Source: Octopus sinensis
Taxonomy: Eukaryota
DNA length: 64,000 nucleotides
NCBI RefSeq assembly: GCF_006345805.1
Contig: NC_043020.1
Span: 13,950,001-14,014,000, forward strand
Reading direction: 5' to 3'
In this document: positions 1-64,000 of the stretch, piece by piece
Layout: each line of letters starts with the position of its first letter
Position numbering within the stretch: the stretch's first letter is position 1
Made by a program: the position numbers and the translations under genes
Notes under the pieces: model-generated
What the model saw: only the letters and a program-made list of their open reading frames with translations
Database searches by the model: none
Told to the model about the DNA's origin: nothing

Positions 1-136
1 ATACACACACACACATATATATATACACACACACACACATATATATACACACACACACACATACACATATATATATACACACACATACACATATATATAT
101 ACACACATACACATATATATATACACACACGCATAC

Positions 137-171
<35 letters not shown>

Positions 172-516
172 TATATATGCACACATGCACAAATATATAT
201 ATGCAACATCAACATATGTATAAACAAACTGTGTTAATCAATTAGGCATTAAAACAGAATGACTCTCCCTAGACAATAAAATATGCTTCAACACACGAAT
301 TCACTAAAGAATCTTGCATACCAAATACAAAATCTTATATCTGTTTTTAGAAGCATCGAAAGTGTATCATATTATATCCAATTTTCCCTGGTGTTTTCAT
401 GGCAATACTGCATTCAAAATATCATACTGTCTTATCTGTATAATATGATACACATTCGACATTTCTAAAACACAAATGTAAGTTTTTTTTAAATTTGAAG
501 GAGATTGTTGTCAGCA

Positions 517-586
517 GGCAGTTTAGCTTAATGGTAAAGTACTCAGCCAGTCTCTGAGAGATGTGGGTTCGAGTCCTGTGGCTGTT
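517..586 (+). pseudogene. Degenerate tRNA-like sequence (AGT anticodon, Thr-like) or SINE head
   Basis: A-box-like TAGCTTAATGG, B-box GGTTCGAGTCC, anticodon stem CTCAG/CTGAG with a 7-nt loop CCAGTCT. Acceptor and T stems pair poorly. Confidence 0.45.
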
Positions 587-684
587 TGTTGACAACTTTT
601 TCGGTCTTACAAGGGTAATAATACCCAATTTTTCCTGCTGCTTTTATAGCAATACTGTATTCAAAATATTACTTTCTGGTCTGT

Positions 685-760
<76 letters not shown>

Positions 761-790
761 CAAGTTCGACAAATTATATTTTATGACGTA

Positions 791-862
791 CCCCACCGAT
801 GATCTGAGGATAATTATGTAAGTAAAATTGCATAATTTATTAAGTGAAACAATTGTATGGGG
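791..862 (+). ncRNA. Minimal type I hammerhead ribozyme motif (U4C core variant)
   Basis: Stem I CCCCA/TGGGG; core CCGATGA 796-802; stem II with AATTATG/CATAATT; GAAAC 846-850; palindromic ACAATTGT stem III; GUA cleavage triplet at 855-857. Confidence 0.7.
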
Positions 863-1042
863 TTAATCTATATTTTTGTTATTTTTCATTTGTCCTGCTC
901 GCTTACGTTCTTAGTGTGCTAAATTTTTTCTTGAGAACAATCCTTAGTGGTTGAGTCCCTTTGCGGATCTATATCTAGCATAAGTGCGTCCACATAGTGG
1001 ATTCTCTCTCATATTTGTATGTGTATATATATGTGTGTATAT

Positions 1043-1086
<44 letters not shown>

Positions 1087-1785
1087 GTTCTTGACTATGC
1101 ACAGAATATGAGAACAAACTTTAAATTTCCAATTTCTTTCTTATATCGTAATCCTTGTCTTTGAATTTTTAAACTTTGATAAGATGATGGTGATGAGCTG
1201 GCAGAAATGTTTGTACACCAAGCAAAATGCTTAGTGGAATTTCATCTGTCTTTATGTTCTGAGCTCAAATGCTTTTCGTCCTTTGAATGTCGATAAAATA
1301 AGTACCAGTTGAATACTGGGGTCAGTGTAATCGACTTACTCCCTCCCCTGAACTTGCTGGCCTTGTGCCAAAATTAGAAACCAGTATTAAATAAAATGGA
1401 CATACACATTGAAACTGGTAATATTTTATAAAAGTCACTGAATGTAACAAATATAAAAATACTTATCCTGTCTAGCTAAAGGGGTAAATAGTTTTAAAAA
1501 TCTTTAAACATGCAGCCATTCAGGTGTGGCTGTGTGGTAAGAAACTTGCCTCTCAACCATATGGTTCCAAGTTCAGTCCCACTGTGTTGCATCTTGGACA
1601 AGTGCCTTCTACTATAACCTTGGGCCAACCAAAGCCTTGTGAGTGGGTTTGGTAGACAGAAACTGAAAGAAGCCTGTCGTGTGTGTGTGTGAATATATAT
1701 ATATGCATCTAATATAGGATAAAATTTTTTCCAAAATAAAATTTAATCAATGGCCAACATATTAAAAAATACCTTTAAAGGTTAA

Positions 1786-2120
1786 ACTTATAAACAAGGG
1801 CAAAATAAAAAAATTCCTAATGCCAAATATACCGTAACATCGTCCATAACCATATAATTCATCACTATAAGTACATGTCTTGAAGAAAGCCGACAGAAAT
1901 TTCTAAAAAATTCCGTTATTACCACATCAGACCCAATTTCAGAGTTAGTCCATAAGAATCTTCTCTTCATCAGTGATAAATGCAGCAAAGGAATAAATGG
2001 AATACTTACTAATACCCATCGAGACATGTACTTATAGTGATGAATTATATGGTTATGGACGATGTCTAGTTTCAGCATATTTGGCATTAGAAATTTTTTC
2101 TTTTGCCCTTGTTTGTAAGT
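1786..2120. mobile_element. Inverted-repeat-flanked cassette carrying a hammerhead (Penelope-type remnant or MITE)
   Basis: Arms 1786-1880 and 2022-2120 are near reverse complements. The 141-nt spacer holds the hammerhead. It lies within the internal TA tract of a SINE. Confidence 0.7.
1926..1977 (-). ncRNA. Minimal type I hammerhead ribozyme motif
   Basis: Minus strand reads ATCA-CTGATGA-AGAG..CTCT-GAAA-TTGG-GTC-TGAT. Stem I ATCA/TGAT; GUC triplet at 1932-1930. Confidence 0.7.
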
Positions 2121-2122
2121 TG

Positions 2123-2161
<39 letters not shown>

Positions 2162-2439
2162 GTATCTATTTATGTGTGTGTATGTCTGTGTTTGTCCCCC
2201 TGCCATCACTTGACAACCAATGCTGGTGTGTTTATGTCCCCATAACTTAGTATTTATCGTAGCTTTTACCAAACCACTAAGCTTACAAAGAATAAGTCCT
2301 TTGGTCAATTTCTCCAACTAAAATCCTTTATATGACTAAAACCAGTAAAAGAATACTTCTGTGCTGTTACTATTTTTTAATTTTTACCTATATGTACGTA
2401 CACACACATATAGTTAATATATGTATGCATTGTATAGAC

Positions 2440-2816
2440 TACTAGCAGTATCGCCCGGCGTTGCTCGGGTTTGTAAGGGAAATAACTATAAAGCATTTTT
2501 AGAGAGTTATAGCCAAAAAATAGCAAAAAAATGGAAAAAAAATTATGGTAAATTTTTTTTGAGAGTTAAAAGGGTCGAGTTGCGTCCCCTAGACAGTTTG
2601 TGGTTTGTGTTTCTAATTCTCGACCCCCATGTCGAATTTATTGATTTTTTTTCAGAACTGGGGGAACTTTTCAAAATTTTCGCTGCGTTAGTTTTGAATT
2701 ATGACATTGGGCTATGTGTGTGTCAAGTTTCATCAGAATCGGTTGAAAGCCGTGGTCAGGGTGAGGGTACAACCTGACAGACACACAGACAAACTGCCGT
2801 TTATATATAGAGAGAT
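2440..2816 (+). mobile_element. Non-autonomous Helitron/Helentron-like element (HINE type)
   Basis: Begins ACTAG with a subterminal CCCGGC..GCTCGGG hairpin and ends with GACA repeats and TTTATATATAG. Related ends occur at 17575-17960, 28129-28527 and 28990-29357. Confidence 0.6.
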
Positions 2817-2817
2817 T

Positions 2818-2848
<31 letters not shown>

Positions 2849-3019
2849 AGTAATAATGAAGTCAAACCAAATAGTGATATTTTGAAATCATTTAGTACGT
2901 GTTTCAAGTTTGTGTAATATATAATAGGAAATTCATCCAGTACATAAACTTTCCTCATTATTATGGCCAGATTCCAACCCAGGCTGCAGCAACAAATTCC
3001 ACCTCCCACACCAACATCA

Positions 3020-3744
3020 GGATCTTTTCCTTTTGAACGGCAGTTTTCAACACAATTTCTAGTTAACTAAACACTTTTAAACTTCGTATACTGGTAGAAT
3101 GTGTCAAAATAAAACATTTTTTTCTCTTGGCTTTCTTGAGAAATTTGTAAGTTTAACGTAGTTTAATTTTTTGAATTTTAACCAATCGATGGCCTCTATT
3201 TAGCTAAAATCATTTGCTGCGTCTAAAACTGAGACAACATCCTCTCACTGACACTAACCCCAACCCCAACCCTAACACTAACCCTAACCCTAAATTTTAG
3301 CCTTTCGGGGTTTTTTTCTTAATTGTTAAATTAATTTATTTGTTACGTGTGTGTCTAAAATTATTCATTTTGTTTTTGTTTTGAGATATTTTCCATTGCT
3401 TAAGAAAGAAAAAAACGAAAGGCTAAAACGAAAGCAATGGAAAATAATTTAAACAATTAACAAACAAAATAATTCTATAATTTTATACACATGCTTTCCG
3501 AACGTAAACATAACAGTGACAGGATGTTGTCTCAGTTTTAGACGCAGCAAATGATTTTAGCTAAATAGAGGCCATCGATTGGTTAAAATTCGAAAAATTA
3601 AACTACGTTAAACTTACAAATTTCTCAAGAAAGCCAAGAGAAAAAAATGTTTTATTTTGACACATTCTACCAGTATACGAAGTTTAAAAGTGTTTAGTTA
3701 ACTAGAAATTGTGTTGAAAACTGCCGTTCAAAAGGAAAAGATCC
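3020..3744. mobile_element. Merlin-like MITE with long TIRs and 8-bp TSD
   Basis: GGATCTTTTC...GAAAAGATCC termini, TIRs over 200 bp, TSD CAACATCA on both sides, central AACCCT telomere-like repeats. Confidence 0.75.
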
Positions 3745-3955
3745 CAACATCACTGCCCAAGGCCCTGGATACATTCCAGGCCAGTGTCTGTAATCAAGTT
3801 GTAAATGTGTGTTGATGTTTTCCCCTTCTTACATCACCATGAAGTAGGTTCCACAAGACTAATTTGGATGCCTCCATCTCAGGGTGGTGCTTGCAATGAC
3901 CAGATAGTCACAACCATCTTTGCCTGAGGTCTCCATATGTCATATGTTGCTGCCA
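3745..3955 (-). mobile_element. RTE-clade LINE ORF2 3' fragment, decayed
   Basis: Minus strand translates to LRQRWL*LSGHCKHHPEMEASKLVLWNLLHGDVRRGK...ITDTGLE, the RTE C-terminal GHC.RHPE..SKLVLW motif. Confidence 0.65.
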
Positions 3956-4190
3956 TTTCACATTTCCAGTCAGCCCGTTTCACATTTCCAGTCAGCCCGT
4001 TTCACATTTCCAGTCAGCCCATTTCACATTTCCAGTCAGCCCGTTTCACATTTCCAGTCAGCCCGTTTCACATTTCCAGTAAGCCCGTTTCACATTTCCA
4101 GTCAGCCCGTTTCACATTTCCAGTCAGCCCGTTTCACATTTCCAGTCAGCCCGTTTCACATTTCCAGTCAGCCTGTTTTCACATTTCCAT
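3953..4190. repeat. 22-bp minisatellite (TTTCACATTTCCAGTCAGCCCG) x about 11
   Basis: Direct tandem copies with few substitutions; it explains the ORFs at 3920 and 3937. Confidence 0.95.
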
Positions 4191-4379
4191 TTAGCCCGTT
4201 TGCTAATTTCTTTGTCAGTGTACATGTTTCACTAACATATGATAGCACTGATTTATCAGTTGCAATAAATCTTCCTCATATTTAGTATTTGTATTATAGT
4301 TAACGGTATGTATAATTAAGACTTTTTTTCCCCTGGTACAGTCATTTAATCCATGTCTTTATTGCCAATTTCATTTTAG

Positions 4380-4436
4380 ATCACTGACGCTGGGATTGCT
4401 TCCCTGGTTGCAGGTTGTTGTCATAACACACTTGAG
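4380..4436 (+). CDS. AMN1: AMN1-like LRR protein, internal coding exon (ITDAGIASLVAGCCHNTLE)
   Basis: ttttag acceptor and GAG|gtgagt donor, 57 nt, phase 0-0. Aligns by eye to vertebrate AMN1 VSDSGVIALVSGPCAKKLE. Upstream exons were not found in the window. Confidence 0.85.
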
Positions 4437-4522
4437 GTGAGTTCAGATTTTTATATCTCAATTCATATTACCATTTACACAAGTAATCTTTAAGGTATTA
4501 TTTAACAACAGCTTGAAGACTT

Positions 4523-4955
4523 TAAGGCGGTGAGCTGGCAGAATCGTTAGCACGCCGGGCAAAATGCTTAGCGGTATTTCGTCTGTCTTTATGTTCTGAG
4601 TTCAAATTCCGCCGAGGTCGACTTTGCCTTTCATCCTTTCGGGGTCAATAAATTAAGTACCAGTTACGCACTGGGGTCGATATAATTGACTTAATACCTA
4701 TGTCTGTCCTTGTTTGTCCTCTCTGCGTTTAGCCCCTTGTGGGTAGTAAAGAAATAGGTATTCCGTCTGTCTTTATGTTCTGAGTTCAAATTCCGCCGCG
4801 GTCAACTTTGCCTTTCATCCTTTCGGGGTCGATAAATTAAGTACCAGTTACACACTGGGGTCAATATAATCGACTTAATCGGTTTGTCTGTCTTAATCCG
4901 TTTGTCCTAGTTCGTCCCCTCTGTGTGTAGCCCCTTGTGGGCAGTAAAGGAATAA
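4523..4955 (+). mobile_element. tRNA-derived SINE family B, with a partial tandem duplication
   Basis: GAGCTGGCAGAATCGTTAG head, GAGTTCAAATTCC B box, GCCTTTCATCCTTTCGGGGTCGATAAA core. Many other copies, e.g. 35190-35412, 38620-38845, 41110-41430, 47390-47625, 59340-59580. Confidence 0.85.
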
Positions 4956-5224
4956 GCTTGAAGACTTATCAATGGCTAAGATTTTAATTTAACTACTGAA
5001 AATAAAATGCGCAATAGTAGAATATTTTTAAAATTTGCTTCTTTTAATTTTAGTATTTTTTATGTCCGCTGCATAAATAAAGATGGCTATTTATTTTTTT
5101 GTGAACTTAAATTAACATATATATATATGTGTGTGTGTGTGGTGTTGTGTGTGTCATGTGCCACAAAGATAAGTTCATTTGTCATCAATGTAATCTGCAA
5201 AAGGGCCTCATTAAATCAGTCCTT

Positions 5225-5719
5225 GGATCCTTTCGCTTTGACTGGCAGATTTTTAAAATAATTTCTGGCGGTGTCATGTGAAAATGTCACCCATAATTAT
5301 GACCCTAGTATCGATCTATTGCATTTCAATCTGTTTTAGGGTTAGGGGTGGGGGGAAGGGTATCTTTTTTTCTTCAGAAATGTAAATAAACCCAATCTGT
5401 TTCTTAAACAAGGGACATTTTCATATGAGACCGCCAGAAAATTTTACGGCAGAGAATGTTTTCACTTCAATAGACATCATTGATTGGTTGAAATTGCCGA
5501 AATTTAAGAAAATATCTTACAAACTAAAGAATTTTCTCAAGAAAGCCAAGAGAAAAAGATGTTTTATAAACACCTACCAGTATATGGCGGTGCCCCAGCA
5601 TGGCCACAGCTTGTGAGCTGAAACTAGAATCAATCAATCAATCAATCAATATGAAGTTTAAAAGTGTTTAGTTACGTGGAAATTATTTTTAAAATCTGCC
5701 GGTCAAAGCGAAAAGATCC
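5225..5719. mobile_element. Merlin-like MITE with perfect 8-bp TSD
   Basis: GGATC...GATCC termini and TSD CAGTCCTT on both flanks. A short SINE 3' end is inserted near 5581-5650. Confidence 0.78.
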
Positions 5720-6669
5720 CAGTCCTTTTGTTCATCTGCTTATCTCAGTTGAGGAGCATCATCATCATCCTTAATGTCTGTTCTCCATGCTGGCATGGGT
5801 GGATGGTTTGACAGGAGCTGGTAAGCCAGAGGACTGTACCATGCTTTACCGTCAGTTTGGGTATGGTTTTTATGGCTGGATACCCTTGCTAATGCCAACC
5901 ACTTTACAGAATGTGCTTTTTCTTTTTATGTGGCTCTGGAATAGGCGCTTTTTACTTGGTGTTACATAAAAGGGACTAGTGCCATCACCATGTATAAAAG
6001 TACTCATGCTTGCGCCACATAAAAAGCACTTGTTCCAGTGCCATGTTACAAACCACTGCCACATTAAGAGCACACGGCACACTCTGTGAAGTGGTTGGTG
6101 GTAGGAAGGCCATCCAACTGTAGAAACAATGCTGCAACAGACAATTAGTTCCTGGGCAACTCTCTGGCTGGCCAGTTACATGTCAAACCATCCAAACTAA
6201 CTATGCCAATATGGGTTGGACAGTTTGACAGCATAGGCAGAGATAAATGTTGAAGTTGTATTTTTGAAGACATGTCTAAGCATAACTATCCTGTCACACA
6301 CACTCCTACTATCTCATTGTACCTACATTCTTTGGTAATGTATTTTGGCACAAGGCCAGCAATTTCAGGGGAGTGGGTAAGTCAATTACATCAACCCCAG
6401 TGCTCAACCGGTGTTCATTTTATTCACCTTGAAAGGATGAAAGGCAAAGTCAACCTTGGCAGAATTTGAACTCAGAGCATAGCGATGGACAAAATGCTGC
6501 TAAGCATTTTGCTCAATGCTCTAACAATTCTACCAGCTCACCATCTTAAGAACTATAAATATTATTAACTGTTTTATTGGAGAGTGAGTGTGACAGAGAG
6601 AGAGAGAGATGTTGGGAGAGTCACAAACCAATTCTGCAACCTTCAAACAACTATACATTTTCATTTCAG

Positions 6670-6781
6670 GAGATGGTCCTTCGGAATATTGAAAAGATAT
6701 CTAACAAATCAGTAGAACTTGTACTAAAATTCTGCCCCAAGTTAACAATTGTTAACTTCAGTGGCTGCCCCAACATCCAAG
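6670..6781 (+). CDS. AMN1: AMN1-like exon (EMVLRNIEKISNKSVELVLKFCPKLTIVNFSGCPNIQ)
   Basis: tttcag acceptor and G|gtaaat donor, 112 nt. Cysteine-containing LRR, matching AMN1 [37 protein letters not shown]. Confidence 0.88.
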
Positions 6782-7578
6782 GTAAATACATCTCCATTTG
6801 CTACTGTTTTTCTCTCCAATATATTTGTAGGTTGTTAAGAAGCCAACAGTTGTAGTTGTTTAGCCCCAGGTAAATTGAATTGACTTATGATTAAAATACA
6901 TTCCTGCCATGACCAACTTGTCTTTTCTTTAGAATCTACATGTAGATCTATATCATCCAGTGTATCTTTCCCCTTTTTAAGATCATGATCATCGTCATCA
7001 TCATTTAGTGTCTGCTTTCCATACTGGCATGGGTTAGATGGTTTGACTGAAACTGGTTAAGCTGGAGAGCTGCACTGATTCCAGTCTGATTTGGTATGGT
7101 TTCTACAGCTGGATGCCCTTCCTAACAGCAACCACTCCAAGAATGTAATGAATGCTTTTTACATGCCACTGGCACAGATGCCAGTTATGTGACACCCGCA
7201 TCAGTCACAACTATGATTTCACTTTGCTTGATGAGTTTTCTCAAGCACCCACTACACTCACGGAGTGGTTGGCGTTAGGAAGGGCATCCAGCCATAGAAA
7301 CTCTGCCAGATCAGACTGGAGCCTGGAGCAGCCCCTGGCTTCCCAGACCCCGGTCGAACCGTCCAACCCGTGCTAGCGCGGAAAACGAACATTAAATGAT
7401 GATGATGATGACAGCATATCGCCAAAGGTTTCGGTTATTTGTTACAAGATGACAGGTTCGATCTCAGGGAGGGCTGCTATTTTTTGCAAGTGAGGCTACT
7501 ATGTAGAGATCACCTTGTTTCTTTTGGGGGTCATAGTTTTTCTTGTGTTTAAAGGTATAATTCTAAAGATCTTATTAA

Positions 7579-8024
7579 CCCTTTCGTTACCAAACCGGCT
7601 GAAACTGGCTGTGGCTCTGTAGTACAAATGTCTTGTTTGCATAAGTTTTGAATTAAAATCTTCCACCAAACCTTAGTCACAATTTATGTTCCTAACACGA
7701 AGCTGAACGATGACTAAGTTGTTTTACTAAATTGTTTGTTATATTTAACCCTTTGGTGTTCGCATTATTCTGCCAAAATTAATACTTTTTCATCCACATT
7801 GTTTTGAACTAATCATGCATTATCTTGTAGCTATGAGATTTTGATGAGGTAGCTGTTAATTTTTAAAACGATATTGTAGGGTTGGTGTGAGAGACCAGAT
7901 CTGGTCAGTTTGAACATAAAACAGGCAGAATACTTTTGGCCGGATATGGCCGGTTTAAATGCTAAAGGGTTAAAGTAATTGAAAGAAACACAGAGCATCT
8001 CAAAATTAATACAGTAACGTAAGG
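7579..8024. mobile_element. piggyBac-type MITE with a second piggyBac-type MITE nested at 7749-7969
   Basis: TTAA|CCCTTT... termini. The inner element is TTAA|CCCTTT...AAAGGG|TTAA, inserted at an internal TTAA of the outer family. Confidence 0.75.
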
Positions 8025-8249
8025 TTAACATCATTTTCAATTTCTAATCTTCCATTTTCCCTGCATTTAATTACTCAGCTTTGAAAGGGTGTTCAGTTTT
8101 AAAATTTCTCAGGATTTATTGAAACAAAAGTTAATTAGGAAGAATTTGACCATTGTTCATCCATCTTAACCCTTTTGTTACCATATTTCTGTTGAGATGC
8201 TCTGTCTTCAATTAATTTTGAAAATAATGAAGAATTTAGTAAACATATA

Positions 8250-8293
<44 letters not shown>

Positions 8294-8703
8294 GATGGGC
8301 TTCTTTCAGTTTCCGTCTACCAAATCCACTCACAAGGCTTTGGTCAGCCCAAGGCTACTGTAGAAGACACTTGCCCAAGGTGCCACGCAGTGGGACTAAA
8401 CCTGGAACCATGTGGTTGGTAAGCAAGCTACTTACCACATAGCCACTCTTGTGCCTCTATCCATATAAAGTTTTGATTTACATGTATCAATTGCAAGAAA
8501 CACCTAGGTTTCTTTTCTCTTACATATTATGTAATTCAACCTACACAAGTGAATGGGTGAACAACAAAATAGGAATTTTGAAAGATGTATAAAACTAGTT
8601 TTTAAACATCAAATAAATATAGGGGTCCACCAGAATAAAATGGTAATCAAAGGGGGTGCACAGATGAAAACAAAATGATTAAGCAAGGGTGTAAATGATT
8701 TAA

Positions 8704-9100
8704 GGGGAAAATTGGGTATAAGAGGCATTAGAAGGGTGTGCTGGATTGGTCATGTGATGCATGTGGATGAGGACAGCTGCATAAAAAAGTGCCAAGCTCT
8801 AACTGTGAAGGGTACTTGTGGAAGGGGTTGACCCAGGAAGACAGTGTCTGAAGATCCTTTCTCACCACTTCATCGGCGAGAAAGTGTCTTTGGACACTGG
8901 GCCTCACTAAGGAAATGACAAGGAATCGGGAGATGTGGTGATTTGCTATACAAGCTAAGTGAAATCGCTGTGTTCCATACATACAGGTTTGTCCTTTCGG
9001 GTGCTGGTGCCACATAAAAGGCACTTGTATTGGTGTTGCTTATACACACTTGTGCTGGTGGCACATGAAAGCACCCAGCACACTCTGCTAACAACATAGT
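8704..9100 (+). mobile_element. RTE LINE ORF2 3' end and start of its 3' UTR
   Basis: Translates to GHVMHVDEDSCIKKC...GTCGRG*PRKT...LGLTKEMTRNREMW, followed by the GTGCCACATAAAAGGCAC motif shared with repeat family C. Confidence 0.75.
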
Positions 9101-9190
9101 ATACTGGAGATCCACAGTAGTATTTTCTTTCACTCTTTTACTTGTTTCAGTCATTTGACTGTGGCTACGCTGGAGCACCGCCTTTAGTCG

Positions 9191-9329
9191 ACGACCGCTT
9201 GGTTCAAAGTCTCTCTTGACCAGAAATGGCCTGAACTTTTTGCATGAACACCCCTGTACATAACTCCATGTCCCCCTACATGGCCTTGCTTTTTGCTTTT
9301 TGAGCCAAAAAATTAACTTAACTTAACTA
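9191..9329 (+). mobile_element. 5'-truncated CR1 3' end inserted in a SINE
   Basis: Nearly identical to 55920-56058; ends in a (TTAAC)n tail. Confidence 0.75.
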
Positions 9330-10461
9330 GTCGAGCAAATCGACCCCAGGACTTGTTCTTTGTAAGCCTAGTACTTATTCTATCAGTCTCTTTTTGCCGA
9401 ACTGCTAAGTTATGGGGACGCAAACACACCAGGAGCACCACCTTTAGTCGAGCAAATCGACCCCAGGACTTATTCTTTGTAAGCCTAGTACTTATTCTAT
9501 CGGTCTCCTTTTGCTGAATTGCTAAGTTACGGGGACGTAAACACTCCAGCATCGGTTGGTTGGCATTAGGAAGGGCATCCAGCCATAGAAACCATGCCAC
9601 AAAGACAACTGGAGCCTGGCCAACTCCATGTCAAACTGTCCAACCCATGCCAGCATGGAAAGCTGATGTTAAACGATGATGAAGCACTGCTCTAGTTGAA
9701 ATGAGTATCTACAGAGTACTAGTGCTACCCTTTCTCATTTCTTGGATGCTCTGTTGGGTTGGAGGGCTGAGAGGGCTACATGGGTACCTAAAACTATTTG
9801 TGAATCCATAGTACATGCTACCAACTGATGCACACCATTTACTAGTAATGACTGTAGTTGTAAGGGTCAAGTAAGATATGTTGTTTTTCTGAATATTTAA
9901 CCCTTTAGCATCTAAACTGGCCAAAAATATTCTGTTTTATGTTCAAACTAACCCTATCTGGTCTCTCACACCAACCCTACAATATCGTTTTAAAAATTAA
10001 CAGCTTCCTCATCAAAATCTCATAGCTACAAGATAATGCATGATTAATTCAAAAGTGGGCATGGCTGTGTGGTTAGGGAGCTTGCTTCCTAGCTACATGC
10101 GTGGCACTTTGGGTAGGTGTCTTCCACTATAGCCCCAAGCCGACTGAAGCTTTGTGATTGAATTCGGTAGGCGGAAGTTACTGCCGTGTGTGTATAGCTG
10201 TTCAGTGCCTCACCGAAAGAGAGAGAGGGATGATGATGTAGATGAAGAAGCATTAATTTTGGCAGAATAATGCGAACACAAAAGAGTTGAAGACATCAAT
10301 ATTCTTATGATCATCATATGGTATGCTATAGTAACAGTAACTTTAAACTGTAGGCTTTTGTATATTGAAGAAATATGAACAGAGTTCAGAAATGTAACTC
10401 TCTATTTCGTTGTATACCATGACCTGATGTATTTCATTTTTACCATTTTTCAATTCTTCAG

Positions 10462-10526
10462 ATGTTAATTACAGTAGATATTCTAACAACACATTAAAAC
10501 AGATTGGTTGGACCATTCCTATCTGA
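10462..10526 (+). CDS. AMN1: AMN1-like terminal coding exon (DVNYSRYSNNTLKQIGWTIPI*)
   Basis: ttcttcag acceptor; phase 1 is compatible with the previous exon; TGA at 10524-10526. LKQIGWT resembles the AMN1 C-terminal LKQVTWT. Confidence 0.82.
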
Positions 10527-10791
10527 AGCAGAACAAGTCACCCAACACAAGTGTCTCCGACAGCAATTCATTTACTTTGGCCTTCACAGTTCAGGAATTT
10601 CATGGATCTCATATTTTCATGGTGAACTACATTTTTCAATAATATCAACACACCTACACAAATATGTGCATTTGCACACCTATACAAAAACTTGCTCAAA
10701 TGTGTTTTAAACAAGAACACAAATTTTTTTTTATGCATATATAATGTGTTTGCTCACACATATTTCTCTTTTTTTTTTTTTTTTTTTGAAT

Positions 10792-10797
10792 AATAAA
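10792..10797 (+). promoter_or_regulatory. Candidate polyadenylation signal for AMN1
   Basis: AATAAA about 265 nt after the stop codon in TE-free sequence. The motif is common in AT-rich DNA, so this is tentative. Confidence 0.35.
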
Positions 10798-12638
10798 ACT
10801 GATCTTGTTTAAAGTATTTTCACAGAATGTATCAAATATTCAATTTTTTTAGAAATTGTTGTTTTTATTATCTTCTCTAAAACTTGAGTGTAAACTTCAG
10901 TTTCTGTCAAACTAAGATCTGGTTTCCATTCCTACTCAGAACTATTCCGTTAATGTGGAATTTAAACTAGCCATATCTGACCAAAATGTTCTACCAATTT
11001 TATGTTCAAACTGACCAGATCCATCCTTTCATACTTACCCCACAATGTTAATCTTCAATATTTCCATTTCAAATAGTTTTTTTTCTACCTATATAGGCAC
11101 AGGTGTGGCAAGATTAATCTTCAATATTTCCATTTCAAACAGATTTTTTTTTTCTACCTATATAGGCACAGGTGTGGCTGTGTGATAAAAAGCTTGCTTT
11201 CTAACCACATGGTTCAGTTCTACTACATGGCACCTTGGACAAGTGTCTTCTACTATAGCCTCATACCAACCAAAGCCTTGTGAATGGATTTGGTTGATGG
11301 AAACTGGAAGAAGCCCGTTGATTTAGCTGATATTTCTGATGGTGTGTATTTAATTATCTATTATCATCTCTACATTGTCTCTGTTCGTTTACTGAGGATA
11401 TTGGGAGCGACTAAACAGACTGCTTTTGTCTATGTTGTTGCTGTTCAAGGTAATGTGGCCAAAGACGGCAAATAGAAGAGAGAATCAGAGCGAAAGGGTG
11501 ATGAAAGAGAGAGGGGTATGATGGGAGAAATAGTGAGAAAAGGATGATAGAAAATGATAGGAAGCTACAGGTTAGCTGAGGGAAAGATAAGCAAGAAGGT
11601 AGTCTATGAGTCTGGAGAGATTAAAAAAAAACAATAAACAATTCAGTGAACCCATCACTGTATCCAGTAATTACTTTTATTTACAAAACTAACGAAGCTT
11701 TTGATATGGTGTTCGGTGGGGTGAGAGCAATAATTCGGGTCTGGATAAGTTGGTTAAATTGTTTTTCTTTTTTTATGAAGAATAAAATTATTAAAAAAAA
11801 AAAATTAAAATTATAAAAAGAAAAGAAATAAACATTTCCCATGGTCCTTCATTGAACTATTAATATAAAAGAGAAAACTTAAGTGACAGTAGTTGATGAA
11901 ATGCATTCACTTAACCTTGTTTAACACAGTTTAACCGATATGAAGGACTCTTGCAGCCATGTAAAGTATTGCCAATATATGTTCGTTGTATTTCATAATT
12001 ATTTTCAAGTGACCTTAAATTCAAGCTTCCATAAAAATTCTCACAATACCCGAATGAAATGCAGAAAAACATTTTAGTTGCGTTTCACATGGTTCTGAAG
12101 CTCAGACGTGGTTATTTGTTTGAAATTTCTTCTTGTTTTATACTAAATATATCTCAAACTGGAGTCAAGTCCTGCTCTGAATGAAATGGTTTTGTGTATG
12201 TTAAAATAATAATACTTTCTGCTACAATATTTTTAAACACTTATATTTTAGATTTAGACGATTCATTAACATTTAATTCTAAGCTCATAAAATGTGTGTT
12301 TAAAATTAAGTTTATACTTGTTTTAAAAATCTACAAAAGATGTATTGATAAAATATACATATGCTCCGGCACATACACAGTCCAAGCTAGAATAAGTAAT
12401 CTGTCCATTAAAAGATTACGATATAACAAAAAATTCTTACAAAAGTATAAAAAAAAATTTTTCTTTCAAATTAAAGACGAAAAAAAAGTTTAAAATCCAG
12501 TTTCTTCTTCTCAAGGATTTTTTATTCTGCTGCGAACATTTTCAGGCTTGACTTCAACTAAACATTTCTGAGCTGGGAATTTTCTCTCTAATTTGGAACA
12601 GTCACAATTCATATTTTGATTGGCCTTTCTTTAAATTT

Positions 12639-12785
12639 CTAATTTCTTAAGTTAATAAATGGTTTGTTGCTACCATACGGTCTATTCATTCGTTTTTGCA
12701 GCAGTTTGTTATTGGAATCTTTTGGGTTCTTCACATGATAATGGTAGTCTACTCGCATACTCTGGAGGGCGTTAGTCATCTCTTC
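12639..12785 (-). CDS. MAPKAPK2: MAPKAPK2 terminal coding exon (EEMTNALQSMRVDYHYHVKNPKDSNNKLLQKRMNRPYGSNKPFINLRN*)
   Basis: aattacag acceptor, 49 codons ending in TAG at 12641-12639. EEMTxALxxMRVDY is the MK2/MK3 nuclear export motif. Confidence 0.92.
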   Translation of the reverse strand, partial: EEMTNALQSMRVDYHYHVKNPKDSNNKLLQKRMNRPYGSNKPFINLRN

Positions 12786-13298
12786 CTGTAATTACACAAA
12801 ACAATCATCTTAATTTTTTTCATTTATAAGGAAGACAAAATTTGTATAAATATTTCAGCTGAATGACTTGAATTCATCCAGCACATTTTTAAAGAGAAAT
12901 GGTAAATTCTGTTACTTAAGTCATGTGACTAGAACAGAAGACAGAAAAAAATACCAACTAAATCTTTCTACTTTTAGCATGAGGCTGGGAGGGGATGAGT
13001 TGATTACATCCACCCCCTACTTTATTTTATCGACCCCCAAAAGCGATGAGAGGCTAAGTCAGCACATAATGAGATAGAAAAATTACTCCTAATCAAAATG
13101 ATACATAATATAAAATTATTCCGTTTATATATTTGTTTTGCAAGATTCTTGATGTGAAATCGTGTGTTGAAACAGATATTGTTGTATTTCAGAATGGTCA
13201 TTTTGCCAGTTTAGCCAATAAAAACACACACACTATATATTTGGTGTTACTTTGCTTCAGTGTTGTTTATTTTTTTACATTAATCTTAATCTTATTTC

Positions 13299-13343
13299 GG
13301 CCAGAGTTCTTTCGTCACACTCCTGTGACCTCATCAGTGGTCC
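13299..13343 (-). ncRNA. Minimal type I hammerhead ribozyme motif with intact core, sense to the MAPKAPK2 last intron
   Basis: Minus strand reads GGACCA-CTGATGA-G-GTCAC-AGGAGT-GTGAC-GAAAG-AA-CTC-TGGCC. Stem II has 5 bp, stem I is CCA/TGG, and the cleavage triplet is CUC. Confidence 0.78.
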
Positions 13344-13937
13344 TTTGCTTTTTTATTTGTGTGTCTCGCCTTACTAATGGTCAGCCATTTTGTATTTCTA
13401 TTGTATGTGTCTTCATTTGCACACCTGTATATCTCTAGCTATTTTGACCTGTGCTTCACTCGGGGTTTTGGTAGTGGTGTTGTTTTGTGCGTGTTGTCTC
13501 CTTTTCCCTTTCTTCTTTTGTTCGTCTTCTTTGCCTTTCCCATATTCCTCACCACGGCAACCAAACGGTAGCCCCGAGTGACTTGCAACCCTTCTCACAC
13601 CATTGTGCACCCCTTTTTACCCCCCAGTGTAAATTTTGGTGCCAATCCGACCCCCATCTACCGCCCCATCCCAAAAAACCGTCCCCATCCCAAAATGAGA
13701 CGACCAAGAAATTAAACAACTTTTTTGTATTTCAACTTTATAGATATTGATTGGTTCTTGATTTTATCTACTTGGAGACAGAGTCCATTCTGTTACAAAC
13801 TTGGGGGGGGGGCTTTGTCCAGAAGATGACATCCTCCCTTCCTATTCCTAGTTTCAGAGGTCCTGAGAAAGGGGTAAAAATTCCTGCATCATTTTCATAT
13901 CGTTGACTAATAAAAATTAACCTGATTGACTTAATAA

Positions 13938-14291
13938 CACTGTGTAACACAATCTTTGTCTTTGACTAGCAACAGTTATTTCCTGTTTACTTATTCCTAG
14001 AAAGCATGAAGAATGGTTAACATTTCCTTCAAACTTTGCTTTCCTTACATTTATTCAAACCCCAAAGAATCCCTCTCAACACATGGCTATGATGCTCCCC
14101 CACTACTCCTGCTCACTGTGTAACACAATCTTTGTCTTTGAGTAGCAACTGTTATTTCCTGTTTACTTATTCCTAGAAAGCATGAAAAATGGTAAATATT
14201 TCCTTCAAACTTTGCTTTCCTTACGTTTATTCAAACCACAAACAATCCCTCTCAGCACATGGCTATGATGCTCCCCCACTACTCCTGCTCA
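13938..14291. repeat. Two-copy tandem duplication of about 177 bp overlapping a family D fragment
   Basis: CACTGTGTAACACAATCTTTG...CCACTACTCCTGCT occurs twice in tandem. Confidence 0.85.
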
Positions 14292-15108
14292 TGATCTGAG
14301 ATGCACATATTGTCAGCCACTAAGAGACATGCTCAAGTGGAACAGTCAAGCAACTGACAAGCAAATCTGTGGTATTGAGCAGAATATTTGCTATAATGAT
14401 ATTTCTGCTTCAGCAACTCAGTGCTGAATCTGTCTGAAATGTAATGGAAAATAGGTCAGTTTCAAGACATTGATGTCTGAATCAGAAAAGCAAAGTTTGA
14501 AGGGAATAGTAGTGATTTTCTTTGATTTCTAGATAGAAGCACAACCTTCGAACTTTAGGCCTCACTGAGGAAATGACCGGCGACCGAGACCTTTGGAAAT
14601 ATGCTGTACGTGAGAAGACCAGGCAGGACAAGTGAGCCCAGCCCACTTATGCATGCCTTTCCTCCCTTGGACACAAAGACCTGTTGAGGCACCAGCCTCA
14701 CCTGGCACCTGTGCCAGTGGCACGTAAAAAGTACCCACTACACTCACAGAGTGGTTGGCGTTAGGAAGGGCATCCAGCTGTAGAAACATTGCCAGATAAA
14801 ATTGGAGGCTGGTGCAGCCTTCTGGCTTCCCAGATCCCCCGGTCGAACCATCCAACCCATGCTAGCATGGAGAACGGACGTTAAATGATGATGATGATAG
14901 AAGCAAATAACACCTTACTAACCAAAGACTAAAAAATAAAAATTTTGTTACACAGAGTAATTAACTAGAATGGTCTTAGTAGTGTGTCTCAAAGAATTTA
15001 TGCTTCTGAAATTCTACAACTGAACAGTAAGCAAGAAAATATGCCAGTTTGACATATCAAAATTCGAAAATGGAATCTGTATGGTACTTATTAGTAAAAA
15101 ATCCTTAC

Positions 15109-15189
15109 CTGAACATCGTACCATTCTGAGGCATCATCTTGGAGGTTCATTATAGATAAAAGAGGAGTTGGCGGAACATCAACAACATT
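15109..15189 (-). CDS. MAPKAPK2: MAPKAPK2 exon (NVVDVPPTPLLSIMNLQDDASEWYDVQ)
   Basis: ttttcag acceptor and CAG|gtaagg donor, 81 nt. PxTPL corresponds to the p38 site equivalent to human T334. Confidence 0.92.
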
Positions 15190-16925
15190 CTGAAAATAAA
15201 CAAAGATTTAAAATATTAACCATTCTACAAGATTCTCACATTGAAAGAACTTTTCAAACAGGATATCTTTTCCTCCAAAATTCTTTTTTTCTTTTTTGAA
15301 GTTTACGTTGTGTTGTGTTGACAGATTTGCACTTAAAATTCCAGCATTTTTAATCAAAACTTGTTAGTTACTAAGGAGACAACTCTCTAACTCTCTCTCT
15401 CTCACTCACTCACTCACTCACACTCATTGTATTTCTCTCCTAACAACTTTTCTCCTCCTCTTCTTCCCTCTCTTTACACACATAGGCGCAGGAGTGGCTG
15501 TGTGTTAGGTACCTTGTTTACTAACCACATGGTTCCGGGTTCATTCCCACTGGGTGGCACCTTAGGCAAGTGTCTTCTACTATAGCCTCGGGCAGACCAA
15601 AGCCTTGTGAGTGAATTTGGTAGACGGAAACTGAAAAAAGCCCGTCGTGTATATGTTTGTGTGTCTGTCCACCCAACATCGCTTGACCAGCAAAAGATTT
15701 GGTTAAAAAGAGGCGATGGCTAGAAGGATATTGAGTTTTTCATAACCAGCTGATCTAGCAAATGGGGCCTCATATCAGTGAGGGGGGCCGGTGCGCATTG
15801 ATACCGTCGAGAGGTAGGCCCCGAAATGGCGCACATTCTCTCCTGATGACCCCATACACTTGCTGGTTTCCGGTATACGGAGCTTTTGACTGGTAGCACT
15901 TGCATGTGCAAGTTGTTTGCAAGACACCTAAGTACTAGGCTTCCAAAGAATAAGTCCTGGGGTCGATTTGCTCGACTAAAGGCGGTGCTCCAGCATGGCC
16001 GCAGTCAAATGACTGAAACAGGTAAAAGAGTAAAGAGAGAGAGAGAGATGTTGTTTCAGACAGACAGAAACCAGCTTCTCTTTTATAATATAAGATTAGA
16101 GAATGAGTGGTTCATCTGTCACAATTCCTGTTTTGTCGTGGAATTAGGATGAGTAAAGCTAGTGTCTTCTGAGACTACAACACAGCCACTGATGAAAACT
16201 CACTGAAATGGCCAACATCCCAAACATTAGATCATTCAAACACCTCATTAATATTATGTTGCCAGAAGCTACCAATAAACTACCTCAAGTGGGTACACTT
16301 TACTCTCTTTTACTTGTTTCAGTCATTTGACTGGTGGCCATGCTGGAGCACCGCCTTTAGTCAAGCAAATCGATCCCAGGACTTATTCTTTGTAAGCCTA
16401 GTACTTATTCTATCAGTCTCTTTTGCCGAACCGCTAAGTAACGGGGACATGAACACACCAGCATCGGTTGTCAAGCAATTCTAGGGGGACAAACACAGAC
16501 ACACACATATATATACATACATATATATGACAGGCTTCTTTCAGTTTCCGTCTACCAAATCCACTCAAAAGGCTTTGGTCGGCCCGAGGCTATAGTAAAA
16601 GACACTTGCCCAAAGTGCCACGCAGTGGGACTGAACTCGAACCATGTGGTTGGTTAGCAAGCTACTTACCACACAGCCACTCCTGCACCTGTGAAAGTAA
16701 TTTATATTTTTGGTAATGGATGTAAATTTAAGCACTATGTATGTTCCAGTTTTTACAATACATACATTATGTCTCTGTCTGTCTAAAGGGCAAATAAAAG
16801 AGCTGACATCTGGTCATAAACACAGATATAAAAGCATAGACAATAACGCTGATGATGATGATGGATCAGCAGAATCTCTGGAATTTTATTAAGAGTTAGG
16901 AAGATATTTTAAAAAAGTTACTTAC

Positions 16926-17011
16926 CCCAACCCAAGGATTAGACATCACATCACGGATCGTTAGTCTTTCATCTGGATCGGTTTTTAACAAACCCTTTAT
17001 CAAGTCTTTTG
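16926..17011 (-). CDS. MAPKAPK2: MAPKAPK2 exon (AKDLIKGLLKTDPDERLTIRDVMSNPWVG), kinase subdomain XI
   Basis: ttttag acceptor and GGG|gtaagt donor, 86 nt, phase 1-0. Confidence 0.93.
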
Positions 17012-17574
17012 CTAAAATTAAAGTTTGAAAAAGTTTTATTATTAGATATATATATATAAAATGTATGTACATACATACATGCACACACACACACACGTGG
17101 AGGTGCAATGACCTAGTGGTTAGAGCGGTCATAGGATTGCAGTTTCGATTCCCAGACCGAGCGTTGTAAGTGTTTATTGAACGAAAACATCTAAAGCTCC
17201 ACGAGGCTCCGGCATATAGTATTACATTTATTGTCCAATTTACTTCTACGTTTGTACATCAACATGTGCATACTATCAATGATCTGCATACTATCACACA
17301 CACATAGGATGGAAAATTTCTCTAAATGGTTGAGAGAAGTGAGGTACTGTGAAGTGACATGCTTTTCTAAAGACAACAAGAGATGCCTCAACAAAATATG
17401 AGCTGTTACACCAATCCTAAAGTAGATAAAGAAATATTTTTTCAACACCTAATCCAATCAGGCAAATATAAAAGTTGAGTGGAAATCAGAACACAAGCAA
17501 GAAACTGGTTATTCTATTGATGAAACTGAGCTAAATCTATAGATATGGATTTCAGTTAAATCTACAGATATGTA

Positions 17575-17960
17575 ATCTTTATATATAAAAGTAAGGTTGT
17601 GTGTCTGTCTCCTACGATTTAGATTCCTTACTCCCACATTTTGCGGTGCAGTTTAACCAAAAGTGGGTATCTTATAGTTGTGATTCATATCGAGCCCTTC
17701 TGGGTATTAGCATGAGTCTACGATTTAAAAAATAATTTACCATCATTTTTTCCATTTTAGTGCATATTTTTTTTAATATAAGGGAAGTAACTCTCTAAAA
17801 ATGTCTACGATGAGTCAACGATTTAAAAAAAAATTTACCATCGTTTTTTTTTCCATTTTTAATGCATTTTTTTTGCTATTTTTTGGCTATAACTCTCTAA
17901 AAATGCTTATATAGTTATTTCCCTTACAAACCCGAGCAACGCCGTGCGATACTGCTAGTA
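17575..17960 (-). mobile_element. HINE-like non-autonomous rolling-circle element
   Basis: Ends in ACCCGAGCAACGCCG.GCGATACTGCTAGT; near-identical to 28129-28527. Confidence 0.6.
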
Positions 17961-18403
17961 TATATATAAATAAGGTATTTAACAGTATAACGTTAAACTC
18001 TATGTCACTAATAATTTTAAAACTGCCAAGTTTAGGCAATCATATTTAATGTAGTAAGGAAAAGAAATCTCACTAATCAATAATGCTAATGCACTTGATT
18101 AATTACATCTAAAAAGGCAACGAGCTCACAATAATTAACATGCCAGACAAAATTCTTAGCGGTATTTCGTCTGTCTTTACATTTTTTAAGTTCAAATTCT
18201 GCTGAAGTTGACTTTGCCTTTAATATTTTGGGGGTTGATAAAACAAGTACTGGTTGAACACTGGGGTTGATGTAATCAACTTAGCCCCTTCCCTGAAACT
18301 GCTGACCTTGAGCCACAATTTGACCTAATTTGACCTTGGCAAGTAAGGGAAACAACTCTGGATGTGTTTTAGTCTAACTAAACCTCTTCACTGAATGTTT
18401 CTG

Positions 18404-18814
18404 GGATCTTTTCGGTTTGAACGGCAGTTTTTTCTAGCGGTGTCATATGAAATTGTCACCCATAATTATGACCCTAGTATTGATCTATTGCATTTCAATC
18501 TATTTTAGGGTTAAGGGTGGGGGGAAGGGTATCTTTTTTTCTTCACAAATGTAAATAAACTCAATCTGTTTCTTAAATGAAGGACATATTCATACAGCAC
18601 AGAATGTTTTTTACCTCAATAGATGTCAGTGATTGATTGAAATTGCAGAAATTGAAAAAAAAAAACAACAAATATCTTACAAACTATAGAATTTTCTCAA
18701 TAAAACCAATAGTAAAAGATGTTTTATAAACACATTCTACCAGTATACGAAGTTTAAAATTTTTTAGTTACCTAGAAATTATGTTAAAAACTGCCGGTCA
18801 AACGGAAAAGATCC
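18404..18814. mobile_element. Merlin-like MITE
   Basis: GGATCTTTTC/GAAAAGATCC termini; TSD TGTTTCTG and GGTTTCTG (7 of 8 match); same internal sequence as 5225-5719. Confidence 0.75.
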
Positions 18815-19129
18815 GGTTTCTGTATACTTGTCAGATGATTGACAGCATACACATGTAGATGTACAAAGTTGTTAATAATTAAGTTGTGCTTCTCTAATGA
18901 GGACTAACAAGACTGAAATGTCTACAGTTGTTGCCCCTACTTGTGAAAATCATATTAAATTAATGATCTATCAGTAGGCTAAGGTTTTCTCCTCATTACA
19001 AAAGCGTTATTAATTAATTAATTAATTTGTTATTCTTTCACCACATCAAGTATGAAGACACTAACTTGACTGTTATATTCCATGCAGAAGGCGACTGTAG
19101 GTAGTCTCCCTTAGTCTTAAAAAAAAAGA

Positions 19130-19448
19130 CTCCGCCGGTTACGACGACGAGGGTCCCAGCTGATACGATCAACGGAACAGCTTGCTCGTGAAATTAACGT
19201 GCAAATGGCTGAGCATTCCACAGACACGTGTACCCTTAACGTAGTTCTCGGGGATAATCAGCATGACACAGAGAGTGACAAGGCTGACCCTTTGAAATAC
19301 AAGTACAACTCATTTTTGCCAGCTGAGTGGACTGGAGCAACGTGAAATAAAGTGTCTTGCTCAAGGACACAATGCCTCGCCGGGAATCGAACTCACAACC
19401 TTACGATCATGAGCTGAATGCCCTAACCACTAAGCCATGCGCCCTCAC
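19130..19448 (-). mobile_element. tRNA-derived SINE family G
   Basis: tRNA-like head on the minus strand (GGCTTAGTGGTTAG...GAGTTCGATTCCCGG) and TCCTTGAGCAAGACACTT core. Its 3' part is repeated at 42050-42300. Confidence 0.75.
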
Positions 19449-19549
19449 CCGTAGTCAAATATTATTATCATGAATACAGTTGAAAGACTGTTCTGACACC
19501 TTTAAAGGAGAACCTAATTTTACCAATGAGAAAATGTTAAGTACTTTTA

Positions 19550-19744
<195 letters not shown>

Positions 19745-19958
19745 TTACTCTTTTATACTTGTTTCAGTCATTTGATTGCGGCCATGCTGCAGCACCGCCT
19801 TTAGTCGAGCAAATCGACCTCAGGACTTATTGTTTGTAAGCAAGCCTAGTACTTATTCTATCGGTCTCTTTTGCCGAACCGCTAAGTTACAGGGCTGTAA
19901 ACACACCAGCATCGGTTGTGAAGCGATGTTGGGGGGGGGGGACAAACACAGACATATA

Positions 19959-19990
<32 letters not shown>

Positions 19991-19995
<5 letters not shown>

Positions 19996-20802
19996 CAATT
20001 AAGGAACGGCCATAATAGGCCATTCACCCACTAGAAATAACAGCCAAAGCTTCTACCGTTAATGTTGAACTTAAAAATGGTCTATGACTATTTCATTTTT
20101 TCCCACTGGGCCGCTGGTGGCAATAAAATTCTACAAAATTTTCCTTGCCACCCTATATTGATTAATTATGAATTTTTTGGTTAATTCCGTAATGGAATCG
20201 ACGGCTGATATTTATTTGCTGCCAATAAATTTGGCGCGAGTGCGACGATTCAAGAAATTACAGGGTAAATGTTTTTTTAATTTTCTCCTGTTTACGGAAT
20301 TAATCTTTATTTGCGGTAGAAGCTTTGGCTGTTATTTCTAGTGGGTGAATGGCCTATTATGGCCGTTCCTTAATTGTTAATGTTGAACTTAAAAATGGTC
20401 TATGACTATTTCATTTTTTCCCACTGGGCCGCTGGTGGCAATAAAATTCTACAAAATTTTCCTTGCCACCCTATATTGATTAATTATGAATTTTTTGGTT
20501 AATTCCGTAATGGAATCGACGGCTGATATTTATTTGCTGCCGATAAATTTGGCGCGAGTGCGACGATTCAAGAAATTACAGGGTAAATGTTTTTTTAATT
20601 TTCTCCTGTTTACGGAATAATCTTTATTTGCGGTAGAAGCTTTGGCTGTTATTTCTAGTGGTGAATGGCCTATTATGGCCGTTCCTTAATTGTTAATGTT
20701 GAACTTAAAAATGGTCTATGACTATTTCATTTTTTCCCACTGGGCCGCTGGTGGCAATAAAATTCTACAAAATTTTCCTTGCCACCCTATATTGATTAAT
20801 TA
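19991..20802. repeat. Array of about 318-bp units (2.3 copies) preceded by a 68-bp inverted copy of the unit end
   Basis: Units start at 20059, 20377 and 20693. 19991-20058 is the reverse complement of the unit 3' end. Both flanks are (TA)n. Confidence 0.9.
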
Positions 20803-20903
20803 TATATATATATATATATATAGTTAATCCAAACAAGAGGCACAAAAAAACGTGAGGACGTGGAACAAATATAGTATTATTGGACGCTCAGGAAAGTAGG
20901 AGG

Positions 20904-20938
20904 GTTTAACGTTTCGAGCGGAGCTCTTTATCGGAAAC
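20904..20938 (-). ncRNA. Degenerate hammerhead motif in a Penelope pseudo-LTR-like fragment
   Basis: Minus strand reads GTTT-CCGATAA-A-GAGC-TCC-GCTC-GAAAC-GTT-AAAC. Stems I and II are intact; the core is mutated. Confidence 0.5.
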
Positions 20939-21636
20939 ATAGGAGAAGGAATGACAGAGGAAAAAAAAATCGCCAACGGTACACACGTGGTCACATATAT
21001 ATGACGGGCTTCTTTCAGTTTCCGTCTACCAAATCCAATCACAAGGCTTTGGTTGGCCCGAGGCTTATAGTAGAAGACACTTGCCCAAGGTGCCACGCAG
21101 TGGGACTGAACCCAGAGCCATGTGGTTCGTAAGCAAGCTACTTACCACACAGCCACTCCTACGCCTGGATTATTGTGGCTGTCAATGTGTCACCGTTCAC
21201 CTTGACATGAATTCTGGTTGTTGCTATCCCACAGAGACTCTTATTATCCCACTGTTCCACTATCATCATCACCATGAACATTTAATACTGGCATGGGTTG
21301 GAGATGGCTTGATCAGCCAGGGGATGCAAAAGGGTTCGTTATCTGTTTTGACTTAGTTTCTACAACTGGATGCCCTTCCTAATGCCAACTACTTCACAGA
21401 GTGTACTCTTTTACTTGTTTCGGTCATTTGACTGTGGCCATGCTGGAGCACCGCCTTTAGTCAAGCAAATCGACCCCTGGACTTATTCCTCATAAGCCTA
21501 GTACTTATTCTATCAGTCTCTTTTGCTGAACTGCTATGTTACGGGGATGTAAACACAGCAACATTGGTTGTCAAGCGATGTTGGGGGACAAACACAGACA
21601 CACAAACATATACACACATACATATATATATGTGTA

Positions 21637-21672
<36 letters not shown>

Positions 21673-22787
21673 CATACATACATATATATGACGGGCTTCT
21701 TTCAGTTTCCGTCTACCAAATCCACTCACAACGCTTTGATCGGCCTGAGACTATAGTAGAAGACACTTGCCCAAGGTGCTACGCAGTGGGACTGAACCCA
21801 GAACCATGTGGTTGGAAAGCAAGCTACTTACCACACAGCCACTCCTGCGCCTATGTACTGGATGCTTTTTATGTGGCGCCATCACCAAGTGTTTTTTATG
21901 ACATCTATAATATCACTGCTAGAAATAGCAGTCAACTGACCTTAAAATCACATCACACTGTTATTTTTTTCTTTATTAGTTTCAGCTCAAAAGCTACAGC
22001 CATACTGGGGCAAAACATAAGCTACATTAAACAATGGAGCTCTAGAGACACTCTTCTTGAAGAAAAGTTGGGATGGTCACCTTTGACCATATGCCTGATA
22101 TATCAGTTCATACCTAATCTCTCAAAAAATAAGATCACAATATAGACATATATATAAGGTGCAGGCATGGCTGTGTGATAAGAAGCTTGTTTTTCAACCA
22201 CATGATTCTAGGTTCAATCCCCCTGTGTGGCACCTAAGACAAGTGTTTTGGGCCAACTAAAGCCTTGTGAGTGGATTTCATTGATGGAAACTGAAAAGAA
22301 CCTGTCGTGTGTGTGTGTGTGTCTGTGTTTGTCCCCCACCACCTCTTAACTGGTGTTGGTTTGTTTACATCCCTGTACCTTGGCAATTTGGCAAAAGAGA
22401 CTGATCAGATAAATACCAGATTTAAAAAGAAAATGAGTACAAGGGTTGATTAATTTGACTAAAATTCCTGAAGGTGATGCCCCAGCATGGCCATAGTCTA
22501 GTGACTGAGACAAGTAAAAGATAAAAGAAAAACGATATATTCGCTAGAAACAGTTGTAGTGAGAAGTGATTCATGTTTTGTACCAGATAATAATTTTGAG
22601 TTTTTCATTCAATTCTACTATAAAATAGTGTTTATATAATTTTCATGGTTCTTTGAAGTCAGACATCCTTATTCTAACCAAGACCTAATCAATATAATTT
22701 CTAGCCATAACAAGCTTTCATCATTAAATCCAACAATTAAACAGAATTACACATCAAAGTTAATTTGAGATAATTAGCAGCTTTTTT

Positions 22788-22834
22788 GTGTGTTTTTGCT
22801 ACACACATATATATATATATATACACATATATAC

Positions 22835-22866
<32 letters not shown>

Positions 22867-22896
22867 ACATATACATATATATATATATATATACAC

Positions 22897-22930
<34 letters not shown>

Positions 22931-23023
22931 CACATATATATATATATATATACACATATATATATATACACACATATATATACACACATATATACACACA
23001 CACATATACACACACACATATAT

Positions 23024-23054
<31 letters not shown>

Positions 23055-23090
23055 CACACATATATATACATACATATATATATACACACA

Positions 23091-23121
<31 letters not shown>

Positions 23122-23150
23122 CACACACACACACACACACACATATATAT
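22788..23150. repeat. Compound (TA)n/(CA)n microsatellite
   Basis: Low-complexity dinucleotide tract; source of the spurious YI/HT/CV ORFs. Confidence 0.97.
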
Positions 23151-23677
23151 TTTGTTATACAGGCCATGGTTGTTTCTGATGACTTTTCTGAATTGTTGAA
23201 ATATTTTTTTGTCTTTGGATTTCAGGAAAATAATATTGATTACCTGAAATCAGTATTGATGATGTTGATTATATTAACACACAGTAAGAGTTACACAATG
23301 ATGTTGAAATTCGTGGGTGGGGCTAGATTATTAGATGTATAGTGAGAATCAAACCTAATAAAGATACAAGTAGGTATTACCTAGGAAACAAGAATGACAC
23401 AGGCATGACCATGTGACTAACATGCTTGCCTGACAAGCATACAATTCCGGGTTCAGTTTGGTGGGGAGCACCTTGAACATGTGAATTCTACCACAGGCTC
23501 AAATTAGTGCTTGTAATGTTAAATATGTTTAAGATCACCATTTTTGTTGCCGTGTTTCTATTGAAATATGATGTCTTTATGCTTACTGTCCGTTTTTCGA
23601 CATCAGTGGCAGATGCCACTAGAAAAACTTATATATTTGCAAAGCAGCCTTCACTTTCATCGCGACCTGGTGGTTAC

Positions 23678-23720
23678 CGCCTGTTGACGAGGGACAAAGA
23701 TCCCGAAACTAGTTCGAGCG
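23678..23720 (+). ncRNA. Degenerate hammerhead motif
   Basis: CGCCTG-TTGACGA-GGGA-CAAAGA-TCCC-GAAAC-TA-GTT-CGAGCG. Perfect 4-bp stem II and palindromic ACTAGT; C3 is replaced by U. Confidence 0.55.
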
Positions 23721-24357
23721 TATCACTCAGGCTTGCGAGGAAGGGTTGGCCTCCTTTGCAAATACTCCAAGGGCACTGATATTGTGTCTAAAGCCAGCTA
23801 GAGACGACAATCTCTTGGGGCTATAAAGCTACAGTAACACCCCCTCCCCAATGTGGTTAGCCATGATAAGATGGCTTCTATACTTTACATATGATGTCTT
23901 TGTTTTCAATTAATTTCGAGAAATTTGTCCACTGCAACTGGACCCTAATTTTTGTTGTTATTTAGTTTTTCCAGTCTGCTATTTTGAAGCATATTGTGAT
24001 TTTGCGTTTCATCTTTACAGGGTCGATAAAATAGATATGATGTTGATTTCTGGGGAGGGGTTATTGAATCGATTTTCCCTTAAAAAACATGGCTTTGTGC
24101 TTCTGTAAAAAAAAATCATCACTGCTACTACTGCTACTACTACTGCCGCTGCTGTTGTTGTTAAGCAACATGACGGGTAAGGGTAATTAGGTGATGGTCT
24201 AGGGCTTAGGAGCGGGAGACCCCAGACCTTGGAAAAAAAAAAATTTTGGTTGTCTTGTAGTCGAGGGCTCTTTGTTGACACCACGCCCAACACCACTGGG
24301 AGGTGGCCCTCGAAGTCGCTGGAAATGGAGATCTCCAGGTCCAAATTCTTGAACGGC

Positions 24358-24371
24358 TGCTGCTGCTGCTG

Positions 24372-24403
<32 letters not shown>

Positions 24404-24404
24404 A

Positions 24405-24436
<32 letters not shown>

Positions 24437-24455
24437 ACTACTACTACTACTACTG
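24358..24455. repeat. Alternating (CTG)n(CTA)n compound microsatellite
   Basis: Three cycles of 4-5 CTG followed by 5-6 CTA. Confidence 0.95.
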
Positions 24456-27400
24456 TGGTGAACCCCCTTCGGTCATGAATGACCGTGTGATTACATCTAG
24501 AAAGTTACCTTATAGTAGAAGACACTTGCCCAAGGGGACTGAACCCGGAACCATGTGGTTCGTAAGCAAGCTACTTACCACACAGCCACTCCTACGCCTG
24601 GATTATTGTGGCTGTCAATGTGTCACCATTCACCTTGACATGAATTCTGGTTGTTGCTATCCCACAGAGACTTATTATACCACTGTTCCACTATCATCAT
24701 CACCATCACTATCATCATCACCATCATCAGGCAAGGTTGTTTATGGGAGACCAACAGTCGCCCATGCATACCAGCCGCCCCTCTCCATGCAACTGATGTT
24801 ATCCAAGAGAAAGGCAAAGGGGCCGACACAGCTTGGCAGCAGTGACGTTGCAACTCATTTCTACAGCAGCTGAGTGAACTGGAGCAACGTGAAACAAAGT
24901 GTCTTGCTCAAGAACACAACACAGCTTGGTCTGGGGATTGAACTCCCACCACCACCGACAGGTGACGGTTGTTTAGAGAATGTGTGGGCTAAGACTATGC
25001 GTCTTCGTTGGTCAGTTAAAGTTGAGGCAGTGTCACGTGACAACTTGCTGGGGCTGCCTGCTGGAGCCTAACAGCAGGTATTTAAAGGGAAAAAATTCGA
25101 CAAGTCAGTCAGTCACTCCGCTGACACTTGTTGACCTACATCGAAGAAGCCAGGGAAAAGAAGAAAGATGACATGCACCCAACACCAGAGCAGAAGACAT
25201 CTCCAAAAGGGGGGGGGGGCACGTCAAAACAGTAGAGGAGTAGGGGCTGAAACCAGATGTGGCTCTTCCTGATGATGTCTTGAGCTAACTGGATCCTATA
25301 AAGGAGCTGTTGTGGTAGCAGACCACGAAACACGGTTGACATTCATTACGACCTTCACCATTACTACTAATACTATTACTATTACTACTACCATCATTAT
25401 TACTACCACTTCCACCACCACTAAAAATATCGTTTTTATCTATTAAGTGAAAATTAAAATTCAGAAGGCGTCAGTTTTAAATGTCTACTTTGATACAAGC
25501 CATGAGCTCATTTCCTCTGTATTCTGTCTCAGCCAACAGTAACATTATATACTTAAGAAAATAAGACTTAACTTACTTGACATATTAACAAGTCATTTTA
25601 ATGAGTATTTAGAGGAAGAGGGATAAAGAGGAAGAGCGAGAGGGAGGGGCAGACAAAGCAGAAGAGAGAGAGAGAGAGAAACAGAGAGAGAGAGAGGCAC
25701 AGAGACAGAGATAGACACTCCTTGTATTCTTTTACATCAGTGATATTTATGTCTGAGTTCATCCCAGCCAAACTAATCTTTACATTCCATCCTAGTTCTG
25801 CCAACTATATCATCATTTTACTTTTAATTACGGCTCACAGGTTAAAAGGTTCCCTTGTCTATCATTAGGTCCCTCGGTACAGTCCCACTGCTTAGGCTCG
25901 GGGATAACCCAAGCTTTGTAAGGGAAACTAAGTGGAAGCCTATCCAATGATGTTTAATTCAAAAGCTACAGCCTTTGTCACACTCTGTGTCTGGAATATT
26001 TGATCGCTTTTACTCTTTTACTTGTTTTCAGTCATTTGACTGCGGCCATGCTGGAGCACCGCCTTTAGTTGAACAAATTGACCCCAGGACTTATTCTTTG
26101 TAAGCCTAGTACTTATTCTATCAGTCGCTTTTGCCGAACTGCTAAGTTACAGGGACATAAACATACCAACATCAGTTGTCAAGTGATGGTAGGGGTGGGG
26201 ACAAACACAGCTACACACAAATACACACACACACATACACATAGATACATTTAATATAATAAATGTGAAAACTAATTTCTATGAGTCAGTGTGTCACACT
26301 ATGACCCCATTTCTCTCACTATTCAATGACATTTCTACTATTGCTCATGTTGAGGTGAGAGTAATAGTAAGCATAGAGACGGTGAGGGTGGAGAGAAAGA
26401 AAGAAAAAGAGAGAAGAGAAAGAGAGACAAAGAAATTTAGGGAGAGTTGATGATGGCAAGGTTTTGATCAGCCCAAGGCTATAGTAGAAGATACTTGCTC
26501 AAGGTGTCATGCAGTGTGTCTGAACCCTGGACCATGTGGTTGAGAAGCAAGCAACTATTTGTGACTAGAGATCATGTACTTGATTCAGTCTGTTTACTGA
26601 GCAGATTAGTACAGTTTTGGTAGACCAACCAGATTGGTAGTGTATTGGTATAGCCTTGGTACGGTCTGTTTACAGGACATAGAATCATCATTGTAAACAG
26701 ACAAAAACAACCAAGTTATTAATCAGTAAATTTAGCTGACAAAACAATTCTGATCATTGATTATCAAATAGAATTGGTCTCTCTGTGAAAATAACAAGTG
26801 ATATGAATTTGAGATTATCAATAAATTTGTCAACATTATTATGACATATTGTCTTTATCAATACTTTTATTTAAGTCTACCGTAATCAATATGTAATTCT
26901 CATTATCAAACCATACCAGAGCAGACACAGAACCAGGCGGAACCATCAAGTGCATTTTTGTAAAATAATTCTTTTTTTCGTTTTCACTTGTTTCACTCAC
27001 TCACTGTGGCCATGCTGGGGCACCACCTTTAAGAGTTTAGTCAAACAAATTGACCTCAGATGTCTCACAAACAACTTGCACATGCAAGTGCTACCAGTCA
27101 AGAGCTTCACATACCGGAAGCCAGCAAGTGTATGGGGTCATCAGGAGAGAATGCGCACCTTTTCGGGGCCGACTTCTCGATGGCATCAATGCGCACCAGC
27201 CCTGATATGAAGCCCCGCTTGCTAGATCAACTGGTTATCAAATTTTTTAAAACCTATTTTTGCTAAAGTCTGGTACTTATTCTAACAGTCTCTTATTGCT
27301 GAACTGCTAAGTCACCAGTTGGTGGTGATAGTAAGGGGTGAGGGTGGCACACAAAGAGAACCACATATTATATGTGATGGGCTTCCCTACAGTTTTCATC

Positions 27401-27574
27401 TCTGAAATTCACTCACAAGCCATTGGTCAGCTATAGTAGAAGATGCTTGCCCAAACTGTTGTGCAGTGGGACTGAACCCCAAACCATGTGTTTATAAAGT
27501 GAACTTCTTAACCACACAGCCATGCTTGTACCATATTAACCAATATTTCCTCAAATCTTCGTATGAAATACTCA

Positions 27575-27709
<135 letters not shown>

Positions 27710-28128
27710 TCAAATGTTGGCACAAGGCCAGCAATTTTAAGGAAGAGGGTAGGTCGGTTGGTTACATCATCCCCAGTGCTCACCTGGTATTTATTTTTTC
27801 GACCCCAGAAGGATGAAAGGTAAAGCATTTGAGAAAGAAACAACAGCATTTGAGAAAAAAAAACAAAACAAATGTGTATATTGAGAAGAAAGAAGAGAGA
27901 AAAGGTTAAAAAAAAGTGTGAAATGAAATGATTGGACATGGCTGACTGGACATTTAGTCTACTGTGGAGACAGTATTTTTTGGTGCTGGAGGTAAACACA
28001 CACACACACACACACTTATACACAGTGCATGCAGAGAATATACACATACAGATAGAAAGAGAGAGAGAAAAAGTGACATTGCAAATTATTAATTGATTAC
28101 AAATGACAAACACTTTATCATTCTACAT

Positions 28129-28527
28129 ATCTTTATATATAAAAGTGAAGTTGTGTGTCTGTCTCCTACGATTTAGATTCCTAACTACTCCCACATTTTG
28201 CGGTGCAGTTTAACCAAAAGCGGGTATCTTATAGTCGTGATTCATATCGAGCCCTTCTGGGTATTAGCACACGTCTACGATGAGTCTACGATTTAAAAAA
28301 AAATTTACCATAATTTTTTTCCATTTTAATGCATTTTTTCGCTATTATATAAGGGAAGGAACTCTCTAAAAATGTCTACGATGAGTCAACGATTTAAAAA
28401 AAAATTTACCATAATTTTTTTTCCATTTTTAATGCATTTTTTTGCTATTTTTTGGCTATAACTCTAAAAATGCTTACATAGTTATTTTGCTTACAAACCC
28501 GAGCAACGCCGGGTGATACTGCTAGTA
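28129..28527 (-). mobile_element. HINE-like non-autonomous rolling-circle element
   Basis: Same family and termini as 17575-17960. Confidence 0.6.
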
Positions 28528-29723
28528 TATTTATATATATGATATATAAAGATAGCAAACGATATTATTTGCTAAAGTAATCCAAAACCATGGTATAACC
28601 GTTATATAACAAGGTAAAGGTTTTTATTTTTCATTTACTTCGAAATTTGCTATAAAATTGTGGTTTTTGGCCGTGTTGGCTGCTATTTCTAGCATGTAAA
28701 ATTACCTGTTAAAGGGTAATTTTCTATTTTGAAATACGTATATATTTATATCATTATCATCATCTTCAACATCTGTTTTCCTTGCTGGCATGGGTTGGAT
28801 GGCTTGACCAGAGCTGGCAAGCTAGAGGGCTGTACAAGACTCCAGTCTGATTTGGTTTGGCTTCTATGGCTGGATGCCCTTCTAAATGCCAACCCCTTTA
28901 CAGAGTGCACTGGGTGTCCCTCATGTGGCACTGGCATGGGTGCATTAAGTGGCATCAGCATAGGAGCTTTTTACGTATATTTATATATATATTTCTATAT
29001 ACATAAATGGCAAAATGTCCGTGTGTGTGTCCTTTATACAAATCCACAATTTTTCAGTTAGAGGGCTCGCACTTTCTATGGTCATTCAAAACCGCCCAAG
29101 GGTGGTCGTGCACATCTTTACATTTCCCCAGTCACCCCGCAAAGCCATTAAAAATTCAATAGAAGTGACTTTTTTGTGAATTTTCTATCCAAAACCCAAT
29201 CAAAATGCCCGAAACTTGATACGCCAATTGAATGCCAGCTAGCTGTATGTGATTGGTCGGAGATTTGGACAGTACTCGCGTGCATGTGCACACGCATGAA
29301 GCTGTATATGCATGCATTAGCAATATGATCTGGCAACGCCGGGTCATAGTGCTAGTATATATATATATATATATATTTTTTTTTATGCACCCTTTTCAAG
29401 CCTAGCCAGGCTCATGGGCCTGGTTTCCCGGTTTCTGTGGCGTATGTGTTCCCCCCAGCTGGACAGGACGCCAGTCCATCGCAGCATTATATATATATAT
29501 ATTATATATATGTGTGTGTGTGCAGAGAGAGAGAGAGAGAGATGGAAGGGAAGCGAGAGAATACCAAAGACATTAAAACGTCTGATGTAAAATAAGTTAG
29601 AGTGGAATTGGTGGTACCAAAAATGCCTCTACCAAAATAATTTTGATAACTGATTACTGAAAAGAGGAAATAATTCATGCTTTAGGATGAGCCTTCCATT
29701 TTATTACAGTTTATTTAAGCCTA

Positions 29724-29918
<195 letters not shown>

Positions 29919-30665
29919 TTATCATTCTGTCGCAGTTATAAAAAAGTAAACAGGTGAACACTTTTTCCATATTTTGTTTGGTAAAAGTTAGCAATTGTTC
30001 TATTGCCAACAACACTTATTGACTGTCTGCTGCCACCAACGATTCGATGAAATTTTAAGACACAGACAATAATTTGATTATGATGATAATAATTTATCTC
30101 TTTATTGCCTACAGGGGGGGGGGGGGGCTAAGCATAGCGGGAACAAACAAGGACAGACAAAGGGATTAAGTTGATTACATCGACCCCAGTGTGTAACTGG
30201 TACTTATTTAATCGACCCCGAAAGGATGAAAGGCAAAGTCAACCTAGGCGGAATTTGAACTCTGAACGTAAAGACGGACGAGATACCTATTTCTTTACTA
30301 CCCACAAGGGGCTAAACACAGAGATGACAAACAAGGACAGACAAACGGATTAAGTGATTACATCGAACACAGTGCATAACTGGTACTTAATTTAATCGAC
30401 CCCAAAAAGGATGAAAGGCAAAGTCAACTTCGGTAGAATTTGAACTAAGAATGTAAAGACAGACGAAATACTGCTAATAATAGGCAATACAACCTAAACC
30501 ATTGCTTGAGTGTATATAAGTGAGTTATACAATCTTATGCATATTTCTCTTCCTCTCTCCATGTGTGTGTATATTATATGTGTGTGCATGAGTGTATAAG
30601 AAAATGAGATGACAAAGGATTAATGAATATGATGTACAACTTTTGAAACTGCACTTCCTATTCGA

Positions 30666-30746
30666 GGCTCTGATGAAGCTATAAGGTGTTACTCAGGCAC
30701 TCAACTATGAGTCCACCGCAACTTGTAGCAGAAACAACTGTAAGCT
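30666..30746 (+). ncRNA. Type I hammerhead motif with extended stem II
   Basis: GGCT-CTGATGA-A-GCTATAAG...CTTGTAGC-A-GAAAC-AACT-GTA-AGCT. Stem II has 8 bp; ACAACTGT is one change from a palindrome. Confidence 0.7.
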
Positions 30747-31544
30747 AATGAAGTTCATAACATAGTAACTTTATTCTTTTGTCATCTCGTTTTCTTATTA
30801 GCACTCTATAACTGACTAACACTTTATTCTGAAGCATATATATTTTGAATTCTACACCAGGTTTTATCAGTTTCACAATGCCTAATTCAAATATTAAATA
30901 TAGGTATTTTTTACTCTTTTACTTGTTTTACTGCAACCATGCTGGAGCACCACCTTTAGTCGAGCAAATCGGGACTTATTCTTTGTAAGCCCAGTACTTA
31001 TTCTATTGGTCTGTTTTGCCGAACCGCTAAGTGACGGGGACGTAAACACACCAGCATCGGTTGTTAAGCAATGTTAGGGGGACAAACACAGACACACAAA
31101 CATAGACACACACACATATATATGTATATATATACATATATACGACGGGCTTCTTTCAGTTTCCGTCTACCAAATCCACTCACAAGGCTTTGGTCGGCCC
31201 GAGGCTATAGTAGAAGACACTTGCCCAAGATGCCACGCAGTGGGACTGAACCTGGAACCATGTAGTTGGTAAGCAAGCTACTTACCACACAGCTACTCCT
31301 GCACCTATATATATATCATCCATCATCACCATTCAACATCAGTCTTCCATGCTGGCATGGGTTGAATATTTTGTCAGGAACTGATAAGCCAGAGGACTGT
31401 GCCTTGTCTATTGTTCAATGCATTTTAAATATTAAAAAGTTCCAACAACTAAATCTAATGATGCCTTTCAGTATTGACAGAAAGATTGTTGCAGGATTTC
31501 TACGAAGCTGGAATATGAAGAAATGAGTTTATGATGTTAACATC

Positions 31545-31985
31545 TACCTTTTACTACCACGTCTCCCACATGTCCGACACTCGCATCCCAAAACAGCTCT
31601 TCTACGGTGAACTCAGCCAGGGCAAACGCAAAGTCGGAGGGCAGAAGAAGCGCTTCAAGGAAAGTCTCAAGGTCTCTCTCAAAGACTTCTCCATCGGCAC
31701 AGAGACCTGGGAGACACTTGCTGCCGACCGCTCACCCTGGTGCAGCGCAATCACCACAGGAGCAGGGACAGCCGAGGAGGGACGGATTCGGTCAGCAGAG
31801 CAGAAACACCAGATGCGGAAAGCCAGAGCCGCCTGCACCAGTAGCACGGCCCCTACCCACTTCTGCCCCACCTGTGGGAGGGGCTTCCTTGCCCGGATTG
31901 GCCTCACCAGCCACCTCCGGTCTCATGGCGGCAGTTCCACCAGATGATGTCAGTGGTAATCTTCGAACCCGAAGGACAAACATTA
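31545..31985 (+). mobile_element. RTE (BovB-like) LINE 3' end with terminal C2H2 finger
   Basis: MSDTRIPKQLFYGELSQGKRKVGGQKKRFKESLK...W...CPTCGRGFLARIGLTSHLRSH is the canonical RTE C-terminus; GC-rich relative to the flanks. Confidence 0.9.
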
Positions 31986-32109
31986 AATTATTAAACTTCA
32001 GGGAAATCTTTACAACAGGAAGAATGCACTTTACTGCATAGTTTGAGGTAGTCAAATAATAGGATACAGCTAGACAAACACCAGGAACCCTAGGGAGGCC
32101 ATCGGTTAA

Positions 32110-32339
32110 CCCTTTAGCATTCAAACCGGCCATCCCTGGCCCAAATATTCTACTTGTTTTATGCCCAAATTTGCCAGATCCAACCTTTCATACCTATCCC
32201 ACAATGTGATTCTGAAAAATAAGCAATCACATTATTGAAATCTTGAAGCTATGAGACAATGCTTGGTTGATTCAAAATAATGTGAATAAATAAGCATTAC
32301 ATTAGATTTGATGACAAAATAATCTGAATGCTAAAAGGG
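32110..32339. mobile_element. piggyBac-type MITE
   Basis: TTAA|CCCTTTAGCATTCA...TGAATGCTAAAAGGG|TTAA. Related copies at 45377-45988 and partial ones near 9900, 39260 and 40180. Confidence 0.8.
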
Positions 32340-32633
32340 TTAAAATAACAAGCTTCATTTTGAAGACAATAATACATCGTTAGATACAGGCGCACAAACA
32401 CACATACATTACTAGACTTACATACTCTTTTACTCTTTTACTTGTTTCAGTCATTTGACTGTGGCCATGCTGGAGCACCGCCTTTAGTTGAGCAAATCGA
32501 CCCCGGGACTTATTCTTTGCAAGCCCAGTACTTATTCTTTCGGTCTCTTTTGCCGAACCGCTAAGTGACGGGGACGTAAACACACCAGCATCGGTTGTCA
32601 AGCAATGCTAGGAGGACAAACACAGACACACAA

Positions 32634-32671
<38 letters not shown>

Positions 32672-33218
32672 ATATATACGACAGGCTTCTTTCAGTTTCC
32701 GTCTACCAAATTCACTCACAAGGCATTGGTCGGCGCGGGGCTATAGCAGAAGACACTTGCCCAAGATGCCACGCAGTGGGACTGAACCCGGAACCATGTG
32801 GTTGGTTAGCAAGCTACTTACCACACAGCCACTCCTGCGCCTACATCACTCCATACATCACTACACACACACATCTCCCTAGACAAACATATATATAGAC
32901 AAACATCACTAAATACATACACACACACACAGTGTAGAAACTGGATGTGTTTGTTTACTTCTGTTCAGTTCATTTCTAGATACAAAGTCACCCTAAAATA
33001 GTAAAATGATCAGGGACCAGGTGTGTTTGTTTATATAAACGCCTCCTCTCCCTACCATTCTGTTGACACTGTTCTTCAATAAACTGAAATTTTCCATTAA
33101 CCATTTCGTTACCAACCCGGCTGAAACTGGCTCTGGCTCTGAGTACAAATGTCTTGTTTTCATAAGTTTTGAATGATATCAAGACACCTTGGGCAACTGT
33201 TAGTTCTTCCTGTCTTAA

Positions 33219-33439
33219 CCATTTTGATACCAACCCATCTGAAACCACCTCTGGCTTTGCAGTACAAATGTCTTGTTTTCATAAGTTTTGAATTAAAATC
33301 TTCCACCAAACCTTAGTCACAATTTATGTTCCTAACACTAGCTGAATGATAACTAAGTTATTTTACTAAATTCTTTGTTATATTTAAAGTAATTGAAAGA
33401 AACACAGAGCATCTCAAAATAAATACCATAACAAAAGGG
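33219..33439. mobile_element. piggyBac-type MITE (second family)
   Basis: TTAA flanks with CC.TTT/AAAGGG termini; same internal sequence as 54410-54630 and the outer element at 7579. Confidence 0.75.
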
Positions 33440-34067
33440 TTAAAGTTGTGAAATCAATAAGCTCCAACTTTATTTTCTCAAGAAAATTTTATTATTTTTT
33501 TTCTTCTAGTTTTAGTCATTGGAATGCGGCCATTCTGGGACATGCACCACTTGCAAAGTTTCAATTTTAATATCTATTTTATCAATAAGGTGGCAAGATG
33601 GTAGAATCGTTAGCCTGATGAGCAAAATGCTTAGCGTCATTTTGCCCATCTTTACGTTCTGAGTTCAAATTCTGCTGATATTAACTTTGCTTTTCATCCC
33701 TTTTGGGGTTGACAAAATAAGTACCAATTTAAGTACTGCAGACAACCTAATCAACTTAGACCCTCTCTTGGAATTTCTGGCCTTGTGCCAAAATTTGAAA
33801 TCAATATTTATTTTATCAATAAGGCAGTGAGCTGGTAGAATCATTAGCCCAGAAGGCAACATGCTTAGTGGCATTTCGTCTGTCTTCACATTTTGAGTTC
33901 AAATTCCACTGAGGTTGACTTTGCCTTTCATCCCTTTTGGGGATGAACTACTACAACCTCAGTCGAACACTGGGGTTGATGTAATTGAATTAGCCCTTCC
34001 CCCAGAATTGCTGGCCTTGTGCCAAAATTTGAAATCGATATTTATTTTATCAATAAGATGTCAAGCT

Positions 34068-34926
34068 GGTAGAATCGTTAGCCCACCAGGCAAAATGCTT
34101 CACAGCATTTGGTAGAATCGTTAGCCCACCAGGCAAAATGCTTCACAGCATTTGGTAGAATCGTTAGCCCACCAGGCAAAATGCTTCACAGCATTTGGTA
34201 GAATCGTTAGCCCACCAGGCAAAATGCTTCACAGCATTTAGTAGAATTGTTAGCCCACCAGGCAAAATGCTTCACAGCATTTGGTAGAATCGTTAGCCCA
34301 CCAGGCAAAATGCTTCACAGCATTTGGTAGAATCGTTAGCCCACCAGGCAAAATGCTTCACAGCATTTGGTAGAATTGTTAGCCCACCAGGCAAAATGCT
34401 TCACAGCATTTGGTAGAATCGTTAGCCCACCAGGCAAAATGCTTCACAGCATTTGGTAGAATCGTTAGCCCACCAGGCAAAATGCTTCACAGCATTTGGT
34501 AGAATCGCTAGCCCACCAGGCAAAATGCTTCACAGCATTTGGTAGAATCGTTAGCCCACCAGGCAAAAGCTTCACAGCATTTGTAGAATCGTTAGCCACC
34601 AGGCAAAATGCTTCACAGCATTTGGTAGAATCGTTAGCCCACCAGGCAAAATGCTTCACAGCATTTGGTAGAATCGTTAGCCCACCAGGCAAAATGCTTC
34701 ACAGCATTTAGTAGAATCGTTAGCCCACCAGGCAAAATGCTTCACAGCATTTGGTAGAATCGTTAGCCCACCAGGCAAAATGCTTCACAGCATTTGGTAG
34801 AATCGTTAGCCCACCAGGCAAAATGCTTCACAGCATTTGGTAGAATCGTTAGCCCACCAGGCAAAATGCTTCACAGCATTTGGTAGAATCGTTAGCCCAC
34901 CAGGCAAAATATGCTTCACAGCATTT
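34068..34926 (+). repeat. 43-bp minisatellite, about 20 copies, amplified from a SINE B head
   Basis: Unit GGTAGAATCGTTAGCCCACCAGGCAAAATGCTTCACAGCATTT; the remainder of the SINE resumes after 34926. Confidence 0.95.
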
Positions 34927-36499
34927 CCTCCATCTTTATGTTCTGAGGTCAAATTCCACCAAGGTCAAATTTGCATTTCATCCCTTTTGGGAATGAACTA
35001 CATCAACCTCAGCTTAATTGACTTACACCTTCCCTCAGAATTGCTGGCCTTGTTTTAAAATTTGAAATCAATATTTTATCAATTTTTATTTTTTGTGAAC
35101 TGTTAAGTTACAGAACATTATGAATCACAGCATAATATTAAACAGGGTGCAAAAACAGTCATTGCCACAGGTTCTCTCTATTGAATACCTATATCTTTAC
35201 TACCCACAAGGGGCTAAACACAGAGAGGACAAACAAGGACAGAAAAACAGATTAAGTCGATTATATCAACCCCAGGGCGTAACTGGTACTTATTTAATCG
35301 ACCCCGAAAGGATGAAAGGTAAAGTCGACCTCGGTGGAATTTGAACTCAGAATGTAGCGGCAGACGAAGTACTGTTAAGCATTTTGCCCGGCGCAGTAAC
35401 GATTCTGCCAGCTTGAATACCATGTGATGAATAAGCTAATGAGAGAGCCTGTAGAAGGCAGATCATTCTGCAAGAAATAACAGGCAACTCTTCCTCAAAG
35501 CACAACTTTACCATATAACAAAAAAAAAGCAGGACACATTTGATAGTGTGGTATCAGTTAAACTGTATTTGACTGACTAAAAGAGAGGATGGTCATGGCA
35601 GGAAGGCCTTTGATGATGAGGTTGTTTAACCAGAGTTCACACAGCCACTAAACCAGCACTGCATTGTGCTTACTATTACATACTGCAATAGGGTGGTGGG
35701 CTGGCAGAATTGTTAGCATGCCAGGCAAAACACTTAGTGGCATTTTGTCTACCTTGACGTTCTGAGTTCAAATTCTGCCAAGGTCATCTTTGCCTTTCAT
35801 CCTTTTTGGGTCAATAAAATAAAACACCAGTTTCACACTGGGGTCGATGTAACCAACTAGCTACCCCGCCCCAACAAATTCAGGCCTTGTGCCTATAGTA
35901 GAAAGGATTATTACATGCTGCAATTAAGGCTGCGAGATGGCAGAATCATTAGCATGCCAGGCAAAATGCTTAATAGCATTTCGTCCGTATTTATGTTCTG
36001 AGTTCAAACTCCACCAAGGTTGACTTTGCCTTTCATCCTTTTTGGGGTTGATAAAATAAATACCAGTTGAGTAGTGGGGTCAATCTAATTGACCTATCCC
36101 ACCCCCAAATTGCTGGCCTTGTGCTAAAACTTGAAAGCATTATTACATAATGCAACCTCAATTCTGCTGACGTGGACTTTACCTTTCATCCTTTTTGGGG
36201 AGTCAACTAAATAAGTACCAGTTGAGCACCAGGGATCAATGTAATTTATTAGCCTCACACCCAAAGTTTCTAGCCTTGTGCCTATAATATAAAGGATTAT
36301 TACATACTGCTACTTCACACAGAACCTGTTGCTGCCGCAGCTGTAAGTGTTTACTCAAAAATAAACATGACTCAATGTTTACTTTTGAGTGAGTATTATT
36401 AGATTTACATGATCTAAACCAGTTGAGATTATGATAATGTAGTGAACAGAATTATTATTATTAGAGATAATAATAATGATAATAATAATAATGGTTTTT

Positions 36500-36660
36500 T
36501 TTTTTTAGACATTCACTAGTACAACAGTAAATACAAAACCAAATATATGGCACACTAGGCATAACAACAACATGAACTTCCAACCTGTTGTCTCTTGAGG
36601 TCTCTGGGTGAGACTTGGAGCCAACTTGTACAAATGTAAAGCAAACGTCAAACATATAAT
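36500..36660 (+). mobile_element. R4/Dong-like element 3' UTR fragment with (TAA)n tail
   Basis: Reverse complement of the 3' UTR at 61085-61280 that follows the RLE ORF; flanked by TAA repeats. Confidence 0.7.
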
Positions 36661-36670
36661 AATAATAAAT

Positions 36671-37188
36671 GTCTTGATGCAGTACCAGGCAGTGGCTCTC
36701 ATGGAAGTGTTATCATGTACATTGTTTTGTCTTGGTATAAAAGATGGGCTACAGCAAATATTCTGCTCAATACCACAGATTTGCTTGTCTGTTGCTTGAT
36801 CTTGACCAGTTGAGCATGTCCATTAGTGGCTGACGATATGTGCATCTCTGATCATGAGCAGAAGTAGTGGAGGAGCCATGTGTCGAGAGGAATTCTTTGG
36901 GGTTTGAATAATTCACATCTGGAAACATGGGTTCATCATCCTTAAATAAACCTTATTCAGGGACCTTTTGAGTGGGATGGGCTACTCAACCTGAAGAAAA
37001 TTCAAACTGGGCCCCACCTGCAAGGTCATGTGCTGTTTATCTTGATATGAGATCACCATGTCGCGCACATATGGTTGTGATGCATGTGCCTGGTGTACCT
37101 TTATCAGACGGGTAGTCATGATGGGTATATTGGGCTTCGTATATTTTACCCCAGTGTCACTTTGATGGCATGAACTGCTCTCTCACTC

Positions 37189-37190
<2 letters not shown>
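36671..37190 (+). mobile_element. Non-coding repeat family D, bounded by (TAA)n
   Basis: Near-identical inverted copy at 61864-62413; fragments near 14050-14400 and 40930-41110. Confidence 0.75.
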
Positions 37191-37214
<24 letters not shown>

Positions 37215-37219
<5 letters not shown>

Positions 37220-38375
37220 TGGCAGAGGATTAATTAACATAGACCATTGTATAATGAGTGAAAGGAAAATGCTTGCCAAGTATTTGATAAATAGTGATGA
37301 AGTCTGCTGCAATATGCCACAAAAGACATGGGTGTAGATGCAGATGAAATGATGGGCAAGGCAAAGTATAACCAAAGAACTGAGAAGAGAAAAGAAGACC
37401 TTTTTGAAATGAGAATGAATGGGCAGTTTGAAATACACAAGACGTTAAGGATAATACAGCATTGTGGGTATGGTTTAAGCAAGGTGATTTGAAGCATACC
37501 ACTGAATCATCATCATCATTGTTCGACCGTGGTCGAGACAATGGAATTTACTATGCTACGCCAGACTTCACGGTCCATCATAGCATTACGGAGGTCCTGT
37601 TGCTGGATGCCTGTATCCCTGGAGATTACATCAGGGTAGGAGAGTGAAAGCTGCACAAGACTAGGCTCTCACTACCAATTCAATGAAGTATAGCATCAAT
37701 AAAACTTCTGACACCCAGAAATGCAGACTCTGTCGAAAGAGTATGGAAAATGTGACCCACTTGGTAAGTGGATGTGAGAGCCTTGCACAGAAAGAATACA
37801 AGCGCCGCCACGATAAAGTGTGTGTGTATCTTCACTGTCTCTTATGCTGTAAATGCCAATATGAAGTAACAGAGAACTGGTATGAGCATGTACTGAGTAA
37901 AGTTATGCAGGGGGATGGAAAAGTAATGATACTCTGGGACTATGATTTTCAGACGGGTCGTGTAATCAAACACCGTCAGCCGGATATTGTCATATTGAAT
38001 AAGAGAGACAGATACAGTCAGATCGTTGATATAGCCATACCAAATGACATGAATGTTGTGAGTAAAGAGGTTGAAAATATCACCAAGTACTCCAAATTGA
38101 AAGTGGAGATGGCAAAACTGTATGGAATGTGAGAGGGTAATGTAAAAGTGATACCAGTGGTGATTGAAGCAGTGGGGCCAATCCCATTGAAACTTCAAGA
38201 CTTCTTAAGGCAACTGGAAATCCCATGCAAGATTAATGTCTTGCAAAAAGCAGCTTTATTGGACGCAGTGCACATCTTAAGGGAAGTATTATCAGTCTGA
38301 GGTCCTTGTTGTAACTTAATAGATGACTAAAGACTCAGGTGAATTTTTACCTACACTATGTTACGAAGGAAAAAT
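37215..38375 (+). mobile_element. R4/Dong-clade non-LTR retrotransposon 3' part (CCHC knuckle and restriction-like endonuclease), decayed
   Basis: KCRLC..SMENVTHLVSGC...EYKRRHD..V and RQPDIVI...IVDIAIP...KY motifs. (TAA)n on both sides; interrupted by an RTE 3' end at about 37505-37670 on minus. Confidence 0.85.
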
Positions 38376-39504
38376 AATAATAATAATAATGATAATAATA
38401 ATTCTGTTCTTTATAGTCTCATGTGATAATTATCAATATTTACAGAATTGTTAGAAAAATAATTGATTTCAGTTAATGAAGTTTTAATAAACTTGTACTT
38501 CTACTGCAAACCCCTGACCAACCAATGCCTTATGAGTGTATTCGGTACATGGAAACTGTGTGGAAGCCTTTTGTATGTGTGTGTGTGTTTGCTACCCACC
38601 ACTGCTTGACAACCTATTTCTTTACTAACCACAAGGGGCTACACACAGAGAGGACAAACAAATACAGACAAACGGATTAAGTCGATTATATTGACCCCAG
38701 TGCATAACTGGTACTTAATTTATCGACCCCGAAAGGATGAAAGGCAAAGTCAACCGCGGCGGAATTTGAACTCAGAACGTAACGGCAGACGAAATACTGC
38801 TAAGCATTTTGCCCGGCGTGATAACGTTTCTGCCAGCTCGCTGCTTGACAACCAGTGTTGGTTTGTTTACATCCATATAAAATAGCAATTCAACAAAAGA
38901 AATAGATAATATAAGTACCAGACTTAAAAAAAAAAAAAAAAAAATCTGGGGTCAATGTCTTTGACTAAAATTCTTCAAGGTGGTGCTCCAGCATGGGCAC
39001 AGCTTAATAACTGATGCAAATCAAAGATAAAAGATATATCTCAACAAACACAGGATGCGTGCAGCTGGAATGTCACTCACCCTTCAGTCAGTATTTTTCT
39101 CACCCCGTCATCCACCCACAGCCATATCAAGACTATATTGGCTGTGGGTAGAGGTGGGCATGGGTGGCCTGTTATCTCAGAACAACAAACACAATATTTC
39201 ATAACAGAAGATAAAAAAAAAAAAAAATTTCTTATTATGATCCATGAGTGAGATTATTAACTTGTTAGCATTCATATTATTCTGTCAGAATTTATGCTTT
39301 TTTTTATTCACGTTGCTTTAAATTAACCATGCCTTATCTTGTAGCAACGAGATTTTGATGAGGTAGCTGTTAATTTTTAGAACAATATCATGGAATTGGT
39401 GTGAGAGGCCAGATCTGGCCAGCTTGAACCTAAAACATGTAAAATATTTTGGCTGGATATGGCCACTTTAATTGCCAAAAGGTTAATAATTATGATCAAT
39501 TTAT

Positions 39505-40045
39505 ACATCATCATCATCATCATCGTTTAGCGTCTGCTTTCCATGCTAGCATGGGTTGGACGGTTCAACTGGGGTCTGGGAAGCCAGAAGGCTGCACCAG
39601 GCTCCAATCTGATCTGGCAGTGTTTCTACAGCTGGATGCCCTTCCTAACGCCAACCACTCCATGAGTGTAGTGGGTGCTTTTTACGAGCCACTGGCACAG
39701 GTGCCAGACGAGTCTGGCAAACGGCCACAATCGGATGGTGCTTTTTATGTGCCATTGGCACAAGGGCCAGGCAAGGCTGGCAACGGCCATGATCGGATGG
39801 TGCTTTTTACGTGCCACCGGCACGAGGCCAGTTGGGGCGGCGCTACAGGTGCCAGACGAGTCTGGCAAACGGCCACGATCGGATGGTGCTTTTTATGTGC
39901 CACCGGCACAAGGGCCAGGCGAGGCTGGCAACGGCCATGAACGGATGGTGCTTTTTACGTGCCACCGGCACGAGGCCAGTCGGGGCGGCGCTGGCAACGG
40001 CCACGTTCGGATGGTTCTCTTACGTGCCACCGGCACTGGTATCTC
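39505..40045 (-). mobile_element. Repeat family C (RTE 3' UTR or RTE-tailed SINE) with internal GC-rich tandem units
   Basis: (GAT)n tail and CTGGATGCCCTTCCTAACGCCAACCACT core. Other copies at 14690-14897, 51120-51612, 52865-53175, 53530-53852, 54760-55188, 58021-58432 and 63425-63690. Confidence 0.8.
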
Positions 40046-41504
40046 AGCTGCAATTTCCATTGATCGATTTCAATTCTGATTCGATGTTATAAATTCTTCA
40101 GCATTTAAATCAGCCATTTGACGGAGTAATCTGAACGCTAGATAGTTAATCCTCATTTCATCATTTCTTAACCCTTTATTCTTATAGACTCTTTAGCATT
40201 TAAACCGACCATGTCTGGCCTAAATAATCTATCTGTCCCATGTTCAAACATGCTAGTTCTAGCCTCTTACACCTACCCTTCAATGTCGTTCTAAAAATAA
40301 ACAATCACATCATCGAAATCTCAGAGCTATGAGATAATGCATGATTAATTCAAAACAATATGGATAAATAAGCATTGCATTTGACAGAGGGTTAATCCTC
40401 ATTTCATTATCTTTTTAACTTCCACTTTTCCATGCTGGCATGGTTCGGAGGTAGATTTTTTTTGTATAGCTGGATGACTTTCCTGTCACCAACCCCTAAC
40501 AGTTTCTGAGTAAGGTAATATTTTCCCCCTGGTCAGATATGTTGTTGCAGATTATTGTAAACAAATGACATTCATTTACAACAATCACATAATGTGATGC
40601 CAAGACAAGAAACACACACACACACGATGGGCTTCTTTTAGTTTCTTATTTCTTTATTGCCCACAAGGGGACAAACAAGGACAGACAAACGGATTAAGCT
40701 GATTATATCGACCCCAGTGCATAACTGGTGCTTAATTTATTGACCTCGAAAGGATGAAAGGCGAAGTCGACCTCGGCGTAATTTGAACTCAGACCGTAGC
40801 GACAGGCAAAATCCCACTAAGCATTTCACCCGGCGTACTAACATTTCTTATTTCTTTATTGTCCACAAGGGGCTAAACATAGAGGGGACAAACAAGGACA
40901 GACAAAGGGATTAAGTCAATTACATACGAAACCCAGTATACCTATCATGACTACCCATCTAAGGGTACACCAGGCACATGCATCACAACCATATGTGTAC
41001 AACATGGTGATCTTATATCAAAATAAACAACACATGACCTTGAAGGAGGGGCCCAGTTAGAATTTTCTTCAGGTTGAGTAGCCCATCCTGCTTAAAAGGT
41101 CCCTGAATAAGGTACTTATTTAATCGACCCCAAAAAGATGAAAGGCAAATTCAACCTCGATGGAATTTGAAGTCAGAACATAGTGGCAGACAAAATACCT
41201 ATTTCTTTACTACCCACAAGGGGCTAAACACAGAGGGGGCAAACAAGGACAGACAAACGGATTAAGTCGATTATATCGACCCCAGTGCGTAACTTGGTAC
41301 TTAATTTATCGACCCCGAAAGGATGAAAGGCAAAGTCGACCTCGGCGGTATTTGAACTCACAACGTAATGCAGACGAAATACCACTAAGCATTTCGCCCG
41401 GCGTGCTAACGTTTCTGCCAGCTCACTGCCTTCCTTTGAGTTTCTGTTTACCAAATCTACTCACAAGGCTTTGTCTATCCTGGGGCTGCAGTAGAAGACA
41501 CTTT

Positions 41505-42050
41505 TGTTAGCCGCTCTCCAGCCATCTATTTAAAACTATATACAGCTATGGTACGACCACACTTGGAATTCGCATCATCAGTTTGGAACCTCTATCTTGC
41601 TCAGAACAATGACCTCCTGGAATCTGTCCAGAGACGTGCAACCAAACGCATACCCTCCATCAGACACCTACCATATTCTGAGCGCCTTGTTTCCCTGGGC
41701 ATGGATTCACTGAAGCTCCGGCGTCTGGCGACGGACTTGGTAAACACCCACAAAGTTGTCAACCACCTCACCAATAACAACACTGAACACCTTTTTGATC
41801 TCCATGTGTCTAACACACGTGGACATGCCTACAAAGTCAGAAAACAACACAGCTCTCATGACTTTCGGAAACATTTTTTCACGCTCAGAGTTGCTGAAGC
41901 ATGGAATAAACTGCTTGCGTCAGTTGTTGACTGCCATGACACTGCATCCTTTAAGGCCCTCATGCTTTCCGAAATCCGCTGAAACTACACCTGATTATAT
42001 ATACACTTTAGATGAGTTGTAGTGCACCTGAGCACTGTACACAATGGAAG
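41505..42050 (+). mobile_element. CR1-group LINE ORF2 3' end
   Basis: YTAMVRPHLEFASSVWN...LESVQRRATK...RGH..K.RK....FFT.RV...WNKL motifs in an uninterrupted 144-aa frame. Confidence 0.9.
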
Positions 42051-43204
42051 CACTCCATCGGTTACGACGACGAGGGTTCCAGTTGATCCGAATCAACGGA
42101 ACAGCCTGCTCGTGAAATTAACGTGTAAGTGGCTGAGCACTCCACAGACACGTGTACTCTTAACGTAGTTCTCAGGAAGATTCAGCGTGACACAGAGAGT
42201 GACAAGGCCGGCCCTTTGAAATACAGGTACAACAGAAGCAGGAAGTAAGAGTGAGAGAAAGTTGTGGTGAAAGAGTACAGCAGGGATCACCACCATCCCC
42301 ATTTAAACAGATTAAGAACAAAACAAATCAAAGCAAGAATATGTTTCTTGCTTCTTAAACAAACAAGTAGGTTTTCAATCTTATCTTCTTACTATTCCCA
42401 TCATGAAAAAAAAAAAAAAGATTACTGTCAGGAAAACAAAACAGGAAAACAAAAACCTTTCTCTGCAGATAGCAACAGCAACAACAACATAAGTAACAAT
42501 GACCTAATAACAAACAAGATAAAGAATGGAAAACTATTACTTGTTTATTACTCTTTTACTCTTTTACTCGTTTCAGTCATTTGACTGCGGCCATGCTGGA
42601 GCACCGCCTTTAATCGAGCAACTCGACCCCGGGACTTATTTTTTTTATAAGCCCAGTACTTATTCTATCGGTCTCTTTTGCCGAACCGCTAAGTAACGGG
42701 GACATAAACACACCAGTATCGGTTGTCAAGCAATGCTAGGGGGACAAACACAAACACACAGACGCATTATATATATATACATATATACGACGGGCTTCTT
42801 TCAGTTTCCGTCTACCAAATTCACTCACAAGGCTTTGGTCGGCCCAAGGCTATAGTAGAAGACACTTGCCCAAGGTGTCACGCAGTGGGACTGAACCCGG
42901 AACCGTGTGGTTGGTAAACAAGCTACTTACCACACAAATCTTTTTCAATGAAATGCTAAAATAAAATAAGGCTTTATTATCATTTTGTTGCTGTTGTTGT
43001 TGTTAAGTCTAGAGTGGCTCTTGATTTGAACAAACCAATGAACAAAGACATTCCAGTTGTGACCACCCACATTTATGAATATTCTCATTTCTCATTTCCA
43101 AACTATTTACTTCCACAAACAAAACTAAAGAGTTTTTTCAGTGAAAAGGCGAAAAGTATTACGTTTCAATTTATTTATTGAAATTAGCTTCCGTACCAAC
43201 ATGG

Positions 43205-43654
43205 AAGATGTAGGTTTAAATGTGATGATGACGAGGATTATGATGACAATGACGGTAATGATGATGTCAATGATGACGATGATGATGAAAGGTGATGCTG
43301 ATGACTTGTGATGATGATGACGAGAAGGAAGCTGTTAATGATGATGATGATGAGAAGGTGGAGGAAGAGGAGGAGGGTGAGGATGATGATGATGAGGAGG
43401 AGGAGGAAGAGGGTGAGGATGATGAGGATGATGATGAGGAAGAGGATGATGAGGAGGAGGAGGAGGAAAAGGATGAGGATGATGATGAGGAAGAGGATGA
43501 TGATGAGGAGGAGGAGGAAAAGGATGAGGAGGAGGAGGGTGAGGATGATGAGAATGATGATGAGGAAGAGGATGATGATGAGGAGGAAGAGGATGATGAT
43601 GAGGAGGAAGAGGAGGATGGTGATGATGATGATGAGGAGGAGGAAGCCTTTTAA
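43205..43654. repeat. Purine-rich cryptic (GAT)/(GAG) trinucleotide tract
   Basis: Translates as poly-Asp/Glu in one frame; no splice context seen. Confidence 0.9.
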
Positions 43655-44353
43655 GAAAACATCTCGAATGTTTTTAAACAATAATTAACCAATTCCGTTA
43701 TACAATAACAACAACAACAACAGAGGCAGCAGAAAGCGTTCATATATTGAACATGTTATTACTGATAATCAATATGGATTTCTAAAATAGGTTCACCAAC
43801 TTCAAATGTACTGACCCCACTATTTGATTGGTATGTTACCGATACTTAGCTGGTATGTTATTCTATCAACCTCCAGAAAGATTAAAAAAACTCAAGCTGA
43901 TTCTCGTAGGATTTGAACTCTGGATGTCAGTAACCATAACTAAAAACTGGTGATAGCAATAATAATGATCCTTTCTATTATAGGCACAAGGCCAGAAATT
44001 TTAGGGGAGGGGACTAGTCAATTACCTTGAATCCAGTGTTTCACTAGGACTTAATTTATAGACCCTGAAAGAATGAAAAGCAAAGTCGACCTCGGTGGAA
44101 TTTGAACTCAGAACGTAGTGATGCACGAAATGCTGCTAAGCATTCTGCCAGCTCACCGCAAGGAGGAGGAGGAGGAGGAAGAAGCAGAAGGAGGAGGAGG
44201 AGGAGAAGAAGAAAGGGAGGAAGAAGAAGAAGAGAAAGAAGAAGAAGAAGTGAAAGAAGAAGAGGAATAATAATAATAGTAATAATAATAATAATAGTAA
44301 TAATAATAGTAATAATAATAATAATAGTAATAGTAATAATAGTAATAATAATA

Positions 44354-44384
<31 letters not shown>

Positions 44385-44772
44385 TATAGTAATAATAATA
44401 ATAATAATAATAATAGTAATAATGATAATAATAGTAATAATAATAATAATAATAATGAGTCAATATGGAAAAAAAATCATTTGTGAAGAAAACGTCCAGA
44501 TTTTGTTATATACATTGTAGTGGGGATGGGAACAAAACAGACACACACACACATACAGTGAGACACACACCTGTACACACTCAGACAGAGACAAGGTTAA
44601 ATTGTCGATAAGGGAAAGTGCCATCTGGCCAGAGTCATTCTGGATAGCAACACCGACAACAACAACAACACAAAGTGTTTTGTAAACAAACAATAACGAA
44701 ATGAAACATAAGAAAAACAGGTGGAAGGTTTCATAAGTCACACGCAATGAACTGTTGATATTATTGACAATT

Positions 44773-45182
44773 AGGCGCAGGAGTGGCTGTGTGGTAAGTA
44801 GCTTGTTTACCAACCACATGGTTCCGGGTTCAGTCCCACTGCGTGGAACCTTGGGCAAGTGTCTTCTGCTATAGCCTCGGGCCGACCAATGCCTTGTGAG
44901 TGGATTTGGTAGACAGAAACTGAAAGAAGCCTGTCGTATATGTGTATATATATATATATATGTATGTATGTTTGTGTGTGTGTGTTTGTCCCCCTAGCAT
45001 TGCTTGACAACCGATGCTGATGTGTTTACGTCCCCGTCACTTAGCGGTTCGGCAAAAGAGACCGATAGAATAAGTACTGGGCTTACAAAGAATAAGTCCC
45101 GGGGTCGATTTGCTCGACTAAAGGCGGTGCTCCAGCATGGCCGCAGTCAAATGACTGAAACAAGTAAAAGAGTAAAAGAGTA
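44773..45182 (+). mobile_element. tRNA-derived SINE family A, near full length
   Basis: GGAGTGGCTGTGTGGTAAG head, GGTTCAGTCCC B box, internal (TA)/(TG) tract, (GAGTAAAA)n tail. Over 15 copies, e.g. 16300-16690, 21400-21853, 30910-31305, 32425-32843, 42548-42935, 48220-48590 and 49805-50212. Confidence 0.9.
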
Positions 45183-46040
45183 ATTAACATCATGACAATT
45201 AAATACACAATTAAATACCAAGACATTGGTATTTAACATACTACATAAGGTGGGGCCACTTAACTTCTTTGTGCATATGTACTTGAGGTTTAACGTACCA
45301 GATAGGAGGGGAGAGGTACTAACATACCGACCTACACTTACAATACTAGAAAGTTGAACATAAATTGTGGACTTAACCCTTTAGCATTCAGATTACTCTG
45401 TCAAATGTAAAGCCTGTTTACTCACATTGTTTTAAATTAATTGTACAGCATCTTGTAACTCTGGGATTTTGATGATGTCCCTGTTTATTTTTAGAATGAC
45501 ATTGTAGGGTAGGTGTGAGAGGTCAGAGTTGGCTGGTTTGAGCATAAAACAGGAAGACAATTTTGGCCTGATATGGCCGGTTTAAACACTAATGTTTATT
45601 CAGATGCATTTTGTGATGTAGGGCACGAAAATACCTTAAGCTAAGCCTGAAAGCAATGAAGTCATAAGTAAGCAACATTTATTAAACGTTATTACTGTTA
45701 TTTCTTTATTTTCTGCAAACAAAATGCACAAAAAAGCTACATGTTTGCATTATGTTATATATACAATAATAATAAAGGATGTTACTGTATACAGTTTTAC
45801 AAACCAAGGACGTTATATAGACCTTCTTGACTCAAGTTAGAGAAGGGGTGCGTATTATACACAAGGTTTAGGTTTTTCAGAGGTACAGCCCCCTAAAAAT
45901 CCCCTGCATATTATACTCAAGGGTGGACTACACTCAAGGATTTACGGTAAGCATTAATTTTTGATAGAGTAATCTGAATGCTAAAGGGTTAAGTACACCT
46001 GATACTTGATCAAATATGTTATATCATCAGTGACAACGTA

Positions 46041-46268
46041 TTGGTTTGTCCAGAAAGTTTGTGCCGGTTTTTAAAGGAAAGAAAAAGGTCAATAAAAACT
46101 TGCCATTACATTTTTAATCAACCAAATACGAACCATTTTATTACACAACGCCTCTCCATCTTTCCTTTAACTTGAAAATACCCTCTTCCAAGAATTGAGG
46201 TGGTTTCATGGCAAAGAATTCATCAAGGTATCTTTTTACGTCATCCAAGGAATTGAAATTTTTACCAT
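46041..46268 (-). mobile_element. mariner 3' fragment with one TIR
   Basis: Minus strand gives NFNSLDDVKRYLDEFFAMKPPQFLEEGIFKLKERWR, the mariner transposase C-terminus; TA|TTGGTTTGTCCAGAAAG terminus. Confidence 0.75.
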
Positions 46269-46969
46269 TAAGACTATCTGACTCATACACTGTTCACTTC
46301 CCAGACATTTGTACATTAAGCCACATGCTTTATATGCACTTTTGACAAGTTGTGGTGCACCTGAGCACTGTATACAATAATTTCATTATATATAAAACAC
46401 TCAGTAGATAAGCATACTGCCCAACGACATGGTCCTGAGTTCAATCTCACTGCGTGGTATCTTGGGCAAGTGCTTTCTACTATAGCCTCGGGTCAACCAA
46501 AGCCTTGTGAGTGGATTTGGCAGAAGGAAACTGAAAGAAGCCCATCATCATCATCACTTAACATCCGTTGTCCATGCTGGCATGGGTTGGATGGTTTGAC
46601 CAGAGCTGGCAAGCTGCACTAGACTCCAGTCTGATTTGGCATGGCGTCTATGGCTGGATGCCCTTCCTAATGCCAACCACTTTCAACTAGTCCCCTCTCT
46701 GCAAATTTCAGGCCTTGTACTTTTAGAATCATTAACATGCTGGACTAAATTCTAAGCGGCATCCCATCCATCTTTACGTTCTGAGTTCAAATTCCACCGA
46801 AGTTGATGTTGCCTTTCATCCTTTTGGGGTTGATAACATTAGTACCAGTTAAGTACTGAGTACCAGTTAAGTACTGTACCAGTTAGTACCAGTTAAGTAT
46901 TGAAGTACACCCTCCCCCAAAACTGCTGGCCTTGCGCCAAAATTTGAAATCATTATCATTATTATTATT

Positions 46970-47260
46970 AAGGTAGTGTAAATATGGTGGAATTCACCTG
47001 CCATTTTATTTATTCCTCCAGGCTGAGATGTCAACAGTTCACAAATATATATCTCCTCATAGGTTTTGAGGACTGAAAGTGCAGTGAAGTAAGGATATTT
47101 TTTGAGAATGTGCACACTCAAGTCTTTCTCAAATTTACACCCGTTTGATGGTAAATGCTCCGCAAGTCCCTTGGAACCACTGCTTTTGTGCCTGATTTTG
47201 TACCTGTGTCTGTTAAATCTTTTTTGCAATCTTTCTGTTGTGCAGCTAACATAAATCATA
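46970..47260 (-). mobile_element. Penelope-like element GIY-YIG endonuclease fragment
   Basis: IYVSCTTERLQKRFNRHR...LAEH...LSVHIL...YEEIYICELLTSQPGGIN matches the PLE GIY-YIG C-terminal pattern. Confidence 0.75.
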
Positions 47261-49673
47261 TACTGTATACACCAAATGAGAATCCTTACATGTCCCTCCT
47301 TTTGTGCAAATCATAACATTTCTGTTATAATTCTTGATGGAATTGGTCTAAGGTAGCGAGCTAGCAGAATTGTTACCACAGTGGCGAAAAAGGCGGAGAG
47401 CTGGCAGAAACGCTAGCATGCCAGGCAAAATGCTTAGCGGCATTTTGCCTGCCGCTACATTCTGAGTTCAAATTCCACTGAGGTCGACTTTGCCATTCAT
47501 CCTTTCGGGGTCAATTAAATAAGTACTAGTTACGCACTGGGGTAGATGCAATCGACTTAATCCGTTTGTCTGCCCTTGTTTGTCCCCTCTGTGTGTAGCC
47601 CCTTGTGGGCAGTAAAGAAATAAGAATTGTTACCACACTGGGAAAATAGCTTAGCAACATTTTTTCTGACTTTACATTCTGAGTTCAAATGTCACTAGGG
47701 TTGACTTTGCCTTTTATCCTTTCGGGGTCAATAAAATAAGTATCAATTGAGCACTGGGGTCAATGTAATCAACTAGCCCCCACTCCCTGAAAATTTCAGG
47801 CCTTGTGCCTATAGTAGAAAGGATTATTATTATAATTATCATCCTGCATGTGTAAGCGAAAGTAGGGTATTGCAATCACTTGTCTTTGTCTGTGTGTTTG
47901 CAAAATTACTGGAAAACGACCAAATAGATTTTCACCAAATTTGGCAGCAATACTCATTGGGTGAGTGGCTTGAAATGATGAAAATTTGGTTTGATTATCT
48001 TCAAACGTACATAAATACATACCTATATAGGTGACTCTGTGTGTGTGAATGTGTGTGTACAGTAAAAGATTTGAGGGTTTCATTTATTTTGAGTTGATTT
48101 CTTAATTTCACTGGAGTATGAATACCTATAATGATGATACTTACAAAAAAAAGAAAATTGCCATTTTTTCATCATTGTTGTTGTTGTTGTTATGGGTATT
48201 ATTATTATTATTATTATTATTATTGAGTGGCTGTGTGGTAAGTAGCTTGCTTACAAACCACATGGTTCTGGGTTCAGTCCCACTGCGTGGCAGTTTGGGC
48301 AAGTGTCTTCTACTATAGCCTTGGCCGACCAAAGCCTTGTGAGTGGATTTGATAGACAAAAACTGAAAGAAGCCCGTCGTATATATGTATGTGTGTGTAT
48401 ATATTTGTCGCCCCAACATCGCTTGACAACTGATGGTGTGTTTTTACATCCCCATAACTTAGCGGTTCGGCAAAAGAGACCAATAGAATAAGTACTAGGC
48501 TTACAAAGAATAAGTCCTGGGGAGACTTGCTTGACTAAAAGGTGGAGCACGGCCACAGTCAAATGACTGAAACAAGTAAAATAGTAAAAGAGAAAGATAG
48601 TAATAGCGGCAAGGTGACAGAATCATTAGTGCACCAGGAAAAATGCTTAGTGGCATTTCTTCCAACTTTATATTCTGAATTCAAATGTCGCCAGGGTCGA
48701 CTTTGCTTTTTATCTTTTCAGAGTCAATAAAATAAGTACCAGTTGAATACTGGGGTCAATGTCATTGATTTAACCCCTCCCTTAAATGACTAGCCCTGAG
48801 TCAAAATTTGAAAATATTATTATTGTCGGCGCTATTGTTTTTGTTGTTGTTTGTTGTTTTCGTAAGAGATAAAAATCAAAGACAATCCTCTCTGTAAAGA
48901 TATCAAAAAATAGAAAACTAAAAAGTCTATGAATGCCAGTGTCAATGGCAGATCTTATCTACGGATTTTGAAATATTAAACAAATGACTAACAACAAATA
49001 CGTTTTGTAGATAAACTTGAGATGTCTGTCCCTCTTCTATTAAAGTAGACTGAAGCATTTAAACTCCTGCAGTATGATATGAACTTATAATTTATCAACA
49101 CACAATAACTTGGGTTTCAGCCATAATTAGCATCGGGCTAATGATGATGATGATGACAACAATGATTCCTGAGAGAATTAGGTATTTAAATGATATGCTC
49201 CATGTAGGGTTGGATTAACCTGTAGTCACCACCTATAGGTTAATTACGTATCCAGTAGAATGTTCAGATTTTCCATGCTCAGCTTTGGCTAGCTTCAGGC
49301 ATGTTCACCCTGGTTGCACCAGTCTCCAATCTTGATTTGGCAGAGTTTCTACAGCTGGGTGCTTTTTATGTGCCACCGGCACGAGGGCCAGTCAGACGGT
49401 ACTGGCAACGACCTCGCTCGAATCCTTTTACACATGCCACCAGCACAGGTGCCACTAAGGCGACTTTGGTAACGATCACGCTCGAATGGTGCCCTTTTAC
49501 CTGCCACTGGCATGGAAGCCAGTTGTCTGCTCTGGCAACGATCACGCTGGGATGGTGCTCTTGGCACCCTACTAGTGCCAGTAAGGCGATGCTGGTAACG
49601 ATCACACTCGAATGGTGCCCTTTAAATGCCACTGTGTTCTTGGGATATTCTCCAATTGTTTTGAAATTATACG

Positions 49674-49758
49674 TTTCATCTGATGATTACAGTTTTTTGC
49701 AATGATGTAATATACTCATTCTTCTATTAAAAATGCATACGAAACAGCTGTAATTAAC
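49674..49758 (+). ncRNA. Partly decayed hammerhead motif
   Basis: TTTCAT-CTGATGA ... GAAAC-AGCT-GTA-ATTAAC. Palindromic ACAGCTGT; stem II is poorly paired. Confidence 0.5.
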
Positions 49759-50217
49759 TGACCTTTACCTTCATCTGCTAGTACTCATTTGTATATGTAT
49801 ATTATTCTTTTATTTGTTTCAGTCATTTGACTGTGGCCATGCTGGAGCACCGCCTTTAGTCGAGCAAATCGATCACAGGACTTATTCTTTGTAACCCTAG
49901 TACTTATTCTATGAGTCGCTTTTGCCAAACCACTAAATTACAGAGACGTAAACAGACCAGCATTGGTTGTCAAGCAATGCTTGGAGGACAAACACAGACA
50001 CACAAACATACATGCACACACACACACACATATATATATACATATATACGACGGGTTTCTTTCAGTCTCCATCTACCAAATCCACTCACAAGGCTTTGGT
50101 CGGCTTGAGGCTATAGTAGAAGACACTTGCCCAAGGTGCCACGCAGTGGGACTGAACCCGGACCCATGTGGTTGGTAAACAAGCTACTTACCACACAGCC
50201 ACTCCTGCGCCTATATA

Positions 50218-50753
50218 CAGGGTGTCCCAAAAAAATGTATACACATGCTGCAACAGTCTGTCATGCCAAGCCTTAGAGAGGACTTTGAACAGGAAGAGTT
50301 TTATTTCCAGCAAGATGGGGCACCTCCACACTACCATCGCGATGTTAGATCCTTTCTTGATGGGATCTTGCCAAACAGGTGGATTGGACGGAGAAGTTTT
50401 GTCGAATACCCTCAACGTTCACTAGACCTCACACCACTAGACTTCTTTTTATGGGGATACCTAAAGGACAAAGTCTACGCACAGAAACCTGCAACAGTCA
50501 TTCAATTGAGGGCAACCATTGAACATGAATGTACGAATATCCCAAGGGAATTGTTCCATGATGTGTGCCATTCCATCGCTTTGCATTGTCAGCAGTGTCT
50601 GGAGCAGAACGGACATCAGTTTGAGAACATGCGATAACAAGACAATAGAATGATATTTGTAAATTCTTTTACATGTTGAAAATTATTCGAATTATAATAA
50701 ACCCCAAATTTACAATTATTTAAGGTGTGTATACATTTTTTTGGGACACCCTG
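50218..50753 (+). mobile_element. Internally deleted Tc1/mariner element, 536 bp, with perfect 28-bp TIRs and TA TSD
   Basis: TIR CAGGGTGTCCCAAAAAAATGTATACACA at both ends. ORF carries FQQDGAPPHY and SLDLTPLDFFLWGYLKDKVY. Confidence 0.93.
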
Positions 50754-50839
50754 TATATATATACACAAACACACACCATCAATATTCATGAAGCACTGCA
50801 GCAGTTTCACAGTCATCAAACAACGATAATCGAACTCAC

Positions 50840-50919
50840 CTTAATGTCTCGATGGGCAATATCCATAGAATGTAGATGATCAATAGCAGTAGCAATATCT
50901 CTGATGATGGCAGCAGCTT
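50840..50919 (-). CDS. MAPKAPK2: MAPKAPK2 exon (EAAAIIRDIATAIDHLHSMDIAHRDIK)
   Basis: tttgtag acceptor and AAG|gtgagt donor, 80 nt. Contains the catalytic HRD motif. Confidence 0.95.
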
Positions 50920-51619
50920 CTACAAAAACAAACAATATTTCTCTTAGATATAAATGCTTAAACACAATAAATATATGCATTCAGTGTATAAAATTACATA
51001 CATACAAACATATATAGAGGGTGCAGCAAATAAACTGTCATCTAAATTTCGCAAAAATGAAAAATAACACTGACACCTCATTTTAACAGATATATTTACC
51101 AAAATTACATGAACATAAAAATATCTTCAAATTCAATGACTGGCATCCGTGCTGGCAGGGTGCAAAGAGCACCATATGAGCATGATCATTGACAGAGCGG
51201 CTAACCGGCTTCCATGCATTTAAAGAGCACCATTCGAGCGTGATCGTTACCAGCGTCGCCTTACTGGCACTTGTGCTCGTGCTAGTAGGGTGCCAAGAGC
51301 ACCATCCCAGTGTGATCGTTGCCAGAGCAGCCAACTAGCTTCCATGCCAGTGGCAGGTAAAAGGGCACCATTTGAGCATGATCGTTACCTTAGTGGCACC
51401 TGTGCTGGTGGCATGTGTAAAAGGATTCGAGCGAGGTCGTTGCCAGTACCGTCTGACTGGCCCTCGTGCCGGTGGCACATAAAAAGCACCCAGCTGTAGA
51501 AACTCTGCCAAATCAAGACTGGAGACTGGTGCAACCATGTGGTTCGCCAGCCCTCAGTCAAAATCGTCCAACCCATGCTAGCATGGAAAGCGGACGTTAA
51601 ACGATGATGATGATTAAGG

Positions 51620-52290
51620 AGTAAATTTATTCAATAAAATTGCCATTGGCTTCAACCACGGCCTCCAGACAACTTCAGAATCTCCTGCAACTCGTCTGGA
51701 TGGTCTCCTTGTTTAAGTTGGTGAATACTGCCATAATCCTTGCCTTCATCTTTCGTATTACAAGGAGTTTTGCTGTTGTTTCACTCAACTGTGGTCTACA
51801 TAATAATTAAGGAGTTACAGTCTAGGGAGTTAGGTGGCCAGATGTTAGGGGTGATGTGGTCACAGAAATTGACTGACAACCATCACTGGATTCTCCTGCT
51901 TGTGTGGCATGCTGCAGAGTCCTGTTGCCAAACATAGGGTCTTTCAGCATCTACCCTCTTGACCCAGGGCAGCACTACCTCCTCCAGGCCCTTGATATAG
52001 GCCTCTGTTTTGAGCCTGAGGCTGTGTGGGAAGATGAATGGAGCCATAATGTCGCCATAACTCCAAACACCATGAAGCTGACTGGATGTTTGATTTTTAT
52101 CACTCTCAGTACTTGTCCTCAGATTTACACCCAAATACTCTGAAATGCTCGTATTGGAGCTTTCAGCATGAATACCAAGCAGTACAGCATACCGTTTCCA
52201 AATTTCTGGCAGAGTGAATTGCATCATGGTGCTGTTTTCCTTACAGATGGTGCCCAACTGACCCTACTATACTGTAGTTGACAAAATCAA
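51620..52290 (-). mobile_element. Decayed Tc1/mariner transposase remnant
   Basis: YVWQQDSAACHT and WPPNSLDCNSLNYYV motifs on the minus strand, with stops and frameshifts. Confidence 0.75.
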
Positions 52291-52319
52291 AAACAAACAA
52301 TGAGCATGTGATTGAAGAA

Positions 52320-52474
52320 AAAATAGAACAAATATCTTACAAACTATAAAATTTTCTCAATAAAGCCAAGAGAAAAAGATGTTTTATAAACACATTCTAC
52401 CAGTATACGAAGTTTAACATTTTTTAGTTACCTAGAAATTATGTTAAAAACTGCCATTGAAACCAAAAAGATCC
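52320..52474. mobile_element. Right half of a Merlin-like MITE
   Basis: Matches 18660-18814 and ends in AAAAGATCC. Confidence 0.75.
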
Positions 52475-52475
52475 A

Positions 52476-52850
52476 ACATGTATTATATGTGATCGAGTTC
52501 TGTTGTCAAAAGCAAGATATATGAATCATGAAGTCACATGAAAATCAAAATGCCCAGACAGGTAATGATCTTGGACACCAACCACCTCTTACGACTTGTG
52601 TCATATGTCACAAAACTTGTACGACAATATCTGGACTTAAAAGACATATGCTAGTTCACAAAAACATTCCTTCAGAATCAGAATCCAAAGGACAAAGATA
52701 TAGAAGAAGCTTGAATAATATCTGCCACTTGTGTTTTAAACCTTGTCAGTCAGCAGCTGGTCTTAAAAGCCATCTGAGGGTTTGTGCTGTGTGATGGGGT
52801 GTGATATGTGTGTTGATGGGACAGCTGTCATCTGTCAAGAGACAATTACC
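52476..52850 (+). mobile_element. LINE (probably RTE) 3' end encoding three C2H2 zinc fingers, frameshifted
   Basis: CIICDRVLLSKARYMNH/MKSH, CVICHKTCTTISGLKRHMLVH and CHLCFKPCQSAAGLKSHLRV, then a stop, a short UTR and a (CAT)n tail. Confidence 0.6.
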
Positions 52851-53175
52851 ATCATCATATATATATCATCATCATCATCATCATCATCGTTTAACGTCCG
52901 TTCTCCATGCTAGCATGGGTTGGACGGTTCGACCGGGGATCTGGGAAGCCAGAAGGCTGCACCAGGCCCCAGTCTTATCTGGCAATGTTTCTACAGCTGG
53001 ATGCCCTTCCTAACGCCAACCACTCCGTGAGTGTAGTGGGTGCTTTTTACGTGCCACCTGCACAGGTGCCAGGCGAGGCTGGCAACGGCCACGGTCGGAT
53101 TGGTGTATTTTACGTGCCACCGGCACGGAGGCCAGTCGAGGCGGCGCTGGCATCAGCCACGAGTCAGATAGTGCT

Positions 53176-53211
<36 letters not shown>

Positions 53212-54409
53212 ATATATATTATATATATATATATATATATGTCCAGATATTCATATATCTACCAATTATAAACATTTTTATTATTTTTTGGCAATTTACT
53301 TAATCATTGGTATTTTATTGTTATTTTAATTTTAATATTTCTATTACATGTAATTTTCTAGATGGTGTAATTTAATTGTTCATTTTGAATTGATAAAAGG
53401 TGGGTTTTCTCTCATTTTTTATATATATATATTATATTGTGTGAAATTTGATTTAGTATTTCTAAATTGAATTTTTTCCCTGTAAGTTAGGATTAATATT
53501 CCCTCAAATTATTATTATATATACATATATGATACCTGTGCTGGTGGCACGTAAAAAGCACCATCCGAACGTGGCCAATGCCAGCGCCACCTTGACTGGC
53601 TTCCGTGCCGGTGGCACGTTAAAAGCACCAACCGATCGTGGCCGCTGCCAGACTCCCCAGGCACCTGTGCCGGTGGCACGTAAAAAGCACCCACTACACT
53701 CGCGAAGTGGTTGGCGTTAGGAAGGGCATCCAGCTGTAGAAACACTGCCAGATCAGACTGGAGCCTGGTGCAGCCTCCTGACTTCCCAGACCCCGGTTGA
53801 ACCATCCAACCCGTGCTAGCGCAGAAAACAGATGTTAAACGATGATGATGATAATATGTACATATAAAAGCACATGGCTCAGTTGTTAGAGTGCTGGGCT
53901 CACAATCAGGAGGTGTGAGCCTGATTCCTAGATTGGGCTGTGTGTTGTGTTTTTGAGCATTGCACTTTGCAGCACAAGGTGCCACACAATGGGACTGAAC
54001 CCAGACCATGTGGTTGAAAAGCATACTTCTTACCACACACACAATCCTGCTTGATAAACAACTATCATGGTGCTAGTTCTATCTCATTCATGGCGAAATC
54101 ACCACACACTCATTTACACTACAACAAAACCAATCCTGTAACACCTGGTTCTTGTTAAATAAATTAATACATCCTCTACTTAATGTACTGAGCCTGTTGC
54201 TTTTAATCTTTAAATTATCAACATCCTGGGGCATCTACAACCTTCAGGAGTTTAGTCACTTAACACTAGGACAGACTGTATTCCTCTTTATTCACAAAGT
54301 TATGTTGTTTGTAAACCCATTAATCATTCATTGAAGTGTTGTTTGCACACCTAAAATTTCACTCATTCCACACATATTTGAAATTGTAGTGAATAGAATG
54401 TCCACTTAA

Positions 54410-54630
54410 CCCATTCATTACCAACCCAGCTGAAACCGGCTCTGGCTCTTTAGTACAAATGTCTTGTTTTCATAAGTTTTGAATTAAAATCTTCCACCAA
54501 ACCTTAGTCACAATTTATGTTCCTAACACAAGCTGAATGATAACTAAGTTATTTTACTAAATTCTTCGTTATATTTAAAGTAATTGAAAGAAACACAGAA
54601 CATCTCAAAATAAATATAGTAATGAAAGGG
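54410..54630. mobile_element. piggyBac-type MITE (second family)
   Basis: TTAA|CCC...GGG|TTAA. Confidence 0.8.
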
Positions 54631-55679
54631 TTAATAAGTAAACCTTCACTCATGAGTACATCAAAATCAATGTCTCACCATTCAGCTGTGTCCTCTCTAT
54701 CCCTTGCGTCTATCTAATACTACAACAGTCTCTGTTCCTATTACAACATGGATCATACATCACTTTTACCTTTATATTTGCATCCGTACTAGTGGAGCAC
54801 TAAGAGACCCATCCGGATGTGATCATTGCCAGAGTGGCGAACTGGCGTTTGTGCAGGTGGCATGTAAAAAGCACCATCTGAGTGTGATTGTTACCAGCGT
54901 CGCCTTACTGGCACTTGTGCAGGTGACACGTGAAAAAAAAACATGATTTTTCCGTGGCTGTTGCCAGTATCGCCTGACTGGCCCTCATGCCAGTGGCACA
55001 TAAAAGCACCCACTACACTCTCAGAGTGGTTGGCACCATCTGAAGGGCATCCAGCTGTAGAAACTCTGCCAGATCAAGATTGGAGCCTGATGTAGCCATC
55101 TGGTTCGCCAGTCCTCAGTCAAATTGTCCAACCCATGCTAGCATGGAAAGCAGACATTAAATAATGATAATGATGATGATGATGATGATTTGTCTCATCT
55201 ACCACTTCTCCTCTAACCCCTTCTCAATCCATCACTAAACACTTTCTCTGCATCTTTCTAGAACAACCTCCTTCTCTATATTTCTCCCCCTAAACAACTG
55301 ACTTTCAAAAGGTTTAACTCAGTGGTTCCCATCCAGCATCCATATAAGATTTTATTGTTAAAATTAATCTGCAATAAAATTGGTTATACTTCTACGATAC
55401 ACAAAGTATTTTGACAATTTTTTTTTTTTTTATATAAAATTCCTAATAATATTTAATTATGAAAATATATGATTTTGTTTTAAATGGGGGTCCAGCGGAG
55501 TAGAATAGGAATCAATGGGGTCTTTAGGTAAAAATCCCACTGTTATTTCCCAGTGTTGAAGGTTCAGGAAAACCTTCACATACTGACCATTCTCAATGGA
55601 TTCTAAATATTTGAAGAGAGCTCTTCTTTACTATATTAAATTATGGAGAGGTCAAGAGAGGCTGAACACCTCACACTTG

Positions 55680-56058
55680 CTCAGTATAGTTTAAAGAAAA
55701 ACGACAACGCCGTGGTGATCTCATTCTTGCTCACAACATCATAAGCGGAAAGTGTAACCTCTCGAAAGAGATGTTCTTCACTCCTGCTCCACTGCGTCGG
55801 CTGCGGGGTCACTCCGAAAAGTTCTATCTGCGACGATTTCATCTCAATTGAAGGAGAGGGGCTTTCTCCGTCTGGGTTGCGGATCCGTGGAATAAGCTGC
55901 CGGACGAAATATTGAAGATGCCGACGACCGCTCGGTTCAAAGTCTCCCTTGACCACAAATGGCCTGAACTTTTTGCATGAACACCCTGTACATAACTCCA
56001 TGTCCCCCTACATGGCCTTGCTATTTGCTTTTTGAGCCAAAATTAACTTAACTTAACT
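55680..56058 (+). mobile_element. CR1 LINE ORF2 3' end with (TTAAC)n tail
   Basis: RQRRGDLILAHNIISG...RGHSEK...AFSVWVADPWNKLP...FKVSLDHKW on the + strand. Confidence 0.85.
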
Positions 56059-56086
56059 CAACCCATTAGGAATAGGGATTCCTTAC

Positions 56087-56151
56087 CTTGTTCAGTAAAT
56101 GCTGAATTTGTTCTTTCTTGGATTCTAGTAAATAATTCTCCACCTTTCATA
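56087..56151 (-). CDS. MAPKAPK2: MAPKAPK2 exon (MKGGELFTRIQERTNSAFTEQ)
   Basis: attgcag acceptor and AAG|gtaagg donor, 65 nt. GGELF..IQ.R...AFTE is MK2-typical. The more 5' exons were not found in the window. Confidence 0.95.
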
Positions 56152-56309
56152 CTGCAATAGAAGAAGAAAAGTATTGAAGTTTATGTTAAATGATGCTGGC
56201 ATGAAGACTAAATTATTAATGTTTTGCTGACTGATTGAATGAAATTACAGAATGTTCAAGGTTTCATTTGAATATATAGTAAAAAGAAGATTAGTTAAAA
56301 CATTAATGA

Positions 56310-56645
56310 AGACACGGGCCCATTTGGAATTGTATATGGCACACAGGCCAATAGGAATGATGAATGGCATACGGGGCCAATGAGAATAACATATGGCACA
56401 CAGGGCCAGTAAAAATGACATATGGCACACAAGGTCAATAAAAATGACATACAGCACACAGGGCCAATAGAAATGACACATGGCACACAAGGCCAATAAA
56501 AATGACATACAGCACACAGGGCCAATAGAAATGACACATGACATACAGGGCCTATAGGAATGACACATGACATACAGGGCCTATAGGAATAACAAATGTC
56601 ACACAGAGCCAATAGGTATGACAGGTATGACACACAGGGCCACTA
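56310..56645. repeat. Imperfect minisatellite of about 28-29 bp (GCACACAGGGCCAATAGAAATGACACATG)
   Basis: About 11 diverged tandem units; source of the Cys-rich ORF. Confidence 0.85.
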
Positions 56646-57755
56646 GGAATCAGCTTTATGATCAGAACCATCTATAATCTCTTTCCTACTGTCCCAAACT
56701 CTAGGACAAATGGGAGAAAAGACTGTAAATATAAGCTCTTCTTTGTACAGGGGTGGACAGACTGTAAGAGATAATGTGCAGTTGATGCTATAAGGTAGTT
56801 CATTTACAGACTTAAATAGTTGTAGGAAATTTGAAGTCAATGTAATTGTCCAGCGAAAAGTAGTTCCAAAGAAAAATCTAAGGAAGCATGCCCCACACCA
56901 CTTTCTTTGACAGTGCTAAAGAATGAGAAATGGAAGTAAATCTGATGGAATTTCAAGGAGAGACTTGAAAGCAATGAGACACATTCCACATCTCAGATTG
57001 TGTGAATAAAAATAGAACAGGACTGAACTGTGTCATTCGACTCTCAGATTAACGAAGAATTCAAAGTGGCTGATTACAGTGGTTGGTTTCACTGTTGGCA
57101 CAATTTGGGTTAGGCTGGGTTGCTCGTCTGAAGTAACAAGAATGGAAATACAGTGGAGGGATTGATGAAGGATCTGATCACTACAATAAAGTATGATAAA
57201 CTTAGATAATTAGGGGTCAGAGGCTGAATAAGTTTGAGAGCCCTGAATAGTTTGGAGGAGATGGCAGAAAATGTATCACCTCTATGCCTGTGACAGGATG
57301 TGAGAGAAAGAAATCAGTTTATTCTGAGAAATTCTATAAAATAGCAATAAATCCAGTGATTAACTAAAAGCACAAGAATTCAAAATCACGATAAGAAACC
57401 TGTTTATGCATACCAGTAATAGCAAGAGAACATCTGGAAGAATACCAAGAAGTTGAGAATTAAAAAAATAGTGTAGCAATTCCTTCTGCCAATCTTTCAG
57501 TTCTTCAAGTCCCACACAAGAAGCCTAAAGACACTTCTTGTTTTATACAAATAAATGTTTTGATGAAAGCAGATCCTATTTAATATGCTAAATCACAATG
57601 TTTGGCTTAACACTGCCACAAAGTTAAATATTTAGAAATTAAATAATAGAAACATGACCAGGGAAATTATAGCTGGACTATCCTAAACTATTTGCATTAG
57701 GAGAGTCGCCTAAATATGTAAATATGTATGTGGACACATCCTATGAATGTATCAG

Positions 57756-58516
57756 TTATTAACATTCAACAGTAAGAAAAATAATTAGCCATATTAACAG
57801 TATTCTTAACATACCACACACACACACACTTCCTACGCAACAGATAAAATATGTTAAGAGTAAATATTCGCTTTGTTGTATAAAAAATAAATTTAAGAGT
57901 TATTAACATTCAACAGGAAGAAAAATTAATTAGCCATATGAACAGTATTCTTAACAGACCAAACACACATACTTCCTATGCAACAGATAAAATGTGTTAA
58001 GAGTAAATATTCGCTTTGTTGTCATCATCATCATCATTTAGCGTCCGTTCTCCATGCTAGCATGGGTTGGACGGTTCAACTGGGGTCTGTGAAGCTGGAA
58101 GGCTTCATCAGGCCCAGTCTGATCTGGCAGCGTTTCTACGGCTGGATGCCCTTCCTAACGCCAACCACTCTGTGAGTGTAGTGGGTGCCTTTTACGTGCC
58201 ACCCGCACAGGTGCCAGACAGAGCTGGCAAACGGCCACGAACGGATGGTGCTTTTACGTGTCACCGGCACGGGGGCCAGGCGAGGCTGGCAACGGACACG
58301 AACAGATAGTGCTTTTACGTGCCACCAACATGGGGGCCAGACAGAGCTGGCAAACGGCCACGAACGGATGGTGCTTTTACGTGTCACCGGCACGGGGCCA
58401 GGCGAGGCTGGCAACAGACACGAACGGATGGTGATAAAAAATAAATTTAAGAGTTATTAACATTCAACAGTAAGAAAAATTAATTAGCCATATGAACAGT
58501 ATTCTTAACAGACCAA

Positions 58517-58548
<32 letters not shown>

Positions 58549-58619
58549 ACACTTCCTATGCAACAGATAAAATGTGTTAAGAGTAAATATTTGCTTTGTT
58601 GTATAAACAATAAATTTAA
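57756..58619. repeat. Three-copy tandem repeat of about 144 bp, with a family C element inserted in copy 2
   Basis: Units start at 57756, 57900 and 58454; the insertion at 58021-58432 splits GCTTTGTTGT from ATAAAAAATAAATTTAAG. Confidence 0.85.
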
Positions 58620-60149
58620 GGTCCCAGTTTGCCTTAACAGGATTTCAAATTCAGTTGTCAGACTTTTATCAACAATTAGAGATATCAGCAAGACTTAAGA
58701 ACAGCATCACAATCCTAGAATCATTTTGGTTCCTGTTTGAGTTCTTAGTAAATAAGACATTTCTAATGTGTCACATCCTTTTACTTTACATGACAACATA
58801 ACAGACCTAGGTAGAACCACAATCTAAAAATAAAGTCTCTCCGGACACCAAACCTACTAGACAGAGCAGATAGATGAAACCTCAATATAATACAGACAAT
58901 ACATGAGATCCATCAATGAGTTATTGTAGTCTTGTCAAGTCCCCCAGTTTCTCCTCAGCAAACCACAAACGCCACATGACTGAACGCACACACACAATCA
59001 TCATCATCATCACCATTGCCACCACGACCATGACCACCACCACTGCCACCATCATCATTGTCATCATCATCATCATCACAGACAACCGACAGAAGGAAAT
59101 CATAAACATTCAGAATGAAAAAAAAAAATCACCTGATGCTGTCAAAAATACAGTTTGTCACTGGAAACAAATTCCAGACTTCACAATTCCCACCTTTTTC
59201 ATCTTTTATCCTTTCTGTTTCAGTCACTGGACTGTGGCCATGCTGGAGGCATCACCTTGAAGGGTTTACTCAAACAAATCCACACCAATACTTATTGTAT
59301 CAGTCTTTTTTGCTGAGCCACTAAGTTTTGAGGCTATAAACAGACCAATACCTATTTCTTTATTACCCACAATGGGCTAAACATAGAGGGGACAAACAAG
59401 GACAGACATAGGTATTAAGTCGATTATATCGACCCCAGTTCAAAACTGGTACTTTATTTATCGACCCCGAAAGGATGAAAGGCAAAGTCGACCTCGGCGG
59501 AATTTGAACTCACAACGTAGCGGCAGACGAAATACCGCTAAGCATTTCGCCCGGCGTGCTACCGTTTCTGCCAGCTCACCACCTATAAACAAACTAATAC
59601 CAGTTGCCAAGAGGTGATGTGGGACAAACACACACACACACACAAACGTATGTCACTCTCCCTTCGAAAACAAGAATCTGCCTGTCCCTCTTTTCCTCCC
59701 CCTTTTCATGCTTTAATTCCTCATCTCCTCGCATAAAGACCCACCACCACCACCACCACTACCGTGTTTTGCATTCATGCAAGTTGCATGGCAACCTTGC
59801 TGATGCCCGTGGCATGAAAATATCACCCAGGGCATTCCGTAAAGTGGTTGGCATAAGGAAGGGCGTCCAGCTGTAGAAATGATGCTAAAGCAGACAAAGG
59901 GGTATGATGAGATACCTGGGCCCATAAGAGTCTGGAACATGGATGTGAAATGATAATGATGATGATAGTGATGACAAGCTTCCACACAGTTTCCGTTTAC
60001 CAAATTCACTCACAGGGCAATGCTTGGCCCTGGGATATAGTAGAAGACATTTACACAAGGTGTTGTGCAGTGGAACTGAACCTGAGACCAAGTGGGTGCA
60101 AAGCAAGCTTTGAAGGCACACAGCTCTGCCCGCACCAGGTAAACGTAAA

Positions 60150-60520
60150 CCACTAACACACACATGCACGCACACTCACACATATATACAAACACACACA
60201 CAACATGCACACATACACACACACACACGCATGCTCACATACTCACAAATACACAGATACACACATTCACACACAGACACACACACACACACACACGCAT
60301 GCTCACAGAGACACACATACACAAACATAGATACACACATACATTCACACACACTCACACAGACATACACACACACACACATGCATGCTCACATACTCAC
60401 ACATACACAAACATAGATACACATACACATACTCACACACAGACACACACTCACACACAGACACACACAAACACACACACACGCACATACACGCTCACGC
60501 GTGCAATCACACACACACAT
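60150..60520. repeat. CA-rich low-complexity tract
   Basis: Cryptic (CA)n; source of spurious HT/CV ORFs. Confidence 0.95.
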
Positions 60521-60790
60521 GCACAAATATGTCAGTAGACATTCTGGTCACCTGCCAATGCCAACACTTTTTACTCTGAACTCTTGGATTATTCTCTATC
60601 TTATTGTTGATAAAGGGAATCTTTCCCTAAACATAACAGAACCATTAAATAACCTTTGTAAGGTAATACAATATCTTGTTTTTGTTTTTTTGTTTATTTG
60701 GTATCACCTTACATACTTAGCTGAACTTCTCACCTGCATTGCTGAAGGGTCTACTTACAAATATTTATGATATTATTATTATTATTATTA

Positions 60791-60826
<36 letters not shown>

Positions 60827-61084
60827 TACTATTATTAATGTTTTTATTATTAAGGTGAGCTGGCAGAATCGTTAGCATGTTGGGCAAAATGCTTAGCGGC
60901 ATTCGTCCATCTTTACATTCTGAGTTCAAATTCTGCTGAGGTCGACTTTGCCTGTCATCCTTTCAGGGTTGATGAAATAAGTACCATTTACACACTGGAG
61001 TTTATGTATTTCAACTCATCCCCTCACGCACAATTTCAGGCCTTGTACCTATAGTAGAAAGGACTATTATTATTATTATTATTC

Positions 61085-61768
61085 TATGTTTGACTTTTGC
61101 TTTATAGTTGTACAAGTTGGCTCCAAGTCTCACCCAGAGACCTCAAGAGACAACAGGTTGGAAGTTCATGTTGTTGTTATGTCTAGTGTGCCATATATTT
61201 GGGGGGTTTTTTTTAGTGTTGTATTAGTAAATGTCTAAAAAAAAAAACATACAAAAATTATGTTTGTTTTAAAACTTGAGATTACATAGAAAGTATTTTG
61301 CATAGGATATGAGCAGTTCCCATGAGCACTATCTTTTGAATTTCTGCCATTTTGGGGTTTCCTGGTATCGGAGTTAGGTAGCAATCAGCCCCTTTTGTTA
61401 TCATTCCCAGGGCACCTATGACAACAGGTATTGTTTTAGTCTTCAGGTTCCACATTTTGCTGATTTCTATTTCAAGATCTTTATATTTGCTCAGTTTTTG
61501 GTAGGTCTTGACAGATACGTTTATATCGATTGGGACAGTCATATCAATGAGGAGGCATGTTCTTTGTTTGAAATCTTTCAATATGATGTCTGGCCTATTT
61601 GCATCTATCTTTCTGTCAGTTTGAATGGGGAAGTTCCAGAGGAGTGAGATGTGGTCATTTTCAAGCACTGGGGGTGGTTTGTGTTCCCACCAGTTTTTTT
61701 CATGGGGCAAATCCAGGTTTTTGCAGATTACCCAGCAAATATATTGTGCAGCTCTATCATGCCTGTTG
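61085..61768 (-). mobile_element. R4/Dong-clade non-LTR retrotransposon 3' end inserted in (TAA)n
   Basis: LWNFPIQTDRKIDANRPDIIL...LLIDMTVP...KLSKYKDL...IPVVIGALG (PD-D/ExK RLE domain); TAA repeats on both sides. Confidence 0.88.
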
Positions 61769-61863
61769 AGATTATTATTATTATTATTATTATTACTATT
61801 ATTATTATTATTATTACTATTATTATTATATTATTATTATCATTACTATTATTATTATTATTA

Positions 61864-62413
61864 TTGAGTGAGAGAGCAGTTCATGCCATCAAAGTGACAC
61901 CGGGGTAAAATATACGAAGCCCAATATACCCATCATGACTACCCGTCTGATAACGGTACACCAGGCACATGCATCACAACCATATGTGCGCGACATGGTG
62001 ATCTCATATCAAGATAAACAGCACATAACCTTGGAGGTGGGGCCCAATTAGAATTTTCTTCAGGTTGAGTAGCCCATCCCACTCAAAAGGTCCCTGAATA
62101 AGGGTTGTTTAAGGATGTTGAAAGAACCACCCATGTTTCCAGAGGTGAACTATTCAAACCCCAAAGAATCCCTCTCAACACATGGCTATGATGCTCCCCA
62201 CTACTTCTGCTCGTGATCAGAGATGCACATATCGTCAGCCACTAAGGGACATGCTCAACTGGTTAAGGTCAAACAACTGACAAGCAAATCTGTGGTATTG
62301 AGCAGAATATTTGCTGTAGCTCTTCTTTTATACCAAGACAAAACAATGTACATGATAACACTTCCAATCAGTTAAGATCAGAAGCCACGAGAGCCACTGC
62401 CTGGTACTGCATC
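61864..62413 (-). mobile_element. Non-coding repeat family D, bounded by (TAA)n
   Basis: Reverse complement of 36671-37190. Confidence 0.75.
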
Positions 62414-62634
62414 TATTATCATTACTATTATTATTATTATTATTATTATCATTACTATTATTATTATTATTATTATTATCATCATTATTATTATGTTGAT
62501 GATGATAATGATGCACATGGGTATGTCTGACTGTCAACTACGTGTTTCTAGGTTCAATCCTACCGTCTGGAATCTCAGGCAAGAATCTTCTGTCAGAGAC
62601 ATTATTCTAAGAGTGTGTGTGTGTGTGTGTGTGT

Positions 62635-63218
62635 ATGCATTTGTGTACTTGTGCTTTAGTAAACCAGTGTAAACATATATAGTAGTACATCTCTAAAGGG
62701 ACAGAACTCAATATGGTGAACTATGGCGTTCACTGAATAGCTATCATGACTACGAATATAGACAGACAGATCAACAGACTGACAGACAAACAGACAGACA
62801 GACAGGAAGACTGATGCAGAAGACCAGTGAAGTGAATAATTAGTAGTACTTAAGTGTGTTTCCCGAGTTCAAATATCACAAGGATGAACTCCATATGTAA
62901 TGTATATGCGTGTGTGTGTGTTGTGTATGCATTTGTGTACTTGTGCTTTAGTAAACCAGTGTAAACATATATAGTAGTACATCTCTAAAGGGACAGAACT
63001 CAATATGGTGAACTATGGCGTTCACTGAATAGCTATCATGACTACGAATATAGACAGACAGATCAACAGACTGACAGACAAACAGACAGACAGACAGGAA
63101 GACTGATGCAGAAGACCAGTGAAGTGAATAATTAGTAGTACTTAAGTGTGTTTCCCGAGTTCAAATATCACAAGGATGAACTCCATATGTAATGTATATG
63201 CGTGTGTGTGTGTGTGTG
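62635..63218. repeat. Apparently perfect 292-bp tandem duplication
   Basis: Copies start at 62635 and 62927; both boundaries fall in (GT)n tracts. Confidence 0.92.
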
Positions 63219-63862
63219 TAATATATATGTTAAGTATCAGCATCATACTGTAGTGGTAGTAGTAGTAATAGCAGCTGTAGTGATTATGTAGGGCAAAACT
63301 TCGGATTCAGCCATTTATAAAATGTATGCTACACAATTGTAAAATGGAGACTATGTGGTAGTTTATGTTGCTAGTAATAGCAACTAAATCTGTTTCAAAT
63401 GCCTCCTATACTATCATAAATATATCATCATCATCATCATCATCATCATCATCGTTTAACGTCCGCTTTCCGCGCTAGCACGGGTTGGACGGTTTGACCG
63501 GGTCTGGGAAGCCAGGGGCCGCACCAGGCTCCAGTCTGAATCTGGCAGAGTTTCTACGGCTGGATGCCCTTCCTAACGCCAACCACTCCGTGAGTGGATT
63601 GGGTGCTTTTTACGTGCCACCTGCACAGGGGCCGGAGGGTCCGGCATCGTCACGATCGGTTCGAGCATTTTAACGTGTCAGCGGCACATGGGCAACGAGG
63701 TCCGGGGTACTTTGGGGGTCCAGGGTACTTTGGGGATCCGGGGTACTTAGAATGAGTAGGGGGTATGTGGAATTGCTGCAGAAAGCAGCCCGGGTCTTTG
63801 TAGTCACAGCATTTACATACATATATATATATATATATATACGTACACATATATACATATAT

Positions 63863-63914
<52 letters not shown>

Positions 63915-63964
63915 CATACATATATATATATATATATACGTACACATATATACATATATTTACA

Positions 63965-64000
<36 letters not shown>

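What the first reader, a model, noticed from the sequence alone, without database searches (positions are those of the whole stretch)
13299..13343. Intact-core hammerhead on the sense strand of the last MAPKAPK2 intron
The minus strand reads GGACCA CUGAUGA G GUCAC-AGGAGU-GUGAC GAAAG AA CUC/ UGGCC. All catalytic core bases are present, stem II has five Watson-Crick pairs, and the predicted cut falls between 13304 and 13303. It sits about 510 nt upstream of the terminal-exon acceptor (12786) and is transcribed within the MK2 pre-mRNA. Cleavage before splicing could uncouple the kinase exons from the exon encoding the NES and docking tail. Intronic hammerheads are known in amniote genes; activity here is inference, and the very short stem III suggests slow cleavage unless dimerised.
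Basis: partly seen in the sequence, partly recalled or inferred. Interest (0 to 1): 0.7.

Follow-up and report, generated by a model that had tools for sequence, protein, structure and literature searches.

The report
Solitary minimal hammerhead motif in intron
The hammerhead-like string really is in the last intron of an MK2-type kinase gene, but it is a stripped-down, single-copy version of the kind scattered by Penelope-like retroelements (or thrown up by chance), it is unlikely to cut itself at a useful rate, and nothing here indicates that it regulates the gene.

Summary
The sequence is exactly as quoted: minus strand 13343-13299, complete hammerhead core, predicted cut 13304|13303, 517 nt upstream of the terminal-exon acceptor of an MK2/MK3-type kinase gene. 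The functional reading is not supported. No Rfam hammerhead family matches, even at E<=10. Helix I is 3+2 bp with a bulge and has no loop for tertiary contacts. An unpaired G sits between A9 and stem II. Helix III is 2 bp around a 2-nt loop. With 50-200 nt of flanking intron only 0.2-0.4% of the folding ensemble forms stems I and II. The non-palindromic helix III cannot form a dimer (+0.7 kcal/mol). There is no second copy in 64 kb. Chance gives about 0.005 such motifs per window, roughly 200 per 2.5-Gb genome. The anatomy matches the published 'min-HHR' of Penelope-like retroelements: thousands of dispersed single copies in animal genomes, with no detectable cleavage as monomers. Penelope elements are abundant in octopus genomes. 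Best reading: an inert retroelement relic (~0.5), otherwise a chance motif (~0.38); a regulatory ribozyme is about 0.05. Conservation in other octopods and genome-wide copy number could not be tested, because no cephalopod genome was reachable with these tools.

The parts
13338..13343 (-). Helix I, 5' strand GGACCA (A13341 bulged)
   Evidence: Direct reading. It pairs with 13303-13299 in the MFE of the 45-mer and the 76-mer.
13331..13337 (-). Core box CUGAUGA (C3-A9)
   Evidence: Direct reading. It is the only CUGANGA...hairpin...GAAA arrangement with stem II >=5 bp in the window.
13330..13330 (-). Unpaired G between A9 and stem II (or a bulge after G10.1)
   Evidence: Direct reading. My strict descriptor without an insertion missed this register, and it was found with ins=1. 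An unpaired nucleotide at this place is a published hallmark of PLE min-HHRs (PMC4209133).
13314..13329 (-). Helix II hairpin GUCACA-GGAG-UGUGAC (6 bp, G10.1-C11.1 closing pair, 4-nt loop)
   Evidence: MFE and centroid keep this hairpin.
13311..13313 (-). Core G12 A13 A14
   Evidence: Direct reading.
13305..13310 (-). Vestigial helix III: A15.1 G15.2 A A C16.2 U16.1 (2 bp around a 2-nt loop; not palindromic)
   Evidence: Direct reading. The self-duplex of this segment is unstable at +0.7 kcal/mol.
13303..13304 (-). Predicted scissile bond C17 (13304) | U1.1 (13303)
   Evidence: Follows from the standard hammerhead numbering applied. Not tested experimentally.
13299..13303 (-). Helix I, 3' strand UGGCC
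   Evidence: It can alternatively pair with GGUCA of helix II.
12786..15108 (-). Last intron of the MK2/MK3-type kinase gene (donor CAG|gtaaga at about 15108; acceptor ttacag| ending at 12786)
   Evidence: Exon peptides align to human MAPKAPK2.
12639..12785 (-). Terminal coding exon (EEMTNALQSMRVDY...NKLLQKRMNR...stop), encoding the NES and basic docking tail
15109..15189 (-). Penultimate coding exon (NVVDVPPTPLLSIMNLQDDASEWYDVQ); boundaries approximate

Best explanation
A solitary 'minimal' type I hammerhead motif of the kind carried in the terminal repeats of Penelope-like retroelements (PLEs) and scattered by them through animal genomes. It was most likely left in this intron by an old, truncated retroelement insertion. 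In the parent element, two copies in tandem are thought to pair through their short palindromic helix III segments and form a weakly active double hammerhead that processes the element's own RNA (published model). Here there is one copy, its helix III is not self-complementary, helix I is short and has no tertiary-contact loop, and the surrounding intron offers more stable competing folds. The inferred outcome is that the motif is transcribed within the MK2 pre-mRNA, essentially does not cleave, and is removed with the intron lariat without affecting the mRNA. Shown: the sequence anatomy, the gene context, the lack of a partner copy, and the thermodynamics. Inferred: the PLE origin and the lack of activity.
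For: [quoted passage not shown] A descriptor requiring these features gave 0 hits over 1889 permuted-core decoys and 0 in 40 Mb of simulated sequence. The permissive descriptor gave 8 and 4 hits on the same two tests. The same paper reports thousands of such motifs per metazoan genome, mostly as dispersed single copies in non-coding DNA (also PMC7761336). Penelope elements are among the abundant repeat families of octopus genomes (PMC13282606; PMC8967140). For inactivity: the single min-HHR tested in that paper (from S. mansoni) showed no detectable self-cleavage in vitro, and dimers cleaved only weakly; the hammerhead-compatible fold is 14-16% of the ensemble in isolation and 0.2-0.4% with 50-200 nt flanks; the helix III self-duplex is +0.7 kcal/mol; there is no second copy in the window.
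Against: No PLE sequence was recognised around the motif. A six-frame translation of 12790-13900 found no homologues, and there is no convincing target-site duplication. Loop 3 (AA) is not palindromic, although palindromy is one of the published hallmarks. The PLE-like descriptor was written after seeing the candidate. If it dates from the old PLE expansion (JC distance about 0.2), a fully intact core would be uncommon. Whether octopus PLEs carry this particular min-HHR family, and how many copies exist, could not be checked because no cephalopod genome or repeat library was reachable.
Confidence: 0.5

Rival explanations
1. Pure chance: a CUGAUGA heptamer, a small 6-bp inverted repeat and a GAAA happen to lie in hammerhead order in AT-rich intronic DNA. 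There is no ribozyme ancestry and no activity.
For: No Rfam hammerhead hit even at E<=10. Folding energy is no better than shuffles (z = -0.30 for the 45-mer, about -1.6 in context). No related copy and no transposon hallmarks nearby. A second, weaker true-core look-alike at about 1973-1918 (-) shows that such things occur in this same window.
Against: The specific combination of an extra nucleotide after A9, G10.1-C11.1, a 6-bp helix II and <=4 nt in helix III was not seen in any of 1889 decoy cores. It coincides with a published natural class that is abundant in genomes carrying PLEs.
Confidence: 0.38
2. One reading: a functional, domesticated intronic hammerhead that cleaves the MK2 pre-mRNA before the last intron is spliced, lowering full-length mRNA or yielding transcripts that lack the NES/docking-tail exon.
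For: Complete core on the sense strand of the intron. Precedents exist for conserved intronic self-cleaving ribozymes: amniote RECK/CTCL/DTNB hammerheads (PMC6155905) and the CPEB3 HDV-like ribozyme, which modulates its host mRNA (PMC10919898). Domestication of retroelement hammerheads has been proposed.
Against: It lacks the loop-loop tertiary contacts that give natural hammerheads activity at physiological Mg2+. Helix III is vestigial and cannot dimerise. The hammerhead fold is <0.5% of the ensemble in intron context. The one monomeric min-HHR of this architecture that was assayed showed no detectable cleavage. Slow ribozymes in introns do not affect splicing, and the acceptor is only 517 nt downstream, seconds of transcription at the polymerase rates quoted there for mammals. 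No conservation evidence is available.
Confidence: 0.05
3. Part of an active non-LTR retrozyme (a tandem repeat with type I hammerheads) that produces small circular RNAs.
For: Molluscs (mussel) carry thousands of retrozyme hammerheads (PMC7229834). A 176-nt tandem duplication lies about 600 nt away in the same intron.
Against: The candidate is not inside any tandem repeat. The 176-nt duplication contains no hammerhead core on either strand. There is no second hammerhead within the window to delimit a unit.
Confidence: 0.02

Closest known systems
Minimal hammerheads (min-HHR) of Penelope-like retroelements (Cervera & de la Pena 2014, PMC4209133)
   Same: Type I topology, complete core, an unpaired nucleotide between A9 and G10.1, a G10.1-C11.1 pair, a long helix II (6 bp), a short helix I (5 bp) without a recognisable loop 1, and a vestigial helix III. 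Occurrence as a dispersed single copy in non-coding DNA of an invertebrate genome rich in Penelope elements.
   Different: It has four nucleotides (GAAC) between A15.1 and U16.1, and the central AA is not palindromic, so the dimeric helix III of the published model cannot form. No PLE terminal repeat, RT or GIY-YIG sequence was recognised next to it. Family membership by sequence could not be tested.
Amniote intronic hammerheads (RECK, CTCL/C10orf118, DTNB; Rfam HH9/HH10 families)
   Same: A type I hammerhead motif on the sense strand of an intron of a protein-coding gene, proposed to derive from retroelement hammerheads.
   Different: Those are canonical motifs with a 6-bp helix I, a 4-bp helix II and conserved loop 1-loop 2 tertiary contacts, and they are ultraconserved across species. 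The candidate has none of these features, gets no Rfam hit, and its conservation is unknown.
Amphibian satellite/retrozyme hammerheads (newt; axolotl HHR_Amex1)
   Same: Very weak helix III (1-2 bp). Poor cleavage as a monomer is expected (6% in one hour for the axolotl monomer).
   Different: The amphibian motifs sit in 330-350-bp tandem repeats, have a palindromic loop 3 that allows an active dimer, and keep the loop-loop contacts. The candidate is single-copy, non-palindromic, and lacks the contacts.
CPEB3 intronic HDV-like ribozyme
   Different: It is a different ribozyme class. CPEB3 is conserved, has a measured half-life of about 2-3 min, and lies about 9.9 kb upstream of the next exon. 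The candidate is 517 nt from its acceptor and has no evidence of activity.

Membership tests
Hammerhead ribozyme (general consensus) | Conserved core C3 U4 G5 A6 N7 G8 A9 ... G12 A13 A14 ... A15.1-U16.1, H17, flanked by three helices | tested here: met
   Direct reading of 13343-13299 (-), with the qualification of an inserted G after A9 and a helix III of only 2 bp around a 2-nt loop.
Hammerhead ribozyme (general consensus) | Site-specific self-cleavage 3' of H17 | not testable with these tools
   Needs in vitro transcription or RNA-end mapping. Thermodynamic proxies are unfavourable.
Canonical type I hammerheads as curated in Rfam (type I, HH9, HH10; also types II and III) | Covariance-model score at or above the family's gathering threshold | tested here: not met
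   No hammerhead hit at gathering over the whole window, nor at E<=10 over 701 nt or 76 nt.
Canonical metazoan type I hammerheads / amniote intronic hammerheads | Helix I of about 6 bp with loop 1, and helix II of about 4 bp with loop 2, making conserved tertiary contacts | tested here: not met
   Helix I is 3 bp + bulge + 2 bp and the flanks do not extend it. Helix II is 6 bp with loop GGAG. Criteria are from PMC4209133 and PMC7229834.
Amniote intronic hammerheads | Conservation at the orthologous intron across species | not testable with these tools
   No cephalopod genomic sequence could be retrieved.
PLE-type minimal hammerhead (min-HHR) | [quoted passage not shown] | tested here: met
   G13330. 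Criterion.
PLE-type minimal hammerhead (min-HHR) | Conserved G10.1-C11.1 pair; large helix II (6-8 bp); short helix I (4-5 bp) | tested here: met
   G13329-C13314; 6-bp helix II; 5-bp helix I with one bulge. Criteria.
PLE-type minimal hammerhead (min-HHR) | Helix III absent or tiny, with palindromic 15.2-16.2 and loop 3 so that two copies can form a dimeric helix III | tested here: inconclusive
   15.2-16.2 (G-C) is complementary, but loop AA is not palindromic. The self-duplex is +0.7 kcal/mol, against -6.4 for AGAUCU, which is one substitution away.
PLE-type minimal hammerhead (min-HHR) | Belongs to a genome-wide consensus family with covariation and/or lies in a PLE terminal repeat | not testable with these tools
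   No second copy within the window and no RT/EN homology nearby.
Non-LTR retrozyme | Type I hammerhead inside a 170-400-bp tandem repeat | tested here: not met
   The candidate is outside any tandem repeat. The neighbouring 176-nt duplication has no hammerhead core.

The most novel reading that the evidence does not exclude
A Penelope-derived minimal hammerhead has been domesticated in the last intron of octopus MK2. With help from a host factor, or from a trans-acting partner RNA that supplies helix III, it cleaves a fraction of nascent transcripts before the tail exon is spliced on. This would tune the level of full-length MK2 or generate a kinase lacking its nuclear-export signal and p38-docking tail.
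Probability: 0.03. Interest if true: 0.7.

Novelty: new member of a known kind. Interest (0 to 1): 0.15.

Why it matters
If the functional reading were true, it would be the first intronic self-cleaving ribozyme shown to shape a signalling kinase in an invertebrate, and it would extend ribozyme domestication beyond amniotes. As things stand, it matters mainly as a caution. Complete hammerhead cores with weak helices arise by chance about 200 times in a genome of this size, and retroelements scatter them in far larger numbers. A core match inside a gene is therefore not evidence of regulation unless there is also conservation, tertiary-contact loops or measured cleavage.

Tried and rejected
(1) Orthologous intron retrieval. 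Joined kinase-exon peptides found only short fragments, <=82% identical, with no cephalopod protein. An exact look-up of the terminal-exon ORF found nothing on record. A composite six-frame translation of 12790-13900 gave no hit. So conservation could not be assessed.

(2) Reaching PLE copies through an ORF at 46870-47310 (-) that looked GIY-YIG-like by eye. There was no Pfam match, no homologue and no adjacent RT. I do not claim it is a PLE.

(3) Exact-pattern scans of JGI metagenome and IMG/VR contigs with the core plus stem II gave 0 matches.

(4) Target-site duplication. The only repeat abutting the motif (AAGCAAAG..., 12/14, spacing 93 nt) is of a size found about five times per 700 nt here, so I rejected it as evidence.

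(5) The 176-nt tandem duplication at 13938-14291 as a retrozyme: it has no hammerhead core on either strand.

(6) An alternative register using the downstream GAAA (13298-13295), with stem II GGUCA/UGGCC, has no helix I and was rejected. It does show that UGGCC has a competing partner.

(7) Literature. Lunse et al. 2017 on dimeric PLE hammerheads and the supplements of the two PLE papers are not held. The 2001 study of the extra nucleotide after A9 is only cited, not held. My recollection that a G at that position is poorly tolerated is therefore unverified and is not used as evidence.

Full report
**1. The observation**

The minus strand from 13343 to 13299 reads GGACCA-CUGAUGA-G-GUCACA-GGAG-UGUGAC-GAA-AGAACU-C|UGGCC. 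In standard hammerhead numbering:

- C3-A9 = 13337-13331
- G12-A14 = 13313-13311
- A15.1 = 13310, U16.1 = 13305, C17 = 13304
- The predicted cut lies between 13304 and 13303.

The MFE and centroid structures of the 45-mer and of a 76-mer both keep stems I and II.

Three deviations matter:

- An unpaired G (13330) separates A9 from stem II. My strict descriptor without an insertion therefore missed this register, and the motif is found only when one inserted base is allowed.
- Stem III is A-U and G-C around a 2-nt loop, which in practice is one pair closing GAAC.
- Stem I is 3 bp, a bulged A, then 2 bp, and the flanks do not extend it.

**2. Gene context**

Exon peptides on the minus strand:

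| Approx. position | Peptide |
|---|---|
| 50.9 kb | HRDIK |
| 29.9 kb | [10 protein letters not shown] |
| 27.7 kb | [11 protein letters not shown]...[12 protein letters not shown] |
| 19.7 kb | [12 protein letters not shown] |
| 17.0 kb | LLKTDPDERLTIRDVMSNPWV |
| 15189-15109 | NVVDVPPTPLLSIMNLQDDASEWYDVQ |
| 12785-12639 | EEMTNALQSMRVDY...NKLLQKRMNR...stop |

Joined together, they align end to end with human MAPKAPK2 (E = 4e-92), through the nuclear-export signal and the basic tail, with MAPKAPK3 a close second. The acceptor ttacag| ends at 12786. The candidate therefore lies in the last coding intron (about 15108-12786), on the sense strand, 517 nt upstream of the acceptor.

**3. Is it more than chance?**

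- The true core scores one hit in the window.
- 1889 permuted-core decoys score 8 hits in total, or 0.0042 per core per window.
- 40 Mb of second-order Markov sequence gives 4 hits, or 0.0064 per window.

That is unusual for a single window, but it implies roughly 165-250 chance instances in a 2.5-Gb genome. A second, weaker true-core look-alike sits at about 1973-1918 (-) in this same window and folds differently. The 45-mer is no more stable than its shuffles (z = -0.30), and longer contexts reach only z of about -1.6.

**4. Comparison with curated hammerheads**

Rfam gives no hammerhead match at gathering thresholds over the window. It also gives none at E <= 10 over 701 nt or 76 nt. The canonical metazoan type I motif has a helix I of about 6 bp and a helix II of about 4 bp, whose loops make tertiary contacts. 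The candidate does not have that anatomy.

**5. What it does resemble**

Cervera and de la Pena (2014) describe 'min-HHRs' in the terminal repeats of Penelope-like elements:

- type I topology
- helix II of 6-8 bp
- a conserved G10.1-C11.1 pair
- helix III absent, or tiny and palindromic

They report thousands per metazoan genome, mostly as dispersed single motifs interpreted as truncated PLEs (see also PMC7761336).

The candidate has the extra nucleotide, the G-C pair, a 6-bp helix II, a 5-bp helix I and a vestigial helix III with complementary 15.2-16.2. A descriptor demanding these features gave 0 hits among 1889 decoy cores and 0 in 40 Mb of simulation. That descriptor was defined after the fact. 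Penelope elements are among the abundant repeat families of octopus genomes (PMC13282606; PMC8967140).

Against this reading:

- Loop 3 (AA) is not palindromic.
- No PLE coding or repeat sequence is recognisable nearby.
- There is no convincing target-site duplication.
- I could not test whether related copies exist elsewhere in the genome.

**6. Would it work?**

- **Folding in context.** A constrained partition function puts the hammerhead stems I and II at 14-16% of the ensemble for the isolated motif. With 50-200 nt of flanking intron this drops to 0.2-0.4%.
- **Dimerisation.** The GAAAGAACUC self-duplex is +0.7 kcal/mol, against -6.4 for the palindromic variant AGAUCU. No partner copy exists anywhere in the 64 kb.
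- **Published activity.** The single min-HHR tested (from S. mansoni) showed no detectable self-cleavage, and dimers cleaved weakly, mostly at non-physiological Mg2+. An axolotl monomer with a weak helix III cleaved 6% in an hour.
- **Kinetics.** Synthetic ribozymes in introns disturb splicing only when they are fast. Slow ones have no effect (Fong et al. 2009, as summarised in PMC10919898). Here the acceptor is only 517 nt downstream, a few seconds of transcription at the polymerase rates quoted there for mammals.

All of this argues against the uncoupling mechanism. None of it is a direct activity test.

**7. Other possibilities checked**

- The 176-nt tandem duplication at 13938-14291 in the same intron is not a retrozyme. 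It has no hammerhead core on either strand, and its 3' third is a dispersed repeat.
- An ORF at 46870-47310 (-) looked like a GIY-YIG endonuclease by eye, but it has no Pfam or homologue support.
- Scans of metagenome and viral contigs with the core plus stem II found nothing.

**8. Verdict**

The string is real and correctly placed. The claim that it regulates MK2 is unsupported.

| Reading | Estimated probability |
|---|---|
| Inert, solitary PLE-type minimal hammerhead relic | ~0.5 |
| Chance motif | ~0.38 |
| Functional intronic ribozyme | ~0.05 |
| Retrozyme unit | ~0.02 |

The decisive missing data are genome-wide copy number, repeat annotation, and conservation in the orthologous intron of other octopods. 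None of these was reachable with the collections available here. A simple in vitro cleavage assay is also missing.

Noticed in passing
window 1918-1980 (-): A second CUGAUGA...GAAA...UC arrangement with a 4-bp stem II (A-U closing pair, 18-nt loop) and a possible 5-bp helix I. It folds differently and is no better than shuffles (z = 0.25). It is a chance look-alike that illustrates the background rate.
   Followed up: yes
window 13938-14291: A 176-nt unit duplicated in tandem (94-95% identity) in the same intron. Its last ~62 nt recur at 62151-62211 (97%) and 36857-36911 (81%), so part of it is a dispersed repeat. It has no hammerhead core.
   Followed up: yes
window 13018-13061 and at least 12 other sites (e.g. 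30384-30426, 36021-36060, 59450-59489): A short (~40-85 nt) dispersed repeat with many copies on both strands of the window, 250 nt from the candidate. Probably a fragment of an abundant SINE-like element. Not classified.
   Followed up: no
window 516-588 (+): tRNA-Thr (AGU) called by ARAGORN, and an Rfam tRNA hit of 37.9 bits. It could be a genuine tRNA gene or the head of a tRNA-derived SINE.
   Followed up: partly
window 46870-47310 (-): An open frame (…IYVSCTTERLQKRFNRHRYKI…ICELLTSQPGGINK…) that looks like a GIY-YIG endonuclease of a Penelope-like element by eye. No Pfam match at E<=0.01, no homologues found, and no adjacent reverse transcriptase.
   Followed up: partly
window 10098-10176, 11211-11318, 15536-15660 and inverted copy 16515-16639: A ~110-125-nt repeat family present in direct and inverted orientation (75-89% identity) within the last two introns of the kinase gene. 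Another dispersed element; not classified.
   Followed up: no
window 31531-31947 (+), 37683-38132 (+), 41548-41982 (+), 50245-50637 (+), 61282-61710 (-): Several 130-150-aa ORFs inside the kinase gene's large introns that look like retrotransposon or transposase fragments by eye. None reached a significant Pfam match at E<=0.01.
   Followed up: partly
window 22774-23342 and 43238-43688: Long microsatellite or low-complexity tracts (TG/TA-rich; GAT/GAA-rich) that generate spurious ORFs of 120-180 aa in several frames.
   Followed up: no
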